In this document: one piece after another, positions 1 to 64,000 of the stretch
How positions within the stretch are numbered: position 1 is the first letter of the stretch
How the letters are laid out: every line of letters starts with the position of its first letter
Assembly (NCBI GenBank): GCA_030266105.1
Contig: JAJDHH010000005.1
Span: 961 to 64,960 of the forward strand
Direction of reading: 5' to 3'
Origin: Eubacteriales bacterium OttesenSCG-928-K08
GTDB lineage: Bacteria; Bacillota; Clostridia; Christensenellales; CAG-138
DNA length: 64,000 nt
Translations under genes and position numbers: made by a program
The notes under the pieces: generated by a model
The model's database searches: none
Seen by the model: the letters and a program-made list of their open reading frames with translations, nothing else
What the model was told of the DNA's origin: nothing

Positions 1-180
1 CATGTGTTCGATAGCGGCACCTATCTTGCGCCCGTTGTGACATGGGGAAAGCATGATGAGAAAAACGGCAGGCTGATGATGCCGCTCACCATGCAAGTCC
101 ACCATGCAGTTGCAGATGGCTTCCATATTGCACGGTTTTTTGAGGATATGCAGCGCGAAATTCAGACGCTAACGAAGTGA
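1..180 (+). CDS. cat: type-A chloramphenicol O-acetyltransferase, C-terminal fragment (5' end outside window)
   Basis: Frame 1 reads ...GRLMMPLTMQVHHAVADGFHIARFFEDMQREIQTLTK*, carrying the CAT catalytic-His signature HHAVxDG. Stop TGA at 178-180. Confidence 0.8.
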   Translation, partial: HVFDSGTYLAPVVTWGKHDEKNGRLMMPLTMQVHHAVADGFHIARFFEDMQREIQTLTK

Positions 181-209
181 TAAAAACGGAAAACAGGAGA
201 GCGCGTATC

Positions 210-878
210 ATGCTTGATATAGAATTATGGGTGCAGACACTGACCGAAAAGCTACGGGCCGCATTTCAGAACAGGCTGCTTTTTGTCGGTTTGCAGGGCA
301 GCTACGCACGCGGGGAAGCCCATGCGGGCAGTGATATTGATATCGTTGTCCTCGTGGACAGCCTGTCGCTGGACGATTTGAAGCGGTATAAGGCCGTTCT
401 GGATGAAATGCCACACAGGGAGCTGGCCTGCGGCTTTGTGAGCGACAGGCAAACGCTGCTGAACTGGCCAAAGCACGAGCTGTTCCAGTTTATCCATGAT
501 ACAAAGCCCGTTTATGGAACGATGGAAAACTGCCTGCCGTCCATCGACCGCGAGGATGTTGCGACCAGTGTGAAAATAAGCGCATCAGGGATCTATCACG
601 CCTGCTGCCACTCGTTTTTACATGGCGAGGATGATACCGAGGCACTGAAAGGACTCTATAAAGGTGCGTTCTTCCTATTACAGGCAACCCATTATCTGCA
701 CAGCGGCAGCTATGTGCGCACGAAGCGCGAGCTTCTTTCCTTGCTGGAAGGAACAGAGCAGGAGATTCTCAGCATCAGCATGAATTGGGAAGCACACCAA
801 GAGGAGATAGCCCAGCACCCAGATGGGTATTTTGAAAAGCTGATCACATGGACGTCGCGAGTCATTAAGTCGCCTTGA
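210..878 (+). CDS. nucleotidyltransferase-domain protein (ANT-like; possible aminoglycoside/lincosamide nucleotidyltransferase)
   Basis: Pol-beta-type NT motif LQGSYARGEAHAGSDIDIVVLVD. ATG at 210 is preceded by AGGAGA. The alternative GTG at 177 overlaps the cat stop (GTGA). Substrate cannot be assigned by eye. Confidence 0.6.
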   Translation: MLDIELWVQTLTEKLRAAFQNRLLFVGLQGSYARGEAHAGSDIDIVVLVDSLSLDDLKRYKAVLDEMPHRELACGFVSDRQTLLNWPKHELFQFIHDTKPVYGTMENCLPSIDREDVATSVKISASGIYHACCHSFLHGEDDTEALKGLYKGAFFLLQATHYLHSGSYVRTKRELLSLLEGTEQEILSISMNWEAHQEEIAQHPDGYFEKLITWTSRVIKSP

Positions 879-1133
879 GCTGCTTGAAGATAATACGAAC
901 AAAAAGGTTGAATATCGACTACTACTACAGTGAAGCTTTATAACTCGGCATAGTGCACTGAATAACAAGAGCGCGGAGAACTTGCGTCTCTCCGTGCTAT
1001 TTAAGTTTTTCCCACCATTCCGACGTGAATCTATCACATAGTTTTCCGCCGAATCTCTTGTAGTTGGTGGGGTGGACAGGCGGCGGGAAAGTCCCGCCGC
1101 CGTCCATCTTCTCGCTACTGTGCCGGAACCAGC

Positions 1134-1868
1134 TTACCCATTGGCGCGGCTCTGCATACTTTCGAGCCATGCGGAGTACGCCGCATCGTCCTCCCAGCTT
1201 ATCAGCCAAGGGGATGTGCTGCCGCCCGCTTCGCCGGGGCTTGCCACGAACGCTGCGAACACCTCAACAATGTAGCCACCGTCCGACGTTGCCATCAGTA
1301 GGTCAGGGTGCGCGTCGAAATACGCCTGTTCCTGGTACCCGATGAGCTCCGAAAACATGGAGCCATCCAACAGGTTATGTCCATAGATAATGGTGTTCCT
1401 GTCAGTAAATGGATCGTTCTCATAATCGATGAACAGGCACCCGGCCTTGTTCCGGGTGCCGTCGTACAGCCGTTTGAGGTAATAACTGTTGTCCTCGGCC
1501 TGCGCCACAGGGTAGTTGATGCCTGTGTCCTCGCAAACCAGCCACGCCCGTATATCCGGGTTCGTTTCCAGAAGCGTGTCAAAATCCACAACGGGCAGTC
1601 GGGATGGAGCGGCAGGCGCCGCTCCATCCGTTTGCATGCTCACATTTACCTGACCATCGCTGTCCCGTCCGTCCTGCGCGTCCGCGCCATCCTGCGGCTG
1701 GGGGCTTCCCACGAACTCAGCCAGCTTATCATATGCGTTTGCGCCCTCAGTATACTGCCTGGCCTCCTGTGCCAGCATATATCCGCTGGCGGCAATCAAT
1801 GCCACGCAGAGTGCCAGTGAGACGGCCGCGACCATACGGCGTTTTCCCTTCTTTTTGCGCAGATGCAT
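1134..1868 (-). pseudogene. class B sortase-like domain, C-terminally truncated (no TLxTC Cys / Arg)
   Basis: An internal ATG at 1868 gives MHLRKKKGKRRMVAAVSLALCVALIAASGYML (charged N-terminus plus TM anchor). This is followed by NYPVAQAEDNSYYLKRLYDG..CLFIDYEND..NTIIYGHNLLDGSMF (sortase His region). The frame ends at ..SWLESMQSRANG* before any catalytic Cys motif. Confidence 0.6.
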
Positions 1869-4800
1869 GTACACCGCAAACGAGATGGTGCCACCCAGCA
1901 GAGCGATGCCCAGCATGGCGATCCACACGATGACCATATTGTCGTCGCTTGTCTGTGGTACCGGCTTTGTGGGCTGCGTGGGCGCAGGCGGTGTGGGCTG
2001 TGGCGTTTTGGGTTCATCGGGCACACGCTTATCGACATTCACCGCCTGGGCCGCATCGTTGATGTCTGCATGCACGGCAATCTCCACGCCATCGATTTCC
2101 AGGCTTTCAAACACAACGAGGGTCCTGCCTGCGATGGCCCTGGAATCAAAAGTAAAGCGCACTTCCACAGTGCCGGAAGATGCGGTTGGTGTGAAGGTGG
2201 TTTCAGCCGTCACTGCCTTGCCGTCCTTAGTCAGCGGCTGACCGCTCTGTTTGTCCATCAGCACGCCCTTTAGTACATATTTCTGGCCGGGAACAAGGCC
2301 CTCATAGGACACGGCATCCACCACAGTAACGCTCTCGGCGATGGGAATGGTCTTGCTTCCGTTCTCCGTTTTGGCACTGGTGCCAATCTTGGGATCGATG
2401 AAGGTCACGGTCTGGCCCTCGTCCTCAATGTCGACATGGGTGGCGATCTCTTTCTCCTCTAAATACAGGGTTTCAAATACGACCACTGCCTTGCCTTTCA
2501 GGGCAGAGGAATCAAAGGTGAACGCCATCGGAATGCTGCCCGTGTCGGCGGGCGCATGGAAGATGACCTCGGCAGTTACGGTTTCGCCGCCGACCAGCAG
2601 CGGTTCGCCTGTCTCTTTGTCCATGAGGATGCCACGAACGGTGTACTCCTGGCCGGCCTTCAAGCCGCTGTAGTAAACGGTGTCAATGATGGTGGTCTTT
2701 TCGGATGCGTATGCGTTGCCGTCGCCCGTGTCCTGATCGCGGGCGGTGGTGAATATCTCGGGCACCACGATATGGTCGTTGGTGAGGGTACCCAAATCAA
2801 TGACGGTGTTGTGTCGGTAAACGGATACCTCAAAGCTGAGAAGCTCGTACCCTTTGTTGGCCTCGCAAGGCAGCTCCTCAATGAGATAGGTGTCATAGAG
2901 CAGCGCGCCCAACTCATCGTTGAGTGTTTCTGGCTGCCCGAACCAGATGCCATCCCGGTCGGTCTCGCCGCGGTTGGTGTTCTGGCTGTGCGGATTCCAG
3001 CTTGAAGCGGTGCTAAATTCGCCATTGATATCCGTTACGATGACATGGCTTTCGCCGGTGGTGACCGACGTGATGGCAAACGGCACGTTCGCCAGCCGCT
3101 TTGCGTCGCCATCCGAGATTTTGACGCCTTTAAGATCGCCGCGGATGGGGTTGTTCTTGATCGCCTTATCCGAGGTGTTCAGCACAACGGTTACACCGTG
3201 TTCGCGGATTTCAAAGGTGCGGTTCAGCACGCCCGTGGCCAAGTAGCCCCTGGGCGGCGATACCTCCCGCACCTCGTAAGTGCCGTAGGGCAGCAGCTCG
3301 CTAGGTGTTTGCGCCGTGCCAGTGCTGTCCGTCTCAAAGGTATAGACCACCTCGCCGACCTCATACAGCACATCCTGCACCAGCACGCTGTCTGCGCTGC
3401 GATTGACGATCTCAAAGATAGCGCCCTCCAGAGTGGCGCCGCCCTGCGGCCTGTGCGCGTCAATCTCATTGTCCCATTTTTCCACCCGCACGCCGCCGCG
3501 GATGATATTGTTCTTAATCACGGTCTCGCTGGCTTTCAGGTCGACGATGACGCCCTCCTCCCGGATTTGGAAGGACTGCCGGATGATCCCGGTGTTCAGG
3601 TATCCCGTGGGAGGCGTTTTTTCGATTATTTCATAGCTGCCGTAAGGGAGCAAGTTGCTCTCGGCACCCGCCCAGCCGTCCGCATCGGTGGTCATGGTAT
3701 ACACCACCGCGCCCGGCGCGTACTCGGTGCCCTCCACCACAACGCTGTGGGCGCTGCGGTTCCAGATTTCCAGCACCGCACCCTCAAGCGTGGCGTCGCC
3801 CTGCTTCAAAACGCGCTCGTCCCGCTCAATATCCCATTTTTCGATCTCCACGCCGCCACGGATCACATTGTTCTTGATGGTGGTGGCGCTAGTTTTTAAG
3901 CTGACAATGATGCCCTGATCCCGGATGGCAAAGGACTGCCGGATAACGCCGGTGTTCAGGTAGCCTGTGGGCGGTGTTTTTTCGACGATCTCATACTCGC
4001 CGTAGGGCAGCAAATCGTTGGCCGTCGCAGCTGCTCCTGCCTCGTCGGTGGTCATGGTATGCACCACTTCGCCCGGCGCGTAGGTCTTTCCGTTCACAAC
4101 AACGCTGTTCGCGCTGCGGTTGTAGATTTCAGGTTCGCTCCCGGCAAGCGTAGCGTCACCCTGGGGGGCAGCCCTGCGGTTCAGGTCAAAATCCCATTTT
4201 TCAATGGCTACGCCACCGCGAATCACCTTGTCTGGCACAATGGGCTGGTTGTATGTCCTGACGGATTCTGCAGTGCCCTGCGAAGTGATTTGTCGGATAA
4301 AAAGCTCGTTGTTGATGAGATAGCCTGTGGGCGGCTTGGTTTCCTGAATGGTCACCGTGCCCAGCGGCAGGGTTGGGTCGCCATTCCCTGCGTAGTAGAA
4401 AGCGTCGCCGGACACAAGGTAATCGGGGTGCAGGTACGCCGTGCCGTTGGCCCCGGTTTTGAGCACCCACGTTCTGTCCGGGGTGCGACCGGAAAGCTGG
4501 TCTGCGGAATACAGCCCCTTGTAGTATTTGACGGTGAACTCCGCACCCGCCAGCATCGCGCCACCCTGGGGCACAGCGGCAGCGGTCTCCGCGTCCTGCT
4601 TGCGAAGGATGATGCCCACAGGGTCGTTCTGCGGCAGGTCGCTCACCTGTACGGTCACGGTCTGGCCGGACACAATAGTGAAGGAAATCCGCGAGGTGTT
4701 CAACGCAAATCCCTTCGGCGGTGTCACCTCAACAAGATAGTAGCCCGATCCTGCCGGAAGGTCTTCCAGCCGCCCCCAGCCATTGGCGTCGGTGGTGATG

Positions 4801-4943
4801 GAGCCGACCTTCTGATTGCTACCATCGTAGACATCAAATACGGCGCCCGCCAGGGAATAGCAGGGGTTGTTGTTCGACATCGCCGGGTTGCTGGAAACCT
4901 TTTGAATCTCCAGATGCCCGGTGGGGTTGTAGTTCCATCCCAC
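1134..4943 (-). CDS. surface adhesin stalk (SpaA/Cna-B-type repeats plus two VaFE-type repeats plus sorting signal) reading through into the sortase fragment
   Basis: 1269-aa ORF with a GTG start. It has repeated modules ending TPPTGYLNTG..IKNN. Two repeats carry VVVFETLY / LVVFESLE. Then come a Pro-rich linker, VPQTSDD, and a hydrophobic stretch MVIVWIAMLGIALLGGTISFAVY. There is no signal peptide at the ORF start. Confidence 0.7.
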   Translation of the reverse strand: MGWNYNPTGHLEIQKVSSNPAMSNNNPCYSLAGAVFDVYDGSNQKVGSITTDANGWGRLEDLPAGSGYYLVEVTPPKGFALNTSRISFTIVSGQTVTVQVSDLPQNDPVGIILRKQDAETAAAVPQGGAMLAGAEFTVKYYKGLYSADQLSGRTPDRTWVLKTGANGTAYLHPDYLVSGDAFYYAGNGDPTLPLGTVTIQETKPPTGYLINNELFIRQITSQGTAESVRTYNQPIVPDKVIRGGVAIEKWDFDLNRRAAPQGDATLAGSEPEIYNRSANSVVVNGKTYAPGEVVHTMTTDEAGAAATANDLLPYGEYEIVEKTPPTGYLNTGVIRQSFAIRDQGIIVSLKTSATTIKNNVIRGGVEIEKWDIERDERVLKQGDATLEGAVLEIWNRSAHSVVVEGTEYAPGAVVYTMTTDADGWAGAESNLLPYGSYEIIEKTPPTGYLNTGIIRQSFQIREEGVIVDLKASETVIKNNIIRGGVRVEKWDNEIDAHRPQGGATLEGAIFEIVNRSADSVLVQDVLYEVGEVVYTFETDSTGTAQTPSELLPYGTYEVREVSPPRGYLATGVLNRTFEIREHGVTVVLNTSDKAIKNNPIRGDLKGVKISDGDAKRLANVPFAITSVTTGESHVIVTDINGEFSTASSWNPHSQNTNRGETDRDGIWFGQPETLNDELGALLYDTYLIEELPCEANKGYELLSFEVSVYRHNTVIDLGTLTNDHIVVPEIFTTARDQDTGDGNAYASEKTTIIDTVYYSGLKAGQEYTVRGILMDKETGEPLLVGGETVTAEVIFHAPADTGSIPMAFTFDSSALKGKAVVVFETLYLEEKEIATHVDIEDEGQTVTFIDPKIGTSAKTENGSKTIPIAESVTVVDAVSYEGLVPGQKYVLKGVLMDKQSGQPLTKDGKAVTAETTFTPTASSGTVEVRFTFDSRAIAGRTLVVFESLEIDGVEIAVHADINDAAQAVNVDKRVPDEPKTPQPTPPAPTQPTKPVPQTSDDNMVIVWIAMLGIALLGGTISFAVYMHLRKKKGKRRMVAAVSLALCVALIAASGYMLAQEARQYTEGANAYDKLAEFVGSPQPQDGADAQDGRDSDGQVNVSMQTDGAAPAAPSRLPVVDFDTLLETNPDIRAWLVCEDTGINYPVAQAEDNSYYLKRLYDGTRNKAGCLFIDYENDPFTDRNTIIYGHNLLDGSMFSELIGYQEQAYFDAHPDLLMATSDGGYIVEVFAAFVASPGEAGGSTSPWLISWEDDAAYSAWLESMQSRANG
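3100..4260 (-). repeat. tandem ~360-bp coding repeats (3 clear copies plus a degenerate one) encoding the SpaA-type stalk modules
   Basis: The motif (a/g)tcccatttt recurs at 3471, 3831 and 4191, an exact 360-nt period. The protein modules VIRGGV(A/E)IEKWD...TPPTGYLNTG...IKNN repeat accordingly. Confidence 0.75.
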
Positions 4944-4949
4944 GAAGCT

Positions 4950-6362
4950 CTACGTCGCGCCATCCGCCTCGTTGTAGACAAACGCCTCAAAACCATCGGG
5001 CGGCATGGGCTGTGCGCAGACCGACGCATACACCCCCATCAGGTGCTGCACAACAGAGGGACTGACTCTATAGAACGCCTCTGATGCGTTTCCACTGTAT
5101 GCATAGGCCGCGGCCAAATGGCTGTATGCGTAGGCCAGCAGCGAATCGGGGTCGTCGAACAAATTGTGCTTGACGGAATCGTAGCCGGGGCCGCCATAGA
5201 GGTAGTACGCACACTTAATCAGCGCATCGTCCACACCCGGCTGAAGATAGCGGCTGACAGGGTATGTGCCCGTTGGGGCGCTCGGCACGGACGGTTGCAG
5301 GCAGAACGCCGTGTTGCCGTTCGCGGTAAAATAGTGGGTGTAGTATCCGTAATATATCTGGTCGTCGCTGCGTGTGTGGGCCACCTGGCCGCCGGAATTG
5401 CGGGTGCGCAGCATCGCCTGGGTATAGGCCACGACCGTTAGGTCGCCACCCAGTGGTGAGGTGGATACATGCAGAGTCCCGTCCGAATAGCTGTAAGCGT
5501 CTGCGGGAAGCTCAATGCCGTTTTGTGACACGACCAGGGAGTCCGCAGAAGCAAGCGGTATGCTGATGCTGGCTACGTTTGACGGCAGGCGCAACTCGCT
5601 GGTGGATGTGGTAAACCGGCCGTTTTCAAAAGCGCAGACCGTTGCCTTTACAGGCAGTTCCACAGCCTCTGACGCAGGGCAATACCACTCGACCGTAACC
5701 GAATGCCCCATGTAGTCCTGCGGCAGTGAAACCATGCCGGTCGCTGCATCGTAAAATGCCAGCGCGGTGATGTCCTCACTGTCGTTCAGCAGCACACGAA
5801 AGCGCATGGCATCCGTACTGACCGGCACGATGCCGGGGAACTTGTTTGCCGAAATGGTGATGTTTTTGCCATCCGCCAGTGCCAGGGCGTAGAACGAATG
5901 GGTGGATGCCAGCGTATAGGCTGCATATTCCACAATCACCTGTTCAGGGCTGTCGGCGTAATAGTGGTAATCCACCCGCACCAAAGGCTTATCCACCACT
6001 TTCACCAGTTCCGGCTTCACCGAAGTAATGGGAGCGGGGTGCGTAGGTGTAGGCTCAAAGACGGGCGGCACGCTCTCCGCTGGTTCCTCCTCGGTAGGCG
6101 GTGTGCTTTCCACTGGCTCTTCCGATGCAGGCGGCGGTGTGTTTTCCGCAGGTTCGCCGAGATCAGGCTCAATCGGCCCGCTGTCGTCCGGCACGGAACT
6201 ACCGTCCGGTGGTACCGGAGATGTTTCATCGGGAAATGACTCAGTTTGATTGATGATGCCTGTATCCGTTGTGTCCTCTGCCAGCGCGGTCACAGGCAGA
6301 ATGGACAGGCACATCATCAAAACAAGCATGATCCCAAGAATACGCTTGAATCGCTTTCTCAT
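4950..6362 (-). CDS. adhesin head: signal peptide, Pro-rich linker, putative thioester-type adhesive domain
   Basis: ATG at 6362 follows AAGGAGG. Signal peptide is MRKRFKRILGIMLVLMMCLSILPVTALA. A PE-rich linker follows. The C-terminal domain has NGNTAFCLQPSVPSAPTG and YYLYGGPGYD. It ends at TAG 4950-4952, in the same frame as the stalk ORF. Confidence 0.65.
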   Translation of the reverse strand: MRKRFKRILGIMLVLMMCLSILPVTALAEDTTDTGIINQTESFPDETSPVPPDGSSVPDDSGPIEPDLGEPAENTPPPASEEPVESTPPTEEEPAESVPPVFEPTPTHPAPITSVKPELVKVVDKPLVRVDYHYYADSPEQVIVEYAAYTLASTHSFYALALADGKNITISANKFPGIVPVSTDAMRFRVLLNDSEDITALAFYDAATGMVSLPQDYMGHSVTVEWYCPASEAVELPVKATVCAFENGRFTTSTSELRLPSNVASISIPLASADSLVVSQNGIELPADAYSYSDGTLHVSTSPLGGDLTVVAYTQAMLRTRNSGGQVAHTRSDDQIYYGYYTHYFTANGNTAFCLQPSVPSAPTGTYPVSRYLQPGVDDALIKCAYYLYGGPGYDSVKHNLFDDPDSLLAYAYSHLAAAYAYSGNASEAFYRVSPSVVQHLMGVYASVCAQPMPPDGFEAFVYNEADGAT

Positions 6363-6384
6363 GTGGTCCTCCTTAAAAAATGGC

Positions 6385-6422
6385 AGTAAAAAGCCCCGCA
6401 TATCGCTTTGATATACGGGGCT
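6385..6422 (-). terminator. intrinsic terminator after the Pro-rich membrane protein gene
   Basis: Minus strand reads agccccgtatatc-aaag-gatatgcggggct followed by TTTTT. The two arms have one position that does not pair. Confidence 0.55.
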
Positions 6423-6460
6423 GTGGGTTATGATGCGCAAAGGCATATTTGAAAACAGGG

Positions 6461-7021
6461 TCACTCCACGCGGTAGCTGAAATCCTCTCCGTTCAGGAGA
6501 TGCCCATCGCCATGCGCTGGCACATTTCCTGTGATATCCGCACCGCAGGTGTTGCAGATCGTCCGGGTTTGCGGTGGTGGTGGATCGGGAAGCACCGACT
6601 CGGGTTCCGGTTCGGGTGCTGGCGGTTGTGCAGGCGGTGGCGTGGGTTCAGGTGCAGGTGTGGGTGGCGGCGCTTGCTCTGGCTGGGTTATGGGCGCGGG
6701 CGTTGATGGAGCCGCGGGTGGATTACCGCCGCCCGTGTTGCCTTGCGGCGTAGCGGTGGCCTGTGAACCGCCATCCTGTCCATCCTGCTTAGAACTGTCC
6801 GTCGAGTCCGGGTGTATCGTTGATGCGGGAGAAGGCGATATGATCGTCGGGGCCATGCTTTCAGATGGTGTTGAAGATATGGCTGCGCTCTGTTCGGGCA
6901 TGGGCTCCGATGGTGGGGCTTCCTCCTGCTTCTGTGCACCGCAGGACCTTGCCAGTAAAGCGATGACCAGGCCCAGGGTAATCAAAATCGCTACAGACGC
7001 CACCGTCTTCTTTTTTTGCAT
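6461..7021 (-). CDS. membrane-anchored proline-rich protein with small C-terminal CxxC..HxxxH module
   Basis: ATG at 7021 follows GGGAGGA. N-terminus is MQKKKTVASVAILITLGLVIALLA (signal anchor). A long P/T/S/A-rich region follows, then ICNTCGADITGNVPAHGDGH at the C-terminus. Confidence 0.5.
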   Translation of the reverse strand: MQKKKTVASVAILITLGLVIALLARSCGAQKQEEAPPSEPMPEQSAAISSTPSESMAPTIISPSPASTIHPDSTDSSKQDGQDGGSQATATPQGNTGGGNPPAAPSTPAPITQPEQAPPPTPAPEPTPPPAQPPAPEPEPESVLPDPPPPQTRTICNTCGADITGNVPAHGDGHLLNGEDFSYRVE

Positions 7022-7044
7022 GCCGCATCCTCCCATCAACCAGA

Positions 7045-7230
7045 CTATTGCATTGGTTGTGGCATTGTAGCTTGCGTTTTACTCGTTGTCAAATGGTTCT
7101 TCATCTGTCCCATCAACATCGCGTGAGTAATAGGTATAGTGATTTGCGCGGAGTCATAGTTGCGCTCATCCCCGGCACTTGTGCCGGTTGGTGCAATCGA
7201 GTCCCAAAATCCGCTGTATTCTTTGGCCAT
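7045..7230 (-). CDS. hypothetical small protein (61 aa) downstream of tail genes
   Basis: ORF with AGAGGTGAG 5 nt upstream of the ATG. No recognisable motif. Confidence 0.3.
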   Translation of the reverse strand: MAKEYSGFWDSIAPTGTSAGDERNYDSAQITIPITHAMLMGQMKNHLTTSKTQATMPQPMQ

Positions 7231-7234
7231 AAGC

Positions 7235-8413
7235 TCACCTCTTTTTATTTAGCTCTGTTATACGATCCGCTAACGTAAGACTGTTTGATCCAACAACCGC
7301 CTCCACATTGATGCGCCCGCGCTCATATATCTCGCGCACCAGAGTGATGCGTGTATCCAACAGCAGCCGCTTACCCAGCACATCCATGACCACAGTGACT
7401 ATATCCCCAAGATCCCAATCCACGCCGTAAACAAAAGAGCCGGTGGGAATTATCTCCCCCTCCAGCCCTTGGATCAACTTACGGGTATCTTTGTGTTTGT
7501 GCAATCCTTCAAAATATAATTTCTCCGGATCGTCTACATTCCCGGCTGATATCCACGCCTCACGGCGATCCCAGCCTGCTATTGGATCCTCCAGCTGATT
7601 GCCCTCATCATCCATGTAGGCGGTAAGCACCAGCTGATCCTCATCCTCACCAGCACCACCGATATACGGGGCATTGGTATACTCGCTTTTATCGTAGGTA
7701 TAGCGATTGCTGATAATATTGTCCATGGCGGGCGTAAAAATCACCGGACTGTTGCCATCGGTATTTGTGGTAGTTTTATCCCTGCCGGGCACCACCACAA
7801 ATACCATGCGTTTATTTTTCTCGTCCAGCCGGATATCCCAGCCCATGCCCGTCCATTCGCCGATCTCGGCAAATACCTCGTGCAGCTTTTCGTTATGCTG
7901 GCACTGCCATGGTGTAATAATTCCACGCGGGGGATCCGCAATATCATCCAACACAATCCCCGGAAGCCTGCGGTTATCGTCCACCGGTGCTATCATGTGC
8001 CGTGCGGCATAGTGCCTATATACATCTTCGGCGGTGCCCTGCACGCGATCCCACCCCAGTGCATTCGGATCCTCCGTTTGCGTGGGCGGCACGATGATCC
8101 TAAGCCGCGCTGCGCCTTTTAGCATGAACCCTGATACTGTGATATTATCTGTGTTACGATCATCATCCGCTTGTATTTTGCGTATGATACCCGCCCGAGC
8201 ATCGCTCATGCCCATGCAAATAATACGTCCCTCGGCCAGCTTATCCGCATCCATTGCCTGTTCAGGGAGTACAAGAGTAAACTTTCCAACGCCCCAGTGG
8301 CTGCGTTCAAATGTAAACGATGTGTATTTTGGTATCAAGCCGACTTGCGTCAGGTTCGTGTCCAACACAAATAAATCCCTGTTTTTAGGGACGCGCCCAT
8401 ATACATCGTACAT
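7235..8413 (-). CDS. tail protein (Gp37-like / Tal N-terminal-type baseplate hub)
   Basis: Sits immediately after Dit. N-terminus MYDVYGRVPKNRDLFVLDTNLTQVGLIPKYTSFTFERSHWGVGKFTLVLP resembles siphovirus Gp37-like proteins, judged from memory of the family. Confidence 0.6.
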   Translation of the reverse strand: MYDVYGRVPKNRDLFVLDTNLTQVGLIPKYTSFTFERSHWGVGKFTLVLPEQAMDADKLAEGRIICMGMSDARAGIIRKIQADDDRNTDNITVSGFMLKGAARLRIIVPPTQTEDPNALGWDRVQGTAEDVYRHYAARHMIAPVDDNRRLPGIVLDDIADPPRGIITPWQCQHNEKLHEVFAEIGEWTGMGWDIRLDEKNKRMVFVVVPGRDKTTTNTDGNSPVIFTPAMDNIISNRYTYDKSEYTNAPYIGGAGEDEDQLVLTAYMDDEGNQLEDPIAGWDRREAWISAGNVDDPEKLYFEGLHKHKDTRKLIQGLEGEIIPTGSFVYGVDWDLGDIVTVVMDVLGKRLLLDTRITLVREIYERGRINVEAVVGSNSLTLADRITELNKKR

Positions 8414-8415
8414 AT

Positions 8416-9312
8416 CTACACCCCAGCAAACGCACTTGACCAGCGCAGGATAACTGTGGCGTGCTTCATATCATCCTGCCCGGGTTCATATTGTATATCA
8501 TTCACGCCGGGCGCAAGGCTCCAAAAGTTAAATGTAGCGTCTGTTATACCCGATAGTTTATCCAGCTCTTTTGTTATTTCGCCCGTAATTTCGTTATGCT
8601 TTTCTACCGTTTTTTGCTCGGGTTCGGTGTTTATATAAAGCGTTTCATAGTCTCTTAAAGCTATGTTAAACGCCATATACTCACCTTTTAAAAGATTGCT
8701 GATTTTGGGGCGTATCGCTGGCCCATGTATCCAAATTTCAACCGGCGCGTCACTATCACCGATGTTGATGATATCTTTTCTGTACCCGCCTGATCCGAAA
8801 GTAACGCCCGGCGGGTAGATCGTAAACGGGAAACTAAAGCGCCCGGAACGGTATGCAACAATCTCCTCCTCGATCTTGCCGTTGGGCCGCCAGAGCGGAT
8901 CCGGGCAGTAAATAGTTAACGATATTGGCTTCATGTGCCCGTAGTCACTACGGTAAATCCGTGAATCTTCTTCTGGTGGGTCATTCACAATCCCCGAAAT
9001 GTAATAGCTGCCATAGTCGTTTGTGTATTCCACGCGTAAAAGTTCTTTGCCGCCAATCACAGCTTGCAGCTCCTGCAGACGCTCGTACATTTGGTACTGC
9101 GTTGCACCGTATACGTAGCCTGAAAAATCTAACTCACGCGGCTCGTAATACGCCTCATGTAACGTTTCCCCATCCTGTTTTGCACCTTGCGTAGTCAGCA
9201 TAAAAACCTCTGGCTTGCCTGTATACTGGAGGTTATTAAATACGTAAGGCGTCGGTTTCTCCAAATTAAAAAGAACCTCACCGCGCGAGGAAACAAACTT
9301 CAAATTTCTCAA
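8416..9312 (-). CDS. distal tail protein (Dit, siphovirus tail family)
   Basis: Sits directly after the tape measure. 298 aa, ending ..ATVILRWSSAFAGV, which is typical of Sipho_tail proteins. Confidence 0.7.
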   Translation of the reverse strand: MRNLKFVSSRGEVLFNLEKPTPYVFNNLQYTGKPEVFMLTTQGAKQDGETLHEAYYEPRELDFSGYVYGATQYQMYERLQELQAVIGGKELLRVEYTNDYGSYYISGIVNDPPEEDSRIYRSDYGHMKPISLTIYCPDPLWRPNGKIEEEIVAYRSGRFSFPFTIYPPGVTFGSGGYRKDIINIGDSDAPVEIWIHGPAIRPKISNLLKGEYMAFNIALRDYETLYINTEPEQKTVEKHNEITGEITKELDKLSGITDATFNFWSLAPGVNDIQYEPGQDDMKHATVILRWSSAFAGV

Positions 9313-9323
9313 CCTTTACCACC

Positions 9324-12300
9324 TCAAATCATACTTGCAAGTTTCTCCGATTCCCTTCTAAGTGCCTGTGCTACCTGATAAGTGCTAGGGGTAGGGCTTT
9401 GAATAACCACGGTCTGATCAACCTTCACAGAACGAGCTGGCGTTAAATTTTCAGTGGTTTGTACGTTGTTATAGCCAAAAGCGTTAGAGTTATTATCAAA
9501 ATCGGCGAGTGCATACTCTTTCATGCCGGCCTTTCCTGCTCGGTCTGCATAATACCTACGTGCGGGTTCGGTCACATGTTGAGCAAAAGCAGCAAAGGTA
9601 TCGGTAACAGGCGTATAGCGATCTGATCCGTCCCCTCCACTCCCACTTCCTCCGGGGTTGCCTCCTGCCATAATGCGCGCGATTTCTGCGGCTGCATCTT
9701 TTGCCGCTTGGATCATGGCATCCAGTTTGACCTTTAGCCCATCATACAAATTCTGCCCGAGTGCAGATCCGGCTAGCAAGTAATCCTGATTGTAGCTTTT
9801 CAGCAGTTCTATGATTTCCTCCTCACTGGCGTTTTGCAGCATATATTCCGCTTCATGATAGAGACGCTGCTTATTCAAGCGTTCGGCATAATAAGCTTGG
9901 ACAGATGCAATTCGTTCGCGTAAAATCTCAACTTCCTTGTCTGCCCGCGCTTGGATCAACGCAATTTCACTCTTTGTTTCATCGCGTATGAGAGAAATTT
10001 GATCGTTCAGTTCTTCCTTTTGATCCTGAATGCCCTCGCGCCAGTGACGTTCTTCCATTTCCTTCTCAAGTTGCGCTATTTGTTCCTGCAACTTTTGCTG
10101 GTTATAGAGGTCTTTCTCGTATTTGAGCTGCTCCTTAAGGTGGGCGAGTTTGTCCTCATCCGCTTCGTCCTGATTGGCACGAGTGCGTGCCTTAAGAAGA
10201 TCATCCAAGGCTCGTATTTCGTCTTGTATGGCTTTTATACGCTCGTCAGCGGCAGCCTGCACAGCTGCGGTCTGTTTCTTGGCTGCAGCCTGTACAGCAC
10301 TTATTTGGGCATTCAGAGCATTGACCTGCGCATCCAACTCGGCTTGGTACCGGTTCCGCAGAGCGTCCACAACAGCATTTCCAAAATCCTGATATGACGC
10401 CAACGCTTGCTGCTGATATTGATATTTCGCTTCGAAAAGTTTGCGCTCAATCTCAAGGCGTTGGTCTGCTGTGAGTTTCTCTGCCCGCAGGAGGTTTTCG
10501 AGAAACGAAATGTAACTGTCGTTAAGCTCTGCTGTAACACCTTGTTTTGCATAGCCAAGCTCCTTTTCAAGGCGCTTTCGCTGCTCTGCGGACACGTTTT
10601 CCAACGACAGCAGGTATTCGATATGTGCAACGTATTCGTCGGTATACTCCGCCTCGACATCACGGACGCGCTCGATCAGTGCCAGTTCTTCCTCCCATGC
10701 CTTTTTGCGTGAGCTACCGCCGTCTGAGCGTTTGCCTCCTCCTTCATCAAAGAGCCCTGCTTCACGCAACTTCCCAAGCAACTCTGTAATTTCATCGGCT
10801 GTCAGAGAGGCAGTTTCACCCGTAAGAATCATCTCGGCTATTGCTTCCTTTAACTCACCTGAAAGTGAGCCGGCAGCGGCCGCTGCCCCCTCGCCCATTG
10901 CGTTTGCAAAGCTCTCAATAGAGCCATAAGCCGCTTCAATCTCATCACGTGTAAGACCGGTAACCCGCTTCAGCCTTTCACTCGACTGCGTATATTCATC
11001 GCTACCTTTTTTCGCGTTTCCAAACTCATCTGCAATTTTCTTGGCGGCCTTCGATACGCTGTCTAATTTTAGCGCCTGTTCAGCCTGTTTACTAAAATCA
11101 ACTTTAGTTGCGTTCTCAAGCTTTTCCGTGAACTCATCCACAGAAACGCCCGCAGTCTCAAGAATTTCTCCTATTGCCCCGAAAGAGTTTGTAAGCAGTT
11201 CGTGAACAGCTGCTTCTCCGCTTGTCAACGCCTCTTTATTTTGCTCCATGAAATTTTGCAGCCTATCCTGCACAATAAGCGTCTGCTCACCAGTCAGCTC
11301 CACGGTAGCAGTGTATTGATCGATTATATTTGCAATTGCGTTGTCGCGATATTCTTCCCAGAGAGACTCTGCCTCGTCAAGCTTGACCTGTAGGTCGTCG
11401 ATTGCATTCTGATCAATAAGGTCAAACCCCAAGCCTCCGCCTTTTTGAATTGTACCCACGCCCAGTTCGCCAACAGTTTTTTTATACTCATCCATCTGTT
11501 TGGTGAGTTTTTCCACATCTTTAGCGGCATCTATTGCCGCCTTTGCCTCTTCTTCGAACAATGTTTTTGCCTTGTTTGCTTGCCTTTGGCGTGCTTTTCG
11601 GTCGGCCTCGTCCATCTTTTTGATATATAGATCGATAGTTTCTGTTGTAACGATAACAGCCTCACCCTCTTCGTTGATACCTTTTATAAGGTCCGGGTAG
11701 GTGTTGACTAATTTCTGTTGTGCCGCCGTCAGCTCATCTGCACTGGCCGTAGCACTGGTGTATGTTGCAAACGCTGCCTTGGCTTGTGTGAGCTTTTCAG
11801 TGGACGCTTGCAAGGCGTCCCTTTGCTCGTGTAATAGTTCGATCTGTTCCACTATAAACTTGTTGAGATCCTCAACAGAGCCTGTAATAAGCTTTATTGC
11901 CGCCATAGCAGCGCTTATGCCAATAATCCAAGGACTTATGCCTGCGCTTATCGCGTAGATAGACTGTCCCATCGTTGAGATAGCACCGGATAGGCTGCTG
12001 TTGCCCCCGGCGAGCTGTGCGGCAGTAGAGGCGGCTTGCGCGCCCATAGACGTCATTGTACGGCTAACGCGTTGCCCCGCAGGGTCCATTAACGACATTT
12101 TATCCGTTAAATCATTAAGCGTACCCTCCAACCGTTTCATTTCTGGTGTCTCCGCCGCGATTTGTTGCTGTACCTCTATAAGCCTCTGGTTGGCTTGTAT
12201 TCTCTTTTCAATGCCTGCTGTGCCGCTTTGAATAATTGCTTCAAGCTTCGTCTCCTCATTCATTAGCTTCAAAATCTTCTCTGCCTGGCGATCATATTGC

Positions 12301-12845
12301 AAAGACGCCTGTTGCAACTTCTGAGCAATACTGTCATACACCTGTTGGGAAACCTTAAGCTTCTCCACAGCCTGATCCATTGTTGAACCGACTGTCCCCA
12401 CCTGCTGTGAGGTTTTGGCCGCGGCATTACCAGTAGCCGTCATCGTACTGCCAGTCTTTTTGATGGCGGGCTCAGCTTCACCAAACTTATCGCTAAGGCG
12501 ATTAAGCTCAGTCTCAAGCTGCTTCATTTTAGGCGTTTCGGCAGCGATTTGTTTTTGAACGGAAAACAACTCTTGAGAAGCTTTTGCACGCTGCAGCGTA
12601 CTGGTTGTGGAGTTTTTAAGAACTGCCTCCAGCTCACTCTCTTGCTTTGTCAGCGCCAGCAACTTTTCGGCCTGCTGGTCATACTCTTGAGATAATTTTC
12701 GCAACTCAGCTTCAAGCTTGCTAATCTCTTGCTGTGTAGTTTTAACCGTTCGCGTAGTCTGCCCTAACGCATCGCTAAACTGACCCGCCCCGGTAGTAGC
12801 ACCGGAAGCGTCTACGCCAAGTTGAAACTCTAGTTTTTCGTCCAT
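9324..12845 (-). CDS. tail tape measure protein
   Basis: About 1170 aa, heavily coiled-coil, with an internal ~130-aa duplication (..QIAAETP(K/E)MK(Q/R)LE..) and a Gly-rich tract near the C-terminus. ATG at 12845 follows AAAGGA and lies downstream of a terminator hairpin. Confidence 0.85.
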   Translation of the reverse strand: MDEKLEFQLGVDASGATTGAGQFSDALGQTTRTVKTTQQEISKLEAELRKLSQEYDQQAEKLLALTKQESELEAVLKNSTTSTLQRAKASQELFSVQKQIAAETPKMKQLETELNRLSDKFGEAEPAIKKTGSTMTATGNAAAKTSQQVGTVGSTMDQAVEKLKVSQQVYDSIAQKLQQASLQYDRQAEKILKLMNEETKLEAIIQSGTAGIEKRIQANQRLIEVQQQIAAETPEMKRLEGTLNDLTDKMSLMDPAGQRVSRTMTSMGAQAASTAAQLAGGNSSLSGAISTMGQSIYAISAGISPWIIGISAAMAAIKLITGSVEDLNKFIVEQIELLHEQRDALQASTEKLTQAKAAFATYTSATASADELTAAQQKLVNTYPDLIKGINEEGEAVIVTTETIDLYIKKMDEADRKARQRQANKAKTLFEEEAKAAIDAAKDVEKLTKQMDEYKKTVGELGVGTIQKGGGLGFDLIDQNAIDDLQVKLDEAESLWEEYRDNAIANIIDQYTATVELTGEQTLIVQDRLQNFMEQNKEALTSGEAAVHELLTNSFGAIGEILETAGVSVDEFTEKLENATKVDFSKQAEQALKLDSVSKAAKKIADEFGNAKKGSDEYTQSSERLKRVTGLTRDEIEAAYGSIESFANAMGEGAAAAAGSLSGELKEAIAEMILTGETASLTADEITELLGKLREAGLFDEGGGKRSDGGSSRKKAWEEELALIERVRDVEAEYTDEYVAHIEYLLSLENVSAEQRKRLEKELGYAKQGVTAELNDSYISFLENLLRAEKLTADQRLEIERKLFEAKYQYQQQALASYQDFGNAVVDALRNRYQAELDAQVNALNAQISAVQAAAKKQTAAVQAAADERIKAIQDEIRALDDLLKARTRANQDEADEDKLAHLKEQLKYEKDLYNQQKLQEQIAQLEKEMEERHWREGIQDQKEELNDQISLIRDETKSEIALIQARADKEVEILRERIASVQAYYAERLNKQRLYHEAEYMLQNASEEEIIELLKSYNQDYLLAGSALGQNLYDGLKVKLDAMIQAAKDAAAEIARIMAGGNPGGSGSGGDGSDRYTPVTDTFAAFAQHVTEPARRYYADRAGKAGMKEYALADFDNNSNAFGYNNVQTTENLTPARSVKVDQTVVIQSPTPSTYQVAQALRRESEKLASMI

Positions 12846-12867
12846 GTGGGCATCCTTTCTGTGCATA

Positions 12868-12897
12868 ACAAAACCGCCCCGAAAGGCGGTTTTGTTT
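12868..12897 (-). terminator. intrinsic terminator after the BRO gene, just before the tape measure gene
   Basis: Minus strand reads aaaaccgcc-tttcgg-ggcggtttt followed by gtt. Confidence 0.6.
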
Positions 12898-12904
12898 TAA
12901 TGCT

Positions 12905-13702
12905 CTATGCAATCTTATATTTTTTTCGCATATTCTGCGGCCAATTGTCCGTATTGGTTAGAATTTCTTTCAAACGACCATATCCGGCTGCGTTATACCG
13001 AAACGTGTCAACCTGCCCATCACTGTGCTTCTTCTTATCAAGCACAACCTGTCCATACTTCTCAATCTTCACCCCGAAAGCGTTCGCGGTTCTCCCAACC
13101 CAGTTTTCCGTAAAATACAGGTTATGAATACCTAAATTCGCACCGATATCCTCACCAAGCCGCTTTGCCACATCTCCTGTCGTCATGAGCGGCTCAGTGA
13201 GTGTAGGGCGGAAAGGAAGCGTCTTTCCCGTGATGAACTCATGAGTATTAAGTAGGATCAGCTCGCGCGCTTCTTCAGACAGCGCCTTGTGGTTAGCAAT
13301 CTGCAGGAGCAGCCTGCCCTCTCGCACACGGCTGTTGCGTTCCTGCACCTCCATGCGTTTCACGGAAAGGTCGGTAGGCTGCGGGACGGAATATTGACCT
13401 GTTTTGCGAATAGCTGGGATTACATCATGAGTGATCCATCGTTTGAACGCCTTAGCCTCCGGCTTGCGGCTACCGAGCACGAGAGCGTAAAGGCCGGGTT
13501 CGTTGACGATATTCGTTTCTCCCTGACGCCCTAAGTTGAACTTAGCCCGTTCATCTTCTTCCAACCCAGTTACTGCCATGGTTACATTACTATGCTCCAG
13601 CGCCCTGCACACATCAGCCGCGACAAACCACGGTTCGCCATTTTTCTCAATCACGCGAACTTCGCCAAACTGCGAATTGTTAAATACTTGCAATTTATTC
13701 AT
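12905..13702 (-). CDS. BRO-N domain phage antirepressor
   Basis: N-terminus MNKLQVFNNSQFGEVRVIEKNGEPWFVAADVCRALEHSN...GLYALVLGSRKPEAKAFKRWITHDVIPAIRKTG is a textbook BRO-N domain. Confidence 0.8.
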   Translation of the reverse strand: MNKLQVFNNSQFGEVRVIEKNGEPWFVAADVCRALEHSNVTMAVTGLEEDERAKFNLGRQGETNIVNEPGLYALVLGSRKPEAKAFKRWITHDVIPAIRKTGQYSVPQPTDLSVKRMEVQERNSRVREGRLLLQIANHKALSEEARELILLNTHEFITGKTLPFRPTLTEPLMTTGDVAKRLGEDIGANLGIHNLYFTENWVGRTANAFGVKIEKYGQVVLDKKKHSDGQVDTFRYNAAGYGRLKEILTNTDNWPQNMRKKYKIA

Positions 13703-13941
13703 GCCGCTGCCTCCTTGCCCTTAGCCCGTTCCGCATTGTTAATCTCGATCCTCACTTTACCAACGGCGTTCATCGCCTCTGTCAGATAGTTTATAGCCGT
13801 GCTGATTAAGGTTTCTTCCTTAAATCCATGATTCTTCACATTTTCCAGATTTTCCAAGTCCGCTATTGTCTCCAGAAGATTTCTGGCCTGGAACAACGCA
13901 GTTTCGCTCTTTATTAGTATGGTTCCATGTTCTGATTGCAT
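13699..13941 (-). CDS. hypothetical 80-aa protein, translationally coupled (ATGA) to the BRO gene
   Basis: ATG at 13941 follows GGAGGT. Its stop overlaps the BRO start codon. Confidence 0.4.
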   Translation of the reverse strand: MQSEHGTILIKSETALFQARNLLETIADLENLENVKNHGFKEETLISTAINYLTEAMNAVGKVRIEINNAERAKGKEAAA

Positions 13942-14059
13942 AAAAAATACCTCCATAAAATAATCTTGTTTGAGGTATCTCTGATGTGGTATAATAATTT
14001 CACAGGCAGAGATGCCTCCGAGTAAGAGATATTAGGTGTGGCCGTCAAACTACAACCTT

Positions 14060-14365
14060 CTATCTCTTTTCTTCTGTTGATGTCCCATCGGGATCTTCGT
14101 CGTCTACTGGCGTAGCACCTAAAATTCGTAATGCGGCGACCGCGTCCTCCAATTCATATTGCAATGTTTGAATTTGTTCTTGAGTTTTCATCATTTCTTG
14201 ACGCATATCCCTTAATCCAGATCCTAGCCCCTCCGCATTACTGTTTTCCAGTAGCCGTACAATAAACTGGTTTTTGCTTATTTTCTCTTTTTCAGCCCCC
14301 CTTTCCAACATTTCGTGTTGCTCTGGTGTTAATCTAAGTGTGAATGTTCTTATCTTTTCCTCGAT
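14060..14365 (-). CDS. ribbon-helix-helix (CopG/Arc/MetJ-like) DNA-binding protein, probable non-AUG start
   Basis: The frame is open from the TAA just before AGGAGG. It reads RRWRTIEEKIRTFTLRLTPEQHEMLERGAEKEKISKNQFIVRLLE, an RHH beta-strand plus two helices. The first ATG (14311) would delete the strand. ATC at 14365 lies 9 nt after AGGAGG. Confidence 0.55.
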   Translation of the reverse strand: MEEKIRTFTLRLTPEQHEMLERGAEKEKISKNQFIVRLLENSNAEGLGSGLRDMRQEMMKTQEQIQTLQYELEDAVAALRILGATPVDDEDPDGTSTEEKR

Positions 14366-14408
14366 TGTTCGCCACCTCCTTTATGACTTCATTTTTGACG
14401 CTATGTCT

Positions 14409-14437
14409 ATAATAAATGGCTTCGTCTACGAAGTCAA
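14409..14437 (-). promoter_or_regulatory. sigma-70-type promoter TTGACT-N17-TATTAT with embedded palindrome cttcgtAGacgaag
   Basis: Read on the minus strand. The palindrome at 14420-14433 sits in the spacer and is a likely autoregulatory operator for the RHH protein. Confidence 0.5.
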
Positions 14438-14862
14438 GTGCTTTTTTTCATAAATATTTGCTCATACTGCGCTCGCGTAATTAATATTTCCAGTGGCTTA
14501 CTGCTGTCGAAGCCGCCTATATAACCGCGCTTCTCCATAATATTTACCAATTGTGCCAATCGCGCGTAACCAACACGCAGCCCAATCTGCAATATAGAAA
14601 ATGACACTTGGCCGCATTCCATCACTATGCGCATCGCATCACCTAACAGATCGTCTTCCATTTCCCCGCTATCGACGCTCGTCTCTACCCGTGGTTCCAA
14701 TTCAGGCAGGACATTATCGTCGGGAAAGTCCATTTTTTTGCGCCGTCGCATCTCAAGCCGCTCCAAATAAGCGAGGCGCTTTTCTAATCCGAAAACCCGC
14801 ATTTCAAGCTCTTCTACCAGCTCACGCAACTCTTTCTTTGTGCTATCCATTTGCTTCTCCAA
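14434..14862 (-). CDS. coiled-coil protein with stand-alone FtsK-gamma (winged-helix) domain
   Basis: C-terminus DDLLGDAMRIVMECGQVSFSILQIGLRVGYARLAQLVNIMEKRGYIGG matches the FtsK gamma pattern D.L...A...V.....S.S.LQ..L..GY.RA..L...ME..G. No motor domain is present. Confidence 0.6.
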   Translation of the reverse strand: MEKQMDSTKKELRELVEELEMRVFGLEKRLAYLERLEMRRRKKMDFPDDNVLPELEPRVETSVDSGEMEDDLLGDAMRIVMECGQVSFSILQIGLRVGYARLAQLVNIMEKRGYIGGFDSSKPLEILITRAQYEQIFMKKST

Positions 14863-15886
14863 AATACTCGCGCAGCACCTTAGCTCGTTTTTCTAGTTTA
14901 GGTGCCAATTCCTCTGGCTTTGGGTCCGTCCAAGTCAGCCCCCTCTTAGAAGTGGTGCATTTATTGCATGATTCATAATCTGCGTTCATTATTCTGCCGC
15001 AAGAACACTCCCACTTTTTGCCCGGCACCTTCCACTCAATAACTTCAGGAAATCCAGTTTTCATCAATTCAGCTAAACGTATTAACGTAGCTGCATCTTC
15101 TCTGCTATATTTAGCGGGCAAAACTTCGACAAGATGCAACCCTAGACGTTTCTTCTGCAAATCCGTATTCTTAAGTGCATTTTCTACCGCCGTAAGATTT
15201 CCAAGCCTATAGTTTTTCATCACACCAACTAGCTGTGTAAATGCCTGCTCTCCAACACTGGTCTGCGTAATCCTGTCAATAAACTTTGATGAAAGTTCAT
15301 TTTTGTCAAAAAGTGAAAAATATTGGTCTAGTTTGTCTTTGTTTTCAGCGCTCATAACCGTGAATGAACCGGTAACACCAGCCGACAATTCATCAATCAC
15401 GTTGTTTATGGCTTCTACCAACTCGTACTCGTATATTTTCTCCATGCTCATCAGAGCCTTGACGCTACCATTTTGTATCTGCTCTAAATAGTCGTTACGC
15501 GCAATCAAGTAATGAACGGCCTCTTCTGATATTTCGCCCGATGTGCTGTCCTCGGAAGACAATCCATTTATATACACGGCAGTCCCCGTCATTACTGCCA
15601 TAAACATTTGTTTGTTCTGACCTGATATTTCATCAAAGTCAACCCGAAGGCCGATTATCGCATTAGCCTTCATCTTTTTTGCCTTGCGTGTGAGTTTAGT
15701 TAATACTTCATTTTTCAGTGTGTCTAATTCATCTTGATATGCAGTTGAAAAACCAGAGAACCAATCGCCCCAACTCGCAGAAAGATCTGCCCAGAACCCC
15801 GTCCTTGCCACTGCGTTTGCAGTAACAACACCAATATATTCGGTTATCTCGTAATTTCCTATGCCGTTGGTAGTTGTTATTAACAT
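14843..15886 (-). CDS. YbjQ/DUF74-domain protein fused to a helical region and C-terminal zinc ribbon
   Basis: ATG at 15886 follows GGGAGG. MLITTTNGIGNYEITEYIGVVTANAV...ANAIIGLRVDFDEI...MAVMTGTAVYI matches the YbjQ family pattern. C-terminus has WECSCGRIMNADYESCNKC. The last 20 nt overlap the next gene. Confidence 0.6.
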   Translation of the reverse strand: MLITTTNGIGNYEITEYIGVVTANAVARTGFWADLSASWGDWFSGFSTAYQDELDTLKNEVLTKLTRKAKKMKANAIIGLRVDFDEISGQNKQMFMAVMTGTAVYINGLSSEDSTSGEISEEAVHYLIARNDYLEQIQNGSVKALMSMEKIYEYELVEAINNVIDELSAGVTGSFTVMSAENKDKLDQYFSLFDKNELSSKFIDRITQTSVGEQAFTQLVGVMKNYRLGNLTAVENALKNTDLQKKRLGLHLVEVLPAKYSREDAATLIRLAELMKTGFPEVIEWKVPGKKWECSCGRIMNADYESCNKCTTSKRGLTWTDPKPEELAPKLEKRAKVLREYFGEANG

Positions 15887-15972
15887 TCCGTACCCCTCCC
15901 GCTCATTTTCCCATAGTATACCAAAATGCACAGGACGTTACTACCTACTCATTTCCATTTCCAGTAATAGTT

Positions 15973-16571
15973 CTACACCACGTTCCCTACTGCGTTTCCA
16001 TCCTCGTCCACCAGCTCCCCCGGGTCTTTTCCTGTTGCTTGCCGATATCGCGCATCAATTATGGGCTCAAGCTCTTCCCAGTAATATTCGTTCAACTGTT
16101 GTTTGGAAATGCCTGAGGCTGAAAAATAAGCGAGCAGTTCTATTCGCTGGGCTTGTGCTGTTTTATGGCTTGCCCGATCATCTGGAGCATTGGCAAGCCT
16201 TTGGTAAAAAAATCTATAATTCCATTAACCTCAATAACCGCTACCAGCAGGTCAACTATGCCACCAATACCGATATTTTCCGAGGTTAAAATATTGTCTT
16301 CGTCCTGTTTCGTAAAGCGCGCGATAATAGATACTACCAAACGCACAAACGCCGTGCTGCTTAAAAGCAGCTGTTGTATAACGTCCTTTTGTCCGTCGCT
16401 TTTTAGCATGACCGCAATTTCCAACACGCCCATTCCAGGAAACACTGCATCGGCAGCGGCAGCTATTGCATCCTCACAAGCAAGGAATGCGTCCTCAAAA
16501 TCCAAGTAACCGAGACGCTTTACCTCAATACCGCATATCGTTACGCAGTTCGGTTTCTGTTTCGATCTCAT
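15973..16571 (-). CDS. tail assembly chaperone GT-type fusion product (via -1 frameshift at 16206-16212)
   Basis: After GAT TTT TTT the -1 frame stays open for 79 codons (YQRLANAPDDRASHKTAQAQRIELLAYFSASGISKQQLNEYYWEELEPIIDARYRQATGKDPGELVDEDGNAVGNVV*). It ends at TAG 15973-15975. Confidence 0.6.
16140..16571 (-). CDS. tail assembly chaperone (G-type)
   Basis: Sits immediately after the major tail protein. ATG at 16571 follows GGAGGG. 143 aa, acidic. Confidence 0.65.
   Translation of the reverse strand: MRSKQKPNCVTICGIEVKRLGYLDFEDAFLACEDAIAAAADAVFPGMGVLEIAVMLKSDGQKDVIQQLLLSSTAFVRLVVSIIARFTKQDEDNILTSENIGIGGIVDLLVAVIEVNGIIDFFTKGLPMLQMIGQAIKQHKPSE
16206..16212 (-). promoter_or_regulatory. slippery heptamer T_TTT_TTT for programmed -1 ribosomal frameshift
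   Basis: Zero-frame codons are GAT TTT TTT ACC near the 3' end of the chaperone ORF. Confidence 0.6.
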
Positions 16572-16607
16572 AATCCCTCCATAAGAAAAAGGGTGGTTTC
16601 CCACCCC

Positions 16608-17207
16608 TTAACCTCCCGCCTCGCCGCTCTCAAACGAACTAAGCCATGTCTTCGCTGCAGTATCGTATGCGGCTACATCTTGCGCTTCATAACGCATCCC
16701 ATTTTTATTTTCTCCAAACTTGAAGTCGACATTATATGCGGACACCTTAACGGATCCGTCCGCTGTAGTAAGTTGCGTAGGCACTACAGCCTGCACCTCA
16801 CTTTTATAATGCTTGTGCAAACGATACCCGCCGGCGTTGCCTAGTTTAGTGACGTATGTTGCCGCAAAAGGCGGAACCGCCTCCGCGCTCACTGCACTAC
16901 CCTCGGAGTATATCCCCGTGTCTACGTCGTATTTTGCATTGTTTTTCAGGGTAGCAAGCGACGTCAAAGCCAGCTCCGCAATCGTCAAGCGCCGTGTTTC
17001 ATCGGTATCGCCCCCTGAGCTGGACAGATATTCCTCGTCGTCCGCGTACACAGGTGTACCTGTGCTGCCAGCCGTGTCGGGCGGGTCGAGAGACTGCACA
17101 TACGGCAATGAAATTGCCGTACTGACTTCGAAGCCGCCTGGCTCGTCGCTGGTAATGGGATAAACGGTAAAATCCTTAAACCCCACCAATCCTTTATCTT
17201 TACCCAT
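16608..17207 (-). CDS. major tail protein
   Basis: 199 aa, sitting between the tail-completion genes and the chaperone. N-terminus MGKDKGLVGFKDFTVYPITSD resembles phi13/TP901-type major tail proteins. Confidence 0.7.
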   Translation of the reverse strand: MGKDKGLVGFKDFTVYPITSDEPGGFEVSTAISLPYVQSLDPPDTAGSTGTPVYADDEEYLSSSGGDTDETRRLTIAELALTSLATLKNNAKYDVDTGIYSEGSAVSAEAVPPFAATYVTKLGNAGGYRLHKHYKSEVQAVVPTQLTTADGSVKVSAYNVDFKFGENKNGMRYEAQDVAAYDTAAKTWLSSFESGEAGG

Positions 17208-17210
17208 AAA

Positions 17211-17603
17211 TCATTCCTCCTCGCTGAATGTTTGTACTCTATAGTTGCATGAAAAAACGACGGCCTTTCCGTCGTCGTCCAATTTGTATGGTGTGCCGCG
17301 CGGCCTACAGATGGCAGAGTTGCCGCCAAAGTCGAAAAGAGTTTCGTCGCCGCCGCTATCTAGCAGTTTGAACAGGCTAACAGCAACGCCCCGTGCTTCC
17401 GCGAGCGTCTTCCTTCGCACGCGCACCTGCATCAATTGTGTTGTACTGCCATAGTTGATACCTGTCGCGCCAAAAGGATTACCGCTCTCATATTCAAATA
17501 CCGCGATACAATCGAGCGGCTGTACAGGCATTCCGTCCATAAATATGCTGGTATAACCTGCATTTTCAAGATACGCTTTACACCCTTCAGGTAAATTAAT
17601 CAC
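17211..17603 (-). CDS. tail completion / tail terminator-like protein
   Basis: Position only (between the gp10-like and major tail genes). ATGA overlap with the upstream gene. Confidence 0.45.
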   Translation of the reverse strand: MINLPEGCKAYLENAGYTSIFMDGMPVQPLDCIAVFEYESGNPFGATGINYGSTTQLMQVRVRRKTLAEARGVAVSLFKLLDSGGDETLFDFGGNSAICRPRGTPYKLDDDGKAVVFSCNYRVQTFSEEE

Positions 17604-18094
17604 AGAATTGCCTCCCTCTTAGCTTGTTGCATGGCATCACGTATGGCTGTAACCAGTTCGGGCGTATTTTCATCCAGACTAGCCTCAAGAAATTTTGCTT
17701 GCCCTCCCATAGGATGTTTGAATTCAATATGCTCATGCTGATAAAGCGCATAATCATAACCGTCCTCGCTAAATGCCCTGAATCCAATTCGGATATTAAT
17801 TCTGTCGTTTAGGGGAATGTCCTCGCTGCTTAACACCTCAATGCTGCCGTCCGCATTCCCCGTGGCTAATAGCATTCCATTAACAAGCAGATAGCCTCCC
17901 GCCCTCAAAATACCATCGTGAACGGGTGCGCGAAGCACGCTTGCAGACAGAATATTCATCGCAATCTTTACAACCGCCCTTGCTGGCAGTGTCTGCAGAT
18001 TTTGGGAAAGTTTATTAGCCTTCGCTTGCATCTGACGGATAGCCGCTTCATATTCCTCCGAGGTCTTTACAACCATACCTGATACATTAGGCAT
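17600..18094 (-). CDS. HK97 gp10-family head-tail joining protein
   Basis: Carries ..VLRAPVHDGILRAGGY...GYDYALYQHEHIEFKHPMGGQAKFLEASL, a pattern typical of the HK97 gp10 family. Confidence 0.65.
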   Translation of the reverse strand: MPNVSGMVVKTSEEYEAAIRQMQAKANKLSQNLQTLPARAVVKIAMNILSASVLRAPVHDGILRAGGYLLVNGMLLATGNADGSIEVLSSEDIPLNDRINIRIGFRAFSEDGYDYALYQHEHIEFKHPMGGQAKFLEASLDENTPELVTAIRDAMQQAKREAIL

Positions 18095-18106
18095 TAGTTA
18101 TTCCTC

Positions 18107-18787
18107 CTAGAAAAATATTTTGTTCTTTGCTGCTTCATTTTTGATCTGTACAGCTAGCAGAGTATTCCGCGCTTTCATTGCTTCTTCATACCGCTGCTTA
18201 TAATCCGCTTCGGTGCCCGCAGGTGGCGCCCCGCCCCCCGGATTTTGCACCTGCGTTGTGTTGGGCTGTTGGCCCTTAAAATGTGGGTACTTTTCGAGAA
18301 CTGCCTTAATGGCAGCAGCCCTGTCATCCTTGTAGTTTTGTTGTTGTTTAGCAAGCAGGATTACGTCCGGCGCAAACTCTGGGGCAACGCCAACTCTAGA
18401 CGCTTCAATCTGGGCCTTTAATTCATCGATTTCCGCATCCTTTGCGGGCACCCTGCCTGCTGCCTCTTGAGCAAGCTGCAATTCAGTCTTCTGGCCGTCT
18501 TGCCATTGCTTGAACGCAGTTATTTGCGTCTTAAAACCCTGCTCCTTATCTGGCTCAAATCCCGCATCCTTCATGACCTTCGCCATGCCCTTTGAGTACT
18601 GGGAGGAGCTCATCGCGAGGAATTCCGCCTCGGTGTACGTCTTGTCCTGTGGCACCGCAGGGGTCTCTGTAGGCTGTGCCGGTTGCCCAGCGGGTGATGT
18701 TTGCTGTTGTTTAGGCACAGCGGCCTCATCCCCGTTCGCGGCTGGGGTAGCCTCTGCAAACAGTTGCAGATTCATCTTCTTCGGCAT
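18107..18787 (-). CDS. capsid scaffolding protein
   Basis: N-terminus is MPKKMNLQLFAEA. The body is acidic, helical and Q/A/E-rich. Position is after the MuF module. Confidence 0.7.
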   Translation of the reverse strand: MPKKMNLQLFAEATPAANGDEAAVPKQQQTSPAGQPAQPTETPAVPQDKTYTEAEFLAMSSSQYSKGMAKVMKDAGFEPDKEQGFKTQITAFKQWQDGQKTELQLAQEAAGRVPAKDAEIDELKAQIEASRVGVAPEFAPDVILLAKQQQNYKDDRAAAIKAVLEKYPHFKGQQPNTTQVQNPGGGAPPAGTEADYKQRYEEAMKARNTLLAVQIKNEAAKNKIFF

Positions 18788-18865
18788 GTTGTCCTCCTGT
18801 TTAAGGTCTAGGTGACCATGGTATCCCGTTCACCTTAAGAATGCCCGCCAACGGGTAGGCGAGCA

Positions 18866-18892
18866 TAAAAAAAACCACCCGAAGGTGGTTTG
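18866..18892 (-). terminator. intrinsic terminator after the DUF4926-like gene
   Basis: Minus strand reads accacc-ttcg-ggtggt followed by TTTTTTTT. Confidence 0.6.
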
Positions 18893-18909
18893 TTACCGAT
18901 ATTGTGTAA

Positions 18910-19101
18910 TTATTGCGCCAGCTCGTTTTCGCAGTATACCTTCGCCAACGCCTCCATATTTGTGTGCCCCTTATCATCTATAAATTCAACCGTGTAAATA
19001 CCGTCGCTAAGCACATCAACGATAGTGCCCGTGTCCTTTACGAATACGCCCACATCAGGATCGTCGGCCTTAAGATGCACAACGTCAAGCAACTTAAGCA
19101 T
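18910..19101 (-). CDS. DUF4926-like small protein (putative immunity/antitoxin partner)
   Basis: MLKLLDVVHLKADDPDVGVFVKDTGTIVDVLSDGIYTVEFIDDKGHT fits the DUF4926 pattern as I recall it. The start codon abuts the MuF stop (TAAATG). Confidence 0.6.
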   Translation of the reverse strand: MLKLLDVVHLKADDPDVGVFVKDTGTIVDVLSDGIYTVEFIDDKGHTNMEALAKVYCENELAQ

Positions 19102-20538
19102 TTAACTGCCGCCTTTCTTCGGAAATGTCGCCGTTATAAAACGGGGAACACCACTTCCCTCATCAATCTGCCACACAGTTAACATTTCGAGCATCCTTCC
19201 CTTTTCGCCCGACATGATTATTGGGACAGTGAATTTAGTTGCACTAATTGTAACATTATCCTTGTTGTATGTAAACGATTTAGCCTCATTCACAGGGCTT
19301 TTTTGCACTTCCCAATACAACTTATCAGAAAATACATTCCAACTGACTTCAGCATAGCCCAATACCGAACGAATAACATGCGCCTTGTGTTTTCCTGCGG
19401 GATGCTCAGAGCTAAGCAAGTAACCACGCAACTTTTCTTCTGTCGTCACCGCAAGCAATGCATTTGGCAAAACGCCATCTTTCATGCCCCGCACATATAG
19501 ATTATATTTTTTGTTCATCAGAGCCCAGGTATCGCTCCCTGATGCCTTCATACGTCTAAATGCCGCAAATGACCTAGGCGCGCTACCCCCAAGCACCTGT
19601 CTCCATCGCACATACTGCTTACGATCTGAGTTCATCTGCGCTTTTTTCTGCTGATCCGCTCTATAAGCCTTAATCTCATCAACACTTCGCGTATCAGTGC
19701 CTGTTGGCTTGTCGGCGTCCGCCAAAGCCCTTGCCCGTTCTTCCTTGGGTAACATTGACCAATTTATTGACACGCTAATGTGCCTACAATTCGGATGAAC
19801 ATTATCGAACTCCGGCCAAAGTCGATATGCCGCACTGATATGAGGCAGCCGGCTTCGCTCATCCTCTCGCGTAAAATCCATCGTACGGTAGTAGCGATCT
19901 TGAAGTGGAGCGCACACGGCGCATGTGGGGTAATGTTTAGACATACGTACAACGCCCTCGCCCCACTCGCTGAGGGACACGCCTATCGCGGCCATATTGG
20001 CCGCCTGGTTAACCGCCGTGCGCACTGCCATCGCCGCATATGTGTCATAGGGCACAACGCGACCGTCGCGATACGTAATGCCGCCCAGCGCGTTTCCCTC
20101 TCCGCGAAGCGATTCGGTAAGCCGTTCTACCGCCTGCTGTGGAGATAATCCATCATGCAGCCATCCCCGTATCACACCTTCGTACCGTACCTCACGAGTA
20201 GCCTCACGAACACGCACCATCGCATCACGCACATACTCTTCGCTTGCGTTTGCCGCATTGAATGCTAAATACTCGAGCTGGTCATCTAACTGTAACATAC
20301 CAATAAGCTCATCTACATTATCGCTTTGATCTTTCAGAGCATCAATGTATCCTTCTTGCACAGCCAATGGCATAAAACTCCGGATTGCTTTAGCAAACCT
20401 AGCAAGCAACATCTCAATTTCTTTGGCCGCTGCATGAAGACGTTGCAGCGCGGACCCAGTACGCTTTTTAACAAGGGCGTCCTGTATAGTTTCACGCGCC
20501 TCTTTAGCGGCCTTCTCTAATTCTTTACGGTAGTTCAC
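19102..20538 (-). CDS. MuF / SPP1 gp7-type head morphogenesis protein with C-terminal DUF6883-like extension
   Basis: The MuF core has ..YPTCAVCAPLQDRYY..HPNCRH... The C-terminal ~110 aa read EEKLRGYLLSSEHPAGKHKAHVIRSVLGY...MLTVWQIDEGSGVPRFITATFP. GTG start overlaps the portal stop (GTGA). Confidence 0.75.
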   Translation of the reverse strand: MNYRKELEKAAKEARETIQDALVKKRTGSALQRLHAAAKEIEMLLARFAKAIRSFMPLAVQEGYIDALKDQSDNVDELIGMLQLDDQLEYLAFNAANASEEYVRDAMVRVREATREVRYEGVIRGWLHDGLSPQQAVERLTESLRGEGNALGGITYRDGRVVPYDTYAAMAVRTAVNQAANMAAIGVSLSEWGEGVVRMSKHYPTCAVCAPLQDRYYRTMDFTREDERSRLPHISAAYRLWPEFDNVHPNCRHISVSINWSMLPKEERARALADADKPTGTDTRSVDEIKAYRADQQKKAQMNSDRKQYVRWRQVLGGSAPRSFAAFRRMKASGSDTWALMNKKYNLYVRGMKDGVLPNALLAVTTEEKLRGYLLSSEHPAGKHKAHVIRSVLGYAEVSWNVFSDKLYWEVQKSPVNEAKSFTYNKDNVTISATKFTVPIIMSGEKGRMLEMLTVWQIDEGSGVPRFITATFPKKGGS

Positions 20539-21974
20539 TCATCATCACCGCTCCCACCGAACGAGGTATTCATTTCATCAAGCGCAGTAACCTCAAAAGC
20601 TTCAGCATTTTCATCCCCGATGCGGTTAATTTCCTTCTGTGCCTCGCTTTCTGTTTTGCCGTCAACCTCCATGATAGCTGTCTGAATACTCATAGTTTGT
20701 TTGGCACCCGTACGCAGGCTTACGATCTGCGCCGTCTCCATTGGATCATCAGGCAGGCCATCAAACCACTTGATTGATATATCTGCGGAATGAATTCCAT
20801 CTAGCCGCGCGGCCGTTTGGATTACCTGCTTTAGTACAGGGTCGAACGTCATACGAACGCGAGCAATTTTTGCAAGAGCGGTAGATAACAGCGTACGCAA
20901 AGCTGTGCCTGTTGGCATCTGACCCATTTTTTCAGCAACATCGGAAATTAGCGCGCCCATCTCTGAAATTGTGCGTAGTTGTCCCAAAAGCTTCTCGATT
21001 TGCTCAAATGCCGCCGACATTTGAGCATCCCAAACAATATATCCAACATTGCCGCTTTCGTCCTCTCCTAGTCCGCGATTGATAAAGAAATTACCGGTGC
21101 GAATTTCAAATTCGCCCGTACCCATACCATTCTCCCCGCGCCTCTCCTCGAGCGCACTAGCGGGGCCTTGCATACTGGGCTGCGCATGTTTATCTAAAAC
21201 TTTTGATATCTGGGCAAAGCGCACCTCGATCTCTTGTATTAGGCTGTTGATATTGTGATAGTCATCAATGCCATGCACGCGGTCAGAGGTAACAATGTTT
21301 GATACTTGCCAAAAGTCAATTCCATCGACTCCTGTACTAACCACCTCGGGTGTAGCTAGCCGATCACCAATCACCCCGGACACTTTTCCCTCTAGTCGAT
21401 GGCGACGTCGCTCATTTTGCCCGGGAGAATGTATTTCAATGAGCAGCTCGCGCTCTGTGGGTTTCTCTGAATTCGGCGCAACAACTGCAGCGATCACCTC
21501 ATGTAACCTGTGCTTGATATTTAGCGGATCCACTACAGGATACCAACAATCTGTGCGCCCAACATAAGCTACCGCTCCTCCTTGAGGACGTGACACGCCA
21601 AGCGTGCCATCCCCATATCTGGATACGTCCAATGCCGCTTGATAGCACTGTGAAAGCAGTTGTGATCTCTGAGTAAAACCGTCAATAAAGACTTGCATTT
21701 TCTTATCTTTGCTGGTGATTGTAGGCCATTCAGAAAAAAGCAGATCGGCAGTTTTCTTGCTAACTAGCTGTTGATAGTTGAGTAAAATTTCATAACTTAC
21801 AACATCATCAAACGCGCCAACTACCTGTTGTACGCGCCGAAAAGCATCACTCTGCCCGCCATAGTGCTCGCCTTCAAAAAGTTTCCGGTTGATGTCATAA
21901 AGCTGAATGCGCTCAACCTCCGACTTAGGGGGCCAAGGCTGACCAGGCTCAAGAAATATTAAGTCATACAACAT
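20535..21974 (-). CDS. phage portal protein
   Basis: 479 aa, directly upstream of MuF. N-terminus MLYDLIFLEPGQPWPPKSEVERIQLYDINRKLFEGEH is portal-like. Confidence 0.8.
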   Translation of the reverse strand: MLYDLIFLEPGQPWPPKSEVERIQLYDINRKLFEGEHYGGQSDAFRRVQQVVGAFDDVVSYEILLNYQQLVSKKTADLLFSEWPTITSKDKKMQVFIDGFTQRSQLLSQCYQAALDVSRYGDGTLGVSRPQGGAVAYVGRTDCWYPVVDPLNIKHRLHEVIAAVVAPNSEKPTERELLIEIHSPGQNERRRHRLEGKVSGVIGDRLATPEVVSTGVDGIDFWQVSNIVTSDRVHGIDDYHNINSLIQEIEVRFAQISKVLDKHAQPSMQGPASALEERRGENGMGTGEFEIRTGNFFINRGLGEDESGNVGYIVWDAQMSAAFEQIEKLLGQLRTISEMGALISDVAEKMGQMPTGTALRTLLSTALAKIARVRMTFDPVLKQVIQTAARLDGIHSADISIKWFDGLPDDPMETAQIVSLRTGAKQTMSIQTAIMEVDGKTESEAQKEINRIGDENAEAFEVTALDEMNTSFGGSGDDE

Positions 21975-22930
21975 TTGTTAGCCGTGTCGGTATCTGCGTC
22001 CAGTTTCGCAACAGCCTCGCTATGCCGCGCCTTGATTACGGCAAGCTTGTCATTTAGCCGATCATCCAGGCCGGCAAGCTTATCCTCCGCCGCAACGATC
22101 TCCGCCTTGAGTCGTTCAATCGTTCGGCTCAAACCATCCCGCTCATTTGCGATGGCCTTTTCTTCTGCTGCAATCGCCATATCCCGATCGGCATCCAGCC
22201 CGCGCATTTTGTTATCGTATGATGCGCGAAACGCCTTAGCGCGCTCGATCCGGTTATTAGTCTCTCTCGCCTGTTCGAGCCGCCTTATTGCCTCGGACAG
22301 ATCAAAATTCTCCCACTTTTCCGCTTGGTATCCTTGCGGTATATCCCGTGCGATCTCGGCCACAAGCGATTGATTGTTTTTGATATCGCGGTTAATATTC
22401 TGGCGGCTCTGGTAATACACGCCTTTTTCGGATTGGATATCTGCCAGAACCTCAAGGATGTGCTTCGAGTAGTCTACTCCCTGCGGAATTTCCCCAAATT
22501 GAGCGCGTATCCAGTTCGTATCCCAATCAAATTCGATCAGGTTCAGGATGACGCGATTTTTCTCCTGCCGCGACATCTGCGTAAATTCCACCGGATTCAG
22601 TTGTAACGGAGTAAATATCTGGTTCAAAAACTCGGCCGGGCGCGTTTGCGTTAGCGAGCCGTCGCGCACCTTAACCGCATCCGCTTTGTTCAAGCGTGTT
22701 TTGCGATTGATATGCAGGCCCGTATCGGTTTCAATTAGGATTTCCCCCTCTTCCGCGCCCTGCCGGATGATAAAATCCCGGTCGCTCCGATTGGTAAGGG
22801 CATACCGTATCGCATCCAGCACTGATGTTTTACCGGCCCCCTTAGGCCCAGTAAGCTCAACCGATCTCCCGGTGAGATCACATTCTGATATGCCAAACAA
22901 GTTGCGTATTTTTATTTGAGTTGTACGCAT
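21959..22930 (-). CDS. SMC/SbcC/RecF-type ATPase, N-terminal half only (Walker A plus coiled coil)
   Basis: ATG at 22930 follows GAAAGGAAAAG. Reads IRNLFGISECDLTGRSVELTGPKGAGKTSVLDAIRYAL and then a long coiled coil. There is no signature or Walker B half. The 3' end overlaps the portal start by 16 nt. Confidence 0.65.
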   Translation of the reverse strand: MRTTQIKIRNLFGISECDLTGRSVELTGPKGAGKTSVLDAIRYALTNRSDRDFIIRQGAEEGEILIETDTGLHINRKTRLNKADAVKVRDGSLTQTRPAEFLNQIFTPLQLNPVEFTQMSRQEKNRVILNLIEFDWDTNWIRAQFGEIPQGVDYSKHILEVLADIQSEKGVYYQSRQNINRDIKNNQSLVAEIARDIPQGYQAEKWENFDLSEAIRRLEQARETNNRIERAKAFRASYDNKMRGLDADRDMAIAAEEKAIANERDGLSRTIERLKAEIVAAEDKLAGLDDRLNDKLAVIKARHSEAVAKLDADTDTANKCCMT

Positions 22931-23031
22931 ATGCTTTTCCTTTCTGATCACTTGCGCTTTTTCAAGCAATGTGATATACTATTTGTGTATTTTTATGACG
23001 AACGCCTTACTGGTTGCTTCCGGTGGGCGTT

Positions 23032-23154
23032 CTATTTTTTAACCCACCTCAACCAACGCGCCACCAACTGTGATAGCGCCGGGATGCGTGTGCAAGCCAG
23101 ATCGATTGCCAGCAGCACGGAGATGATGCACAGCGCGTAGAATAGGGCGATCAT
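23032..23154 (-). CDS. possible 40-aa hydrophobic peptide
   Basis: MIALFYALCIISVLLAIDLACTRIPALSQLVARWLRWVKK. The ATG abuts the stop of the upstream HTH gene. Below the ORF-track length cut-off. Confidence 0.25.
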   Translation of the reverse strand: MIALFYALCIISVLLAIDLACTRIPALSQLVARWLRWVKK

Positions 23155-23394
23155 TTACTCCACCTCCCAGCAGGTCGACCGCGTGTGTCCATATTTCATA
23201 AACGACACAAAACCTGCCCGGGGTATGATCACCCTGGATAAAAGCACAATGACCGGAAAGCCAAGCTTAAGAGGCTCACGTTGCGCTTGCTGACGAATAT
23301 TTTGGGCGTTAACGCCAATAACTTCGGCTACTTCCTCAACCGATAACGTTGCGGCTGTCATATCCTCAATATCTGCTAATGTGAGCTTTGGCAT
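23155..23394 (-). CDS. small HTH DNA-binding protein (excisionase/HTH_17-like)
   Basis: Reads ..LSVEEVAEVIGVNAQNIRQQAQREPLKLGFPVIVLLSRVIIPRAGFVSFM. Confidence 0.6.
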   Translation of the reverse strand: MPKLTLADIEDMTAATLSVEEVAEVIGVNAQNIRQQAQREPLKLGFPVIVLLSRVIIPRAGFVSFMKYGHTRSTCWEVE

Positions 23395-23486
23395 AGTTTG
23401 GTCTCCTTTCTGCCCAACATGACGGGCTAATATTTGCTTCCATATATTCTTACGTGATACAATTTCCCTAGAAGGGAGGTGTAGTT

Positions 23487-23651
23487 ATGCAACACAAATT
23501 TGACCCTGAATTTGCCATCGAAACTGCTGTGAGGCTTGCGGAGAAAAACATTAAATCTACCGATAGTTGGGTTTCCGCCGAAGATGTAACAGAGTTTATA
23601 GATGGCGTCTATTCGTTTCTTGTTAACGGTGGCGATTCGTCCGATGAGTAA
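23487..23651 (+). CDS. 54-aa acidic hypothetical protein, counter-oriented to the phage genes
   Basis: ATG follows GGGAGGTG. Upstream is TTGCTT-N18-TACAAT with TG. Peptide is MQHKFDPEFAIETAVRLAEKNIKSTDSWVSAEDVTEFIDGVYSFLVNGGDSSDE. Confidence 0.4.
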   Translation: MQHKFDPEFAIETAVRLAEKNIKSTDSWVSAEDVTEFIDGVYSFLVNGGDSSDE

Positions 23652-23845
23652 ACCATGAGAATAGTTGCAGCTGCCGGCAGAACTGCAATTTCTGCCGGGG
23701 TTGCCCCTTCCATTTTTCCCTTGGCTGCGCGCAATACAAAATCCTGTGGCGCTTTTTTGATTTCGTCCATGTGCCAATTTTCTACTTTCTTGAGAGGGAT
23801 ATATTGGTGTGGTATAATTTCCCCATAAAGGGGAGGGGTAGTTTG

Positions 23846-24241
23846 ATGGATAGTAATGGCATGATCTCGGTAAATGCATTTCGCATATTGGGCGAATTTG
23901 GGAAAGTTAAAAAATTTACCACCGATGAACGCAACTCCTTATTTGCATCGGACGAGGACAAGGAGGCAATAACATATTTGGAGAACGCAAAGCTTATTGA
24001 GGGAACAGATTTCGCGTCTTATTCCGGCGTGGGTGTTGTAGGAAGATATGCAACAGCCTACAAGATAACCGAAAAGGGAAGGGCGGTTTTAGACGATCAC
24101 ATAGATCAAAAACACGCATCCCGAAAGGCAGACAAGCGCTGGCGCATAACTACGACAATTGCCGTTGTAGCCCTTATCGTTGCGATCTTAGCGCTCATTC
24201 CGCAGATACTTCCTTTGCTTAATAGCGCATGGATAGAATGA
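23846..24241 (+). CDS. membrane-tethered winged-helix-like protein (131 aa)
   Basis: ATG follows GGGGAGGGG. Upstream is TTGAGA-N17-TATAAT with TG. The motif ..YLENAKLIEG...YKITEKGRAVL.. looks winged-helix-like. C-terminal TM is ITTTIAVVALIVAILALIPQILPLL. Confidence 0.55.
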   Translation: MDSNGMISVNAFRILGEFGKVKKFTTDERNSLFASDEDKEAITYLENAKLIEGTDFASYSGVGVVGRYATAYKITEKGRAVLDDHIDQKHASRKADKRWRITTTIAVVALIVAILALIPQILPLLNSAWIE

Positions 24242-24341
24242 GTGCGAGAATCTGAAGAGCAAGGGCAACGACTAGAATGTATAGTGGTGCATTTGGCCAC
24301 CTTCTCGGGGCCTCTTCCCATAGTTTTTTGATCTTCCCCAT
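24219..24341 (-). CDS. possible 40-aa membrane peptide convergent with 23846-24241
   Basis: MGKIKKLWEEAPRRWPNAPLYILVVALALQILALILSMRY after GAAGGGAG. Overlaps the 3' end of the plus-strand gene by 23 nt. Confidence 0.2.
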   Translation of the reverse strand: MGKIKKLWEEAPRRWPNAPLYILVVALALQILALILSMRY

Positions 24342-24450
24342 CTACCAATCTACTCCCTTCTAGCTGACTTTGTTGTCTAGCTCAAAAAGATGCATAATAT
24401 CGACCCCAAGCAGTTCGGCTGTTTTGCGCATTTCACACTTATCTTTCACA

Positions 24451-24478
24451 TTGCTTTACCCACATGTACTTGTTACAA
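24451..24478 (+). promoter_or_regulatory. sigma-70-type promoter TTGCTT-N17-TACAAT
   Basis: Reads cacaTTGCTTtacccacatgtacttgtTACAATattt. It has the same hexamers as the promoter upstream of 23487. Confidence 0.5.
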
Positions 24479-24588
24479 TATTTGTACGCCTGATTAAGGG
24501 CAGGAACAGGAGGTGGTCTTATTGACCAAACTTTTGTTGATGCCCAGTCCTGATGAATGCTGATGCGTGTTGGGCATCAAGCGGAACC

Positions 24589-24610
24589 TGAACCGCTAAA
24601 GTGAAGCGCC
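24589..24610. repeat. left arm of perfect 22-bp inverted repeat
   Basis: tgaaccgctaaagtgaagcgcc is the exact reverse complement of 24843-24864. Confidence 0.95.
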
Positions 24611-24799
24611 TTGCCATAGAAGCAACCTGTGGTTGGGGAAGCGTTTGTACGCAAAAGGCAGCATCCGCGAGTATAGCCTGACCTCACTAAAAAGGTAAGA
24701 TGCTGATTGTCGACGTCTTACTGGTTGAAAATCCAGACCAAAATATTTGGACGAGACGACAACTGCAAACTGCAACAAGGTTCAGGAAAACAAATAGGG

Positions 24800-24842
24800 C
24801 ATGAGAGCTTCGGCGCAACCACCGCCGGGCTTTCATGTTTTT
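24800..24842 (+). terminator. plus-strand intrinsic terminator
   Basis: The outer stem catgagagc/gctttcatg has 9 bp including one G-U. The inner stem is cggcg/cgccg. Five T follow at 24838-24842. Confidence 0.65.
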
Positions 24843-24864
24843 GGCGCTTCACTTTAGCGGTTCA
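24843..24864. repeat. right arm of perfect 22-bp inverted repeat
   Basis: ggcgcttcactttagcggttca starts immediately after the terminator T-run. Confidence 0.95.
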
Positions 24865-24876
24865 CGACACCGCCTC

Positions 24877-25086
24877 TTAACTTGCTTTGGGGAAACGTTT
24901 AAAAAGCCAAGCCATTTCATAGTGCGGAAAATGTATGCTATGAATTAATCGAACCTCATAGTATGTCCAAGCATAGGTGCCATTCAGTTTGTTTTGAATA
25001 GTGTTTCTGTGTGCAGTGAGCGTGACCGCTAGGTCATTGATTGTAACTGCTTCCCGTTCCATGGCGGTTTTAAGGTTGTGAAACAA
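24877..25086 (-). CDS. Cro-like small HTH regulator
   Basis: TTG start 7 nt after GGAGGG. Reads ..MEREAVTINDLAVTLTAHRNTIQNKLNG... Divergent from the cI-like gene. Confidence 0.6.
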   Translation of the reverse strand: MFHNLKTAMEREAVTINDLAVTLTAHRNTIQNKLNGTYAWTYYEVRLIHSIHFPHYEMAWLFKRFPKAS

Positions 25087-25110
25087 TACGGCTCCCTCCT
25101 TTAATCTTTT

Positions 25111-25188
25111 CTTTTGTCAAGATGATGATAGTCTAAATCCGTACTTTTGTCAATATTTATTTTTCATTTGTACAGATTTTTATTGACC
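25111..25188. promoter_or_regulatory. divergent switch region: repeated TTGACAAAAG boxes and facing promoters
   Basis: cttttgtcaa occurs at 25111-25120 and 25144-25153. Minus strand has TTGACA-N17-TATCAT. Plus strand has TTGACC-N17-TAACAT at 25183 onward. Confidence 0.45.
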
Positions 25189-25230
25189 GCTTGTATTACT
25201 CGTGATAACATGTTGCCGAGGTGATATAAG

Positions 25231-25665
25231 ATGGCAATAGGAGATAAGCTCCAAAGACTTTTGCAAATAAGAAAAACCAACGTCAATCAATTGTCGTTGG
25301 CTACAGGCGTAAATGTAAATACGATTTACGGAATTATTAGACGCAATAATACAAAGGTTAAACTTGAGGACTTACAAGCCATCTGTGACGCACTTGGCGT
25401 AACCCTTGACTATTTTGCAGATGTTGGGCATACCTCAATTGATATTTCTCTTACGAAGCAAGAGCATATGCTTTTGTCTAGCTTTAACCTCGCATCTCCC
25501 GACGATCAAAAGATACTTTTGCGCATTGCTGAGCTTGCCGCTCAAGTAACCCCACAAGAGCAGCCGGAGACAGATGATCAAGCGACCGCAACTGCACGGC
25601 AGGTTGTTGAAGAGCTTGGGCAAGCTCGTTTACAAGAAGATAGCCCGGCAACTGAGGAAGCTTAA
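25231..25665 (+). CDS. XRE-family CI-like repressor
   Basis: HTH_3 motif LQIRKTNVNQLSLATGVNVNTIYGIIRRNNTKVKLEDLQAICDALGVTLDYF. Confidence 0.8.
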   Translation: MAIGDKLQRLLQIRKTNVNQLSLATGVNVNTIYGIIRRNNTKVKLEDLQAICDALGVTLDYFADVGHTSIDISLTKQEHMLLSSFNLASPDDQKILLRIAELAAQVTPQEQPETDDQATATARQVVEELGQARLQEDSPATEEA

Positions 25666-25898
25666 AATACCGCACATCACAGTCTGGAATATCAACATAA
25701 ATCTTCTTCATTTGTTTGCCCCCTCTTTCGAATGTTTGTTTGGTTAGATTATTATTGTATACCAAATGGAAATTAACAGTCAATATAGTATCCTATATGG
25801 AAATATTATGTCAGAAACACACACTACTATGTTGTTGCGGGCCTATGGCATATACTGGTATAATCGTAACAAATATGTAGATTGGATGATGCTGAAAT

Positions 25899-26558
25899 AT
25901 GAGTGCAAAAACTAAGATTTGTAAAGCAAAGAAATATGTCATAGCGATTGGCGTCTGCATGCTGGCGGGCATATTAGCAGCGTGCCAAGGTTCGCAAACA
26001 GCAGGAGCCGACCCCGACCCCATCCCCGAAAGCACGCCGACACCCATCTATACGCCAGCGCCCATCTATAACGAGTTAATATCTGTAGAGTGGAATGGAA
26101 TAACGCTGGACGTGCCTGATACGTGCGTTATTGAGAAAAGCGATGGCATGTTTACCGCGATGCTTGATGCGGATGGGCAGGTTTTTTGGATTGCGATTTC
26201 GTCTATGGATACGTATATAACCCGCGAACATATCGCTTCATCGGAAGAATATGCGAAACTGTTTCAAACGCTTATCACAGAACAGGCATTAGAGGTTACC
26301 GTTGATGCTGCAGGCTTCACGGAAGTTTCCAACATGACGGTCCCGTATGTATCATTTACAGGAACAATGAACGCTATTGAAGGTACTATGTTTTTTGAGG
26401 CACAAATCACTACAAATGCATGTACGTTCATAAACGGTCAGAAACAATATATATTCGTGGAAATGCATCATTCTCAAAATTCACACGGGTTCCAATCGCT
26501 AACAAAGAGCGTTATTGATTCGATAACGGTTTTGCTGGATGAAGTATCGCGTAACTGA
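25899..26558 (+). CDS. prophage lipoprotein
   Basis: Signal peptide with lipobox ..CMLAGILAAC|QGS. Upstream is a TGgTATAAT extended -10. Confidence 0.65.
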   Translation: MSAKTKICKAKKYVIAIGVCMLAGILAACQGSQTAGADPDPIPESTPTPIYTPAPIYNELISVEWNGITLDVPDTCVIEKSDGMFTAMLDADGQVFWIAISSMDTYITREHIASSEEYAKLFQTLITEQALEVTVDAAGFTEVSNMTVPYVSFTGTMNAIEGTMFFEAQITTNACTFINGQKQYIFVEMHHSQNSHGFQSLTKSVIDSITVLLDEVSRN

Positions 26559-26637
26559 CTTGAGGGCAAGGTTATGGCGATCAAGAGAAGATCCGGACGA
26601 AGGCCGATTTGAAAAACAAAATCAGGAGGAACATACT

Positions 26638-26874
26638 ATGATATGTCCAAAATGCAAAAACACTAATGTGACCGTCCAGGCCGTGACTGAAATCAAAAAG
26701 AAACGCCACGGCTGGGCTTACTGGGTGTTTTTCGGTTGGCTTTTTGACATGCTGCTCTGGATTTTTCTATTCCTTCCGCGCCTGATAATCCAGATTTTCA
26801 AACGCGAAAAAACCGTTAGCAAAATAAAATCACGCGCCGTGTGCCAAACATGCGGCCATTCGTGGGATGTGTAG
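26638..26874 (+). CDS. zinc-ribbon membrane protein (78 aa)
   Basis: ATG follows AGGAGGA. Reads MICPKCKN...(TM WAYWVFFGWLFDMLLWIFLFLP)...CQTCGHSW. Confidence 0.5.
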   Translation: MICPKCKNTNVTVQAVTEIKKKRHGWAYWVFFGWLFDMLLWIFLFLPRLIIQIFKREKTVSKIKSRAVCQTCGHSWDV

Positions 26875-26928
26875 ATGGCGGCAAGAAAGCCAGACAGCTC
26901 CCCCCTATGACCAACTCGGAGGCCCATC

Positions 26929-28023
26929 ATGCTATGTAAAAAATGCAAAAAAGAGATCCCGCCAGATAGCGCGTTTTGTAACTGGTGCGGAGCGGCTCAA
27001 GCCCCGCGCGAAAAATCCGTCAAAAAGCGCGGAAATGGCCAGGGCTCTGTTTACAAGCTTGCTAACGGGCGCTGGATGGCCGAATGCCGCATAATGCACG
27101 GCGGGCAGGATAAACGCTCAAGGCGCACGTTTACGACCCGCACGGCAGCGCTGGAGTGGCTAAAAACCGCAGACCCAACCGTTAAAAAGGAAGTTACGCT
27201 AAAGTCACTATATGAGGCATGGAGCACAAGCGCCATGCTTAAATTATCAGACTCAAAACAAACCGCGCACAAGATCGCCTATAACCGATTTTCTGATCTG
27301 CAATACGCGCCAATCAAAGATATAAAGATCGAAGACCTGCAAAGCATGGTAGATGATAACGGGACCTCGTATTACACTAAACGCGACATGAAGAGCCTGC
27401 TCTCACACCTTTACAAACGGGCAGTTGCACAGCAGGATGTGACAACAAATTTAGCCCTATATATCGAATTGCCGAAATTGGAAGAATCTGTTCCGGAGCC
27501 CTTTACCGAAGATGAGTTGAAGCTGCTATGGACTGATTATGGAAATGAAAATAAGTTCACCGGCTACATACTGCTTATGATCTATTCGGGCATGATGCCG
27601 GGCGAGCTCTTACAAGCTACAAAAGATATGATTGACTGGGAGACCCAAACCATCACCGGCTGCGGGCTTAAGACTAAAAAGCGCAAGTCTACGCCGATCG
27701 TAATTGCTGATTTTATGGTCCCTGTGCTCGCTGACCTCTTGAGCCTTGGATCAGGCGGGAAGCTCGTAGGCATGAGCAAGAATCAATTCTATGATGAGTA
27801 CCACTCCACAATGCAGCGCATAGGGTGTCGCGACCTACCTCCCTACTCATGCAGGCACACAACGGCTACCGCTATGGCGCTGGGAAACATCGCCCCTTCA
27901 GTTATACAAGAGGTTATGCGCCACTCAAAAATTACCACAACACAACGTTACATCCACATCGATCAGCGCCCAATGTTGGATGCTGTAAATACGCTTAAAA
28001 CTCAAATTAACAGTGGGCAATAG
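26929..28023 (+). CDS. int: tyrosine site-specific integrase with N-terminal zinc ribbon
   Basis: N-terminus is CKKCKKEIPPDSAFCNWCG. The C-terminal catalytic box is SCRHTTATAMALGNIAPSVIQEVMRHSKITTTQRYIH. Confidence 0.9.
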   Translation: MLCKKCKKEIPPDSAFCNWCGAAQAPREKSVKKRGNGQGSVYKLANGRWMAECRIMHGGQDKRSRRTFTTRTAALEWLKTADPTVKKEVTLKSLYEAWSTSAMLKLSDSKQTAHKIAYNRFSDLQYAPIKDIKIEDLQSMVDDNGTSYYTKRDMKSLLSHLYKRAVAQQDVTTNLALYIELPKLEESVPEPFTEDELKLLWTDYGNENKFTGYILLMIYSGMMPGELLQATKDMIDWETQTITGCGLKTKKRKSTPIVIADFMVPVLADLLSLGSGGKLVGMSKNQFYDEYHSTMQRIGCRDLPPYSCRHTTATAMALGNIAPSVIQEVMRHSKITTTQRYIHIDQRPMLDAVNTLKTQINSGQ

Positions 28024-28085
28024 AGTGGGCAATAGGACGAAATTATGCGATATTTAGCGATACTTTTGAAGCCGGTAAAGCGGCA

Positions 28086-28120
28086 ACAAAAAACCCGCTA
28101 AGCCTTACACTTAGCGGGTT
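28086..28120 (-). terminator. terminator of the tRNA-Ser pair
   Basis: Minus strand reads aacccgctaag-tgtaagg-cttagcgggtt followed by TTTTTT. Confidence 0.6.
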
Positions 28121-28213
28121 TGGCGGAGACGGAGAGATTCGAACTCTCGCACCAGTTATCCCAGCCTACTCCCTTAGCAGGGGAGCCCCTTATAGCCACT
28201 TGGGTACGTCTCC
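28121..28213 (-). tRNA. tRNA-Ser (anticodon GCU)
   Basis: Reverse complement is GGAGACG..CTCCC-CTGCTAA-GGGAG..long variable arm..GAGAGTTCGAATCTCTC-CGTCTCC-GCCA. Folded by hand. Confidence 0.9.
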
Positions 28214-28222
28214 ATTATAATT

Positions 28223-28310
<88 letters not shown>

Positions 28311-28478
28311 ATATTCGCTATTAAACTATCATATATATCCAGCGTGTCCGGGCATTTTTCCATCAAACGCTACTGCATTATAGCAAATGGAGCTTATGCT
28401 GTCAAGCACGCAACCTGCCCTTAATCTGAACAAAATCTTTGCGTTGACCCTCTGCTTTTCTTTTCAAAAATGAAGCTT

Positions 28479-29438
28479 TTATTCTTTGTCGTATAGCTCG
28501 CTTCTCACCCTGTTTGTAAAATCGATTGCATCAAAAATTGACTGCTCAAGCAAGCGTATAAACTCCTGTGCGGCACCCGACAGTTTCCAGTTTTTTGCCC
28601 AGATATAACCTAGGCGCATGCTATCCTCACCATCAAGCGGCACTGAAATCATGCGGGTATCCATAAATTCTTCCACAATCAACCCGCTGCCGCTAGAAAT
28701 TGCATCGGTGCTTGCAATAACATTAACGGCCGTAGCCCTATCATTAACATTGATTATCTGCGAAGGTTTTTTGAATGAAAGCAAGCGGATCTCCTCAGAA
28801 AAGTCTATAGCCACACCCTGATCGTGCTCAAAGCTTACATACATATATCCTTCAAGATCAGCAGGAGACAGTTTCTTTTTTAACGCAAGCGGATGCCCAC
28901 GGCGCATAAACACGCTTGGCTGTAACGCGACAATTTCATGAAACGCTATTCCCTTAAGTTCCAGCAGCCGGAGTATATACTTTTCGGTCATTCGCGAAAG
29001 AAAAATTACGCCCAAATCACAGCGGTGGTCGTAAACCTCATCGATCACAGAATCCATGCCGAGTTCTTTTATCGAAAAATGAAAGCGTCGGGTTTGCATG
29101 CCCCTTATAAGGCGAATGAACGCATCCTCTGAAAAAGGGTAACGCTGCGTCGCAACACTAAAACGCATGGGTGAAGTATCTCTATGGTTTTTGTAGATGT
29201 TTTCCACATGTTCTTTTTGATCCAATATGGAAATCGCATACTCCAGGAACTCTTTTCCGGGGCGCGTTAAGCTTACGCCCCTGTTGTTTCGTTCAAACAA
29301 AGTCACACTCAGCTCCTGTTCAAGCTCACGTATGGCTGTTGATACGCTGGATTGTGAGATAAGCAGCTTTTTTGCGGCTTTATTGATAGAACCACATCGT
29401 GAAATTTCAAGAACATAAGTCAGCTGCGAAAAATTCAT
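28479..29438 (-). CDS. LysR-family transcriptional regulator
   Basis: N-terminal HTH is MNFSQLTYVLEISRCGSINKAAKKLLISQSSVSTAIRELEQEL. Confidence 0.9.
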   Translation of the reverse strand: MNFSQLTYVLEISRCGSINKAAKKLLISQSSVSTAIRELEQELSVTLFERNNRGVSLTRPGKEFLEYAISILDQKEHVENIYKNHRDTSPMRFSVATQRYPFSEDAFIRLIRGMQTRRFHFSIKELGMDSVIDEVYDHRCDLGVIFLSRMTEKYILRLLELKGIAFHEIVALQPSVFMRRGHPLALKKKLSPADLEGYMYVSFEHDQGVAIDFSEEIRLLSFKKPSQIINVNDRATAVNVIASTDAISSGSGLIVEEFMDTRMISVPLDGEDSMRLGYIWAKNWKLSGAAQEFIRLLEQSIFDAIDFTNRVRSELYDKE

Positions 29439-29659
29439 GGCACACCCCTATATAACAGCTATGCAGTTTGTTTTCGTTATAGAATAATTCGATAACTGGA
29501 TACTGCAATCCAATTCTACCACTGCATTTAAATTTTGTGATATGCTAATAATATCATAGAATAGTTGGCAAATATAGTTCAACTCTGTTGAAAGCAGAAT
29601 TTTCGATAACTAACGTAAGCAACACACAATAAAATATGCTGGAAAGGACTGTTTGAAGT

Positions 29660-30856
29660 ATGAGCACAAACAAAAACCACGGCTTTGCCACAAGGCAGAT
29701 TCACGCAGGCACACAAAAAGCAAGCAACGGCCCCCTTTGCGCGCCTATTTACCAAACCTCAACATTCCGTTTTGACACTGTGGAGCAAGGCGGCGCACGC
29801 TTTGCAGGCGAAGAGCAGGGCTACATTTACACACGCCTTGGAAACCCAACTCAATTGCTGGTGGAAGAAAAACTTGCTTCGCTCGAAAATGGCGAGGCAG
29901 CGCTTGCGACGGCATCGGGCATGGGTGCGATATCCTCCGCGCTTTGGACAGCGCTTCGCGCTGGCGACGAGATCGTAGCGGACGATACGCTCTATGGCTG
30001 CACTTATGCGCTGTTTAACCACGGCCTGACACGCTTTGATGTAAAAACAAATTTTGTTGATATGTCCGACCCAGCTCGTATCGAAAAATATCTGACCCCT
30101 AAAACAAAGGTCGTATATTTTGAAACGCCCTGCAATCCAACATTAAAAATCATTAACATTGAAGAAGTTTCCCGCATCGCTCACGCATATAACCCCGAAA
30201 TCATAGTGATGGTGGATAATACCTTCTGCTCCCCCTACCTGCAAAGGCCCCTCGATTTAGGTGCGGACGTAGTGCTCCATAGCGCCACAAAATACCTAAA
30301 CGGTCATGGTGATGTAATTGCTGGCGTTGTGGTTTCAAACCAGGCGTTCATAAGTGAGTGCCGTATGTTCGGTTTAAAGGATATGACGGGTGCAGTGCTC
30401 TCCCCCTTTGATGCGTTCCTTCTCGCGCGTGGCCTAAAAACATTGGATATTCGCATGGAGCGCCACTCAAACAACGCTGAAAAAATCGCAGCATTTCTAA
30501 AAGAGCACCCCTCAGTGGCAACAGTGTATTATCCCGGCTTTGAGGATTTCCCCAACCATGCCGTTGCCAAAAAGCAGATGCAACGCTTTGGTGGCATGAT
30601 TGCCGTAGAGTTAAAAGCGGATCGTCAAAAAACGGCCGCCTGCCTTAATAAACTCCAGCTTTGTGCAATCGCCGTAAGCCTTGGCGACGCTGAGACGCTT
30701 GTTGAACATCCCGCAACGATGACACACTCCACTTACACCGCGGAAGAACTAAAAGGCGCTGGCATTTCTGAAGGCTTAATTCGCATTTCCGCCGGCTTGG
30801 AAAATCCTGAGGATATAATCGCCGACCTCAAAGAGGTATTGGATCTTCTGGTATAA
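29660..30856 (+). CDS. PLP-dependent Cys/Met-metabolism enzyme, methionine gamma-lyase-like
   Basis: 398 aa. Reads FATRQIHAG... and the PLP-Lys motif HSATKYLNGHGDVIAG. Confidence 0.8.
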   Translation: MSTNKNHGFATRQIHAGTQKASNGPLCAPIYQTSTFRFDTVEQGGARFAGEEQGYIYTRLGNPTQLLVEEKLASLENGEAALATASGMGAISSALWTALRAGDEIVADDTLYGCTYALFNHGLTRFDVKTNFVDMSDPARIEKYLTPKTKVVYFETPCNPTLKIINIEEVSRIAHAYNPEIIVMVDNTFCSPYLQRPLDLGADVVLHSATKYLNGHGDVIAGVVVSNQAFISECRMFGLKDMTGAVLSPFDAFLLARGLKTLDIRMERHSNNAEKIAAFLKEHPSVATVYYPGFEDFPNHAVAKKQMQRFGGMIAVELKADRQKTAACLNKLQLCAIAVSLGDAETLVEHPATMTHSTYTAEELKGAGISEGLIRISAGLENPEDIIADLKEVLDLLV

Positions 30857-30907
30857 GCTTTTATAATTAAGCTTCATGCTTTGCACGGTAACCCTTAAGA
30901 GCTGCCG

Positions 30908-31591
30908 CTATTGCGGCAGCTCTGTTATTTCGTGGCGGGAGTTAAGCGTAAACAGATTTTTTCTGTATTCCAACAGGCCGTCCTTTTGCATAGCGCTCAG
31001 TTCACGAGAAAGCGCACTGCGTTCAACACACAAATAGTCCGCGAGCTCCTGCCTGTTAAATGGAAGTGTAATTTTGTTGCTCTTATCGCTCACTGCTTGT
31101 TCCGATAGGAAAGACAATAATTTTTCCCGAACGGTTCTCCTGGAAATATGCTCCATCTTTTTAGTAAGCAGAATGTTCTTTTGTGCAAGAACACGCAGCA
31201 TGTTAAAAATAAGCTGCGAATGAAAAACACATGCAGAAGAACATTCTTTAACTATCTTCCTATAGTCAAGCAGCATTATTGTTGAATCCTGCGCAGCAAC
31301 TACACTAACCGGAAGCTGTTGCGCCTGTGCGCAGGAGAACGATTCTCCAAACAACCCACCCGGCTCAACATGCGCGAGAATTGTCCTCCCACCCCAAAAA
31401 TCTTCCTGCACTACATTTGCGCTGCCCGATAAAACAACACCCACATTGACAGCATGCTCGCCAACACGAAAAATGAAATCATCTCTTTTGTAATCATAGA
31501 ACCTTGCTTGCAAGCAGATTAGCAGGGAATCCAAATCCGATTTTTCTATATCAGCAAAAAGCGGGCAGTTTAATAAAATAGTCTTTTCCAT
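30908..31591 (-). CDS. Crp/Fnr-family transcriptional regulator
   Basis: cNMP-binding-like N-terminus plus C-terminal HTH ..RQELADYLCVERSALSRELSAMQKDG. Confidence 0.85.
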   Translation of the reverse strand: MEKTILLNCPLFADIEKSDLDSLLICLQARFYDYKRDDFIFRVGEHAVNVGVVLSGSANVVQEDFWGGRTILAHVEPGGLFGESFSCAQAQQLPVSVVAAQDSTIMLLDYRKIVKECSSACVFHSQLIFNMLRVLAQKNILLTKKMEHISRRTVREKLLSFLSEQAVSDKSNKITLPFNRQELADYLCVERSALSRELSAMQKDGLLEYRKNLFTLNSRHEITELPQ

Positions 31592-31705
31592 GATTATTTC
31601 CCTTATCGTTGCAAATGCAACGTATTATGTGTCAAAAGTGTAGTATGCTATGTTCATAAAGTCAAGCGTACATCAAGGCATATGCGTAAAAAACCGGAGG
31701 TATTT

Positions 31706-32416
31706 ATGGTTAGAAGAATTATTAAAATTGATGAAAAAAAATGCAATGGCTGCGGCCTTTGTGCGGCTGCCTGCCATGAAGGCGCAATAGGCATGCAAAA
31801 CGGAAAAGCCAAGCTTTTGCGCGATGATTATTGCGATGGTCTGGGCGATTGCCTGCCCGCCTGCCCCACCGGCGCAATCACTTTTGAAGAACGCGAGGCG
31901 GCTGCATATGATGAAGCTGCTGTAAAGGCGCGAATGGAAAAAGCAAAACAAAACACTATCGCAACCGGCTGCCCGAGCAGCCGCGCATATGCACAAACGC
32001 CTGCTGCAATTTTGGATCAAGCGCATGAAGCGCCAAGCCAATTGGCGCAGTGGCCTGTACAAATAAAACTGATGCCGGTTAATGCTCCATATTTTAACGA
32101 TGCGCACTTGCTCATATCTGCCGATTGCGCAGCTTATTCATATGCAAACTTCCACGCTAAATTCATGAGCAACCGAATAACACTCATAGGGTGCCCAAAA
32201 CTTGATTCGATCGATTACAGCGAAAAGCTTGCAGAGGTATTCAAGCAAAACAACATCAAATCGGTTATCATTGTGCGCATGGAGGTGCCTTGCTGCGGCG
32301 GTTTGGAAAACGCCGTATACAATGCCCTAAAAATCAGTGGGAAGAATATTCCCTTAGAGATCGTCACGCTATCTACTAATGGTGAAATTATAAAAACAAA
32401 CAGTAAAGGAGAATGA
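31706..32416 (+). CDS. 4Fe-4S dicluster domain protein
   Basis: CNGCGLCAAACHEG and CDGLGDCLPACPTGA motifs. ATG follows GGAGGT. Confidence 0.7.
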   Translation: MVRRIIKIDEKKCNGCGLCAAACHEGAIGMQNGKAKLLRDDYCDGLGDCLPACPTGAITFEEREAAAYDEAAVKARMEKAKQNTIATGCPSSRAYAQTPAAILDQAHEAPSQLAQWPVQIKLMPVNAPYFNDAHLLISADCAAYSYANFHAKFMSNRITLIGCPKLDSIDYSEKLAEVFKQNNIKSVIIVRMEVPCCGGLENAVYNALKISGKNIPLEIVTLSTNGEIIKTNSKGE

Positions 32417-32417
32417 C

Positions 32418-32753
32418 ATGGAAAAGCTCATCAAAAATATCGCTCATAGCGAAGTGCTTCCACTCGCTGCTCAAGTACAGTATCTTGAGGGGCAAATCGT
32501 CAGCAAAACGCTGGCGCAAACTAAGGATCACAGCCTGACATTATTTGCGTTTGATAAAGGTGAGGAAATCAGCTCCCACGATTCGCAGGGGGATGCAATG
32601 GTTATTGCTCTTGATGGCACAGGCAAAATCACAATCGATGATACGGAGCACATAATTAAGGCGGGCGATGTTATTATCATGCCCGCGACAATCCCACATG
32701 CGGTGTTTGCGCAGGAGCAGTTCAAAATGCTGTTGACCGTCATTTTTCCATAG
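32418..32753 (+). CDS. cupin-domain protein
   Basis: 111 aa with ..GEEISSHDSQGDAMVIALDG...GDVIIMPATIPHAV. Confidence 0.7.
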   Translation: MEKLIKNIAHSEVLPLAAQVQYLEGQIVSKTLAQTKDHSLTLFAFDKGEEISSHDSQGDAMVIALDGTGKITIDDTEHIIKAGDVIIMPATIPHAVFAQEQFKMLLTVIFP

Positions 32754-32916
32754 TCGATAATAACCGTTTGCGTAAAAAAATAACATGCCGGAGTAAAGAA
32801 ACATTATCGCTATATCAATTGTTTTTTTGTTATCCGGTATGTTATACTTTTGATTTGACAAGTATGCATTTTTTATTGCATAAAATCTTATCAGAGTAGT
32901 TTCAGGAGGTTTGCAA

Positions 32917-33561
32917 ATGATTTTTAAAAGCAACAAAAAGGTGCTGGAGCTTTTAGGTGCACATTTTAGCAAAGTCCATGAGTGCTACTCATTGTTTGAT
33001 GATTTTATGATGGCCTATTATGATGATGACGCTGAAGCAAAAAAATGCTACGAATGCCTTGATCGCCTGGAAAAAGAAGCGGATAATCTTCGCACAAACA
33101 TCGTTGAAGAGCTCATGTCCGGCAAGCTTTTGCCCGGCACCCGCTCTGAAATTTTAAAGCTTAGCGGCATGATAGATACTGTCGCCAACCGTGCGCAGGA
33201 TGTTGCGCGCCAAATCGTGCTTGAGCATGTTGTTCTCCCAACCGAGTTTGAGGATGATCTTGTTACGATGGCGCACATCACACTTGATCAGCTTGAAAAA
33301 CTGATGAATGTCGTGCAAATGCTTTTTGAAAGCTATGAAACTTTGGTTAGCGATCAATCTGTGATCGACGAGGTCCGCGACTTTGAGAGCGAAGTTGATA
33401 AAATCGAAAATAAGCTCATACTTTTAACATTCCAAATGGACATCGGCCTGGCGGAAAAAAACCATATCAAGTATTTTATTAGGCAGATTGCAAACGTTTC
33501 CGATCACTTGGAAAACATTGCTGATGAAATACAGATCATGATGGTATTCAGGAAGGTGTAG
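32917..33561 (+). CDS. DUF47 / PhoU-like phosphate transport regulator
   Basis: Reads ..EKEADNLRTNIVEELMSGKLLPGTRSEILKL... and sits directly upstream of PiT. Confidence 0.75.
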   Translation: MIFKSNKKVLELLGAHFSKVHECYSLFDDFMMAYYDDDAEAKKCYECLDRLEKEADNLRTNIVEELMSGKLLPGTRSEILKLSGMIDTVANRAQDVARQIVLEHVVLPTEFEDDLVTMAHITLDQLEKLMNVVQMLFESYETLVSDQSVIDEVRDFESEVDKIENKLILLTFQMDIGLAEKNHIKYFIRQIANVSDHLENIADEIQIMMVFRKV

Positions 33562-33563
33562 AT

Positions 33564-34520
33564 GTGGAACTAGTTTTTTTTGTATCATCAGGCGTATTTC
33601 TCGGCTGGTCACTTGGCACACAGGACGCCGCAAACGTATTCGGAACCGCAGTTGCCACGCGTGTAGTTAAATATCGCACAGCTATTATACTTACCGCAAT
33701 TTTTGTTGTTATAGGCGCGTTGCTTAACGGCGAGGCAGGTATCGCCAATATCAGCGATTATGCTTATGAAAGTGGCGTAACCACAGGCTTGGCTGCTTTC
33801 CTGGTGATGCTTTCCGCTGCAATATTTTGCACGGTGATGACTTTTTTAAAGCTCACCGTTTCCACATCACAATGTGTAATTGGCTCTATTTTGGGGTGGG
33901 GTTTGGCATTTGGTTCCGCCGATTTTTCACGCACCACGGGATTTTTAAGCGCCTGGATAATTACGCCAATTGGTGCGTTGATAATCTGCTTTTTGCTCTG
34001 CAAGCTTTCCGAAAAGCTTTTAAGCGGACGCATTCAAGAGCTTGTTGCGTTTGATAATGCAGTAAAGGCTGTTTATTACATTGCCGGCATTTTAAGCGCA
34101 TATTCACTGGGCGCAAACAATGTCGCAAACGCTACCGGAATTTATGCAGGCAAGCTTGAGTTGCTAAGCCCATTTGCGGCTGCTGCTGTTGGTGGTGTCG
34201 CTATTGCGATAGGTGTGCTGACTTACAGCAAGCGTGTTATGCACACTGTGGGCAACAGCATAACAGCACTCTCGCCGCTGTCAGGTGCGTTGGTTGTGCT
34301 TTCGTGCGCTATTACTGTTTTTATTTATGCGCTGATCGGCATCCCCGTTTCCCAATCACAGGCAGTTGTTGGCGCGATTATAGGCGCCGGGCTTGTTAAA
34401 GGGGTAAACAATGTGGATTTTAAAATTCTGCGAAAGATTTTTATAGCATGGTTTGGTACGCCAACGCTTGCGGCGCTGTTTACATTCCTGCTTGGCCTCC
34501 TATATAAAGCCTTAAGTTGA
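33564..34520 (+). CDS. pit: inorganic phosphate transporter, PiT family
   Basis: Polytopic membrane protein with GTQDAANVFGTAV and GANNVANATG signature repeats. GTG start. Confidence 0.85.
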   Translation: MELVFFVSSGVFLGWSLGTQDAANVFGTAVATRVVKYRTAIILTAIFVVIGALLNGEAGIANISDYAYESGVTTGLAAFLVMLSAAIFCTVMTFLKLTVSTSQCVIGSILGWGLAFGSADFSRTTGFLSAWIITPIGALIICFLLCKLSEKLLSGRIQELVAFDNAVKAVYYIAGILSAYSLGANNVANATGIYAGKLELLSPFAAAAVGGVAIAIGVLTYSKRVMHTVGNSITALSPLSGALVVLSCAITVFIYALIGIPVSQSQAVVGAIIGAGLVKGVNNVDFKILRKIFIAWFGTPTLAALFTFLLGLLYKALS

Positions 34521-34647
34521 TTTGTTTTCCTTTTTGATATTTTTGTGTGATATCTTCCCTTCCTGCAAATAATAATAGTAATGGCGGATCGAATGCTTTT
34601 GCTTTACGCTTTGCCAAACTATCAACGCGGAAGGGAATTTTTTTATT

Positions 34648-35307
34648 ATGGCCGTTGCGCTTGCGTTTGGCCGCGCGCGAGAGGCTCTGGGGCTCGTCTC
34701 ACGTCAAGCCGATAATGTATTAGAGTGCTGCAATGCTTATGTGGAGTTGCTTGCCGCCCAACAGGGGAGCACAAAGTTTGCATCCGCACAAAACCAGCTG
34801 GAGTTGCTTGCAAAAAGAATAAGCACGCTCGATAGCTCGATTACGGATAAATTGCTTTCAGGAGTATTGTTGCCCGGAACCCGCAAAGAAATATTCGAAT
34901 TGTGCGTGCTTATGAATACTTTTGCTTCGCATGTTCTCGCATGCGCACGTCTTGCACAGTCAGTTTGGGCAAGGTTTACTTTTTTGCCCGGAATAAAACC
35001 AGGAATTATTCAAATTGTGGAAAGTGAAAAACAGCAAGCGCAGCTAATTAATAAGTCGGTGCATGCGTTATGCGAAAATTACAATCAGTTTGTTAGCGAT
35101 AGCACAACTGTGCGAAGCATAAAGCGGCATGGTTCGCGTATCGATGATCTTCATCAGCGCCTTACTCAAACGCTATATTCAACTGAACCAAATATGAACG
35201 ACAAATTCTATTTACAATCTTTTTTGGATAAAACCGCAATTTTGTCGGATGATTTTTGTAAAATCGCTGAACAACTGCAGTCAATGCAGGTGTGCCGGAA
35301 TGTGTAA
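34648..35307 (+). CDS. divergent DUF47-like paralogue
   Basis: Shares ..LLSGVLLPGTRKEIFEL.. with the 32917 gene, at the same relative position. Confidence 0.6.
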   Translation: MAVALAFGRAREALGLVSRQADNVLECCNAYVELLAAQQGSTKFASAQNQLELLAKRISTLDSSITDKLLSGVLLPGTRKEIFELCVLMNTFASHVLACARLAQSVWARFTFLPGIKPGIIQIVESEKQQAQLINKSVHALCENYNQFVSDSTTVRSIKRHGSRIDDLHQRLTQTLYSTEPNMNDKFYLQSFLDKTAILSDDFCKIAEQLQSMQVCRNV

Positions 35308-35470
35308 AGCCTCAATTTTCTAATTTTCAATTCTTTTTTCCCAAATAAGCAATTCTAATTGTATCGTTATGCCGAAAAAATGATAAAATAAAGGCACAGC
35401 TTGTCAATATTGCCAAACTAATATTTAATTGGCAGATATTCCGCTGTAATTTAATAAATTAGGAGCTTTC

Positions 35471-35734
35471 ATGGCCACGTTTTCCCGATACTCAAATATT
35501 GAATTGCTGAATCTTCCGGATTGTTGGGGGCTAACTGAAAGCGGAAAGTGCAGTTTTCTTATGCTTAATGCCTGCATTGGCGCGGGCTGCAAGTTTTGCA
35601 GGGAAAAAGGCAGCGAAAGGGCATCGCAAAAACGCTTGTGCTCGCTGGATGAAAAAACTCAGGCGCACATCGCCAACAAATACTACGGTGGGAGCCGCCC
35701 TTGGTTAGCCGTGTTAAAAAGCTCACGACGTTAA
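35471..35734 (+). CDS. small Cys-rich hypothetical protein
   Basis: 87 aa with C-x8-C-x7-C-x4-C-x2-C (DCWGLTESGKCSFLMLNACIGAGCKFC). AGGAG RBS. Confidence 0.4.
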   Translation: MATFSRYSNIELLNLPDCWGLTESGKCSFLMLNACIGAGCKFCREKGSERASQKRLCSLDEKTQAHIANKYYGGSRPWLAVLKSSRR

Positions 35735-35869
35735 CCTACAAATAATGTAAATCTTATACCCTCATTCCTGTTTACTAAAAAGTTCATAGTGTGTTATACT
35801 TTGTTGAGAATATCGGGTGGTTGTTTTGCAATGCGCATTAAAGCCGCCGCATAAGCAGGAGTATCATAT

Positions 35870-36895
35870 ATGCGACTAGTCAAAACAGAGGATGCTGTCG
35901 GTCAGGTTCTATGCCACGACATCACAAGGATAATTAAGGATATTGAAAAAGGCGCAATCTTTTCAAAAGGCCACATAATCACAGAGGAAGATATCCCGGT
36001 GCTTTTAAACATCGGCAAAGATCACATTTATATATTAGAAAACGATGAAACCAAGCTCCATGAAAACGATGCTGCGAAGATGCTACGCGATATTTGTTTG
36101 GGCCCAAACATGCGCGCCACAGAACCAAAAGAAGGTAAAATAGAAATAATTGCCGAGTGCGATGGGCTTTTTTTAGTGGATTTGAATCGCCTAAAAACTA
36201 TAAACTCCTTAACAAATATGATGATCGCTACCCGTCCCTCCGGTTTTCCCGTAAAAGCTGGTGATAAGCTCTGCGGCACAAGGATTATCCCGCTGATGAT
36301 CGAAAATGAGCGCATGGAGCAGGCTAAGCAGGTTGCAGGTTCTTTGCCGCTATTGTCCCTTGTGCCCATTCGTCCAAAAAAATACGGATTAATCACAACC
36401 GGTAATGAAATTTTTTACGGCCGCATTAAGGATGATTTTTCACCCGTGGTTAAGAGTAAGTTGGCGGAATATGGCTGCGAAATAATAGCGCACTGCATTT
36501 TAGGTGATGATGATGCTATAATCACCAGCACAATCCGCGCAATGCTGGATGATGGCGCTGAGCTTGTGCTGTGCACAGGCGGCATGAGTGTTGATCCTGA
36601 TGATCGCACGCCCAAAGCAATCCGCAACAGCGGCGTTAATGTTGTTGCCTATGGTGCGCCGGTGCTGCCGGGCGCAATGTTTTTACTATCTTATACCAAA
36701 GATAATCGGCCAGTTTGTGGCCTGCCAGGTTGTGTAATGTATTCCAAGCGCACTATATTCGACATTCTACTCCCCTATTTGCTTGCAGATGTTCCTGTTA
36801 GCACCGATCAGCTTGCGGCTCTTGGAAATGGTGGTTTATGCTTGAACTGCGAAAATTGTCATTACCCTAACTGTGGGTTTGGTAAGGGCGCTTAA
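35870..36895 (+). CDS. molybdopterin-binding (MoeA/MoCF-type) domain protein
   Basis: Reads ..GLITTGNEIFYG.. and ..LVLCTGGMSVDPDDRT.., typical of the MoCF biosynthesis domain. Confidence 0.65.
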   Translation: MRLVKTEDAVGQVLCHDITRIIKDIEKGAIFSKGHIITEEDIPVLLNIGKDHIYILENDETKLHENDAAKMLRDICLGPNMRATEPKEGKIEIIAECDGLFLVDLNRLKTINSLTNMMIATRPSGFPVKAGDKLCGTRIIPLMIENERMEQAKQVAGSLPLLSLVPIRPKKYGLITTGNEIFYGRIKDDFSPVVKSKLAEYGCEIIAHCILGDDDAIITSTIRAMLDDGAELVLCTGGMSVDPDDRTPKAIRNSGVNVVAYGAPVLPGAMFLLSYTKDNRPVCGLPGCVMYSKRTIFDILLPYLLADVPVSTDQLAALGNGGLCLNCENCHYPNCGFGKGA

Positions 36896-37066
36896 AGCAT
36901 GCCAAAACAAAAATAATGTGGCAATATAGACATGGCGTTAGCACAAATAAGTAGCGAAACGATACTTGCATTTGCGCAAAAAATAGTGTATAGTAGTTTT
37001 CGCGGCAAAAGAAAGGTTAGTATATAGGTTTGGGTTGCCTTTTTGTATCCGCTAAAAGTAACATAC

Positions 37067-37142
37067 GGGGCCTTAGCTCAGCTGGTAGAGCGCTGCGTTC
37101 GCAATGCAGAGGCCAGGGGTTCGAACCCCCTAGGCTCCACCA
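37067..37142 (+). tRNA. tRNA-Ala (anticodon CGC)
   Basis: GGGGCCT..CTGCG-TTCGCAA-TGCAG..GGGGTTCGAACCCC..AGGCTCC-ACCA with a G3:U70 pair. A hairpin-T terminator follows at 37150-37183. Confidence 0.92.
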
Positions 37143-37393
37143 AACAAAACCCGCATAAACACTCGTGTTTATGCGAGTTTTGCTTTGCCAGCACAGCCTA
37201 AGTACACATTAAAAAAGGGTTGCCAGACGGTGCTATTTCTTCTTGTCTAATTCCCCTAATTTATAGCCTTATCCCCATTGACTATTCAATTCAAGGCGAA
37301 ACCCTCGACCGGCAGTAAGACATTAGTTTTTCGGCATATTTTTGCTGCTATAGCATAGGTATTTCTAAAGGAAATGCGTCAGGGGGGATAGAC

Positions 37394-37801
37394 TTGAGGA
37401 AAAGCGGCAGAAAAAGAAAAGGCAGCGGCATTAACTTTAAAAACCTGTTGCGCGTACTCAAGGCCGCTTTGGTTGGATGTGTGCTGACAATCATCGCCGT
37501 GCTTGTGTTTGCGCTGATTCTAAAATGGAACATCATTCATGAAAATGGCGTCACAGTTGCCACCAGCATAATTAAGGCCATATGCGCAGCATTTGCTGGA
37601 CTTTTGTGCGCAAATGGCTGCGATGGGCGCGGCTGGCTTTGGGGCGGATTTGCCGGGAGTTTATATATCGCAATTGCGTTTTTGGCATTTTCGTTTGTGG
37701 AAAAAATGTTCCTGTTTAACTTAGGCTTGCTATCCGATGTTTGCATGGGTTTTGTTGCGGGTGTAGCCGGGAGCATGATTATAAAGCTGCGAGCTAGATA
37801 A
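37394..37801 (+). CDS. small integral membrane protein
   Basis: TTG start after AGGGGGGA. Basic N-terminus then 3-4 hydrophobic helices. Confidence 0.5.
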   Translation: MRKSGRKRKGSGINFKNLLRVLKAALVGCVLTIIAVLVFALILKWNIIHENGVTVATSIIKAICAAFAGLLCANGCDGRGWLWGGFAGSLYIAIAFLAFSFVEKMFLFNLGLLSDVCMGFVAGVAGSMIIKLRAR

Positions 37802-38044
37802 GATTAGTTAACACTCTGTTTTTGTAAAAGGCAGGCGAAATATGCGGCATTGTGCGTATTAGCTTGTCTTTTTTTTGCTATGGGCATATAATAGCCTGAA
37901 TGGATTATGAAAATAAGGCCGATGATTGTATGAGAGACCGTGCGTTTTGAACGCTGAGGCGACTGTGTGCAGGGCAGGCGTTTGCGTTAAGAAAGCACGG
38001 TTCAAGTATGGTTTTTAGGCGAAACAAAGGAGAGTAAAACACAT

Positions 38045-39709
38045 TTGGCATCAAAATTGAAGATTATTCCACTAGGCGGTGTCGGTGAGATCGGTAAAAA
38101 TATGACCGTGATCGAATATGGCAAGGACATCGTAGTTGTTGATTGCGGCTTGATTTTTCCGGATGAAGAAATGCTGGGCATTGATCTTGTCATCCCCGAC
38201 ATGTCCTACTTGGAAAAGAACATTCAAAAGCTAAGAGGCTTTTTAATTACCCATGGTCATGAGGATCATATCGGCGCACTTCCATTTGCGTTACGAAAAT
38301 TCCCCGTACCCGTGTATGGCACCAAACTAACTGTTGCGCTTATCAAACACAAGCTGGATGAGCATCACATCACCGATGCACAGCTTAATCAGGTTAGCCC
38401 GGGAGATACGATCAGACTGGGCTGCTTTAAAATTGAGTTTATTAAAACCTGCCATTCCATAGCAGGCGCTGTTGCCCTTGCCATCACCACCCCTATTGGA
38501 ACGGTTATACACACCGGCGATTTTAAGGTGGACTACACCCCCATTGACGGTGAGCCTATGGATATAAACCGTTTTGCTCATTATGGCTCAAAGGGTGTGC
38601 TTGCGCTGCTGTCGGATAGCACAAATGTAGAGCGCGCCGGGCACACGCTTTCCGAGCAGGAGATTGGCAAAACATTTGAGCATTATTTTGATAGTGCAAA
38701 AGGGCGTGTAATCGTTGCCTCTTTTGCATCCAACATTTATAGAATTCAGCAGGTTGCGGATGTAGCAATCGCGCATGGGCGGTTCATTTGCTTCCAGGGC
38801 CGCAGCATGCTCAACATTGTGGGCACCGCGATAGAGCTTGGCTACCTGAACATTCCTTCCGAAAAAATTGTGGAAATGGATAGGTTGCGCAGGCTAAAGG
38901 ACGAGCAGATTTGCGTAATCACAACGGGCAGCCAGGGCGAGCAGATGAGCGGCCTGTTCCGCATGGCAAACGCCTCGCACAAGCTGAATATCGAAAAGGG
39001 GGATATGGTTATAATATCCGCCTCAGCGATACCGGGCAATGAAAAAGGCGTTTCGCGCGTAATCAATCAGCTTTTTGAGCGCGGCGCAATGGTTGTGTAT
39101 GACCGAATGGCGGATGTGCATGTTTCAGGCCACGCCTGCTGCGAGGAGCTAAAGCTGATGCTCAATTTGACGAAACCCCGCTTTTTTATACCGGTGCATG
39201 GAGAATACAGGCATTTGTATATGCACGCGATGCTTGCCCAGGAAATGGGCGTGGAGCAGGAAAACACATTTGTGACCAATATCGGTGATGTTGTTGAGCT
39301 AACCTATAAGCAGGGGAAAATCACCGGGAATGTGCCTGCGGGCAGCTTAATGGTGGATGGGCTTGGAATAGGCGACATTGGTAATGTTGTGCTAAAAGAC
39401 CGAAAGCTTTTGTCGGAGGACGGGCTGGTTGCGGTTGTAATCGCCCTGCAAAAAAAGACCGGAAAGCTGCTTGCGGGCCCTGAAATAATATCCCGAGGTT
39501 TTGTTTATATGCGCGAATCGGAAGAGCTTATTAAAGATGCTCGCGAGGCCGTAAAGCCACTTGCGGAATCCTTTGCAACGAGCCCGCACTCTGAATGGGC
39601 GGGGATTAAAAACAGCATCCGCTCTGCATCAAGAGAGTTTTTTTATAACAAAACAAAGCGCAACCCTATGATTTTGCCCGTTATCGTCGAGGTGCCCGAT
39701 GAGCACTGA
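38045..39709 (+). CDS. rnj: ribonuclease J
   Basis: KIIPLGGVGEIGKNMTVIEY and the metallo-beta-lactamase motif THGHEDHIGALP. 554 aa. Confidence 0.9.
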   Translation: MASKLKIIPLGGVGEIGKNMTVIEYGKDIVVVDCGLIFPDEEMLGIDLVIPDMSYLEKNIQKLRGFLITHGHEDHIGALPFALRKFPVPVYGTKLTVALIKHKLDEHHITDAQLNQVSPGDTIRLGCFKIEFIKTCHSIAGAVALAITTPIGTVIHTGDFKVDYTPIDGEPMDINRFAHYGSKGVLALLSDSTNVERAGHTLSEQEIGKTFEHYFDSAKGRVIVASFASNIYRIQQVADVAIAHGRFICFQGRSMLNIVGTAIELGYLNIPSEKIVEMDRLRRLKDEQICVITTGSQGEQMSGLFRMANASHKLNIEKGDMVIISASAIPGNEKGVSRVINQLFERGAMVVYDRMADVHVSGHACCEELKLMLNLTKPRFFIPVHGEYRHLYMHAMLAQEMGVEQENTFVTNIGDVVELTYKQGKITGNVPAGSLMVDGLGIGDIGNVVLKDRKLLSEDGLVAVVIALQKKTGKLLAGPEIISRGFVYMRESEELIKDAREAVKPLAESFATSPHSEWAGIKNSIRSASREFFYNKTKRNPMILPVIVEVPDEH

Positions 39710-40061
39710 GGATATTGGCAAAATCGATTTGGCCACGCAAGCACTAGTTGAAGCTTTAACGCAAAGCGAAGCGTACCGCGCCTACTCAGCTAACAAACAA
39801 GCCGTGCTCGAAAATGATGTTACGCGCAGCTTGTATTCACAATACAGCCGTTTGTTGTTTGCGGTTCAAGCGGACACGGTCGCAGGAAGAGAAAATGAAG
39901 CGCAAAAAAAGCAGCTTCAGCAATACTATGATATGCTCATATTTGACGAATCCGCCTATGAGTTTATTATGGCTGAGCACCGCCTGCAAGACCTTATGGG
40001 GAAAATTTATAAGCAGCTTGCAAATGCAGTGGGCGTTGATATCGCCCACTTAGAGGAATAG
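39699..40061 (+). CDS. YlbF/YmcA-family regulatory protein
   Basis: 120-aa helical protein reading ..LVEALTQSEAYRAYSANKQAV... Overlaps the rnj 3' end by 11 nt. Confidence 0.6.
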   Translation: MSTEDIGKIDLATQALVEALTQSEAYRAYSANKQAVLENDVTRSLYSQYSRLLFAVQADTVAGRENEAQKKQLQQYYDMLIFDESAYEFIMAEHRLQDLMGKIYKQLANAVGVDIAHLEE

Positions 40062-40229
40062 GCTAAATATAGGCTCAAAACGGGGATTTTTTGCTTGCAC
40101 GGAAAAAGACCCTGTGCTATACTACTTGAGGTATGTGACAACACACTCTTGCTGACCCTATGGTTCGTGCCAATTTGGTGCCTTACGGAATGACGCGGGA
40201 GGAGGAAAAAACGAGGAGGTTTATTAATT

Positions 40230-40961
40230 ATGTCTGTCATTTCCATGAAACAGCTGTTGGAGGCCGGTGTACACTTTGGCCACCAGACCCGCCGTTGGAA
40301 CCCTAAAATGAAGGAATATATCTTCACGGAGCGCAACGGCATCTACATCATCGATCTGCAAAAAACCGTCAAGAAAATTGAGGAAGCTTACTATTTCATT
40401 CGCGACCTTTCCATGGAAGGGAAAAGCGTTTTGTTCGTAGGCACAAAAAAGCAGGCACAGGAATCTATTGAGCAAGAAGCAAAGCGCTGCGAAATGTTCT
40501 TTGTCAACCAGCGTTGGCTGGGCGGAATGCTCACCAACTTCAAAACCATTCAGGGCCGCATCGGTCAGCTGCGTAAAATCGAAGCTATGGAAGTTAACGG
40601 CCAGTTTGATCTTTTGCCCAAAAAGGAAGTTATTAAGCTTTGCGCCCAAAGGGATAAGCTTGAGCGCAACCTCGGCGGCATTAAGGACATGAAAAAGCTG
40701 CCCGGCGCTTTGTTTGTTGTTGACCCGCGCAAGGAGCACATTGCAATTATGGAAGCCCGCACGCTGGGCATCCCGATCGTGGCGATTGTTGACACCAACT
40801 GTGATCCGGACGAAGTCGATTATGTAATCCCCGGCAACGATGACGCGATCCGCGCCGTAAAACTAATCGCATCAAAGATGGCGGATGCTGTGCTAGAAGG
40901 CCGACAGGGTGAGCAAATGAACGACGATAGCATAACTGACGATGTGAATGACGAAGAATAA
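40230..40961 (+). CDS. rpsB: 30S ribosomal protein S2
   Basis: [27 protein letters not shown]. Confidence 0.95.
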
Positions 40962-40995
40962 TAGCAAACAAATTTGATTGACGGAGGGAAAACAC

Positions 40996-41649
40996 ATGTT
41001 TACCGCTAAAAATGTTATGGAGCTGCGCGAGATAAGCGGCGCAGGCATGATGGACTGCAAAAAGGCGCTCACAGAGTGCAATGGCGATATGGAAAAAGCA
41101 AGAGAACTACTGCGCGAAAAAGGGTTAGCTGCGGCATCTAAAAAGGCCGGGCGCATCGCGGCCGAAGGAATCGTTGACTCCTATGTGCATATGGGCGGAA
41201 AGATCGGCGTGCTGCTTGAAGTAAACTGCGAAACCGACTTTGTTGCCAAAACAGATGATTTTAAAACATTTGTTCATAATGTCGCAATGCAAATTGCTGC
41301 CGCCCGCCCCACTTACATCAATAAGGATGAAGTGCCTGCCGATGAAATCGAAAAGGAAAAGGTCATCCTGCGCGCACAGGCAAAAGCGGAGCCTAAGCCC
41401 AAGCCGGACAACATCATTGAAAAAATGGTTGAGGGCCGAATTGAAAAATACTATAAGGAAGTTTGCCTGATGGAGCAGCCTTATGTAAAGGATTCCGACA
41501 TCACTGTTGGCCAAATGCTTAATGAAGCAGTTGCCAAAATTGGTGAAAAAATCAGCATTCGCCGTTTTGTCCGTTACGAAATGGGCGAAGGCCTGCAAAA
41601 GCGTGAGGATAACTTCGTTGAGGAAGTTATGGGGCAAATCGGCAAATAA
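40996..41649 (+). CDS. tsf: translation elongation factor Ts
   Basis: [28 protein letters not shown] follows GGAGGGA. Confidence 0.93.
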
Positions 41650-41686
41650 GGGATCATCATTCCCTATCCATGGTTTGATTAGAAAC

Positions 41687-41720
41687 AAAACGGCTGTCGC
41701 TTAGCGACAGCCGTTTTTTG
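41687..41720. terminator. bidirectional terminator between tsf and sigA
   Basis: aaaacggctgtcgc-tta-gcgacagccgtttt. Confidence 0.7.
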
Positions 41721-41754
41721 CAGTTTATTTTCGAATTGTTTTGTTTGCCAAATC

Positions 41755-42837
41755 TTATTCAAGAAAATCCTTCAACTTTTTGCTGCGACTTGGGTGCCTT
41801 AGCTTACGCAATGCCTTTGCCTCAATCTGGCGGATACGCTCACGCGTAACGGCAAACTCTTTGCCCACTTCCTCCAGCGTACGCGCCTTACCATCATCAA
41901 GGCCAAAACGCAGCCGGAGCACTTTTTCTTCGCGGGCGGTGAGTGTATCCAGTACATCCATAAGCTGCTCTTTAAGCAGCGTTCCTGCAACAACCTCCGC
42001 TGGCGCGGGTGCGTCATCGTCAGGAATAAAGTCGCCAAGGTGACTATCCTCTTCCTCGCCAATAGGGGTTTCCAGCGATACCGGTTCTTGCGCGATTTTG
42101 ATGATCTCGCGAACCTTTTCCTCGGTGATGCCCATTTCTTTTGCGATTTCCTCAGGGCGAGGATCACGCCCATACTCCTGCAGGAGCTGGCGATTGACTC
42201 TGATTAACTTATTGATCGTTTCAACCATGTGCACAGGGATGCGAATTGTTCGCGCCTGATCCGCAATCGCACGTGTAATTGCCTGCCTGATCCACCATGT
42301 TGCATATGTTGAAAACTTATATCCCTTGCGATAGTCGAATTTTTCGACTGCTTTTATAAGCCCCAGGTTTCCTTCCTGAATTAAGTCGAGGAACAGCATC
42401 CCACGCCCAACATAACGTTTTGCGATGGAAACAACAAGCCTCAGGTTCGCCTCGGCAAGCTGCTGCTTTGCATCTTCATCGCCCTCTGCCATGCGTTGCG
42501 CGATTTCAACCTCCTCAGCGGCGGTAAGCAACGGAACCTTGCCGATCTCTTTAAGGTACATACGTACGGGATCGTCAATATTCAGCCCTTCCGATGCGGC
42601 CGCAAGCTCCGTTTCAATTTGAGCGATTTCCTCATTGATGTCGGATGGAACCTCGATTTCTTCCACCACATCGATGTTTAGGGCCTCGATACGGTCGTAA
42701 ATTCGCTCAACCTGTTCCTGGTCTAGCTCCTGCTCCTCCAAAGCGTCCATGATCTCTTTATAGGTCAGTACACCTTTGGCCTTGCCCTTTTCCAGGAGTT
42801 CATTAATTTTTTGTGTGCGGGGTTCTTTGATTTCCAA
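41755..42837 (-). CDS. sigA: RNA polymerase primary sigma factor
   Basis: Reads ..[30 protein letters not shown].. and a region 4 HTH. Confidence 0.95.
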
Positions 42838-42869
42838 AGATCGTCCCCTCCTTTTTTATTTTATATATA

Positions 42870-44648
42870 TTAAACCTGCTGCTTCAGCTCGTTGATCTGC
42901 TGCATCAGCTGAATTTTTTCTTCAATGGTTAGTGTTTGTTCCAATGCCATTGCCTGCAACTTTGCAATTTGCTTAGCAGCGTCTATTTTGCGTATGCGCC
43001 GAATGCAATCTTGCGCGTAGGCAACGGGGTTTTTGTTGTCATCCCCCTCACCCTGCTGCATTCTGGCCGCTTCTGCGGCTGCTTGCGCATCCATCGGTTC
43101 AAGCATTCCCAACAGAACCGCAAAATCTACATCCTTGCCATTGTTAGCCGCATCGACCACACTGCGCGCCACGCTTAAGTAGGCCGGCACGGTAAACAAT
43201 TCATCCAATTGCGTGTTTTCCAGTGCAACAACACTCTCGCGCTTATTTATCAAAACGCTCAAAAGCATACGTTCAGCGAGCTGGCGTTCGCTATCCTCCG
43301 CCTGCAAACGCGCACGGTTTGCGTTCGCCCTTGCACGAAAATTTTCCGGTGGCAATCCGGATGAGGATAACAGCTTTCCCTGAGCCTGCAGCGCCTCGAC
43401 AGAAATTCCAGTATCCCGCGAGAGCTTTAAATAATAGCGCTCCTGCTCCACCGGCTGAAGTGAAGCGATAAATCTGCAGCCTTCCAGCGCAAAATCCTGC
43501 CGTCCATCCTCACTTGATAGGTCGTATTGCTCCGCCATGCGCATAAGCTTAAATGCGTTAAGCGCAAGGGATCTATCCCGCAAGGCTTCAAAGGCATCCT
43601 TGCCATGCTTGCGCACAAAATCGTCAGGATCCTGCCCTTGTGGCAAAACGATTACACGCACGGATAAACCTTCCGCCTGCAGCACATCCAAACCACGCAG
43701 GGTTGCGTTTTGTCCTGCCGCATCACCATCATAGGCAATGTAAGCCGTTGGCGCGTATCGCTTAATCAACCTTGCCTGCTGTGCCGTTAACGATGTCCCA
43801 AGCGACGCAACAGCGTTTGTAATCCCCGCCGCATGCAGGCTGATCGCGTCCATATAACCTTCCACAACCACAATATCCGAAGGTCGGGTGCTTTTAACAA
43901 CGTTTAGCGCATATAGGTTGCGGCGCTTGTTGTAAACCAAAGTATCGCTCGTGTTAATGTACTTGGGTAGCTGATCACCCATCGCCCTTGCGCCAAACCC
44001 CAAAACCCGGCCATTAACGCCTATAATGGGGAATATTACCCTATTACGAAACGCATCATACACCCTGCCGCCCTTTGCGCTGCGAACTGCCAGCCCAGCT
44101 TCCACAAGCTCTTCCTCGAAAAAACCCTCGCTTTTAAGGTGATCCATAAGCGCAGTCCAAGCTTCAGGTGCATATCCCAAGCCAAACTGTTGCACAATCT
44201 GCGCGTTTACGCCCCTTTTTGCGAAATACTTCCGCGCATCGAGGCCCTGCTTGTCCATCAGCTGCAAAAAATAGAATTTTGCTGCAAGCTTATTTGCCAG
44301 GTATTGCCGTTCCTTTTTTGCCCTATCCTTTTGCATCCGCTCATCATCTATGTTTTCGGGCAAATCCATTCCAACGCGTTGGGCAAGCATCGTAACGGCC
44401 TCAACAAAAGGCAAACGTTCCATTTCCATCACAAACTGCACAACGCCGCCGCCCGCGCCGCAGCCAAAGCAATAGTACATCTGCTTATCCGGCGCAACGG
44501 AGAAGGAGGGCGTTTTTTCGTTATGAAACGGGCAAAGCCCCCACAGGTTTTTTCCCTTACGCTTTAGCGTTACATAGGAGGAAACCACGGATTCAATATC
44601 GTTTTTGCTCAGCAGCGTGTCCATCCACGCATCGTTAAACCTTGCCAT
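42870..44648 (-). CDS. dnaG: DNA primase
   Basis: Zinc finger CPFHNEKTPSFSV..CFGCG and a Toprim region EGYMDAISL. Confidence 0.93.
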   Translation of the reverse strand: MARFNDAWMDTLLSKNDIESVVSSYVTLKRKGKNLWGLCPFHNEKTPSFSVAPDKQMYYCFGCGAGGGVVQFVMEMERLPFVEAVTMLAQRVGMDLPENIDDERMQKDRAKKERQYLANKLAAKFYFLQLMDKQGLDARKYFAKRGVNAQIVQQFGLGYAPEAWTALMDHLKSEGFFEEELVEAGLAVRSAKGGRVYDAFRNRVIFPIIGVNGRVLGFGARAMGDQLPKYINTSDTLVYNKRRNLYALNVVKSTRPSDIVVVEGYMDAISLHAAGITNAVASLGTSLTAQQARLIKRYAPTAYIAYDGDAAGQNATLRGLDVLQAEGLSVRVIVLPQGQDPDDFVRKHGKDAFEALRDRSLALNAFKLMRMAEQYDLSSEDGRQDFALEGCRFIASLQPVEQERYYLKLSRDTGISVEALQAQGKLLSSSGLPPENFRARANANRARLQAEDSERQLAERMLLSVLINKRESVVALENTQLDELFTVPAYLSVARSVVDAANNGKDVDFAVLLGMLEPMDAQAAAEAARMQQGEGDDNKNPVAYAQDCIRRIRKIDAAKQIAKLQAMALEQTLTIEEKIQLMQQINELKQQV

Positions 44649-44744
44649 CAAACGATCCCTTCTTCCGGTCTCCATGCTGTTACTGTTGCCGAATTATAGT
44701 TATTCGCCATATATGCGCATAATCCTTCTTTTTCTATGCCGCAA

Positions 44745-45755
44745 TTACGCGCCTGACCATTCGCGCGGCACAAAAAGCCGTTCATACTCACTGATCGCAT
44801 AGCGGTCGGTCATGCAGGCAATCCAATCCGCGGCAACCCGCTGCTTCCCATCCTGCTCGATGTTGGCAATAAACTCCGGCGGCAGCTTTTCGATGTTCTC
44901 AAGGCTGTATTCAAAAAGCGCGCGCACAACATGCTGCGCCTTTTTCTCCTCACTCTTTGCAACAGGGCTAAGATAAACATGCTCAAACATAAAATCTCTC
45001 AGCCCGTCAAAAGCCTCGCGCACCTGCTCAGACATTAGTATTTTCGGTTTGCCATCACTTTCGCTAACCACATCAATTATCATTGCATTTATCCGCTCAT
45101 TATGCGTAGTGCCGAGGATTTTATTGTATTTTTCGGGTATTTCGCTCTGCTTTAGCACACCGGCACGTATGGCGTCATCAATATCGTGGTTAATATAGGC
45201 TATTCGATCCGAAAGGCTAACAACCACGCCTTCAAGCGTTGCGGGTGTGCCTTTCTTTTTATGGTGAAGAATGCCATCGCAGACCTCAAGCGTGAGGTTT
45301 AAGCCCTGCCCTTCCTTTTCGAGCTTTTCAACAAGGCGCAGGCTTTGCACGTTGTGCTCAAAGCCATCGTCCATCAATTCGTTTAGCACTTCCTCGCCTG
45401 CGTGACCAAATGGTGTGTGCCCCAAATCGTGACCCATGGCGATTGCTTCTGTAAGATCCTCATTTAACCTCAGCGCTCTGGCAATCGTTCTGGCAATTTG
45501 AGAAACTTCAAGCGTGTGGGTTAGGCGTGTGCGGTAATGATCCCCCTGTGGGGAGAGAAAAACCTGCGTTTTGTGCTTAAGGCGCCTAAACGATTTGCAA
45601 TGGATGATCCGATCCCTGTCGCGCTGAAATTCGGTGCGTAAATCGCATTTTTGCATAGGAACGGCACGTTGCGCGTTTTGTGACAACGTTGCGTAATGCG
45701 ACAGTGTCGCCTGCTCTAATGCTTCTGTTCTTTCGCGGATTTTTTGTTTTTCCAT
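44745..45755 (-). CDS. dGTP triphosphohydrolase-like HD-domain protein
   Basis: HTLEVSQIARTIA...GHDLGHTPFGHAGE. Confidence 0.85.
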   Translation of the reverse strand: MEKQKIRERTEALEQATLSHYATLSQNAQRAVPMQKCDLRTEFQRDRDRIIHCKSFRRLKHKTQVFLSPQGDHYRTRLTHTLEVSQIARTIARALRLNEDLTEAIAMGHDLGHTPFGHAGEEVLNELMDDGFEHNVQSLRLVEKLEKEGQGLNLTLEVCDGILHHKKKGTPATLEGVVVSLSDRIAYINHDIDDAIRAGVLKQSEIPEKYNKILGTTHNERINAMIIDVVSESDGKPKILMSEQVREAFDGLRDFMFEHVYLSPVAKSEEKKAQHVVRALFEYSLENIEKLPPEFIANIEQDGKQRVAADWIACMTDRYAISEYERLFVPREWSGA

Positions 45756-45949
45756 GCTTTCACCACCTATATATATGTACGCCATTATTTTAAAAAATCC
45801 TTTATTCTGCCAAGGTTAAACGGATTAAAGTTTAAGCGCGTTTTTTCAGGCCAGCGCATGTTCAAAAAAGTTAAAAGTTTGGTTTGTCACGGCTTCTTGT
45901 GGTTGTTATAATGGTTGAAATGCTAATGGCTCTGGAGGTGGAATTACAT

Positions 45950-47158
45950 ATGATCGTTATGGTGATTAACAGCGGCAGCTCTTCCTTAAAATATCAGCTT
46001 TTTGAAATGAACGGTGGTAAAGTGCTGGCAAAGGGGCTTTGCGAGCGTATTGGAATCGATGGCCTACTCACCCACCAACCCGCCGGAAAAGATAAAATCG
46101 TGACCAAGCTTGACATGCCAAGCCACCAAAAGGCGATTGAGGCTGCAATGAGCGCGCTTATTTCAAAAGAACATGGGGTGCTTAAAAGCCTAAATGAAAT
46201 TAGCGCTGTTGGCCACAGAATCGGCCACGGTGGAATTTATTTTAGCGATTCAGTCAGGATTGACGATAGCGTGAAGGATGCCATTCGCCGCGTTATTCCG
46301 CTTGCGCCGCTGCACAATCCTGCGGCAATAATGGGCATTGAAGCATGTGAGGCTGTGCTTGGCAAGGAAATTGCGCAGGTAGCTGTGTGTGACACAGCTT
46401 TCCACCAAAGCATCCCTAAAAAAGCATATAGCTACTCCCTGCCCTTGGATTTATGTGAAAAGCACAACATCAGACGCTATGGTTTCCATGGCACCTCGCA
46501 TAAATATGTTGCTCAGCAGGCGGCAAGCTTTATCGGCCGACCATACGAGAGCCTGAACTTTATAACATGCCATTTAGGTAACGGTTCTTCCATAGCAGCA
46601 ATCGAAAAAGGCAAAAGCATTGATAACACCATGGGCATGACTGCCTTAGAGGGCTTGGTTATGGGCACGCGCTGTGGTGATATTGACCCCGGGGCGATTT
46701 CAAGTCTGCTGCGCGAGGAGCAGATTTCGGTTGAAAGGCTTGATGAAATTCTGTATAAAGAATCGGGCCTTCTTGGCTTATCGGGAATTAGCCCTGATGT
46801 GCGCGATATTGAGCTTGCAGCAAAGCAGGGGAACACAAACGCGCAAAACGCGTTGGATGTGCTTTGCTACCAAATTCGCAAATATATTGGCGCATACATG
46901 GCGGCGCTTGGCGGTGCGGATGCTGTTGTGTTCACCGCAGGTATTGGCGAAAACAGTGCGTTGGTGCGCGCAAACGCATTGCGCGGGCTTAACCGGCTTG
47001 GCATAGAATTTGACGAGGAACGCAACAACAATTGCAAGGGCGGGCCGGCGCTTATTTCAACGGATACTTCCCCAACACTTGTTCTGGTTATCCCAACCAA
47101 TGAGGAGTGGGTTATTGCAAACGATGCGTTGCGCTTATCCGGCCAGAAGCTGCAATAG
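45950..47158 (+). CDS. ackA: acetate kinase
   Basis: VINSGSSSLKYQLFEM. ATG follows GGAGGTG. Confidence 0.93.
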   Translation: MIVMVINSGSSSLKYQLFEMNGGKVLAKGLCERIGIDGLLTHQPAGKDKIVTKLDMPSHQKAIEAAMSALISKEHGVLKSLNEISAVGHRIGHGGIYFSDSVRIDDSVKDAIRRVIPLAPLHNPAAIMGIEACEAVLGKEIAQVAVCDTAFHQSIPKKAYSYSLPLDLCEKHNIRRYGFHGTSHKYVAQQAASFIGRPYESLNFITCHLGNGSSIAAIEKGKSIDNTMGMTALEGLVMGTRCGDIDPGAISSLLREEQISVERLDEILYKESGLLGLSGISPDVRDIELAAKQGNTNAQNALDVLCYQIRKYIGAYMAALGGADAVVFTAGIGENSALVRANALRGLNRLGIEFDEERNNNCKGGPALISTDTSPTLVLVIPTNEEWVIANDALRLSGQKLQ

Positions 47159-47266
47159 TGCCTTAACTTTTTTGCGCCACAAGCAGTTCATTGGTTTTTC
47201 ACTTGCGGCGCGTAGCAAAAGCGGGGTATAATATAAAGAAGAATTTAGCTAAAGGAGGGGGTACTA

Positions 47267-47677
47267 TTGATACGTGTACTCTTCGGCGAAAAAGGGGCGG
47301 GTAAAACAAAGCGTATTATCCAAATGGCAAACCAAACGCTCCTGGAGGCAAAAGGAAGTATCGTTTTTATTGATGACGACAGCCAGTATATGTATGAGGT
47401 CAAGCGCAGCATCCGTTTTGTAGACGCTTCCCACTTTGACATTGACGGCCCCAAAATGTTCTATGGCTTCCTTTGTGGCCTGGCAGCGCAGGATCATGAC
47501 CTTGAGCACTTATTCATCGATGGTTTTTTGAAAATCGTTCATCATGATTTGAACACCCTCGAAGGATTGTTTACGCAACTCGACAAATTTGCCGAAGATC
47601 GAAAAATTACCATAACTATAAGCATTAGCGGAAAGCCTGAGGATGTACCCGCGTTTTTGAAAGGATATGTTCTTTAA
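47267..47677 (+). CDS. small P-loop protein of unknown function
   Basis: Walker A GEKGAGKT and Walker B-like IVFIDDD. TTG start. Confidence 0.45.
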   Translation: MIRVLFGEKGAGKTKRIIQMANQTLLEAKGSIVFIDDDSQYMYEVKRSIRFVDASHFDIDGPKMFYGFLCGLAAQDHDLEHLFIDGFLKIVHHDLNTLEGLFTQLDKFAEDRKITITISISGKPEDVPAFLKGYVL

Positions 47678-47811
47678 CTTTCGGTTGCCACATGCTCTCT
47701 ATGGAATTATAATACTTTTAGCCGCCCAATGGCATCTTGATGCGCGGGCGGCTTTTAAAAGTTTCTATTTCTAAACAAATCGTATCACAATATGAAAATA
47801 AAGGAGACGAT

Positions 47812-49272
47812 ATGCAATATATCAGCACCCGGGGCGGCGAGCCGGTTTCCGCCGCAGAAGCCATCGTACGTGGAATATCTCCTTCGGGGGGCCTGTTTGT
47901 CCCGCAGGAATTCCCCAGCGTTCCCATGCAGAATTGGGTTAATCAGAATAACTACCCAACGCTTGCCGCAACAATCATGCAGCCATATCTGGACATGCCT
48001 GAAGAGCAATTGCTTGAGCTCACCAAAAGCGCCTACTCAAATAAGTTCGACGACCCCAATATCGCGCCAATTGTGAAGCTGGATGAAAAAGAATGCATAA
48101 TGGAGCTCTTCCACGGGCCCACGCTTGCCTTTAAGGACATGGCGCTGCAAATGCTTCCGTATTTGATGCGCCATTCCCTCGCTGAGGTTGGAGGGGGCAA
48201 GCAGGTGTACATACTCGTTGCTACCTCTGGCGACACCGGAAAGGCAGCGCTTGAGGGTTTTTGCGATGTTCCAGGAACGGCCGTGCATGTGTTTTACCCA
48301 CATGAGGGTGTAAGCCGCGCGCAATTGCTGCAAATGGTCACACAGCAGGGTAAAAACGTATATGTCTCCGGCGTGCATGGTAATTTTGACGATGCGCAGA
48401 CAGCCGTAAAATGTATATTTGCAAACGCCTCACTCAACCAGCAAATTAACGAAGCGGGCTTTAGCCTTTCATCGGCAAATTCAATCAACTTTGGCAGGCT
48501 GCTTCCACAAATTGCGTATTACTATTCAGCTTATGCAAAGCTCGTGCAAGATGGCTCCATTAAGCAGGGCGATAAAATCAACTTCTGCGTACCAACCGGA
48601 AACTTTGGTAACATACTGGCGGGCTATTATGCGTTACGCATGGGCCTGCCGATCAAAAAGCTAATCTGTGCATCTAACCGCAACAATGTGCTGACCGGAT
48701 TTTTCCAGGATGGCGTTTACAACGCTCGCCGTCCTTTCTACAAAAGTATGTCCTGCTCAATCGATATACTCGTTTCATCCAATCTTGAGCGGCTTCTGTT
48801 TGAGGCGGCAAACAGGGATGCTTCACAGGTATCTTCATGGATGCAGGCGCTTTCCGGCGATGGCTCATACCGAATAAGCGACGATGCAAAAAAGACACTT
48901 GGCAATGTGTTTTATGCCGACTGGTGCGATGAACAGCAAACGCTTGACACCATCCGCAAATATTTTGATAAGTACGGCTACCTCATGGATCCGCATACGG
49001 CGGTTGCGCAGACTGTGTTCGAACGCTATCGTGCGCAGGACGATACGCCGACAGTGCTTTTATCAACCGCCCACCCGTTTAAGTTCGCTTCGGATGTGCT
49101 TGGCGCGTTTGAAAAAGCGCAGGAGGATGAGTTTGAAAACGTTGCCCGCCTTAGCAAAATTACCGGCGTGAAAATTCCGGATTCTATTGCCGCGTTGGAA
49201 AACAGCCCTGTTATACATGATTTTGTTTGCGATTTAGCCGATATGCCCAAAAGAGTGTTGGATGTGCTGTAG
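47812..49272 (+). CDS. thrC: threonine synthase
   Basis: MQYISTRGG...FHGPTLAFKDMALQ. Confidence 0.9.
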   Translation: MQYISTRGGEPVSAAEAIVRGISPSGGLFVPQEFPSVPMQNWVNQNNYPTLAATIMQPYLDMPEEQLLELTKSAYSNKFDDPNIAPIVKLDEKECIMELFHGPTLAFKDMALQMLPYLMRHSLAEVGGGKQVYILVATSGDTGKAALEGFCDVPGTAVHVFYPHEGVSRAQLLQMVTQQGKNVYVSGVHGNFDDAQTAVKCIFANASLNQQINEAGFSLSSANSINFGRLLPQIAYYYSAYAKLVQDGSIKQGDKINFCVPTGNFGNILAGYYALRMGLPIKKLICASNRNNVLTGFFQDGVYNARRPFYKSMSCSIDILVSSNLERLLFEAANRDASQVSSWMQALSGDGSYRISDDAKKTLGNVFYADWCDEQQTLDTIRKYFDKYGYLMDPHTAVAQTVFERYRAQDDTPTVLLSTAHPFKFASDVLGAFEKAQEDEFENVARLSKITGVKIPDSIAALENSPVIHDFVCDLADMPKRVLDVL

Positions 49273-49326
49273 CAAGCTTATTCTCACGGATCTGCAATAA
49301 CCCCGCAAAAGAAAGGTTGTGCTCAA

Positions 49327-50142
49327 ATGAAGCTTGCGTTGTGCCAATTAGATGTTACGCCGGATAAGCAGGAGAATATCCGCCGCGCATATGATATGCT
49401 GCTGCGTGCCGCTGACTGTGGGGCGCAAATGGCGATTTTGCCGGAAATGTTTTCAATTGCGTATGTCGCAAGGTTGTTTGATGGCGCCGCTGAGGCCTGC
49501 CCGGATGGCGAATGCGGCAATATGCTTAGCAAGGCCGCAAAACAAACCGGCATGTTTATAATTGGCGGCTCAATTCCCGAGCGGGAAAACAACGGGCGCA
49601 TATTTAACACAAGCATGTCGTTTGGGCCTGATGGAAGCTTTTTGGGGAAATACCGCAAAGCGCATCTTTTTGATGTCGATGTGCCAGGAGCTTTTCGTTT
49701 TATGGAGTCAGATGCGATCGCACAGGGGGATGAATATCCCCTTGTGCTCGATGCCCCTCTTAAAACCGGAGTGAACATTTGCTTTGACATCCGCTTTCCT
49801 GAATGGGCACGGCTTGTTATGCAAAGCGGTTGTGATCTGCTGGCGCTGCCCGCGGCATTTTCACGCAACACCGGCCCCCGCCATTGGGAGTTGCTGCTGC
49901 GCGCCCGCGCGCTTGATAATCAATTGTTTGTCGCGGCTGTATCGCCTGCGCAATCGAAAAGCGCATATGGGCATTCCATGCTCGTTTCCCCTGATGGTAC
50001 TGTGCTACTCGATTGTGGTGAGGAAGAATGCGTGCGGGTTGTCGAGCTTGACCCAACGCTGCTTAGTGAAATGCGCCAGAGCATTCCTGTGCAAACCGCA
50101 AGGCGGCTTGATCTGTACCAGCTGACTAAAAAGGCTGAATGA
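49327..50142 (+). CDS. carbon-nitrogen hydrolase family protein
   Basis: Reads ..LPEMF.., YRKAHLFD and the catalytic Cys context GVNICFDIRFPEW. Confidence 0.85.
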   Translation: MKLALCQLDVTPDKQENIRRAYDMLLRAADCGAQMAILPEMFSIAYVARLFDGAAEACPDGECGNMLSKAAKQTGMFIIGGSIPERENNGRIFNTSMSFGPDGSFLGKYRKAHLFDVDVPGAFRFMESDAIAQGDEYPLVLDAPLKTGVNICFDIRFPEWARLVMQSGCDLLALPAAFSRNTGPRHWELLLRARALDNQLFVAAVSPAQSKSAYGHSMLVSPDGTVLLDCGEEECVRVVELDPTLLSEMRQSIPVQTARRLDLYQLTKKAE

Positions 50143-50182
50143 CCCCGGTTTAATTTATCCGAGCAAACATTAGGAGGCAGGC

Positions 50183-51835
50183 ATGGCTTATCAGGCGCTT
50201 TATCGAAAATACCGCCCGCAACGTTTTGAAGAAATTGTAGGGCAGGCTCATATTACAACCATACTCCAAAACCAGATTAAGCAGCAGCACGCGTCGCATG
50301 CCTATTTGTTTTGTGGCTCAAGAGGCACAGGCAAAACAAGCACCGCAAAAATCTTTGCGCGCGCATTAAATTGCCTTTCCCCTGAAGATGGCGAAGCCTG
50401 CGGCCGGTGCGATGCCTGCCTGGCTATGGATGAAAGCGCCAGCGTTGATATCGTTGAAATCGATGCGGCCTCCAACAATGGTGTGGATGATGTGCGCGCG
50501 CTTATCGAACAATCCCGCTTCACCCCACTCTCGCTCAAACACAAGGTCTATATAATCGACGAGGTTCACATGCTCACAGGCGCCGCATCCAATGCGCTGC
50601 TTAAAACGCTGGAGGAACCGCCCCGGCATGTGGTGTTTTTGCTTGCGACAACCGAGCCGCAAAAGCTGCTTGCAACAGTTATTTCACGCTGCCAGCGTTT
50701 TGATTTTCGTAGATTGGCCGTTGATGATATTGTTAAAACTGTTCAAAGCGTCGCCAGCCATGCCGGCGCACAGATTGATGAAGAAGGCCTGCTGGCCATT
50801 GCCCGTGCCGCCGATGGTGGCCTGCGCGACGCGCTCAGCCTGACAGACCAGTGCATTGCTTTTTGTGGAAATAATATTTCCGCGCAGGATGTATATAGCG
50901 TGCTGGGCGCAATGGACATGGACTTTATCTTTAACATCACCGATGCGCTAATTTCCTCCAACGCTGCAAGCGCCATTAAGCTTTTGGATGAGGTTGTGCA
51001 GGGCGGGCGCGATCTTGGCGTGCTGGTTTTGGATCTTTCACGGCATATTCATGCTTTGCTGCTCGCAAAAACATGTGGGGACTGTCGTGATCTTTTGGAC
51101 TGTACCCCAGAAACTATGCGCCGCTACATTAAGCAAGCCGAGCAAGCTTCAGAAGAGAGGCTGTTAAGAGCGCTCAATCAGCTTGCAAAAACACAAAACG
51201 ATATGAAATGGTTGGGTCAGCCGCGTGTTTTGCTCGACACAACACTGGTGCGCATATGCCGCGCTGAGGATGAAACCGACCTGATTGCATTAAAGGATCG
51301 TTTGGATATATTGGAGAAGAAGCTCGAAGGCGCTGTTTTTGCGCAGCCATCTTCTGCTCCTGAATCTATTTCTTACGATACCACACAACCCACCGATGAG
51401 GACTCCCCTCCTTGGGAGGAAACCACCGTGCCTCCAGTGGCTACGCCTGCAAAAAAACAAGCCCCTGCTGTCAGTGCGCCCGTTCCACAAAAGCATCCCG
51501 CTGAAAAAAAAGAAAATACCGGCATTGTCGATTATTGGGAGACTCTCAAAAAAGCGCTGCAAACTCGCAATCTTTCCCTATACGTGATTATGACATACGC
51601 GCAGAGTGCACAGCTTATTGATAACACATTGTTTGTGCGCTTTTCTCCTGCAAAAGAAAGCTCCGTCAATATGCTTAACAATCCCAAAAATCTTGCGATT
51701 TTAAAAGAAGAATTGCAAAAACTAAATCCGGAGCTTGGCATTTCCATCAGTGCGCAAAGTTCAGCAGAACAACCCCCTACACCTAAAGAGCTAAACGACC
51801 TGTTTGGCGACAAGCTAAGCATAGTTGAAGAATAG
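50183..51835 (+). CDS. dnaX: DNA polymerase III subunit gamma/tau
   Basis: YRPQRFEEIVGQ..GSRGTGKTSTAKIFARALNC. Confidence 0.93.
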   Translation: MAYQALYRKYRPQRFEEIVGQAHITTILQNQIKQQHASHAYLFCGSRGTGKTSTAKIFARALNCLSPEDGEACGRCDACLAMDESASVDIVEIDAASNNGVDDVRALIEQSRFTPLSLKHKVYIIDEVHMLTGAASNALLKTLEEPPRHVVFLLATTEPQKLLATVISRCQRFDFRRLAVDDIVKTVQSVASHAGAQIDEEGLLAIARAADGGLRDALSLTDQCIAFCGNNISAQDVYSVLGAMDMDFIFNITDALISSNAASAIKLLDEVVQGGRDLGVLVLDLSRHIHALLLAKTCGDCRDLLDCTPETMRRYIKQAEQASEERLLRALNQLAKTQNDMKWLGQPRVLLDTTLVRICRAEDETDLIALKDRLDILEKKLEGAVFAQPSSAPESISYDTTQPTDEDSPPWEETTVPPVATPAKKQAPAVSAPVPQKHPAEKKENTGIVDYWETLKKALQTRNLSLYVIMTYAQSAQLIDNTLFVRFSPAKESSVNMLNNPKNLAILKEELQKLNPELGISISAQSSAEQPPTPKELNDLFGDKLSIVEE

Positions 51836-51938
51836 TAAAATCAAAAATTCATAACGGGATAGTTGTTTGCCTGTGCCATCTTTTTGTGGTATACTTTGAG
51901 TGTATAAGTATGCCTATTTGGCGTTTTTGGAGGTAAGC

Positions 51939-52271
51939 ATGGCAAAAGGCGGCGGTTTTCCCGGCGGAATGAATATGCAGCAAATGATGAAGCAGGCGCA
52001 AAAAATGCAGCAGGATATGGCACGCATGCAGGAAGAATTGGGCGAGCGTGAATATACTGCGCAGGCTGGCGGCGGCGTGGTTAAAGCAACGGTTTATGGG
52101 CGAAAGGAGCTCAAAAACATTGAGATAGACCCCACATGCGTAGACCCTGACGATGTTGAAATGCTTCAGGATTTGATTACTGCGGCTGTCAACGAGGCCA
52201 TCCGCCTTGCTGATGAGCAAATGAACGAACAAATGGGGCAGTTAACCGGCGGAATGAAATTAGGTTTTTAA
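51939..52271 (+). CDS. ybaB: YbaB/EbfC nucleoid-associated protein
   Basis: MNMQQMMKQAQKMQQDM..., conserved dnaX-ybaB-recR order. Confidence 0.9.
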   Translation: MAKGGGFPGGMNMQQMMKQAQKMQQDMARMQEELGEREYTAQAGGGVVKATVYGRKELKNIEIDPTCVDPDDVEMLQDLITAAVNEAIRLADEQMNEQMGQLTGGMKLGF

Positions 52272-52273
52272 CA

Positions 52274-52873
52274 ATGTATTCAACTATTGAGCCAATTGCA
52301 AGGCTTTCATCACAGTTGGCGCGCCTGCCCGGAATAGGCAGCAAAACAGCGCAACGCCTTGCATACCACCTGCTGGATGTTCCCTCTGCTCAGGCAACGG
52401 AACTGGCCGACGCAATTACTAAAGCACGTGAGCTTGTGCATGATTGCCCAATTTGCGGCGGTTACACCGATGAAAGTCTCTGTGCCATATGCGCTGATAC
52501 TGCAAGAGATGCAAGCTCGCTTTGTGTTGTACAAGATGCGCGGGATATTGCCGCAATGGAAAAATCCCGCGAGTTTAACGGAAAATATCATGTGCTGCAC
52601 GGCTACATATCCCCCATGGATGGGATAGGACCCGAGGATATCCGGATTGAGGAGCTAATGGAACGCCTAAAGCAGGGAAACATTCTTGAAGTTATTTTGG
52701 CAACCAACCCGGATGTTGAGGGCGAAGCGACCGCAATTTACATCTCACGGCTTCTAAAAAGCCTCCCGGTTAAGGTCACCAGGCTTGCTCACGGCATCCC
52801 CATTGGTGGCAACCTTGAATACACCGATGAGATTACGCTTGCAAGAGCCTTGGCCGGGCGCAGGGAAATTTAG
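52274..52873 (+). CDS. recR: recombination protein RecR
   Basis: LPGIGSKTAQRLAYHLL and Zn finger CPICGGYTDESLCAIC. Confidence 0.95.
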   Translation: MYSTIEPIARLSSQLARLPGIGSKTAQRLAYHLLDVPSAQATELADAITKARELVHDCPICGGYTDESLCAICADTARDASSLCVVQDARDIAAMEKSREFNGKYHVLHGYISPMDGIGPEDIRIEELMERLKQGNILEVILATNPDVEGEATAIYISRLLKSLPVKVTRLAHGIPIGGNLEYTDEITLARALAGRREI

Positions 52874-53018
52874 CATTTGTGGGATATGCAAAGCATATGT
52901 TTTGGAAATACTGAAGCACGGAATAAAAAATTGTTCATTTATGAAACTTTTTTGAACGTAGCTGCGTTATTACAATAAACACATGATAAAACGTTTAACC
53001 CACAAAAGGAGGAAGTGT

Positions 53019-54062
53019 ATGAAAAACACCTGGCGAATTATAGTTTTGCCCCTGTTGTGTTGCTTCCTGTTCAGCGCGTGTTCAGCGCCATCCTCCTTTA
53101 CGCAGGGCACAGTTTCTTCAGCCGAAGAACGCGTTTTGACAGATGTGCGCACACAATATCGCAACGCAAGCCTGATTGTCAGAGGCGACTGCTGCTCAAC
53201 GCATATCAATTCCGATGGCCTCGAATGCCACGATATGGATGTTACTGAGGTTTTGGCCGGAAACGCTTCGGTAGGCGACCGTATCCATATTCCTAACGGA
53301 GGAATGACTAAAGATCAAAGCTATTTGCTTTTCCTTGGCGAGGGCGAAGATGTCCCCCACGCTGAGGATGTGACTGGCTACACTTTGCTGCTTGACGCAC
53401 CGTTGCCCATTGTTGATAGCGAAGTTATTTGGGAAGGTAAGCGACTTTCACTTAACGCACTTAAAGAAGAGCTTGAGCAGCTTGGAACTATAGTCAGTGC
53501 CCCTGCCCCTGTAAGCTATTACGATCAGCTTGATGCTTTAACAGAAGCTGCGGATGAAATCTTTATAGGCGAAATTGTGTCCTTGCCGGAAATGAGCACA
53601 TATTCACTTTCGATTCGCGATGGCGGCGCCACTGAAAAAGCACAATATGAGGCTTCGCTTGCGACCATTCGTGTGCGCGGCTCAATCAAAGGCTCTGTTG
53701 GCCGCTATAATTCCGAATTGCAGCTATTCTATTGCCCGGAGCGTGTGAGCGGCATGCTGGATGCAAGCACATTGCAGTTAACCCAGTTTGACAGCAGCAG
53801 CCTGCTTGAGCTAAAAGAAGGAGGAACCTATTTGTTCTTCCTGCTAAACAGTCCCGATGCTAAGCAGGACTACTACTTCCCCATTAATCCTATACAGGGT
53901 TTTGTGGAAATCTCGCAGGACGATCTATATGCTTCAAGCTCCAACACTCCAGTGTTGCCTTATGATACGCTCACAAGCCTTGTGCGCGCACTGCATGATG
54001 CGCTGGATTGGAGCCAGCCCGGTTACGAAGAAAAAACCCCGCCACTGGTGGTCGGGGAATAA
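53019..54062 (+). CDS. hypothetical lipoprotein
   Basis: MKNTWRIIVLPLLCCFLFSAC|SAPSS. Confidence 0.55.
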   Translation: MKNTWRIIVLPLLCCFLFSACSAPSSFTQGTVSSAEERVLTDVRTQYRNASLIVRGDCCSTHINSDGLECHDMDVTEVLAGNASVGDRIHIPNGGMTKDQSYLLFLGEGEDVPHAEDVTGYTLLLDAPLPIVDSEVIWEGKRLSLNALKEELEQLGTIVSAPAPVSYYDQLDALTEAADEIFIGEIVSLPEMSTYSLSIRDGGATEKAQYEASLATIRVRGSIKGSVGRYNSELQLFYCPERVSGMLDASTLQLTQFDSSSLLELKEGGTYLFFLLNSPDAKQDYYFPINPIQGFVEISQDDLYASSSNTPVLPYDTLTSLVRALHDALDWSQPGYEEKTPPLVVGE

Positions 54063-54098
54063 GCTCTGTGGATGTTATGGCAACCGGATTAGCAGTTT

Positions 54099-54647
54099 TT
54101 AATCGAGCTTTTCGAGCAGCATTTCAAGGTAGGATTTACGTGTGCAACTGGTTTGGGCTACCCCCAATGCTTTTAGCACTGCAAACAACTCGGCAACCGC
54201 CTGATCGCGGTTGCTTTTTTCTTCCGCCAGCATTTCCAGCTCTAAATAGCTGCCTAAACCTTCCACATCGTCCAGGCAGGCCGTAATTTTATCCTTTTGG
54301 TAATATTGGCGTTGCTTTTTAACCGTCAACACGGGCGTGTGGCCAAGCTCGCGCAGCAGCGCATCCATTGTGGGGCCATCCAACAGGCTTACTTCCAACT
54401 CCTTGCGGGTTTGAGAAATTTTATCCAGCTTTGGGCCTTTATATGTAATTGCTGCTGAAGTTGTTTTGCCGCTGCTTGTAAAGCGCAGGCGCAGCGCTTC
54501 ATCAGTTTTTGCAAAGCTACGGTCTATTCCATTATAATAAATATCTGTTTCTTCTAAATTCTTTTCAGCTAAAAAGCCGTTATGAATCAGCGCATCCACA
54601 ATTTGCAGAGGATCGTCAATCTTCGCCTTAATCTCTATTTCCAACAT
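54099..54647 (-). CDS. CYTH-domain protein (CyaB-type class IV adenylate cyclase / triphosphatase-like)
   Basis: Starts MLEIEIKAK, the ExExK signature. 182 aa. Confidence 0.75.
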   Translation of the reverse strand: MLEIEIKAKIDDPLQIVDALIHNGFLAEKNLEETDIYYNGIDRSFAKTDEALRLRFTSSGKTTSAAITYKGPKLDKISQTRKELEVSLLDGPTMDALLRELGHTPVLTVKKQRQYYQKDKITACLDDVEGLGSYLELEMLAEEKSNRDQAVAELFAVLKALGVAQTSCTRKSYLEMLLEKLD

Positions 54648-55005
54648 TTGATAGCTCCTCCCCCACTTGTCCGTCCGATTTGATAATGTAAATTTTGACC
54701 GGTTTATTGAGCTCCATTGCACGCTTAATCGTATAATACGTGCCTCGTGATTTTCCATCCCAAATAGCAACTATCATATCAGCCGCATCCACAATCTGAT
54801 CGTTTCGCGCAAAATAAGCATGCTTGCCAAGCAGTTTTGTGTTGGGCAAAAACACTTTTGCAGGAAGCCCGCGCTCGCGTGCGTATTGCTCTGCAAGCGT
54901 ATCCACGCCTGAAGCGCCGCCGGATATAAGCTCGCTTGCTTCCGCTGGGATGTATTTTGAAATATCCACATTAAGCCCACGCGAGCCAACCACGCCAACC
55001 TTCAT
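54628..55005 (-). CDS. SLOG-fold (DUF2493/DprA-like) protein
   Basis: MKVGVVGSRGL...LISGGASGVDTLAEQYA...IVAIWDGKSRGT. Confidence 0.6.
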   Translation of the reverse strand: MKVGVVGSRGLNVDISKYIPAEASELISGGASGVDTLAEQYARERGLPAKVFLPNTKLLGKHAYFARNDQIVDAADMIVAIWDGKSRGTYYTIKRAMELNKPVKIYIIKSDGQVGEELSNVGNRD

Positions 55006-55006
55006 T

Positions 55007-56809
55007 TTAGTTGATCCTGAGCACGCTCATAAAGGCATCGCTTGGGATTTGCACAGAACCGACCTGCCTCATCCGCTTTTTGCCTTCCTTTTGTTTTTCA
55101 AGCAGCTTTTTCTTTCGAGTAATGTCGCCGCCATAGCATTTTGCGAGCACATCCTTGCGCACTGCCTTAACGGTTTCCCTTGCAATGATTTTTCCGCCTA
55201 TTGCCGCTTGAATGGGGATTTCGAACTGCTGCCTGGGAATTACATCCTTAAGCTTTTCAGCCACTGCGCGCCCCTTTGCATAGGCCTTATCACGGTGGAC
55301 GATGGTGGAAAGCGCATCACAAATTTCAGCATTGAGTAAAAAGTCAAGCTTAACAAGATCCGAGCGCATATACTCGCGCATCTCATAATTAAACGATGCG
55401 TAACCCTTTGAGCGTGATTTTAATTGATCAAAAAAGTCATAGATAATCTCATTAAGCGGCAAAACATAATGAATGTTAGCCCTTGTTTGATCAATATACT
55501 TCATGTCCTGAAATATTCCGCGTTTTTCCTGGCAAAGCTCCATTATCGTTCCCACATATGCTGTTGGCGTCATAATCTGAGCATCCACCATCGGCTCTTC
55601 AAGATAGGCAATCTGTGTAGCCGGGGGCAAGTTTGAGGGATTATCAATTGTGATCGTCTCTTCGCTAGTCAAGCGCACATTATAAACAACGCTTGGTGCT
55701 GTCGTTACCAAATCCAGATCATATTCCCGCTCAAGCCGCTCCTGAATGATTTCCATGTGGAGCAACCCAAGAAAACCGCAGCGGAAACCAAACCCAAGCG
55801 CAACCGAGGTTTCAGTTTCAAAAGAGAGCGAGGCATCGTTAAGCAGAAGCTTTTCCAGCGCGTCCTTTAAGTCGTCATAATGCGCACCATCCGCCGGGTA
55901 AATACCACAATACACCATAGGGTGGGCCTGCTGGTAACCTGGCAGCGCCTTAATGGCGGGATTATCCGCATCGGTAATCGTATCGCCTACTTTTGTTTCC
56001 GCAACGCTTTTTATCGATGCTGCAATGTAGCCGACCTCTCCCACGCACAGCTCATCAACTGCGCGAGGCGCCGGTGTAAACACGCCAACCTCAGTAACCT
56101 CAAATTCATGGCCGGAGCTCATCATGCGTATGCGCATTCCGGCCCGCACGCTGCCATCCACAATGCGCACAAAGCTCATCGCGCCCTTGTAATTATCATA
56201 GCGGCAATCAAATATCAGCGCTGTTAACGGCTTATCAGCCTCACCTTCAGGCGGTGGGATCAAATCGATGATCTGATCCAGCACTGCGCTAACATTTTCG
56301 CCGGATTTTGCGGAAATCTTCGGCGCATCTTCTGCAGGCAGGCCAATAATATCCTCGATTTCTTTGATTGTGTTTTCAGGCTGTGCGCTTGGAAGATCGA
56401 TCTTGTTTATGACCGGCATAATCTCAAGCCCATTATCCAGCGCAAGGTATACGTTTGCAAGCGTTTGCGCCTCAATCCCCTGTGTTGCGTCCACAACTAA
56501 CACCGCGCCTTCACATGCGGCAAGCGCCCGGCTAACTTCGTATGTAAAGTCAACATGGCCGGGAGTATCTATTAGATTGAGCATGTATTGCTGCCCGTTT
56601 GAATGCTGATAAAACATCCGCACGGCAGTCGCTTTAATGGTTATCCCCCGCTCACGTTCGATATCCATCGTATCAAGAAGCTGATTTTCCATATCCCTGC
56701 TCGATACGGTATCCGTCAGCTCCATCAAACGATCTGCAAGCGTTGACTTACCATGATCTATGTGTGCAATAATGCAAAAGTTGCGAATAAACTCGCGCGA
56801 AAATGCCAT
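55007..56809 (-). CDS. lepA: translation elongation factor 4
   Basis: [21 protein letters not shown]... ATG follows GGAGGA. Confidence 0.95.
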
Positions 56810-56966
56810 ATATCCTCCGGAAATATTGCGGCCGACAATACGCCTGGCCCCAGTTTCTACAGGAAAGATCATATCTTATTGATGGAAGAATTGCAAGCGT
56901 AAACACTATGCGTGTGCTTCATTTAGTGATACAATAATGTTTAGATTCAAAAATTTTTCGGAGGTA

Positions 56967-57584
56967 ATGACAATGGATCGCTTAAACGCAACTGCAGCAA
57001 ATTTGAATGCACATGGTTTTTCCGCACAGGTTTTTGATACGGGGGCGGACGCAAAGCAGGCAGCGCTCGCAATCATTGGGGATCGCAGCGTTGGTTTTGG
57101 TGGTTCCATAACCGTAAATGAGCTTGGCATTTATGAAACAGTAACAAAAAAAGGGAACAAAGCATTCTGGCACTGGAAGGCGGATGAAGCCACCCCTGCT
57201 CCCGCCATGCTTGCAGGCGCACAAGCTGCTGATGTTTACATTTGCTCCGCCAATGCAATAATCGAAACCGGCTCGCTTTTGAATATCGATGGCACAGGCA
57301 ACCGCGTTGCCAACCTCTTTTATGGGCCTAAAACGGTAATCGTCATCGCCGGAGAAAATAAGCTCGCACCAAATTATGATGAGGCGCTTGCTCGCATAAA
57401 ACGCGAGGCCTGCCCATCAAATGGAAAACGGTTAAACATGAAAACACCCTGCACTGCAACAGGCGTATGCACGGATTGCGACTCCCCCCAAAGAATGTGC
57501 AGGGTAACTGTACTTTTAGAACGACCAACTTTTGCAGTGCCTGAAGTTCATGTGCTTTTAGTTCGTGAATCCTTGGGCTACTAA
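56967..57584 (+). CDS. LUD-domain (LutC/YkgG-like) protein
   Basis: Reads ..SVGFGGSITVNELGI... and ICSANAIIETGSLLN. Start is uncertain (56967 or 56973). Confidence 0.65.
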   Translation: MTMDRLNATAANLNAHGFSAQVFDTGADAKQAALAIIGDRSVGFGGSITVNELGIYETVTKKGNKAFWHWKADEATPAPAMLAGAQAADVYICSANAIIETGSLLNIDGTGNRVANLFYGPKTVIVIAGENKLAPNYDEALARIKREACPSNGKRLNMKTPCTATGVCTDCDSPQRMCRVTVLLERPTFAVPEVHVLLVRESLGY

Positions 57585-57615
57585 TCTTTAATTTACAACG
57601 GAGGCAACTTTTTTA

Positions 57616-58821
57616 ATGAGAATAATTGAACAAGCGGATAAGCTGCAAAAAATGCATTATGAGGTGAGAGGCCCTGTAGTTGAAGAAGCAGATAAAATGC
57701 TTTTAAGGGGCGAGAACGTACTTAAACTAAACATTGGCAACCCGGCAGTGTTTGGCTTTAACGCGCCCGATGCACTTTTTGACGAAATTGCCGCACACAT
57801 ACGCGATGCGCAGCCATACTCGGATTCCAAGGGCATATTGTCTTCACGCGAGGCAATCGTTGAGTATTGCACTTCAAAAGGTTTTCCTAATGTGGATTCA
57901 GATAGTGTTTTTATAGGCAATGGCGCAAGCGATGTAATCTGCATCGCCATGCAAGCGCTTTTAAACACCGGTGACGAAATCCTCCTGCCCTCACCCGATT
58001 ATCCATTGTGGACAGCAGCTGTCAATCTTTCTGGCGGCACACCTGTACATTACATTTGCGATGAGCAGGCAGATTGGAATCCGGATATCGAAAGCATCAA
58101 AAAATCCATAACACCGCGCACAAAAGCGATTGTGGTCATAAACCCCAATAACCCAACCGGTGCATTGTACAGCCTTGAGGTTTTAAAAGAAATTGTTGAA
58201 ATCGCGCGGCAAAACGATCTTATTATTTTTGCCGACGAAATTTACGACCGTGTTGTAATGGAAGGTGAACACACCTCCATCGCTTCACTTGCGCCGGATC
58301 TGTTTTGCGTAACATTTAATGGCCTTAGCAAGTCACACATCATCTGCGGCTATCGCTGCGGTTGGATGGCACTAAGCGGCGATAAATCACGCGCGCAAGG
58401 CTACATAGCCGGCATAAACATGCTGGCTTCCATCCGCCTTTGCGCCAACGTACCTGCACAGTATGTAATTCCTGTTGCGCTTAAGGATAAGGAAAATCCG
58501 CATTGCAAGCCCGGCGGTCGCCTTTACGAGCAAGGCAAGTATGTTTACGAAGCGCTTAATCGTATTCCCGGTGTTTCGGCTGTTAAACCCAAGGCCGCTA
58601 TGTACATCTTCCCAAAGCTTGATAAGAAGGTTTTCAACATCACTGATGACCAAAAGTTCGCATTGGATTTTCTTCATCAGCAAAGGGTACTTGTTGTTCA
58701 GGGTACCGGCTTTAACTGGATTAAACCGGATCATTTTCGCATTGTTTTCCTTCCTGAGGTTGCACAGCTTAAAAACGCAATGGAAAAGCTGGAGAACTTC
58801 CTTTCAAACTATCGTCAATAA
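57616..58821 (+). CDS. class I/II PLP aminotransferase (alanine aminotransferase-like)
   Basis: Reads ..LKLNIGNP.. and the PLP-Lys context FNGLSKSHIICGYRCGW. Confidence 0.88.
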   Translation: MRIIEQADKLQKMHYEVRGPVVEEADKMLLRGENVLKLNIGNPAVFGFNAPDALFDEIAAHIRDAQPYSDSKGILSSREAIVEYCTSKGFPNVDSDSVFIGNGASDVICIAMQALLNTGDEILLPSPDYPLWTAAVNLSGGTPVHYICDEQADWNPDIESIKKSITPRTKAIVVINPNNPTGALYSLEVLKEIVEIARQNDLIIFADEIYDRVVMEGEHTSIASLAPDLFCVTFNGLSKSHIICGYRCGWMALSGDKSRAQGYIAGINMLASIRLCANVPAQYVIPVALKDKENPHCKPGGRLYEQGKYVYEALNRIPGVSAVKPKAAMYIFPKLDKKVFNITDDQKFALDFLHQQRVLVVQGTGFNWIKPDHFRIVFLPEVAQLKNAMEKLENFLSNYRQ

Positions 58822-58843
58822 TTTTGCTTTTTTATAGGCAAAT

Positions 58844-58890
58844 GCTAACAAACAAAACCCCCGGCAAAGCCGGGGGTTTTGTTTGTTAGC
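58844..58890. terminator. long bidirectional terminator hairpin
   Basis: gctaacaaacaaaacccccgg-caaag-ccgggggttttgtttgttagc, a 21-bp stem. Confidence 0.7.
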
Positions 58891-58903
58891 TTCATGTGAG
58901 TTT

Positions 58904-60613
58904 TTATCCAAACATCCAATTATCCTTGAGGTTAAACTGCTGCAACGAATTCTCAAGCGATTCGCACTGGCTGCTCATCTGTTCGCTGCTGGCTGCGCTC
59001 TGTTCCGCAGTTGCACTGTTTTGCTCAACAACCATTGCAACTTCGCCAACGCTGGTGTTGATCAACGAAATGGCTGTGCTTTGCTCCTCAGAGGCTTCGA
59101 ATATGTTGGCGATCACCACGCCGCTTTCGTTTATGCCCTCAACAATTTCGTGCAATGATTTTGATGTATCCTTTGCGATGCTAACGCCTAACGCCGCTTT
59201 TTGGATAGAATCCTCTATCAATTCAGCAGTATCCTTTGCGGATTTAGCGCTCTTTGCCGCAAGGTTTCTAACCTCATCCGCAACCACGGCAAACCCTTTT
59301 CCGTATTGGCCTGCGCGCGCCGCCTCAACAGCAGCATTAAGCGCAAGCAGATTTGTTTGAAAGGCAATGTCGTCAATCAGTTTCATAACCTTGCCAATCG
59401 CCTGGTTTGCGCGATCGATATCCCGCACGGCGCTTAGCATTTCTTCCATTTGTACGGAGCCTTTTTCAGCAGCCTGGCGAATTGTGCCCGCAAGTTCTGT
59501 TGCGCGTTGAGCCATTTTTGTGTTCGCTTCCGTGCGCTCGGCAACATGACCGATTGATTCTGCAAGCTGTGAAATTGTGATTTCCTGCTCGGTTGCACCT
59601 TGAGCAAGCATTTGTGCGCCATCCGCAATTTGGGCAGAGCCCGAGGATATTTGCAATGTGCTCTTGTGAATTTCGAGGAACATAGCGTTCATGTTCTCAG
59701 TCATGCGCTGCATGGCATAGCTCATCACATCATTTTCACAGCGCGGAGTAATTTCAACAGTCATATCCTTGTTGGCAATTGCCTCCATAACAGCCGCTTG
59801 CTTTTTAGTGTTTTCAGCCATTCGCCTGAATGCTTCAGTTAGCTGGCCAATTTCATCCTGCGAATTTGTTGCGCTAAGCTCAACAGTAATATCGCCATCG
59901 GCAATCTTTTCAGAAGCAAGGGTGATCTCCTGAATAGGCCGCCCAATCAACCTGCGTGTAATATAGAAGCAAAGGAACGCACAAATGATACAATAAGCAA
60001 CTATGATACCCGCAATCAGCAAACTATATCGCCGCGATGCTGCAAGCACCTGCTCAACAGGGGCATCCACCCCCACAACACCAATTGTGCTGCCGCTTGA
60101 ATCTTTAATTGCCGCATAGCCCGACACCATTACGCCAAACTCACCCGATTGATAAAAATCGGTGGACATTGACTTTCCTGTTCTAAGTGTTTCAAACACT
60201 TCGTCGGCGTGAACGCTTGCTTCTTCCTTATGCCAAAGGTCAATTTCCGGTTCTTTTTCGTTGGAAGTATAACCTTCCATAAAATATGTAAACTCATTGT
60301 TTCCACCGTGAGGATTATCCATTATATATATATATGCAGTATCGGTTCTCTCTTTAATGTCGTCAACAATGGCCTTTGTTGTATACCAGTATTCGTTTTT
60401 CTCGCCGGATTCCATTATTTGTGCAAACTCTTCAGGGCTTATCATTGCTACGATCGTTTCTGCAATGGTTTCTACACGTTGCACGCTAAAATCTACAGAA
60501 CCATCTCGATACAAAACAAAGCCGATCACCCCAATCACCACCGAGCTAAGCACCAGCATAGTGATTAAGACCGCAAAAAGTTTAGCCGCAATTGACTTTT
60601 TAATTGCTTTCAT
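58904..60613 (-). CDS. methyl-accepting chemotaxis protein with extracellular sensor domain
   Basis: Signalling hairpin IAFQTNLLALNAAVEAARAGQYGKGFAVVADEVRNLA, an N-terminal TM, a periplasmic-type domain and HAMP. ATG follows GGAGGA. Confidence 0.9.
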   Translation of the reverse strand: MKAIKKSIAAKLFAVLITMLVLSSVVIGVIGFVLYRDGSVDFSVQRVETIAETIVAMISPEEFAQIMESGEKNEYWYTTKAIVDDIKERTDTAYIYIMDNPHGGNNEFTYFMEGYTSNEKEPEIDLWHKEEASVHADEVFETLRTGKSMSTDFYQSGEFGVMVSGYAAIKDSSGSTIGVVGVDAPVEQVLAASRRYSLLIAGIIVAYCIICAFLCFYITRRLIGRPIQEITLASEKIADGDITVELSATNSQDEIGQLTEAFRRMAENTKKQAAVMEAIANKDMTVEITPRCENDVMSYAMQRMTENMNAMFLEIHKSTLQISSGSAQIADGAQMLAQGATEQEITISQLAESIGHVAERTEANTKMAQRATELAGTIRQAAEKGSVQMEEMLSAVRDIDRANQAIGKVMKLIDDIAFQTNLLALNAAVEAARAGQYGKGFAVVADEVRNLAAKSAKSAKDTAELIEDSIQKAALGVSIAKDTSKSLHEIVEGINESGVVIANIFEASEEQSTAISLINTSVGEVAMVVEQNSATAEQSAASSEQMSSQCESLENSLQQFNLKDNWMFG

Positions 60614-60792
60614 ACATTTCCTCCAGGCAAGAAAATTTATATTCAACAAACATTTGCTAAAATAATAATTTGAGTATAACAATCCTGCACAAATATTGCA
60701 ATCATCTTATGTTGCCCAACCTATTCCATTACGTTAAAAAGCAGCGCACAACAATTTTGCCGTGCGCTGCTAAATTATTCGTTTGCCAGGCT

Positions 60793-62001
60793 TTATAGCA
60801 TAGCTTCCAAACGAGAGCGAATTTGCGCAATAAACTCGGTTGTGTTAACTGCCCTTGCTTTTTTGCCTTCCACAAGGCCCACAAGGTCTTTAGTCATAAT
60901 GCCATCGTCAAGTGTTGCTATGCAAGCCTTCTCGATTTTTTCGCCAAAGCTAACAAGCTCAGGAATATCGTCAAGCTCGCCACGTTTTTTAAGCGCGCCG
61001 CTCCAGGCATATATAGTCGCCATCGGGTTTGTTGAGGTTTCCTCGCCTTCTAGATATTTGTAGTAATGGCGGGTGACGGTTCCATGCGCCGCTTCATATT
61101 CAAAATTGCCATCGGGCGAGCAGAGCACGGAGGTCATCATCGCAAGTGATCCAAATGCGGTGGATACCATATCGCTCATAACATCACCATCGTAGTTTTT
61201 GCAGGCCCAAATGAAACCGCCCTCGCTGCGAATAACACGCGCAACCGCATCGTCTATCAAAGTATAGAAGTATTCGATGCCAGCTTCTTCGAACTTTGCT
61301 TTATAATCCGCTTCGTATATCTCATCAAACAGCACTTTGAATGTTTGATCGTAAATTTTGGATATTGTGTCCTTGGTTGAAAACCAAAGATCCTGATTTG
61401 TTGAAAGCGCATACTTAAAGCACGCATGAGCAAATGAGTTTATGGAAGTATCTTTGTTAAAAACGGATTGCAGCACGCCCGGGCACTCAAAATCGTAAAC
61501 CGTTTCGCGGAACGTTTCCCCATTTTCACCGGTAAACAAAAGCTCAGCCTTGCCCTTGCCCTTCACCCTATATTCCGTGCCTTTGTAAACATCGCCATAT
61601 GCGTGACGCGCAATTGTGATGGGCCTTTTCCAATTTTTCACGACCGGCTTAATGCTATCCACTAAAATAGGCGCACGAAACACCGTGCCATCCAAAATGG
61701 CGCGGATTGTGCCGTTAGGGCTTTTCCACATTTCATGCAGGTTGTATTCGCTCATGCGCTGATTGTTGGGGGTAATGGTTGCGCATTTTACGCCAACACC
61801 ATATTTTTTGATGGCGTTGCCCGCATCGTGGGTAATTTGATCCCGCGTTTCATCACGCACGGTAAGGCCAAGGTCGTAATACTCCGTTTTAAGCTCAACA
61901 AATGGCAGAATTAATTCATCTTTCACCATTTGCCAAAGTATTCGGGTCATTTCATCGCCATCCATCTCCACAAGCGGGACGCGCATTTTGATTTTTTCCA
62001 T
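60793..62001 (-). CDS. icd: NADP-dependent isocitrate dehydrogenase
   Basis: VPLVEMDGDEMTRILW. 402 aa. Confidence 0.93.
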   Translation of the reverse strand: MEKIKMRVPLVEMDGDEMTRILWQMVKDELILPFVELKTEYYDLGLTVRDETRDQITHDAGNAIKKYGVGVKCATITPNNQRMSEYNLHEMWKSPNGTIRAILDGTVFRAPILVDSIKPVVKNWKRPITIARHAYGDVYKGTEYRVKGKGKAELLFTGENGETFRETVYDFECPGVLQSVFNKDTSINSFAHACFKYALSTNQDLWFSTKDTISKIYDQTFKVLFDEIYEADYKAKFEEAGIEYFYTLIDDAVARVIRSEGGFIWACKNYDGDVMSDMVSTAFGSLAMMTSVLCSPDGNFEYEAAHGTVTRHYYKYLEGEETSTNPMATIYAWSGALKKRGELDDIPELVSFGEKIEKACIATLDDGIMTKDLVGLVEGKKARAVNTTEFIAQIRSRLEAML

Positions 62002-62022
62002 ATTGATCCTCCCCAGCTTAAG

Positions 62023-64000
62023 CTATTTCATGTTTTGTGCCGCGTAATAATTCATCAGGCAGCCTTCGAGTATGATTGCCTTTTCGTCGGGCGTAAGGTT
62101 ACGCACATATAGCAAAATTTCCTCAACATCGCCGCGTTGCCTGATTACCTTTGCCTGAATTTCTTCTTTTCCGGTTTCGATGGCTTCGCGAATGCCAGGA
62201 ACAAACACCATATCCCCCACAGCATAATCAAAGGTGGGTTCAACTGTGAAAGGCACCATACCCCAGTTAATGCAGTTGCTGCGGTAGCGTTTTGTAGCAA
62301 ACTCATAACAAATGTTTGCAAACCCGCCAAGCACCTTTTGGCATGAAGCAGCCTGCTCACGCGCAGAACCATCGCCCGGTTTTTTTGCAAAAATTGTGGA
62401 GCCAAACTGTGTATGGTCAATTTCGTTAGCCGCCCCCACTTTTTCAAGCGCTGCTAATACCCTTGTGGGTGCCTTGCCCTCAATGCGCTCCAGCTCGGCT
62501 GCGGCAACCGCCTTGCTAAGCCCAACATATTCGGGGCAACGGCGTGAAAGCGCAAACTCGGCAAGCTTAAGCGGGTTGGAACGGTAGGAGGATGTTTCGC
62601 CCGAAGGTATTAGCTCATCGGTTGTTGTAACATCATCGTGGATTACTGCTGTTAACTCAAGCAGCAGGTTCTTTCCCAAAGGATACATCTTAGGCCAGTC
62701 TGTAATGTTTGGCCCAAGGCGCAGCTCTTCATTTGGTTTTGAGTTGCCAAAGCCGTTATAAACCCGTTTTTCATAAATGTCCTTATCATAGACAAAAGGC
62801 AAACCTGCAACAGTATCCTCAAAATCAGTTGCGGCAGTAATTGCGCCCTTGTTGCGTGCGGTGGCGGCGATGGAGCGCGCATCCATCAGCGCAACACCCG
62901 AAAGCTGGCCCTGGCCGGGCTTGCTACCCTCGCGGTTGGGGAAATTGCGAGTGGTGTGACGGATTGACAGGCCATTGTTGGCCGGAACATCACCCGCGCC
63001 AAAGCAAGGCCCACAGAACGTTGGCTTAATAACAGCGCCCGCCTCGATGAGCGAAACAAGCACCCCATTTTTGCTGAGCGCCAAATTAACGGGTGCAGAA
63101 CCCGGATAAACCGACAATGCAAAGTAACCATTGCCAATATCCCCGCCCTCAAGTATTTTTGCCGCGTCACAAATATTATCGAATGTGCCTCCGGCGCAGC
63201 CCGCTATAACCCCCTGATCGGCCCAAAGCTTGCCATCCCTTGCTTTTGCAAGCAGGTTTAGTTCAACCTTGCCGCCAAACTGTTTTTTGGTTTCCTTATC
63301 TACGCCGGAAAGTATATCCTCCATATTTGCGTTAAGATCCTTTATTGAAAACACATTGGAAGGATGATATGGCAATGCTATCATGCACTCTATCTTTGAA
63401 AGGTCGATTTTAACCATGCTGTCGTAATAGGCCATTTCGCCCGGCTTTAGCTCTTTATAATCATTTGGTCGGCCGATCGCCTGATAATATTCCTTCACCT
63501 TATCATCGGTTTGCCAAATGGAGGATAGGCATGTGGTCTCGGTTGTCATAACATCAATGCCGTTTCTAAAATCTATAGGCAGGTTGGCAATCCCAGGCCC
63601 AGCAAATTCAAGCACCTTGTTTTTAACAAAACCGCTTGAGAATGTTGCCCTAACGAGCGCTAACGCAACATCGTGCGTGCCCACTCCTGGTTTAGGCGCG
63701 CCCTCAAGATAAACGAGCACAACCTCGGGCGCATCCACATCATATGTGTTTGATAAAAGCTGCTTTACAATTTCCGGGCCACCCTCGCCCACCCCCATTG
63801 TGCCAAGAGCGCCATAACGGGTGTGGCTGTCCGACCCAAGCGCCATGCGCCCGCAAGCGGCCATTTCCTCACGCATATACATGTGCATAACGCTTAAGTT
63901 GGGTGGGATAAACACCCCGCCATACTTCACCGCGGCAGAAAGGCCAAACACATGGTCATCCTCATTTATCGTGCCGCCAACAGCGCACAACGAGTTGTGG
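62023..64000 (-). CDS. aconitate hydratase, N-terminus beyond window edge
   Basis: Aconitase Fe-S ligand contexts ALGSDSHT and ..TFCGPCFG... The frame is open to the window end. Confidence 0.85.
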   Translation of the reverse strand, partial: HNSLCAVGGTINEDDHVFGLSAAVKYGGVFIPPNLSVMHMYMREEMAACGRMALGSDSHTRYGALGTMGVGEGGPEIVKQLLSNTYDVDAPEVVLVYLEGAPKPGVGTHDVALALVRATFSSGFVKNKVLEFAGPGIANLPIDFRNGIDVMTTETTCLSSIWQTDDKVKEYYQAIGRPNDYKELKPGEMAYYDSMVKIDLSKIECMIALPYHPSNVFSIKDLNANMEDILSGVDKETKKQFGGKVELNLLAKARDGKLWADQGVIAGCAGGTFDNICDAAKILEGGDIGNGYFALSVYPGSAPVNLALSKNGVLVSLIEAGAVIKPTFCGPCFGAGDVPANNGLSIRHTTRNFPNREGSKPGQGQLSGVALMDARSIAATARNKGAITAATDFEDTVAGLPFVYDKDIYEKRVYNGFGNSKPNEELRLGPNITDWPKMYPLGKNLLLELTAVIHDDVTTTDELIPSGETSSYRSNPLKLAEFALSRRCPEYVGLSKAVAAAELERIEGKAPTRVLAALEKVGAANEIDHTQFGSTIFAKKPGDGSAREQAASCQKVLGGFANICYEFATKRYRSNCINWGMVPFTVEPTFDYAVGDMVFVPGIREAIETGKEEIQAKVIRQRGDVEEILLYVRNLTPDEKAIILEGCLMNYYAAQNMK

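Follow-up and report, generated by a model that had tools for sequence, protein, structure and literature searches.

A five-gene block in the chaperone/tape-measure gap of a defective Clostridia-type prophage as a probable composite moron island

Described morons and the locus compared with them

The first element to be named a moron, gene 15 of phage HK97, sits between the tail-chaperone and tape-measure genes and has been described as carrying a promoter and a terminator of its own (PMC3594210). The gene encodes gp15, a superinfection-exclusion protein (Juhala et al. 2000 and Cumby et al. 2012, via PMC3594210). The "ant moron" of phage P22, which comprises mnt, arc, sar and ant, lies inside the late operon and affects read-through into the tailspike gene (PMC2629481).

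The locus analyzed in the present work lies in the window, by which is meant the whole stretch of 64,000 nucleotides that was examined. At positions 15972-12868 (3.1 kb), five genes, all on the minus strand, stand between tail-chaperone and tape-measure genes, and the order along that strand is major tail gene, G, GT, the five genes, tape measure. The block is composed of at least two units: a pair of genes for a YbjQ-zinc-ribbon protein and an FtsK-gamma protein, and an operon that encodes an RHH protein, an 80-aa protein and a BRO/Ant protein. The reading favoured here, at a probability of roughly 70%, is that the block is a composite island of moron cargo which occupies a hypervariable slot between GT and the tape-measure gene, which is closed by a terminator, and whose two units include a second that resembles the immI region of P22.

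The locus resembles HK97 gene 15 in occupying the same slot and in being extra DNA relative to related phages. The HK97 element is a single gene for a small inner-membrane protein in a Gram-negative lambdoid phage, whereas the block encodes five soluble proteins, mostly of DNA-binding type; the two have no sequence relation, and the block differs further in having only a weak GC deviation and at least two units. The likeness to immI of P22, a moron of variable content within a late morphogenetic operon that has an RHH repressor gene placed directly upstream of an antirepressor gene, lies in setting and gene order: in the block a candidate RHH gene is followed by a small ORF, an Ant-family gene, the terminator and then a tail gene, and a palindrome lies within the putative promoter. 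The P22 region differs in position, since it precedes the tailspike gene of a podovirus, and the block differs from it in that its antirepressor-family protein is of the BRO-N type, with P22 Ant domains undetected, in that it shows no Mnt-like second repressor or antisense sar RNA, and in that it has an extra 80-aa gene and a putative RHH protein that ends in a long helix and is translated from a non-AUG codon.

Anatomy of the block and its borders

The element that contains the block is a defective prophage of about 21 kb and of Gram-positive (Clostridia-type) siphophage origin, in which no capsid, terminase or lysis genes and no att repeats were found. Its scaffold gene (18787-18107) abuts a 164-aa gene at a point where a syntenic relative, L023, has the capsid gene and two more; there is no terminase gene 5' of the portal gene, and an AAA_23 fragment is fused upstream. 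The five genes may be decaying leftovers of this defective prophage. Because the prophage is a remnant that lacks capsid, terminase and lysis genes, it means little in this case to expect transcription of the block, independent of late transcription, in an uninduced lysogen.

The tail genes on either side of the block are recognizable. The major tail protein gene (16608-17207, minus strand, 199 aa) matches phrog_88 at 4e-10, although its closest relatives in a search of 1.84 billion representatives are only about 30% identical, and it is directly followed by a terminator-like hairpin (16609-16588; -17.7 kcal/mol). The G/GT chaperone (15973-16571, minus strand), which forms the left border of the slot, was delimited by three-frame translation: G occupies 16571-16140, and GT arises by a -1 slip at T_TTT_TTT (16212-16206), the -1 frame running 55 open codons beyond the G stop. 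Profile searches gave no Pfam or PHROG match for this pair. It has two features of G/GT, a slippery heptamer late in the G frame and a place between major tail and tape-measure genes. The G of L106/L107 was matched by tblastn at 3e-5, and the T extension of the window carries a motif (GISK..L.EYY.E) common to the T extensions of 14 relatives. The pair is intact up to the T-frame stop at 15973. The tape-measure gene (9324-12845, minus strand, 1173 aa from the ATG at 12845) matches phrog_1533 at 2.5e-39; it too is intact, with its own RBS, and its N terminus, MDEKLEF, resembles the MDRDELVF and MDYEVERLVF of L114 and L128. From the T stop to the tape-measure ATG the distance is 3127 nt.

The initial annotation had listed five genes of shared orientation in this interval, and the sequence and the ORF list bear this out; all five reading frames are intact, and all five lie on the strand of the late operon. 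Its identification of three of the proteins was confirmed by Pfam (YbjQ_1 at 8.7e-22, FtsK_gamma at 6.3e-17, Bro-N at 2.6e-23), and the proposed 80-aa ORF is present at 13941-13699.

The right border of the slot is a hairpin of intrinsic-terminator type (12868-12897, minus strand) that ends 22 nt before the tape-measure ATG; its 13-bp stem is flanked by an A tract upstream and a U tract downstream. The earlier proposal that a terminator closes the block here was borne out by the predicted folding energy (-23.1 kcal/mol, z -5.8), which none of 200 shuffled sequences equalled. The block is thereby predicted to have a terminator of its own, which would keep transcription of the cargo out of the tail genes.

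The first unit begins with an 86-nt spacer (15887-15972, minus strand) that contains the RBS GGGAGGGG and the extended -10 motif TGgTATACT, found at 15923-15915 on the minus strand as had been annotated. The spacer is a candidate promoter from which transcription of the unit may start; the motif was not picked up as a two-hexamer promoter in the promoter scan. The YbjQ gene (14843-15886, minus strand) encodes 347 aa, in which a YbjQ (UPF0145) domain at the N terminus is joined through a helical region to a CxC...CxxC zinc ribbon at the C terminus. The YbjQ_1 match (PF01906) scores 78.1 bits against a cut-off of 23 and covers residues 16-120 of the listed 362-aa ORF, and the PDB entries 2gtc and 1vr4 are matched at about 1e-11. 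The AF2 model of this protein is unusable (pLDDT 45), and its combination of YbjQ, helical and zinc-ribbon parts was seen nowhere else in a collection of 5.8 billion proteins. One partial relative of the YbjQ protein, P0008, adjoins an AbiGi gene. The FtsK-gamma gene (14434-14850, minus strand) encodes 138 aa that comprise a coiled coil at the N terminus followed by the winged helix of FtsK gamma; its FtsK_gamma match (PF09397) scores 61.5 bits against a cut-off of 30.6 over residues 68-129 of the listed 142-aa ORF, and PDB 2ve8 (FtsK gamma) is matched at 1.6e-5. The start of this gene, as read from the sequence, overlaps the stop of the YbjQ gene (ATGGATAG), which suggests that the two are translationally coupled. 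A DNA-directed accessory or exclusion function for the pair would be only a guess.

The second unit is preceded by the other annotated promoter motif, TTGACT-N17-TATTAT, which was located at 14437-14409 on the minus strand, inside the 68-nt gap 5' of the RBS of the RHH gene, and which with a 10/12 match has the best minus-strand score in the scan. Promoter-like matches as a whole occur at chance density (9 observed, 11.0 +/- 3.4 expected from shuffled sequence). A search for sequencing runs listed none with the block, and those found with a host gene were only DNA runs of a partial relative. Within the spacer of the motif lies the palindrome CTTCG-TAGA-CGAAG (14433-14420), a candidate RHH operator that is weak as an RNA hairpin (-5.2 kcal/mol, z -0.9). 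The gene that follows (14060-14365, minus strand) encodes 101 aa if translated from an ATC at 14365; its frame is open from the stop that precedes AGGAGG and contains no ATG, GTG or TTG until a Met at 14311. HMM searches gave no Pfam or PHROG match for the protein. Its single-sequence AF2 model (pLDDT 74), which has a long C-terminal helix, finds Arc, CopG, NikA, TacA and AtaR as its top Foldseek matches, at E values of only 0.3-2 that are not significant, with a probability of 0.94 and an rmsd of 2.3 for Arc and an rmsd of 1.2 for CopG. The assignment to the RHH class is to be taken with reserve: it is a resemblance of fold to Arc/CopG (E 0.3-2), finds no HMM support and requires a non-canonical ATC start.

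Next comes the gene for the 80-aa protein (13699-13941, minus strand, from the ORF list), which is acidic, probably helical and free of Pfam, PHROG or PADLOC matches, and whose stop overlaps the start of the BRO gene (ATGA). The latter (12905-13702, minus strand) encodes a BRO-N/Ant-type antirepressor-family protein of 265 aa, which matches phrog_130, "anti-repressor Ant", at 2.1e-50 over residues 1-256 and has relatives at 32-56% identity in many viral contigs; Pfam found neither P22 Ant domains (P22_AR) nor KilAC in it. BRO-N proteins are called antirepressors mostly from the name of the family.

By analogy with immI, where Arc acts on Ant, the most likely reading of the second unit is that the RHH protein would autoregulate the promoter of the unit through the spacer palindrome and would hold the antirepressor-family protein off. 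If the BRO/Ant protein has Ant activity, an obvious candidate target is the product of a Cro/C1-type repressor gene at 25231-25665 (HTH_26 at 4.6e-10). No second, Mnt-like RHH gene is present in the block. Expression of the cargo may also benefit the host.

The same gap in other tail modules

The gap was compared in 14 distant relatives that have the same G/GT chaperone type, recognized by the T-domain motif (15 modules with the window). The occupied slots among them are like that of the window in the G/GT family that borders them (with a T-run or A-run slip site), in the T motif WLQ..IA...GISK.E.L.DYY.DE and in the hairpin before the tape-measure gene. In three of the 14 (L107, L114 and L128) the slot is empty, with 4-9 nt from the T stop to the tape-measure start, and in the remaining 11 (L023, L029, L039, L042, L051, L078, L108, L122, L137, L148 and L025) it is filled with unrelated cargo of 375-3286 nt and 1 to about 9 genes. 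Encoded in this cargo are zinc-ribbon proteins, a SLOG protein, DUF2513 (L078 and L148), a SocA/Panacea antitoxin (L148) and, in the 3.3-kb slot of L039, regulators in the form of a divergent CI/Cro-like pair; most of the relatives carry membrane or lipoproteins, of which the slot of the window contains none, and no cargo protein of the relatives is detectably similar to any of the five in the window. In 10 of the 11 relatives with cargo, or 11 of 12 with the window, the slot is closed by a hairpin and a T run that lie no more than about 40 nt from where the tape-measure gene starts. The relative L023 is intact, with terminase, capsid and holin genes, and is syntenic over the entire module (identities of 40% for portal, 35% for tail terminator, 31% for gp37, 30% for Dit and 28% for the major tail protein); the only gene in its slot encodes a lipoprotein and is accompanied by a terminator and a promoter-like site.

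These data point to a slot that would be lineage-wide, empty in some relatives and filled with non-homologous cargo in most. The initial annotation had allowed that the same five genes might be a fixture of the tail module at this position; they were not seen there, the slots of relatives being empty or holding unrelated cargo. Judged from sequence comparison with relatives of at most 40% protein identity, the block is extra DNA between genes that are adjacent in related phages, which is the mark of a moron in the definition of Hendrix and Juhala. Further marks in that definition are a promoter and a terminator belonging to the element, a nucleotide composition unlike that of the neighbours and expression from the repressed prophage. 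Because no relative above about 40% protein identity was found in any collection searched, this empty-site comparison spans a large evolutionary distance over which the insertion event is not reconstructable.

In a wider survey of 50 modules with the same tail-tip type, the tape-measure gene directly follows GT in 37 and is separated from it by accessory-like genes in 11. The claim that the two genes are almost always adjacent consequently fits the surveyed modules (37/50) and fails in this lineage, where only 3 of 15 conform, and the stronger description of the pair as normally inseparable is contradicted both by those 11 modules and by HK97 gene 15, which occupies the same gap (PMC3594210). 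Since exchangeable cargo is already known from this gap and is routinely carried there in this phage lineage, the arrangement is ordinary; it is not the occupancy of the gap that is unusual but the cargo alone.

Composition adds nothing to the case. GC counts made by hand for two short stretches are exact (20/60 at 15301-15360 and 39/60 at 16861-16920), and the view that the block differs greatly in composition from its neighbours was not sustained: its GC is 44.7%, against 49.1% in the structural flanks and 47.1% in the host, which places it at the 14.5th percentile of 3.1-kb windows, and low values are confined to the YbjQ (42.1%) and RHH (41.8%) genes, the BRO gene standing at 49.5%. The codon-usage distance between the block and the structural genes (0.654) lies inside the null (0.710 +/- 0.083). 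Block composition and codon usage show no sign of foreign origin. The moron interpretation accordingly keeps its support from the extra DNA and the strong terminator and loses the compositional argument at block level.

Alternative explanations and implications

The reading of the block as moron cargo has to be weighed against the possibility, rather unlikely here, that the five genes are late-expressed accessories without working promoters of their own, which were transcribed with the tail genes in ancestral lytic growth, with roles such as host takeover or counter-defence, and that the terminator merely tunes the tape-measure and distal tail mRNA. The placing of all five genes on the late-operon strand, the chance-level density of promoter-like matches and a codon usage indistinguishable from that of the structural genes are what this explanation would predict; internal terminators are also normal here, as the hairpin after the major tail gene (16609-16588) illustrates, and the ant region of P22 reportedly modulates the read-through that reaches the tailspike gene (PMC2629481). 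It accounts poorly for the nature of the cargo: an RHH-plus-antirepressor module, like the CI/Cro-like pair of L039, is regulatory cargo for which purely late expression would have little point, the lipoproteins, small membrane proteins and Panacea antitoxin of the relatives are typical of lysogen expression, and the best promoter match of the region falls, with a palindrome in its spacer, precisely in the 68-nt gap before the RHH RBS. It is very unlikely that one or both units are instead an anti-phage defence or toxin-antitoxin system, borne by the prophage as cargo, in which the RHH protein serves as antitoxin or regulator and not as part of an immI-like switch. The antitoxins TacA, AtaR and KacA are among the best Foldseek matches of the RHH model, a SocA/Panacea antitoxin gene stands in the slot of L148 and DUF2513 in those of L078 and L148, and P0008, the one partial relative of the YbjQ protein, has an AbiGi gene as its neighbour; yet none of the five block proteins matches PADLOC, and the RHH gene is followed first by one for an acidic, helical protein of 80 aa that does not resemble GNAT, RelE or ParE toxins and then by one of the BRO/Ant family.

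The most improbable of the explanations considered is that the block is a rearrangement scar, formed when early-region genes, those for the antirepressor, the RHH regulator and DNA-binding proteins, were moved or fused into the tail module during the loss of capsid, terminase and replication genes from the element. Antirepressor genes usually belong to the early region, and the element is plainly a remnant, with its capsid region, terminase, lysis module and att repeats missing and an AAA_23 fragment fused to it. Deletions would account for the lost genes but not for 3.1 kb of genes in one orientation between two adjacent genes; the borders are clean and functional, with GT and tape-measure genes intact and no breakpoint signatures (truncated genes, repeats) seen at 15972 or 12868, the arrangement of terminator and then tape measure matches that of the cargo in 10 relatives, and intact relatives such as L023 also carry cargo in the slot.

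A more ambitious version of the cargo reading, which is distinctly unlikely, holds that in this siphophage lineage the gap is a locus dedicated to cassette exchange whose right border, made up of the terminator and a short conserved leader that precedes the tape-measure gene, is under selection, and that in this prophage it has captured an immI-type switch acting in trans together with a new YbjQ/FtsK-gamma system. If this were so, the BRO/Ant protein, still intact although the element is defective, would target in trans the Cro/C1-type repressors of other resident or incoming phages, and the YbjQ-zinc-ribbon/FtsK-gamma pair, an orphan for which 5.8 billion proteins yielded no full-length relative, would constitute a new two-gene system directed at DNA, for example against FtsK/Xer-type DNA handling or entering phage DNA.

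The rule of phage gene order proves weaker than had been assumed, the gap between chaperone and tape-measure genes being the original moron site. Since the slot is occupied in 12 of 15 modules of this Clostridia-type lineage by differing cargo that is nearly always insulated by a terminator, it is a practical place in which to search gut Firmicutes prophages for lysogen-expressed accessory, exclusion and defence genes. An antirepressor-family operon under putative RHH control, lying inside a tail operon, may be viewed as a Gram-positive analogue of the ant moron of P22. The sole sign of an antisense unit in the block is a 9/12 promoter-like site on the plus strand at 13970-13998.

The late module and the prophage that carries it

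The block of five minus-strand genes at 15972-12868 belongs to a familiar kind of element and occupies the position best known for it; this new case is unusually large and rich in regulators. The observation made in the initial annotation is real, but its framing, as the splitting of a normally inseparable gene pair, is overstated. The block lies within a siphophage late module, all of it on the minus strand, which includes the portal (21974-20535), a MuF-type minor head protein followed by the scaffold (18787-18107), a 164-aa protein followed by the tail terminator, the major tail protein (17207-16608), chaperone G (16571-16140, without an HMM match), the tape measure (12845-9324, 1173 codons), Dit (9312-8416) and a Sipho_Gp37-type tail-tip protein (8413-7235). 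Near its end the chaperone G gene contains a -1 slip site, T_TTT_TTT, at 16212-16206 (zero frame GAT TTT TTT ACC), and past the G stop the -1 frame is open for 55 more codons, to 15973. Directly 3' of the major tail gene, before chaperone G, lies a hairpin of terminator type followed by a U run (16609-16588, -17.7 kcal/mol); it probably sets the ratio of tube to chaperone expression, and it shows internal terminators to be normal in the tail operon. An equivalent hairpin follows the major tail gene at 1640-1661 of L039, a prophage locus with the same type of chaperone extension.

The prophage element as a whole spans about 21 kb (about 7.1-28.0 kb of the window, with host genes from 28479), and includes an integrase (26929-28023) and a Cro/C1-type repressor (25231-25665; HTH_26, 4.6e-10). 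It is a defective remnant. No terminase, major capsid or lysis genes were found in it, no terminase gene stands before the portal, and a search for att-type direct repeats found none. The gene for the 164-aa protein starts 12 nt after the scaffold gene. In L023, the nearest of the syntenic relatives, three genes, one of them a Phage_capsid gene, separate the scaffold gene from the homologue of that gene. All remaining frames are intact, the long tape-measure gene included. Because the capsid, terminase and lysis genes are missing, the distinction between lysogen and induction is of limited meaning for this prophage. The early region is short and ends in a 336-aa AAA_23/SbcC-like fragment (22969-21959) that is fused to or overlaps the portal start, and a SpaA/TQ-domain adhesin region by the prophage end (1001-7000) has about 58% GC, compared with about 47% in the rest of the window.

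Occupancy of the slot between chaperone and tape measure

The comparison of gene order required a sample of related tail modules, and close relatives of the element were absent from the collections searched. Neither megablast of 9 kb against INPHARED nor tblastn with the major tail protein produced a match; a word-based search of 5.8 billion proteins returned only the major tail protein itself and, for the tape-measure protein, only distant matches; and the relatives found by full HMMER against 1.84 billion representatives reached about 30% identity at most. Since there was no close relative to use, and since the major tail proteins had diverged too far for their alignment to serve as the seed of a locus search, the anchor was changed to the best-conserved protein, the Gp37-like tail-tip protein. 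The resulting sample comprised 80 genome loci and 80 viral loci, each with 10-kb flanks, in which tape-measure genes and -1 frameshift chaperone pairs were located by script and doubtful cases were read by hand; loci where the automated G/GT call was wrong (L021, L025, L053, L063, L067 and others) were hand-read or left out. The genome set plus three earlier loci gave 50 evaluable modules, and the viral-contig set was classified completely for members of the window's own lineage. Membership of that lineage was defined by a homologous T extension (WLQ..IA...GISK.E.L.DYY.DE; in the window, SGISKQQLNEYYWEE) together with a related major tail protein where detectable.

In 37 of the 50 modules the chaperone pair abuts the tape-measure gene, at most about 20 nt away from it; accessory-like genes intervene in 11 and a conserved gene of about 120 aa in the other 2. 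Adjacency is therefore the majority state but far from universal, and the statement that the two are almost always adjacent does not hold, least of all within the lineage, where the slot, the gap from the T-frame stop to the tape-measure start, is empty in only 3 of the 15 members (window included) and occupied in 12. In the empty slots (L107, with its duplicate L106, L114 and L128) the T stop and the tape-measure ATG are 4-9 nt apart. Together with the unrelated cargo of the other slots, these uninterrupted junctions make the block a moron by the comparative definition.

The cargo of the occupied slots ranges from 375 to 3286 nt and varies greatly in content: zinc-ribbon/TM proteins (L029, L137), a 231-aa zinc-ribbon protein (L122), lipoproteins (L023, L108), TM proteins (L042, L051), a YspA/SLOG-like protein (L025), four genes including DUF2513 and DUF1505 (L078), five including DUF2513 and a SocA/Panacea antitoxin (L148), and about nine including a divergent CI-like/Cro-like HTH pair (L039). 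None of this cargo has detectable similarity to the window's five proteins, so the same five genes are not a universal part of the tail module in relatives. The sole cross-match of a block protein to the relatives is a BRO-family gene of L029 (11696-12244, 37% identity), which lies downstream of the tail-tip gene and outside the slot.

The right border of the slot is more uniform than its contents. In 11 of the 12 occupied slots, the window among them, no more than about 40 nt separate the tape-measure start from a terminator-like hairpin and T run; only L039 departs from this, its last cargo gene being oppositely oriented, and empty slots have no room for a hairpin. Closing terminators are expected if the cargo is transcribed alone and kept from reading into the tail genes, and they also mean that late transcription must read through for the tape-measure and distal tail proteins to be made. 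What this survey adds is modest: in a Clostridia-type lineage the slot serves generally for cargo closed off by a terminator.

Several lineage members also share a short leader, TTATGC.C..AAAG.GG, after the closing hairpin and before the tape-measure ATG (window 12845-12875, GTTATGCACAGAAAGGATG; L042 about 5520-5560, TTTATGCGCAAAAAGAGGTG; L078, L051 and L029 just upstream of the tape-measure start). Its ATG opens a five-codon mini-ORF ending in the ribosome-binding site in L042, L078 and L051, and is in frame with the tape-measure gene in the window; the likeness may be due to chance or may reflect a conserved translational feature.

Individual loci show further variations. The slot of L039, from a mouse-gut Clostridia MAG prophage (2271-5479), looks like a full switch region inside the tail operon, with its CI-like gene (HTH_3, 5.6e-15, minus strand) and Cro-like gene (HTH_26, 1.3e-10) associated with facing 11/12 promoter matches. 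The antitoxin of L148 (4899-5711, 6.9e-15) is preceded by a 109-aa ORF with which it may form a toxin-antitoxin pair, and the DUF2513 genes of L078 (4003-4386) and L148 (3320-3718) are on the minus strand. In L023 cargo is scattered across the late operon, with a Tad2-like gene between MuF and scaffold (3845-4096) and an N6_N4 methyltransferase gene among the head-tail connectors (7063-7770). A reverse transcriptase gene lies between the chaperone and tape-measure genes of PV036457 (L021), and in a Paenibacillus taichungensis prophage (L030, 3159-9151) the tape-measure gene is itself split by a low-GC ORF of 381 aa (4157-5302), which could be an insertion of the homing-endonuclease or intron type.

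Anatomy and composition of the block

All five genes are present as initially described. The first encodes a protein of 347 aa that combines a YbjQ domain (YbjQ_1, 8.7e-22) with a zinc ribbon at the C terminus, and its stop is overlapped by the ATG of the second (ATGGATAG), which encodes a 138-aa protein with a coiled coil and an FtsK-gamma domain (6.3e-17). A putative ribbon-helix-helix (RHH) gene follows, then an 80-aa ORF, and finally, with its start in an ATGA overlap with the stop of that ORF, the gene for a 265-aa protein of the BRO-N/Ant family (Bro-N, 2.6e-23; phrog_130, 2e-50). The terminator at the end of the block is confirmed as a hairpin at 12897-12868 (13-bp stem, -23.1 kcal/mol, z -5.8) that runs into a U-rich tail, and the tape-measure ATG is 22 nt downstream of it.

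The assignment of the third gene is more tentative. A single-sequence AF2 model (pLDDT 74) shows two short helices and one long helix besides an extended N terminus, and nearly all of its Foldseek matches are RHH proteins (Arc, CopG, NikA, AmrZ, TacA, AtaR), at non-significant E-values of 0.3-2; HMM searches gave no supporting match, and tblastn against phages gave none. Ahead of Met 14311 the frame lacks ATG, GTG and TTG codons, and the DNA-binding beta-strand is included only with a non-AUG start at ATC 14365, nine nt after AGGAGG.

There is nothing exotic about the slot itself: HK97 gene 15, the first moron to be named, lies in it, and the morons found there are described as differing in GC content and as bringing a promoter and a terminator of their own (PMC3594210). 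A composition very different from the neighbours had been claimed for the block from hand counts of 20/60 GC at 15301-15360 and 39/60 at 16861-16920, which are exact but come from unrepresentative stretches. The block has 44.7% GC, compared with 49.1% in the structural flanks and 47.1% in the host part of the window, which places it at the 14.5th percentile of all 3.1-kb windows, and the BRO (49.5%) and FtsK-gamma (46.8%) genes are indistinguishable from their neighbours. Its codon-usage distance (0.654) is within the spread of equally long structural-gene chunks (0.710 +/- 0.083), 71% of which are at least as distant. Both proposed promoter motifs, an extended -10 at 15923-15915 and TTGACT-N17-TATTAT at 14437-14409, are found in place; however, sigma-70-like matches in 9-18 kb (9) are no commoner than in shuffled sequence (11.0 +/- 3.4), so that both motifs are candidates at most. 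A search of sequencing runs listed none that contains the block, and for host genes it gave only DNA runs of a partial relative.

Two units and their possible regulation

The island consists of at least two units. The first (15886-14434) is the YbjQ/FtsK-gamma gene pair, presumably coupled in translation through its overlap and possibly started from the extended -10. Pentameric structures have been solved for the YbjQ domain family, for which we know of no established function. The FtsK-gamma domain binds DNA as a winged helix. The word-based search gave one partial match to the YbjQ protein and no full-length relative of its architecture, and its AF2 model (pLDDT 45) is unusable. Matches to the FtsK-gamma protein by tblastn in "Bacteriophage sp." records led to a full-length bacterial FtsK and are uninformative on phage context; in the record concerned (MT835572.1, L104), which is probably bacterial DNA mislabelled as phage, a 972-aa cellular FtsK (3436-6354) lies beside housekeeping genes.

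The second unit (14437-12868) comprises the promoter-like site, which has an internal palindrome, the RHH gene, the 80-aa ORF, the BRO/Ant gene and the terminator. It is most likely an autoregulated antirepressor operon of the Arc/Ant type, in which the candidate promoter would be used, the putative RHH protein would bind the palindrome as operator and the BRO/Ant protein would act as an antirepressor; the candidate target is the prophage's Cro/C1-type repressor, and any benefit of the island is likewise presumed. The classical analogue of its content is the 'ant moron' of P22 (Villafane, Casjens et al.), a region of variable content inside the late operon which encodes two RHH repressors, Mnt and Arc, together with an antisense RNA (sar) and the Ant antirepressor, and which may control how often late transcription enters the tailspike gene (PMC2629481).

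Purely late expression of the block genes, with which the chance-level promoter matches agree, is unlikely, though it is the strongest of the competing explanations. A defence or toxin-antitoxin module, including the pairing of the RHH protein with the 80-aa ORF, which ranks low, is considerably less probable, and a PADLOC search of all five proteins gave no matches. That the block is a scar of rearrangement is the least credible proposal; repeats flanking it were looked for and none were found.

The spacer between the RHH gene and the 80-aa ORF contains, on the plus strand at 13970-13998, a weak promoter-like site (9/12) directed antisense toward the RHH 3' end, an arrangement which recalls the sar antisense RNA of P22 immI.

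Follow-up and report, generated by a model that had tools for sequence, protein, structure and literature searches.

Two overlapping genes in a prophage accessory block

Within the window (the whole stretch of DNA that was analysed, 64,000 nucleotides), two genes overlap on the minus strand of a prophage. They belong to an accessory block, flanked by the genes for the tail assembly chaperone and the tape measure, that has a G+C content of 43%, against 48-49% in the flanks. The prophage carries a tyrosine integrase beside tRNA-Ser, no major capsid or large terminase gene was found in it, and it is probably a defective siphovirus. The two genes and their start signals are as follows.

14843-15886, minus strand: gene 1, 347 aa, with its ATG at 15886
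15893-15900, minus strand: ribosome-binding site GGGAGGGG of gene 1, read from the sequence
15915-15923, minus strand: extended -10-like element TGGTATACT 5' of gene 1, a candidate promoter only, with a poor -35 region
14434-14850, minus strand: gene 2, 138 aa, with a GGAG box 9 nt upstream of ATG 14850

An earlier, sequence-only reading of this DNA had described the pair as a self-promoted, translationally coupled cassette inside a prophage. Both ORFs are indeed present on the minus strand, and their location in the prophage, their overlap and their translational coupling all hold. The overlap had been put at 20 nt, and this figure does not stand. While the mechanical ORF of gene 2 starts at TTG 14862, the likely start is ATG 14850, which is preceded by the GGAG box and gives the 138 aa of the public gene call (P0003); this ATG overlaps the stop codon of gene 1 (ATGGATAG), and the overlap is 8 nt. 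Self-promotion of the cassette stays a conjecture, with the TGGTATACT element as the only candidate promoter: a consensus scan missed this element, and it detected no site of sigma-70 type 5' of gene 1. The 8-nt overlap speaks for co-expression only; an interaction between the two proteins is something that we infer.

Gene 1 joins a YbjQ domain to a helical domain and a zinc finger

In gene 1, a YbjQ domain is followed by a HEAT/ARM-like helical domain and then by a zinc finger, probably of RanBP2/NZF type; the protein ends in a C-terminal helix. The AF2 model of the protein has a pLDDT of 89.7.

15566-15886, minus strand: YbjQ/UPF0145 domain, gene 1 residues 1-107 (Pfam PF01906 and Foldseek)
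15056-15556, minus strand: all-helical middle domain, gene 1 residues 111-277, about 10 helices, alpha-solenoid-like (AF2 pLDDT 92)
14939-15037, minus strand: zinc finger, gene 1 residues 284-316, a small beta zinc ribbon (WxCxCG...CxxC; alignment A1)
14864-14917, minus strand: conserved C-terminal amphipathic helix, gene 1 residues 324-341 (AF2; position conserved in A1)

The Pfam model YbjQ_1 (PF01906) matched gene 1 residues 1-105 with an E-value of 8e-22 (78.2 bits, cut-off 23), and the N-terminal domain of the AF2 model resembled the YbjQ crystal structures 1y2i, 1vr4 and 3qkb in Foldseek (E 6.5e-9 to 1e-5; TM-scores normalised to the target 0.77-0.91), the best match being 1y2i (E 6.5e-9, TM-score 0.84 on the same normalisation). 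The YbjQ/UPF0145 assignment of the N-terminus, made at first by eye, is therefore borne out by profile and by fold. The NCBIfam YbjQ equivalogs gave gene 1 30-73 bits, far under their cut-offs of 160-181.

The last 230 aa of gene 1 fall outside all Pfam models. For the middle domain, Foldseek returned weak ARM, HEAT and TOG fold matches with E-values of at least 0.08, designed ARM repeat proteins among them (E 0.08-1, TM 0.25-0.39). Pfam matches to HEAT_2, HEAT_EZ and HEAT occur in few members of the gene 1 family only (HEAT_2 in 2 of 29, best E 3.8e-9). The helical middle, in which no motif had been recognised, is without a close relative among known domains. The proposal of a zinc ribbon at the C-terminus is correct: AF2 models it as a beta ribbon, and W292, C294, C296, C307, C310 and G316 are invariant throughout the family (alignment A1). 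The family profile matched the zinc fingers of Nup153, RanBP2 and ZNF265 (best E 2.9e-4, Nup153), and Zn_ribbon_RanBP (PF00641) was matched by 2 of the 29 members, gene 1 itself being below Pfam significance. No enzymatic or membrane effector domain was recognisable in gene 1.

Gene 2 joins a probable coiled coil to an FtsK-gamma-like winged helix

Two segments can be told apart in gene 2.

14740-14841, minus strand: N-terminal heptad-repeat segment, gene 2 residues about 4-37, a probable coiled coil (heptad pattern)
14476-14661, minus strand: FtsK-gamma-like winged helix, the C-terminal part of gene 2 (Pfam PF09397)

Pfam FtsK_gamma (PF09397) matched gene 2 with an E-value of 6e-17 (61.5 bits, cut-off 30.6) over profile positions 2-63 of 63, and the nearest solved structure is the gamma domain of P. 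aeruginosa FtsK (2ve8, E 1.6e-5). These matches confirm the gamma call of the sequence-only reading. Its proposal of an N-terminal coiled coil agrees with the heptad pattern and with weak matches to GCN4-type coiled coils (E 0.35-1), and the statement that gene 2 has no translocase motor is also upheld: gamma is the only match in the 138 aa, the NCBIfam FtsK model gave 16.6 bits against a cut-off of 1566, and the alpha/beta RecA-like motor (PF01580) is absent.

The gamma domain of gene 2 is 41-47% identical to the C-termini of FtsK proteins, namely four full-length ones from human faecal contigs and one other fragment, and in the four faecal-sample FtsKs the similarity continues into the tail after the wing. 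Mislabelled contigs account for the best 'phage' matches to gene 2, which are in fact ftsK genes of bacteria. Two further identities were considered and rejected. Gene 2 is not a truncated ftsK pseudogene, as the DNA upstream has no motor-like sequence and is occupied by gene 1. Nor is it a small terminase: the order of its domains and its place in the genome do not suit one, and no large terminase was found.

The residues for XerD and KOPS contacts are replaced in gene 2

Among the residues of the FtsK gamma domain, R1289 is the one whose mutation most reduces XerD activation (PMC5052618), and R1300 and E1303 are two of the three 'KOPS-blind' positions (PMC2680272). Alignments A3 and A5 show that in gene 2 R1289 is replaced with Ile, R1300 with Gln, E1303 with Asn and the wing Arg with Leu. 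When nine other gamma domains (three of them from phages) were aligned, R1289, an acidic residue at 1303 and the wing Arg were found in all nine, and R1300 in eight. The XerD-contacting stretch RQFRIGYNR reads IGLRVGYAR in gene 2, with Ile at R1289, and the recognition-helix residues R1300/E1303/E1306 read Q/N/E, so that a single one of the three is retained. Compared with the FtsK gammas of Bacillota type in A3, gene 2 keeps the 'E-x-G-Q-x-S' stretch and the hydrophobic core.

These substitutions bear on the proposal, raised in the sequence-only reading, that gene 2 acts on Xer recombination. Gene 2 would then be an FtsK-independent activator, or a decoy, either of host Xer recombination or of the KOPS/SRS-guided loading of FtsK/SpoIIIE, with gene 1 as its cofactor and with an effect like that of XafT or of the isolated FtsK gamma; we regard this as quite unlikely. 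The fold and family of gene 2 are truly those of FtsK gamma, and the retained 'E-x-G-Q-x-S' stretch and hydrophobic core fit such a role. Isolated gamma can activate XerCD-dif (PMC3130261), and a fusion of XerC to the 9-aa peptide RQFRIGYNR does so as well (PMC5052618). Against this stand the substitutions themselves: Ile occupies the position with the strongest loss of activation on mutation, and the nine other gammas aligned keep the acidic residue at 1303 and the wing Arg, with R1300 in eight of them. Because gene 2 replaces R1289, R1300, E1303 and the wing Arg, both the reading of KOPS and the activation of Xer are disfavoured. In addition, the prophage integrates by its own tyrosine integrase at tRNA-Ser and therefore needs no Xer for integration, and gene 2 has no similarity to any other Xer-factor family, with Pfam giving FtsK_gamma only. 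What these residues do was worked out in the FtsK of E. coli and P. aeruginosa; in Firmicutes, Xer may be activated through other contacts, and isolated gamma does not induce L. lactis XerS (PMC2965235). A function of gene 2 as a Xer activator is unlikely.

The odd gamma residues could also be the mark of relaxed selection, both genes being leftovers that decay in a dead prophage and no longer serve a function. A prophage that lacks major capsid and large terminase ORFs could let its genes drift, and the substitutions fall exactly on otherwise conserved functional residues. However, neither ORF is broken, each has a good ribosome-binding site, and the two meet in the tidy 8-nt overlap; gene 1 is modelled with confidence and retains every Zn ligand that is invariant in its family; and the hydrophobic core of the gamma domain is preserved at a Pfam score twice the cut-off. 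Decay is a distinctly improbable account of the two genes.

An Arc/Ant-like module adjoins gene 2

Downstream of gene 2, the accessory block continues on the same strand.

14409-14437, minus strand: promoter-like TTGACT-17-TATTAT site, 10/12 matches, for the downstream ribbon-helix-helix (RHH) gene (consensus scan)
14420-14433: palindrome CTTCGTAGACGAAG in the spacer of the TTGACT-17-TATTAT site
14060-14365, minus strand: RHH protein (Arc/CopG/HicB-type) with a coiled-coil tail (Pfam)
13699-13956, minus strand: 85-aa ORF, no family match
12905-13702, minus strand: Bro-N / Ant-type antirepressor (Pfam Bro-N E 2.6e-23; phrog_130 anti-repressor Ant E 2e-50)
12867-12896, minus strand: perfect 12-bp inverted repeat with a T-run, the terminator-like end of the accessory block (repeat I2)

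The -35 hexamer of the TTGACT-17-TATTAT site contains the stop codon of gene 2. The RHH protein was matched in Pfam to the RHH part of HicB (E 5.5e-8); its motif begins upstream of the sole ATG, at 14311, and a canonical start codon is absent. The inverted repeat that closes the block lies immediately before the start codon of the tape-measure gene at 12866. When the region was compared with phage records by blastn, the antirepressor gene was the only match, and a search for repeats around the cassette turned up none that might serve the winged helix as a recurring binding site.

This arrangement invites the reading that the two genes are independent of each other, gene 2 being a dimeric winged-helix transcription regulator of the adjacent Arc/Ant-like promoter or of the moron as such, and gene 1 a cargo gene unrelated to it that is co-transcribed by chance. 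A coiled coil with a winged helix is a common layout of regulators, the gene 2 stop lies inside the -35 element with the palindrome in the spacer next to it, a gene 1 homologue in the corresponding slot of another phage has no gene 2 beside it, and other phages reuse gamma as a general DNA-binding module (for example the protein of Sam46/Sam112 annotated as a small terminase). On the other hand, a simpler role for the palindrome is that of operator for the RHH protein, whose gene comes next; gene 2 no longer has basic residues that belong to the recognition surface; and the way its start overlaps the gene 1 stop suggests that the two proteins are made in stoichiometric amounts. We consider independence of the two genes unlikely.

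The relatives of gene 1 are solitary genes

Far from being an orphan, gene 1 is one member of an uncharacterised family of proteins of about 350 aa with the same architecture. HMMER, run exhaustively with the last 240 aa of gene 1, returned 59 representatives, nearly all of 340-372 aa and matched at their C-terminal end, and a Pfam YbjQ domain is recorded for those family members that were looked up. For species genomes, loci were collected by way of the zinc finger, written as a degenerate DNA pattern, and the family HMM then gave about 55 strong loci in Bacteroidota, Paenibacillus, Clostridium, Gemmatimonadota and others. As judged from these alignments, the architecture of YbjQ domain, solenoid, zinc finger and helix is one that defines a family separate from canonical YbjQ.

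The closest relative of gene 1 (P0006) is 35% identical over the full length and occupies the same phage slot, after a tail chaperone that is 31% identical to the tail chaperone ORF of the window. Where gene 2 would be, P0006 is followed by terminator-like hairpins, and there is no gamma gene. Word-index homologue searches with gene 1, gene 2 and the C-terminal profile gave almost no matches, a metagenome scan with an alignment of P0001 and P0006 gave distant or YbjQ-only matches only, and scans of IMG/VR gave no close relatives of gene 1, gene 2, the tail chaperone or the major tail protein.

Elsewhere the relatives of gene 1 are solitary genes with unrelated neighbours that do not cluster, mostly in ordinary chromosomal surroundings, and no Pfam family recurs in more than three cases among 139 neighbours. 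Genes of IS or defence type (STALD, RadC, IstB) lie near some of the relatives. AbiGi adjoins a YbjQ-only relative. A toxin-antitoxin pair, in which the toxin family would always have its cognate antitoxin gene beside it, was considered and rejected, as the gene 1 relatives are solitary and their neighbours are not conserved.

The gamma HMM and phmmer detected no FtsK-gamma domain at any of about 65 loci with a gene 1 relative. The survey of co-occurrence thus speaks against the recurrent two-gene cassette that had been proposed: the gene 1 family is solitary and its loci are gamma-free. The absence of the pair elsewhere may partly reflect poor sampling, because the housekeeping proteins of the host are also singletons at 90% identity; the pairing of gene 1 with gene 2 appears to be unique, a negative that the poorly sampled lineage weakens. 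No functional work on YbjQ/DUF74 with phage was found in the literature, and the earlier remark that no system combining YbjQ with FtsK-gamma is described stands, as none turned up.

A new two-gene anti-phage or superinfection-exclusion system, in which the gamma-like winged helix would sense or bind incoming DNA and an oligomer of the YbjQ-HEAT-zinc finger protein would be the effector, is improbable on this evidence. Such a system would suit an accessory slot of a prophage adjoining an antirepressor module, with a G+C content below that of the flanks, and the STALD, RadC, IstB and AbiGi genes noted above count in its favour. Yet neither of the two proteins matched a defence model in PADLOC (PADLOC-DB 2.0), and across the gene 1 family the PADLOC matches were sporadic and confined to single members (two HEAT-type models, one E2). 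Gene 1 offers no recognisable effector domain, its family is solitary in mostly ordinary chromosomal surroundings, and the pair never recurs among the approximately 65 loci.

Discussion

We propose that the two genes are part of a lineage-specific accessory ('moron') block with a repurposed gene 2 in a poorly sampled Bacillota genome, an explanation on which our confidence is evenly poised. Gene 1 would be a phage-borne member of an existing family whose proteins elsewhere appear to work alone. Its YbjQ domain may oligomerise, because the crystal relative 1vr4 was solved with five chains, and the solenoid and the zinc finger could bind a ligand, either protein or nucleic acid. Gene 2 would carry a copy of the gamma winged helix with which a Bacillota FtsK ends, oligomerised by a coiled coil. 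Since it has lost the charged KOPS/XerD residues, it is most likely repurposed, probably as an adaptor or regulator. It could be a DNA-binding adaptor or regulator of new specificity, with Gln and Asn now in the recognition helix, or a protein-protein adaptor for the gene 1 oligomer. The benefit to the lysogen might be exclusion, or regulation of the adjacent Arc/Ant-like module.

A bolder version takes gene 2 as a dedicated mimic of the C-terminus of host FtsK that has shed DNA binding, docks on a partner of gamma and recruits the gene 1 oligomer. We consider this very unlikely, whichever partner is meant: a tyrosine recombinase of the host or of the phage, or the motor of FtsK/SpoIIIE. If true, it would mean prophage control of chromosome dimer resolution, of septal DNA pumping or of the excision of the prophage itself, a new kind of phage-host interface and the first functional handle on YbjQ-type proteins.

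As a single instance, the pair is a curiosity and a modest lead rather than a new system. If the repurposed gene 2 and gene 1 work as a unit, they would give the first functional context for a YbjQ-type protein and would show a phage putting the FtsK gamma fold to a new use with its canonical contacts stripped. The firmer outcome is a phylogenetically wide family defined by a YbjQ domain, a HEAT-like solenoid and a RanBP2-type zinc finger, which two related phages carry between the tail chaperone and the tape-measure gene.

Comparison with known systems

In phage P22, immI is an Arc/Ant antirepressor module with the divergent gene mnt. The unit next to gene 2 resembles it in having a small RHH repressor gene, a promoter palindrome and then an Ant/Bro-N antirepressor, and in being embedded in the late region, but no Mnt-like divergent gene was seen beside it, an extra 85-aa ORF is present, and its RHH gene has no canonical start codon.

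Canonical YbjQ is a single-domain protein of about 105 aa, whereas in gene 1 the YbjQ domain heads a multidomain protein of 347 aa. The two share the N-terminal 105 residues, above the HMM cut-off, and a fold that superposes on the crystal structures. The finger of gene 1, W-x-C-x-C-G-x2-N-x6-C-x2-C, resembles the pattern W-x-C-x(2,4)-C-x3-N-x6-C-x2-C of RanBP2/NZF fingers (PF00641; Nup153, RanBP2, ZNF265, TAB2), although its first two Cys are one residue apart instead of the usual two to four and its context, unlike theirs, is bacterial or phage.

XafT of the Vibrio TLC element is reportedly a Xer activation factor. What it shares with gene 2 is conceptual only, a mobile-element protein able to replace FtsK gamma: no sequence relation was detected, Pfam finding only FtsK_gamma in gene 2, and the loss of the XerD-contact Arg together with the prophage's own integrase sets gene 2 apart from the XafT case.

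Closer parallels are the phage gamma proteins that lack the FtsK layout or its motor. The families phrog_13700, 6576, 22882, 36563 and 6152 reuse the winged helix as gene 2 does, and gamma is also reused in Bacillus phages Sam46/Sam112 (annotated 'FtsK gamma domain-containing small terminase'), in Skulduggery gp43 and in Bowser gp53. Those proteins are 254-400 aa with other domains, whereas gene 2 is 138 aa of probable coiled coil and gamma; and none of them is paired with a YbjQ protein, a partner seen with gene 2 only. The three phage gammas aligned keep R1289, the acidic residue at 1303 and the wing Arg, with R1300 in two of the three, while gene 2 keeps none of these. With the gamma domains of FtsK/SpoIIIE (PF09397; 2ve8/2ve9, 2j5p, 5dcf), gene 2 shares the winged-helix fold family; where FtsK/SpoIIIE has the alpha/beta motor N-terminal to gamma, gene 2 has the probable coiled coil in its place.

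Gene 1 and gene 2 are translationally coupled within a prophage

The YbjQ-domain protein gene (gene 1) and the FtsK-gamma-like partner gene (gene 2) lie in the same orientation and are translationally coupled.

Features of the prophage locus
Prophage: window about 1-28100
Tail chaperone: 16140-16604
Gene 1: 15886 (ATG) to 14843 (TAG), minus strand, 347 aa, start preceded by GGGAGGGG
Gene 2: 14850 (ATG, most likely start) to 14434 (TGA), minus strand, 138 aa
Promoter-like site TTGACT-17-TATTAT: 3' of gene 2, with the gene 2 stop codon inside the -35 hexamer
Accessory block: 12867 to about 16000, between the tail chaperone and the tape-measure gene
Tape-measure gene: start at 12866

The gene 2 ATG at 14850 has a GGAG 9 nt upstream and overlaps the gene 1 stop codon as ATGGATAG. 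This start, together with the public gene call P0003, which agrees with the 138-aa protein, corrects the 20-nt overlap reported in the sequence-only reading to 8 nt. The domain calls of that reading were borne out: Pfam YbjQ_1 matched residues 1-105 of the gene 1 protein (78 bits, E 8e-22) and FtsK_gamma matched the C-terminal half of the gene 2 protein (61.5 bits, E 6e-17), both well over the curated cut-offs. In PHROGs, gene 1 is phrog_15412, of unknown function, and gene 2 matches several phage families with a gamma domain. A PADLOC search with both genes gave no matches; that they form a new defence or exclusion pair is, in our judgement, unlikely.

The prophage encodes an integrase, portal, minor head, scaffold, connector, major tail, chaperone, tape-measure, Dit (distal tail) and Tal (tail-associated lysin) proteins, and a Cro/C1-type HTH protein that is a possible repressor. 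ORFs for a major capsid protein and for a large terminase are missing, and the prophage is probably defective. Decay without function would be a quite improbable account of the two translationally coupled genes. The integrase adjoins two tandem tRNA-Ser genes (anticodons GCT and TGA), the likely attachment site, within window 26929-28310; it is a tyrosine integrase whose N-terminus bears a double zinc ribbon (DZR, E 2e-4). An SbcC-like AAA ORF (21959-22969) abuts the portal gene. In the tail or host-recognition module, ORF 4950-6464 has a thioester domain (TED_2, E 1.7e-22); such domains are typical of Gram-positive covalent adhesins.

The accessory block is lower in G+C than its flanks (43% versus 48-49%). 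The promoter-like site, whose spacer contains the palindrome CTTCGTAGACGAAG, is followed by an RHH gene, an 85-aa ORF, a Bro-N/Ant antirepressor gene and a perfect 12-bp hairpin 1 nt ahead of the tape-measure start codon. This unit of the late region (12867-14437) looks like an Arc/Ant immunity module of the P22 immI kind. The RHH fold (window 14311-14381, minus strand) begins upstream of the only ATG of the RHH gene (14311), and no in-frame ATG, GTG or TTG follows its strong RBS AAGGAGGTG, which suggests that the gene probably starts at ATC (14365) or ATA (14353), or else that there is a sequencing error. The extended ORF matches the RHH part of HicB (E 5.5e-8).

Gene 1 belongs to a solitary multi-domain family

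The AF2 model of the gene 1 protein, built from the family alignment, was confident (pLDDT 89.7; 92.0 for the C-terminal part alone). Its N-terminal domain, which would drive oligomerisation, fits onto crystal structures of YbjQ (1y2i, 1vr4 and 3qkb). Residues 111-277 form about ten helices with a weak likeness to ARM/HEAT/TOG solenoids (best E 0.08); a few family members, but not the protein in the window, match Pfam HEAT_2, HEAT_EZ or HEAT. Residues 284-316 form a small zinc ribbon, with the signature W-x-C-x-C-G-x2-N-x6-C-x2-C-x2-D-x2-G across the family, which resembles RanBP2/NZF-type fingers (profile against Nup153, E 2.9e-4; PF00641 in two family members), and a conserved helix ends the protein.

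In a word-index search gene 1 seemed an orphan, but an exhaustive HMMER search with only its C-terminal 240 aa returned 59 cluster representatives, nearly all of 340-372 aa and matching at their own C-terminal end. Pfam YbjQ is recorded in every family member looked up, and W292, C294, C296, C307, C310 and G316 are invariant in the family alignment. In two aligned proteins, P0045 and P0019, the YbjQ domain is swapped for another N-terminus, so that the C-terminal HEAT-like and zinc-finger module, rather than YbjQ, may define the family. The N-terminus of P0045 is a hydrophobic, membrane-like segment and that of P0019 an unrelated small domain. A separate 256-aa protein, P0002, combines a coiled coil with a YbjQ domain 52% identical to that of gene 1; its neighbours on a 6.8-kb contig (L001:351-4511) include HTH regulators and an AbiGi-family gene.

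Searching genomes with a degenerate DNA pattern for the zinc finger brought up 120 stretches. Strong members of the family are encoded by about 55 of them, in taxa that include Sphingobacterium, Mucilaginibacter, Flavipsychrobacter, Paenibacillus, Clostridium, Gemmatimonadota and Rubrivirga. Flanking genes vary by genome, all-against-all BLAST clusters join only the same genus, and no Pfam family recurs in more than 3 of the 139 flanking proteins. Thus the family is a solitary gene. Gene 1, a phage-borne copy, adds a member to this family, which already existed but has no name.

The combination was seen only once

No gamma domain was found at any locus of the gene 1 relatives by phmmer with gamma sequences or by an HMM trained on seven gamma domains, which recovered four of four control ftsK loci. 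The closest relative, P0006 (35% identity over its full length), lies on a 3-kb phage-like contig (L130:1273-2950) directly 3' of a homologue of the tail chaperone (31% identity to that of the window), and therefore in the same phage slot as gene 1; it is followed by terminator-like hairpins, and the overlapping gene is absent. Cargo genes of this family may recurrently occupy the junction between chaperone and tape-measure genes. That gene 1 is cargo and gene 2 an independent regulator seems rather unlikely to us. IMG/VR and a metagenome scan held no close relative of either protein. The sequence-only reading itself named absence of the pair elsewhere as something that would refute its two-gene cassette; the pair was not found elsewhere, and the cassette is not supported. 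The combination is unprecedented but known from a single instance. The host chromosome is Bacillota-type (RNase J1, dnaG, lepA, dnaX), and its RNase J1 and DnaX (window 38045-39709 and 50183-51835, respectively) are singletons when about 15 billion proteins are compared at 90% identity; the lineage of this genome is thus very poorly sampled, and a sister strain could still have the pair.

Gene 2 derives from FtsK gamma and lacks a motor

The best "phage" matches to gene 2 come from bacterial FtsK: each is the C-terminus of a full-length protein encoded on a mislabelled contig from a human faecal sample. Identity to these four FtsKs and to the FtsK fragment P0004 is 41-47%, and likeness to the four continues past the wing into the tail (ILITRAQYEQIFMKK in gene 2 versus LLITKEQWQELKMK), so the gamma domain traces back to the 3' end of a Bacillota-type ftsK. 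The four records (GenBank MT835572, MT835804, MT835649 and MT837146), labelled "Bacteriophage sp.", encode full-length ftsK and neighbours of housekeeping size; they appear to be bacterial contigs, apt to mislead gamma searches of phage databases. The N-terminal 35 residues of gene 2 have a clean heptad pattern with weak GCN4-type matches, pointing to a coiled coil.

Compared with six FtsK gammas, the Sam46 small terminase, Skulduggery gp43 and Bowser gp53, four positions conserved in these nine are altered in gene 2 alone, except that Sam46 has His at R1300.

Changes in gene 2 (E. coli FtsK gamma numbering)
QR(R/K)L to QIGL: R1289I
RAAR to RLAQ: R1300Q
Acidic residue three positions later to N: E1303N
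Wing SKPR to SKPL: wing Arg lost

The activating peptide of FtsK is 1289-1297, in which R1289 salt-bridges XerD E184 and is, among the residues tested, the one whose mutation most affects activation (PMC5052618); R1300A, E1303A and E1306A jointly make FtsK KOPS-blind (PMC2680272). By these rules, which derive from Proteobacteria and are applied here to a Bacillota-type domain, R1289I on the one hand and R1300Q and E1303N on the other contradict, at the level of residues, canonical Xer activation and KOPS reading by gene 2. In L. lactis, XerS is not induced by isolated gamma (PMC2965235). Gene 2 has lost the canonical contact residues, and its manipulating Xer or FtsK is improbable.

We propose instead that gene 2 is a repurposed adaptor or regulator, which would oligomerise through its coiled coil as gene 1 would through YbjQ, and that the two possibly act jointly to the benefit of the lysogen. 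The recognition helix of gene 2 now has Gln and Asn, which might give it a new specificity for DNA; alternatively, gene 2 might make protein-protein contacts. We regard this overall reading as evenly balanced. Gene 2 is not the first phage gamma protein without the FtsK layout, since PHROG families and an annotated small terminase are known; it is a new variant, in which a coiled coil is joined to a degenerate gamma domain.

What the first reader, a model, noticed from the sequence alone, without database searches (positions are those of the whole stretch)
24589..24864. Perfect 22-bp inverted repeat bracketing 232 bp that contains an orientation-specific terminator: candidate invertible switch (or closing stem of a structured RNA / MITE)
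tgaaccgctaaagtgaagcgcc (24589-24610) is the exact reverse complement of 24843-24864, verified base by base. Such a match is very unlikely by chance in a region with no convincing ORF. The enclosed segment ends with a strong plus-strand intrinsic terminator (14 paired positions plus T5, 24800-24842) butted directly against the right arm. It also holds a possible minus-strand promoter, TTACCT-N17-TATACT. In the present orientation, the terminator stops plus-strand transcripts from the promoter at 24451 before they run antisense into the cro-like gene at 24877-25086. If the segment flipped, the same hairpin would instead terminate leftward (cro-direction) early transcription, and plus-strand transcripts could read into cro. 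This is the geometry of an inverton. Alternative readings are a roughly 275-nt RNA closed by a 22-bp helix, or a miniature IR element. A tyrosine recombinase is encoded 2 kb away, but nothing links it to this site.
Basis: partly seen in the sequence, partly recalled or inferred. Interest (0 to 1): 0.7.

Follow-up and report, generated by a model that had tools for sequence, protein, structure and literature searches.

The report
FuFi-1 phage RNA with post-terminator complement
The repeat is real, but it brackets most of a known, highly expressed prophage RNA gene of unknown function (FuFi-1) rather than a flippable DNA switch; its second arm is a co-evolving complement of the RNA's 5' domain placed just after the RNA's own terminator, seen in only a few related phages.

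Summary
The 22-bp perfect inverted repeat (24589-24610 / 24843-24864) is confirmed and is far beyond chance. The DNA between the arms is not an anonymous invertible segment. Rfam places a full-length FuFi-1 RNA (RF02986, 87 bits against a cut-off of 59.6) at 24558-24836 on the + strand. The left arm lies inside its conserved 5' domain, and the "orientation-specific terminator" is FuFi-1's own terminator. The terminator loop forms the family's covarying pseudoknot with the P3 loop.

Three gut metatranscriptomes each hold one discrete contig (about 24508-24799). None reaches the right arm or shows a joint.

The right arm is absent from about 90 other unique FuFi-1 loci. It recurs, imperfect and with compensatory changes, in the closest relatives (L221, L223), and more weakly in L003/L020. 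It always lies just 3' of the terminator. These loci also lack a good canonical P1 helix.

Prophages with a homologous cro-like gene carry no FuFi-1, so FuFi-1 behaves as a cassette. No invertase, target duplication or extra copy was found.

My best reading is a selected RNA-level pairing that forms only on terminator read-through transcripts, which run antisense through cro towards cI. That mechanism is inferred. The inverton reading is unlikely and the MITE reading is rejected.

The parts
24451..24479 (+). Candidate promoter of the FuFi-1 transcript (TTGCTT, 17 nt, extended -10 TGtTACAAT); predicted start about 24486
   Evidence: Read from the sequence. Below the scan threshold. RNA contigs begin at 24508-24527.
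24509..24563 (+). Leader element: SD-like GGAGGTGGT, a hairpin (UGGUC/GACCA plus AGGAG/CUUUU), and a 13-codon micro-ORF from TTG 24522 to TGA 24563
   Evidence: The same element precedes FuFi-1 in at least 107 viral-contig loci. The base before TG is A, T or G and never C. The hairpin appears in the MFE fold. Coding versus structural role is unresolved.
24558..24836 (+). FuFi-1 RNA (Rfam RF02986), full model 1-175, with an insertion of about 100 nt in the P4 hairpin
   Evidence: 87.1 bits against a gathering score of 59.6, E 3.5e-17. Transcribed: contigs at 24508-24799, 24512-24786 and 24527-24798 in three metatranscriptomes.
24580..24597 (+). P1a hairpin (AGCGG-AACCUGAA-CCGCU), which carries the family's most conserved loop bases
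   Evidence: Rfam alignment.
24589..24610 (+). Left arm of the repeat = FuFi-1 model positions 34-55: the end of the P1a loop, the P1a 3' strand, AAAG, the P1 3' strand UGAAGCG, and the first 2 nt of P2
24629..24635 (+). P3 loop GUGGUUG, pseudoknot partner of the terminator loop
   Evidence: a perfect complement of 7 nt or more between the P3 loop and the terminator loop in 48 of 67 unique loci, with more than 30 different sequences.
24800..24842 (+). FuFi-1 intrinsic terminator (stem 24800-24815 / 24823-24837, loop CAACCAC 24816-24822, U5 24838-24842). Its reverse strand is followed by a U-rich stretch (CCCUAUUUGUUUUCC), so it may also terminate the convergent cro-like transcript
   Evidence: The bidirectional role is inferred from the sequence only.
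24843..24864 (+). Right arm: exact complement of the FuFi-1 5' domain, directly after the U-tract, in the 34-nt spacer before the stop codon of the cro-like gene
   Evidence: Analogous covarying arms occur in L221 and L223 and a weaker one in L003/L020.
24877..25086 (-). Convergent cro-like gene (69 aa, HTH-like). Homologues (52-54% identity) sit at the same position in prophages that lack FuFi-1
25231..25665 (+). cI-like repressor gene (HTH_26/HTH_3), on the same strand as FuFi-1 and reached by any FuFi-1 read-through
26929..28023 (+). Prophage tyrosine integrase next to two tRNA-Ser genes (28121-28310). It is context only and is not linked to the repeat
   Evidence: L220 has the same integrase and tRNA layout without FuFi-1.

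Best explanation
The locus is a FuFi-1 ncRNA gene cassette in the lysogeny module of a prophage of a gut Clostridia-type host.

The cassette has its own promoter (about 24451-24479) and a leader with an SD-like hairpin and micro-ORF. The FuFi-1 body follows. An intrinsic terminator (24800-24842) ends it, and the terminator loop is part of the RNA fold through a pseudoknot with P3. The terminated RNA of about 350 nt is the abundant species.

The 22-bp repeat is not a recombination site. Its left arm is the conserved 5' domain of FuFi-1: the P1a 3' half, AAAG and the P1 3' strand. Its right arm is a lineage-specific complement placed immediately 3' of the terminator.

Inferred mechanism. The right arm is transcribed on the + strand only when RNA polymerase reads through the FuFi-1 terminator. 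Such a transcript would continue antisense through the cro-like gene and into the cI-like gene, a geometry like that of lambda P_RE. On that transcript the right arm pairs with a FuFi-1 5' domain. The partner is either the same molecule (in cis) or an abundant terminated FuFi-1 (in trans), whose 5' domain is left free in this clade by the lack of a canonical P1.

The resulting perfect duplex of 22 bp or more (about -42 to -50 kcal/mol) excludes the P1a/P1 fold. It is of the length and type that RNase III cleaves. It would therefore mark, process or silence read-through transcripts. In L223 it would also occlude the SD of the next gene.

Shown: the identity of the RNA, its expression, the family-wide pseudoknot, the rarity of the arm and its covariation. 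Inferred: that pairing happens at the RNA level on the + strand, and what its consequence is.
For: Identity. Rfam FuFi-1 at 87.1 bits against 59.6, covering the full model. The P3-terminator pseudoknot is present (GUGGUUG/CAACCAC) and covaries across the family.

Expression. Three metatranscriptomes each hold one 100%-identical contig at about 24508-24799, at depth up to 28. This is the only feature assembled in all three runs across 20 kb.

Rarity. Among 93 unique FuFi-1 loci, the window's post-terminator complementarity is the extreme (z -7.6). The median z is -0.5.

Conservation with covariation.
- L221 has 27 Watson-Crick pairs and 1 GU over 29 positions (z -10.8).
- L223 has 24 Watson-Crick pairs and 2 GU over 28 positions (z -5.2).
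- Both are Rfam-confirmed FuFi-1.
- Each arm tracks its own lineage. One position reads G-C, A-U and U-A in the three lineages, and another reads C-G or U-A. L221's UCUAGU/ACUAGA stands where L223 has CCUUG/CAAGG.
- 89.7% of cells are paired, against 25-49% when the partners are slid. Three pairs changed on both sides.

Position. The arm is always just 3' of the terminator, whatever follows. A convergent cro-like gene follows in the window, L221 and L003. A co-directional ORF follows in L223, and the arm overlaps its SD.

Strand. In L003/L020 the pairing is better as + strand RNA (-28) than as - strand RNA (-19 kcal/mol).

Folding. The RNA extended to 24880 gains about 29 kcal/mol by forming the 22-bp stem.

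P1. Canonical P1 pairing in the window, L221 and L223 ranks 3rd, 2nd and 8th weakest of 63 loci.

Cassette. Prophages with a homologous cro-like gene have no FuFi-1.

Precedent. The Gifsy-1 IsrK short RNA acts on its own terminator read-through isoform, and P4 CI RNA pairs with seqA/seqC on the same transcript (both as described in PMC4825925).
Against: - No read-through transcript has been observed. The RNA data are assembled contigs from one study. They carry no strand information and end about 45 nt before the predicted 3' end.
- In the window, L221 and L223 the arms pair equally well on either strand. A - strand RNA or a DNA-level role is therefore not excluded.
- Only three or four lineages carry the arm, so the covariation statistics are thin (87 of 500 shuffles reach 3 double-change pairs).
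- L222 and L224 share the arm core but have no clear right arm.
- Most FuFi-1 genes work without the arm, so any role is accessory.
- Concerted evolution of a short inverted duplication without function is not excluded.
- The right arm in the window is not confirmed by independent reads.
Confidence: 0.5

Rival explanations
1. Neutral relic. The right arm is a short inverted partial duplication of the FuFi-1 5' domain. It could have arisen by template switching or recombination near the terminator hairpin. It is kept similar to the left arm by recency or gene conversion and has no function.
For: The arm is missing from about 90 other unique FuFi-1 loci and from L222 and L224. The arms in L223 and L003 are decaying, with 4 mismatches and with bulges respectively. 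Similarity extends imperfectly beyond the 22-mer, as expected of a copied segment (GCGG/CCGC). Pairing is strand-neutral in three lineages.
Against: Arms in three divergent lineages differ from each other yet match their own partner, including changes on both sides. Repeats of 22-30 bp that lie 230-250 bp apart are poor substrates for gene conversion or quasi-palindrome correction (general knowledge). The arm keeps the same position relative to the terminator in four different genomic contexts. It coincides with loss of canonical P1.
Confidence: 0.25
2. P1 replacement. In this clade the functional RNA extends past the 'terminator'. The post-terminator strand replaces the lost upstream P1 strand, so the 22-bp helix (or a 14-bp version that spares P1a) is part of the mature fold.
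For: The window, L221 and L223 have almost no canonical P1 partner even though the P1 3' strand is GC-rich. The only strong partner is the right arm.
Against: RNA contigs stop at 24786-24799 in all three samples and never include 24843-24864. The full 22-bp helix would unfold P1a, which carries the family's most conserved bases. The terminator has a strong stem and a U5 tract, and no terminator follows the right arm.
Confidence: 0.08
3. Minus-strand role. The arm acts in the cro-like mRNA, either as a sense copy (decoy) of the FuFi-1 5' domain in the cro 3' UTR, or as a processing stem formed when early leftward transcription reads through and runs antisense across FuFi-1.
For: In the window, L221 and L003 the arm lies between the cro-like stop codon and a terminator that looks bidirectional. 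Minus-strand pairing is as stable as plus-strand pairing in the window, L221 and L223. The minus-strand copy re-creates a P1a-like hairpin (GCGGU...ACCGC; sequence).
Against: In L223 a co-directional gene separates the arm from cro. In L003/L020 minus-strand pairing is about 9 kcal/mol weaker than plus-strand pairing. No minus-strand FuFi-1-like match exists.
Confidence: 0.1
4. Inverton. A site-specific recombinase flips 24611-24842 between the two arms, switching FuFi-1 on and off or re-orienting the terminator.
For: There is a perfect 22-bp inverted repeat flanking 232 bp. A tyrosine recombinase lies 2 kb away. No DNA reads were available to exclude a minority orientation.
Against: - The left arm and both of its flanks are collinear with the FuFi-1 consensus, so the present orientation is the intact gene.
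- All six independent assemblies of arm-bearing loci and all three RNA samples show the same orientation. No contig has a strand-switch joint or a partial fit.
- The recombinase is the prophage integrase at the tRNA-Ser site. L220 has the same integrase and tRNA layout without the repeat.
- No serine invertase or other recombinase was found in the ORFs scanned by Pfam: 10 of the 13 ORFs of 140 aa or more at 12.9-20.5 and 28.5-32.4 kb, plus 9 ORFs at 20.5-28 kb.
- The arms covary between lineages rather than being conserved as a recombinase site.
- The internal 'promoter' is weak, at 8 of 12 positions.
Confidence: 0.04
5. MITE or other small mobile element with 22-bp terminal inverted repeats; or a retron-like msr/msd with a1/a2 repeats.
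For: Size (276 bp) and perfect terminal repeats.
Against: - There is a single copy in 64 kb.
- There is no target-site duplication: the flanks are ..GGAACC and CGACAC...
- The 'left terminus' lies in the middle of a conserved RNA whose homologues lack the right terminus.
- No match was found in GenBank phages.
- The flanking ORFs scanned by Pfam show no reverse transcriptase.
Confidence: 0.01

Closest known systems
FuFi-1 RNA motif (Rfam RF02986; Weinberg et al. 2017, PMC5737381)
   Same: The full-length match is above the gathering score. The locus has the conserved P1a loop, AAG, AUAGAAG, P2, P3, the GG.AAA.AAAU linker and a 3' intrinsic terminator. The P3-terminator loop pairing is present. 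The context is a phage and Firmicutes-type host, and the function is unknown.
   Different: Canonical P1 is reduced to about 4 bp. There is an insertion of about 100 nt in P4. A 22-nt exact complement of the 5' domain sits just after the terminator, which about 90 other unique loci lack. A conserved SD-like hairpin and micro-ORF leader lies upstream and is shared with a large high-GC subfamily.
Gifsy-1 prophage IsrK: short terminated sRNA acting on its own read-through isoform (PMC4825925)
   Same: It is a prophage ncRNA with an intrinsic terminator. A subset of transcripts reads through to make a long isoform. The short form base-pairs with the long form and changes its fate.
   Different: For IsrK the interaction activates translation of a downstream ORF and was shown experimentally. 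Here read-through and pairing are only inferred. The complementary site abuts the terminator, and in the window, L221 and L003 the downstream RNA is antisense to cro rather than an ORF.
P4 CI RNA with seqA/seqC and P1 c4 RNA with the icd-ant leader (immunity RNAs; P4 as summarised in PMC4825925; P1 from my own knowledge)
   Same: A stable RNA from the immunity region is complementary to a site, or sites, on the same transcription unit. Pairing blocks expression of what lies downstream. In L223 the complementary site overlaps an SD, as c4 does.
   Different: Those RNAs are small processed antisense RNAs in Proteobacteria phages and have no sequence or structural relation to FuFi-1. FuFi-1 is a large pseudoknotted RNA, and most of its members have no such target site nearby.
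Lambda sib retroregulation and lambda P_RE / OOP antisense transcription (my own knowledge of lambda biology)
   Same: As with sib, a long duplex that RNase III could cleave forms only on transcripts that pass a terminator. As with P_RE, a promoter beyond the 3' end of cro points back through cro towards cI.
   Different: No homology. At sib the duplex is local to the terminator, not a 250-nt long-range pairing. No antitermination factor or RNase III dependence is known here.
Invertons / phase-variable DNA switches (fimS, hin, gut-bacterial invertons)
   Same: Inverted repeats of 10-30 bp flank a few hundred bp of regulatory DNA.
   Different: There is no dedicated invertase. Both orientations have not been seen. 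The repeat arm is part of an RNA gene. The arms covary between lineages.

Membership tests
FuFi-1 RNA (RF02986) | Covariance-model score at or above Rfam's gathering score over the full model | tested here: met
   87.1 bits against 59.6, model positions 1-175, 24558-24836 on the + strand. Relatives L221, L223, L003 and L020 score 90.8-100.1 bits.
FuFi-1 RNA (RF02986) | Conserved P1a hairpin loop (GAAC..AAC), AAG, and (A)UAGAAG junction | tested here: met
   GCGGAACCUGAACCGCUAAAG...CAUAGAAGC at 24581-24623. The pattern built from these bases retrieved 68 viral and 44 genome loci, most of them FuFi-1.
FuFi-1 RNA (RF02986) | 3' Rho-independent terminator as part of the motif, with its loop complementary to the P3 loop (pseudoknot) | tested here: met
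   Terminator at 24800-24842. GUGGUUG 24629-24635 pairs with CAACCAC 24816-24822. A perfect complement of 7 nt or more occurs in 48 of 67 unique loci against 4-5 nt in shuffles. I could not check whether the published consensus drawing includes this pseudoknot, because the figure and supplement are not held.
FuFi-1 RNA (RF02986) | P1 helix closing the 5' domain (7 bp in the consensus) | tested here: inconclusive
   Only 4 standard pairs in the Rfam register (UGCU/AGCG). The best upstream partner gives -4.2 kcal/mol against a family median of -8.0.
FuFi-1 RNA (RF02986) | Expressed as a discrete RNA | tested here: met
   One contig per run at about 24508-24799 in three metatranscriptomes, at depth up to 28.
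Inverton (site-specific invertible DNA switch) | Inverted repeats flanking the segment | tested here: met
   22 of 22 bp.
Inverton (site-specific invertible DNA switch) | Dedicated invertase (serine or Fim-type tyrosine recombinase) encoded nearby | tested here: not met
   The only recombinase among the ORFs scanned within about 12 kb is the prophage integrase beside the tRNA-Ser genes. L220 has the same integrase and tRNA layout without a repeat or FuFi-1. Activity on this site cannot be excluded from sequence alone.
Inverton (site-specific invertible DNA switch) | Both orientations present in sequencing data | tested here: inconclusive
   There is one orientation only in three RNA contig sets, with no joints, and in all arm-bearing assemblies. 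No DNA run could be found. Contigs drop rare variants.
Inverton (site-specific invertible DNA switch) | A promoter or other orientation-dependent element wholly inside the segment | tested here: not met
   The interior is the body of an RNA gene whose promoter and 5' domain lie outside it. The internal minus-strand promoter candidate scores 8 of 12 and was not listed.
MITE | Multiple dispersed copies and a target-site duplication | tested here: not met
   No other copy of the arm exists in the window. The flanks are not duplicated. The viral-contig matches to the arm core include FuFi-1 5' domains (L221, L223) and show no dispersed mobile-element copies.
Retron msr/msd | Adjacent reverse transcriptase gene | tested here: not met
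   The neighbours carry no RT domain.
RNase III retroregulation site (lambda sib type): 'works like', not membership | Duplex of about 20 bp or more that exists only in read-through transcripts and is cleaved by RNase III | not testable with these tools
   The duplex is predicted (22 bp). Read-through and cleavage have not been observed.

The most novel reading that the evidence does not exclude
In this FuFi-1 sub-clade the abundant terminated RNA is an immunity-type riboregulator. Its 5' domain has been freed by loss of P1. It captures the complementary site on transcripts that escape its own terminator, and so controls a P_RE-like transcript that is antisense to cro and sense for cI (or, in L223, the SD of a lysogeny-expressed gene). 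The post-terminator arm would then be the first identified target of a FuFi-1 RNA and would link this orphan RNA class to the lysis-lysogeny decision. The conserved SD/micro-ORF that overlaps the P1 5' strand could add a layer of control that senses translation.
Probability: 0.2. Interest if true: 0.7.

Novelty: new variant of a known kind. Interest (0 to 1): 0.4.

Why it matters
FuFi-1 is one of the large, highly conserved orphan RNAs for which no function, ligand, partner or target is known. Weinberg et al. 2017 tested it for self-cleavage and found none.

This locus adds four things.
- Expression data show that FuFi-1 is the dominant transcript of a prophage lysogeny region in gut samples.
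- The gene sits on the cI strand, pointing through cro.
- A sub-clade has lost the canonical P1 helix and carries a co-evolving complement of the 5' domain just past the terminator.
- A widespread SD-like/micro-ORF leader precedes the RNA.

Together these turn 'function unknown' into concrete experiments: terminator read-through, arm mutations with compensatory changes, and RNase III dependence. If the arm proves to be neutral, the finding is simply one more FuFi-1 gene.

Tried and rejected
- **Family-wide target site.** I tested whether a post-terminator complement is a general FuFi-1 feature. Early by-eye hints (UCACUU after terminators) did not hold up. RNAduplex z-scores across 53 and then 93 unique loci centre near -0.5 to -0.75. 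In the short forms the TCAC comes from the stop codon of a convergent gene.
- **Second FuFi-1 on the minus strand.** No match on the minus strand appeared even at E up to 10. The resemblance between the reverse terminator and P3 is marginal (12 of 500 shuffles).
- **Close relatives by exact protein look-up.** The cro-like and cI-like proteins are not on record. A word-based homologue search for the cro-like protein found nothing. cI-like homologues led to related prophages without FuFi-1.
- **GenBank phages.** blastn gave no match.
- **Metagenome scan.** A sub-family pattern returned only one copy of the L003 type plus one mini-variant and chance hits.
- **DNA reads for an inversion test.** No run was served. 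No runs exist for L223 either.
- **My own covariance model R1.** It was built from short forms and missed the window at E of 0.01 or below, so Rfam's model was used for the window.
- **att-site duplicate of the tRNA-Ser region.** No repeat of 13 nt or more was found in the window.
- **First attempts.** An ad hoc terminator finder and an nhmmer 3'-domain profile were too insensitive and were replaced by the covariance model.
- **MITE, retron and DNA operator readings.** All were rejected, as set out under rival explanations.
Full report
**Observation.** The two arms, 24589-24610 and 24843-24864, are exact reverse complements separated by 232 nt. Even with 3 mismatches allowed they are the only copies in the window. 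Chance expectation is 0.01. The hairpin plus T5 at 24800-24842 is real and abuts the right arm. The region folds far better than shuffles on either strand (z -7.4 and -6.8), as any perfect repeat would.

**What lies between the arms.** An Rfam scan of the whole window gives a full-length FuFi-1 RNA (RF02986) at 24558-24836 on the + strand. It scores 87.1 bits against a gathering score of 59.6 (E 3.5e-17) and has an insertion of about 100 nt in one hairpin.
- The left arm corresponds to model positions 34-55: the end of the P1a loop, the P1a 3' strand, the conserved AAAG, the P1 3' strand and the first two bases of P2.
- FuFi-1 was described by Weinberg et al. 2017 as a highly conserved motif with a 3' terminator and unknown function. 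They judged it an improbable riboswitch and found no self-cleavage (PMC5737381). I found no later paper on it.

**The terminator is part of the RNA fold.** In the window the P3 loop GUGGUUG (24629-24635) is complementary to the terminator loop CAACCAC (24816-24822). Across 67 unique (P3, terminator) pairs from the collected loci, 48 have a perfect complement of 7 nt or more at this place, with more than 30 different sequences. Shuffled terminators mostly give 4-5 nt. The hairpin is therefore a covarying structural element of the RNA, not a free-standing terminator module.

**Expression.** Three gut metatranscriptome runs from one study each contain one 100%-identical contig, covering 24508-24799, 24512-24786 and 24527-24798, at depth up to 28.
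- Over 20 kb around it, only two other short low-depth contigs appear, both in one run.
- Nothing covers the right arm, the cro-like gene or the cI-like gene.
- No contig fits only partly, and none shows a joint.
- This fits an abundant discrete RNA that runs from a promoter at about 24451-24479 to the terminator, allowing for the usual loss of coverage at both ends.
- Contigs carry no strand and drop rare variants.
- No DNA run could be found.

**Genomic context.** The locus is the lysogeny module of a prophage.
- The cro-like gene is at 24877-25086 (-), and a strong leftward promoter is at 25153-25125.
- The cI-like HTH gene is at 25231-25665 (+).
- The tyrosine integrase is at 26929-28023 (+), next to two tRNA-Ser genes.
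- Host genes lie beyond the tRNAs. Phage portal and minor-capsid genes lie to the left. No other recombinase turned up among the ORFs scanned by Pfam within about 12 kb on either side.
- FuFi-1 lies on the cI strand, beyond the 3' end of cro and pointing towards it. Terminator read-through would therefore run antisense through cro and on into cI.
- Prophages with a homologous cro-like gene (52-54% identity, same position next to a cI-like gene) have no FuFi-1 at all. One of them (L220) also has an integrase next to a tRNA. FuFi-1 is thus a cassette in this phage, and the integrase has an ordinary role.

**Is the right arm a family feature?** I collected FuFi-1 loci with conserved-base patterns and located the RNAs with a covariance model.
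- In 93 unique loci, pairing between the first 95 nt of the RNA and the 45 nt after the terminator has a median z of -0.5. The window is the extreme at -7.6.
- Most FuFi-1 genes therefore have no such arm.
- A search with the arm core itself found relatives that the first pattern had missed because they carry AAGAAG instead of AUAGAAG.
- Two of these, L221 and L223, are Rfam-confirmed FuFi-1. They have a right arm just 3' of the terminator: directly after the U-tract in L221 and 17 nt after it in L223.
- L221 has 27 Watson-Crick pairs and 1 GU over 29 positions. L223 has 24 Watson-Crick pairs and 2 GU over 28 positions.
- Each arm follows its own lineage's 5' domain. One position reads G-C, A-U and U-A in the three lineages, and another reads C-G or U-A. 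The 3' extension is UCUAGU/ACUAGA in L221 but CCUUG/CAAGG in L223.
- On the three-sequence alignment 89.7% of cells pair, against 25-49% when the partners are slid. Three pairs changed on both sides. With n = 3 the statistics are thin.
- A weaker interrupted version sits in the same place in L003, L020 and L117 (z -3 to -4.6). It is clearly better as + strand RNA (-28) than as - strand RNA (-19 kcal/mol).
- L222 and L224 share the core but show no clear arm.

**What follows the arm.** A convergent cro-like gene follows in the window, L221 and L003. In L223 a co-directional 84-codon ORF follows, and the arm overlaps its candidate SD. The constant feature is the position just after the FuFi-1 terminator on the FuFi-1 strand. 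This argues that the arm belongs to the FuFi-1 cassette and acts with respect to the + strand transcript.

**A correlate.** The three loci with a strong arm are among the weakest of 63 for the canonical P1 helix (ranks 3, 2 and 8; -3.2 to -4.5 kcal/mol against a median of -8.0), although their P1 3' strand is GC-rich. In other high-GC members the P1 5' strand (CCGUUCCA type) is present and covaries (read).

**Folding.** The terminated RNA (24486-24842) has an MFE of -129.4 kcal/mol. Extending it to 24880 gives -158.7 kcal/mol, with the 22-bp helix closing the molecule and P1a unfolded.

**Interpretation.**
- Shown: the locus is a FuFi-1 gene. The left arm is its 5' domain. The abundant RNA ends before the right arm. 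The right arm is lineage-specific yet maintained with compensatory change.
- Inferred: the pairing is at RNA level and forms only on terminator read-through transcripts. The partner would be the same molecule or an abundant terminated FuFi-1 acting in trans.
- Inferred consequence: the duplex would be long and perfect enough for RNase III. It would process, silence or otherwise mark the RNA that would go on antisense through cro towards cI. In L223 it would also mask an SD.
- Precedents for a phage RNA acting on its own read-through or same-operon transcript: Gifsy-1 IsrK and P4 CI with seqA/seqC (PMC4825925); lambda sib and P1 c4 (my own knowledge).
- Confidence: about 0.95 that this is a FuFi-1 gene, about 0.65 that the complementarity is under selection, and about 0.45 that it acts on + strand read-through RNA.

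**Rivals.**
- A neutral inverted partial duplication (0.25) fits the rarity and the decay, but fits the covariation and the constant position less well.
- The helix as part of the mature RNA, replacing P1 (0.08), conflicts with the contig ends and with conservation of P1a.
- A minus-strand role in the cro mRNA (0.1) fits three contexts but not L223 or the strand asymmetry in L003.
- The inverton (0.04) has only the repeat in its favour.
- MITE and retron readings (0.01 or less) fail on copy number, target duplication, continuity of the RNA across the 'terminus' and absence of a reverse transcriptase.

**Limits.**
- The window's right arm has no independent read support.
- The RNA evidence comes from assembled contigs of one study.
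- The arm-bearing clade has only a handful of members.
- The supplement and figure of the FuFi-1 paper were not available, so I could not check whether its authors noted the pseudoknot, the leader or any downstream complement.

Noticed in passing
window 24509-24563; L119-L215 and others: An SD-like GGAGGTGGT is followed 4-5 nt later by NTG ACC AA. CTT TTG, which opens a micro-ORF of 13-22 codons (MT(K/N)LLxLPVP...; window MTKLLLMPSPDEC). It precedes FuFi-1 in at least 107 viral-contig loci. The base before TG is A 67 times, T 20, G 20 and C 0. The same bases can form an SD-sequestering hairpin, and the 3' part of the ORF overlaps the P1 5' strand of the high-GC FuFi-1s. It could be a translated leader or pure RNA structure.
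   Followed up: partly
window 24558-24564 / 24602-24608; L221, L223: FuFi-1 loci that carry the post-terminator arm have almost no canonical P1 helix (ranks 2, 3 and 8 weakest of 63).
   Followed up: partly
window 24629-24635 / 24816-24822 and 67 unique loci: The P3 loop and the terminator loop of FuFi-1 are complementary over 7-9 nt in most loci, with more than 30 different sequences, which indicates a strongly covarying pseudoknot. I could not verify whether the published consensus already shows it.
   Followed up: yes
window 25103-25123 and 25136-25156: Direct repeats AATC..CTTTTGTCAA.AT lie in the intergenic region between the cro-like and cI-like genes and overlap the strong leftward promoter (25153-25125). 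They are probably operator sites.
   Followed up: no
L113 1778-1906: A 129-nt 'mini' FuFi-1-like element: the 5' domain joins almost directly to the GGGUAAACAAAAU linker and terminator, with no P2-P4 body (R1 27.5 bits).
   Followed up: no
L016 8338-8477, L024 476-615, L025 1261-1400, L040 7629-7768: A second, weak covariance-model match (25 bits) lies about 7 kb from the main FuFi-1 in the same phage contigs. It may be a second, divergent copy.
   Followed up: no
window 20535-25086: The lysogeny switch is separated from the portal and minor-capsid genes only by an AAA_23 ATPase ORF and small ORFs. No replication module or terminase lies between them, so this may be a compact or rearranged prophage.
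   Followed up: no
window 1-8000: GC content is 0.56 in the first 8 kb against 0.43-0.49 in the rest of the window, which suggests a compositional boundary near 8 kb.
   Followed up: no
window 24586-24593 / 24779-24786: CCUGAACC in the 5' domain also complements GGUUCAGG in the 3' linker of the same RNA. The MFE fold of the terminated RNA uses this pairing instead of P1a, so it is a possible alternative conformation.
   Followed up: no
window 23771-24241: A 156-codon + strand ORF with a C-terminal hydrophobic segment lies upstream of FuFi-1. It has no Pfam match, and one metatranscriptome contig (23932-24117, depth 3) covers it. A 164-aa + strand ORF occupies the same position in L220 (not compared).
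   Followed up: no
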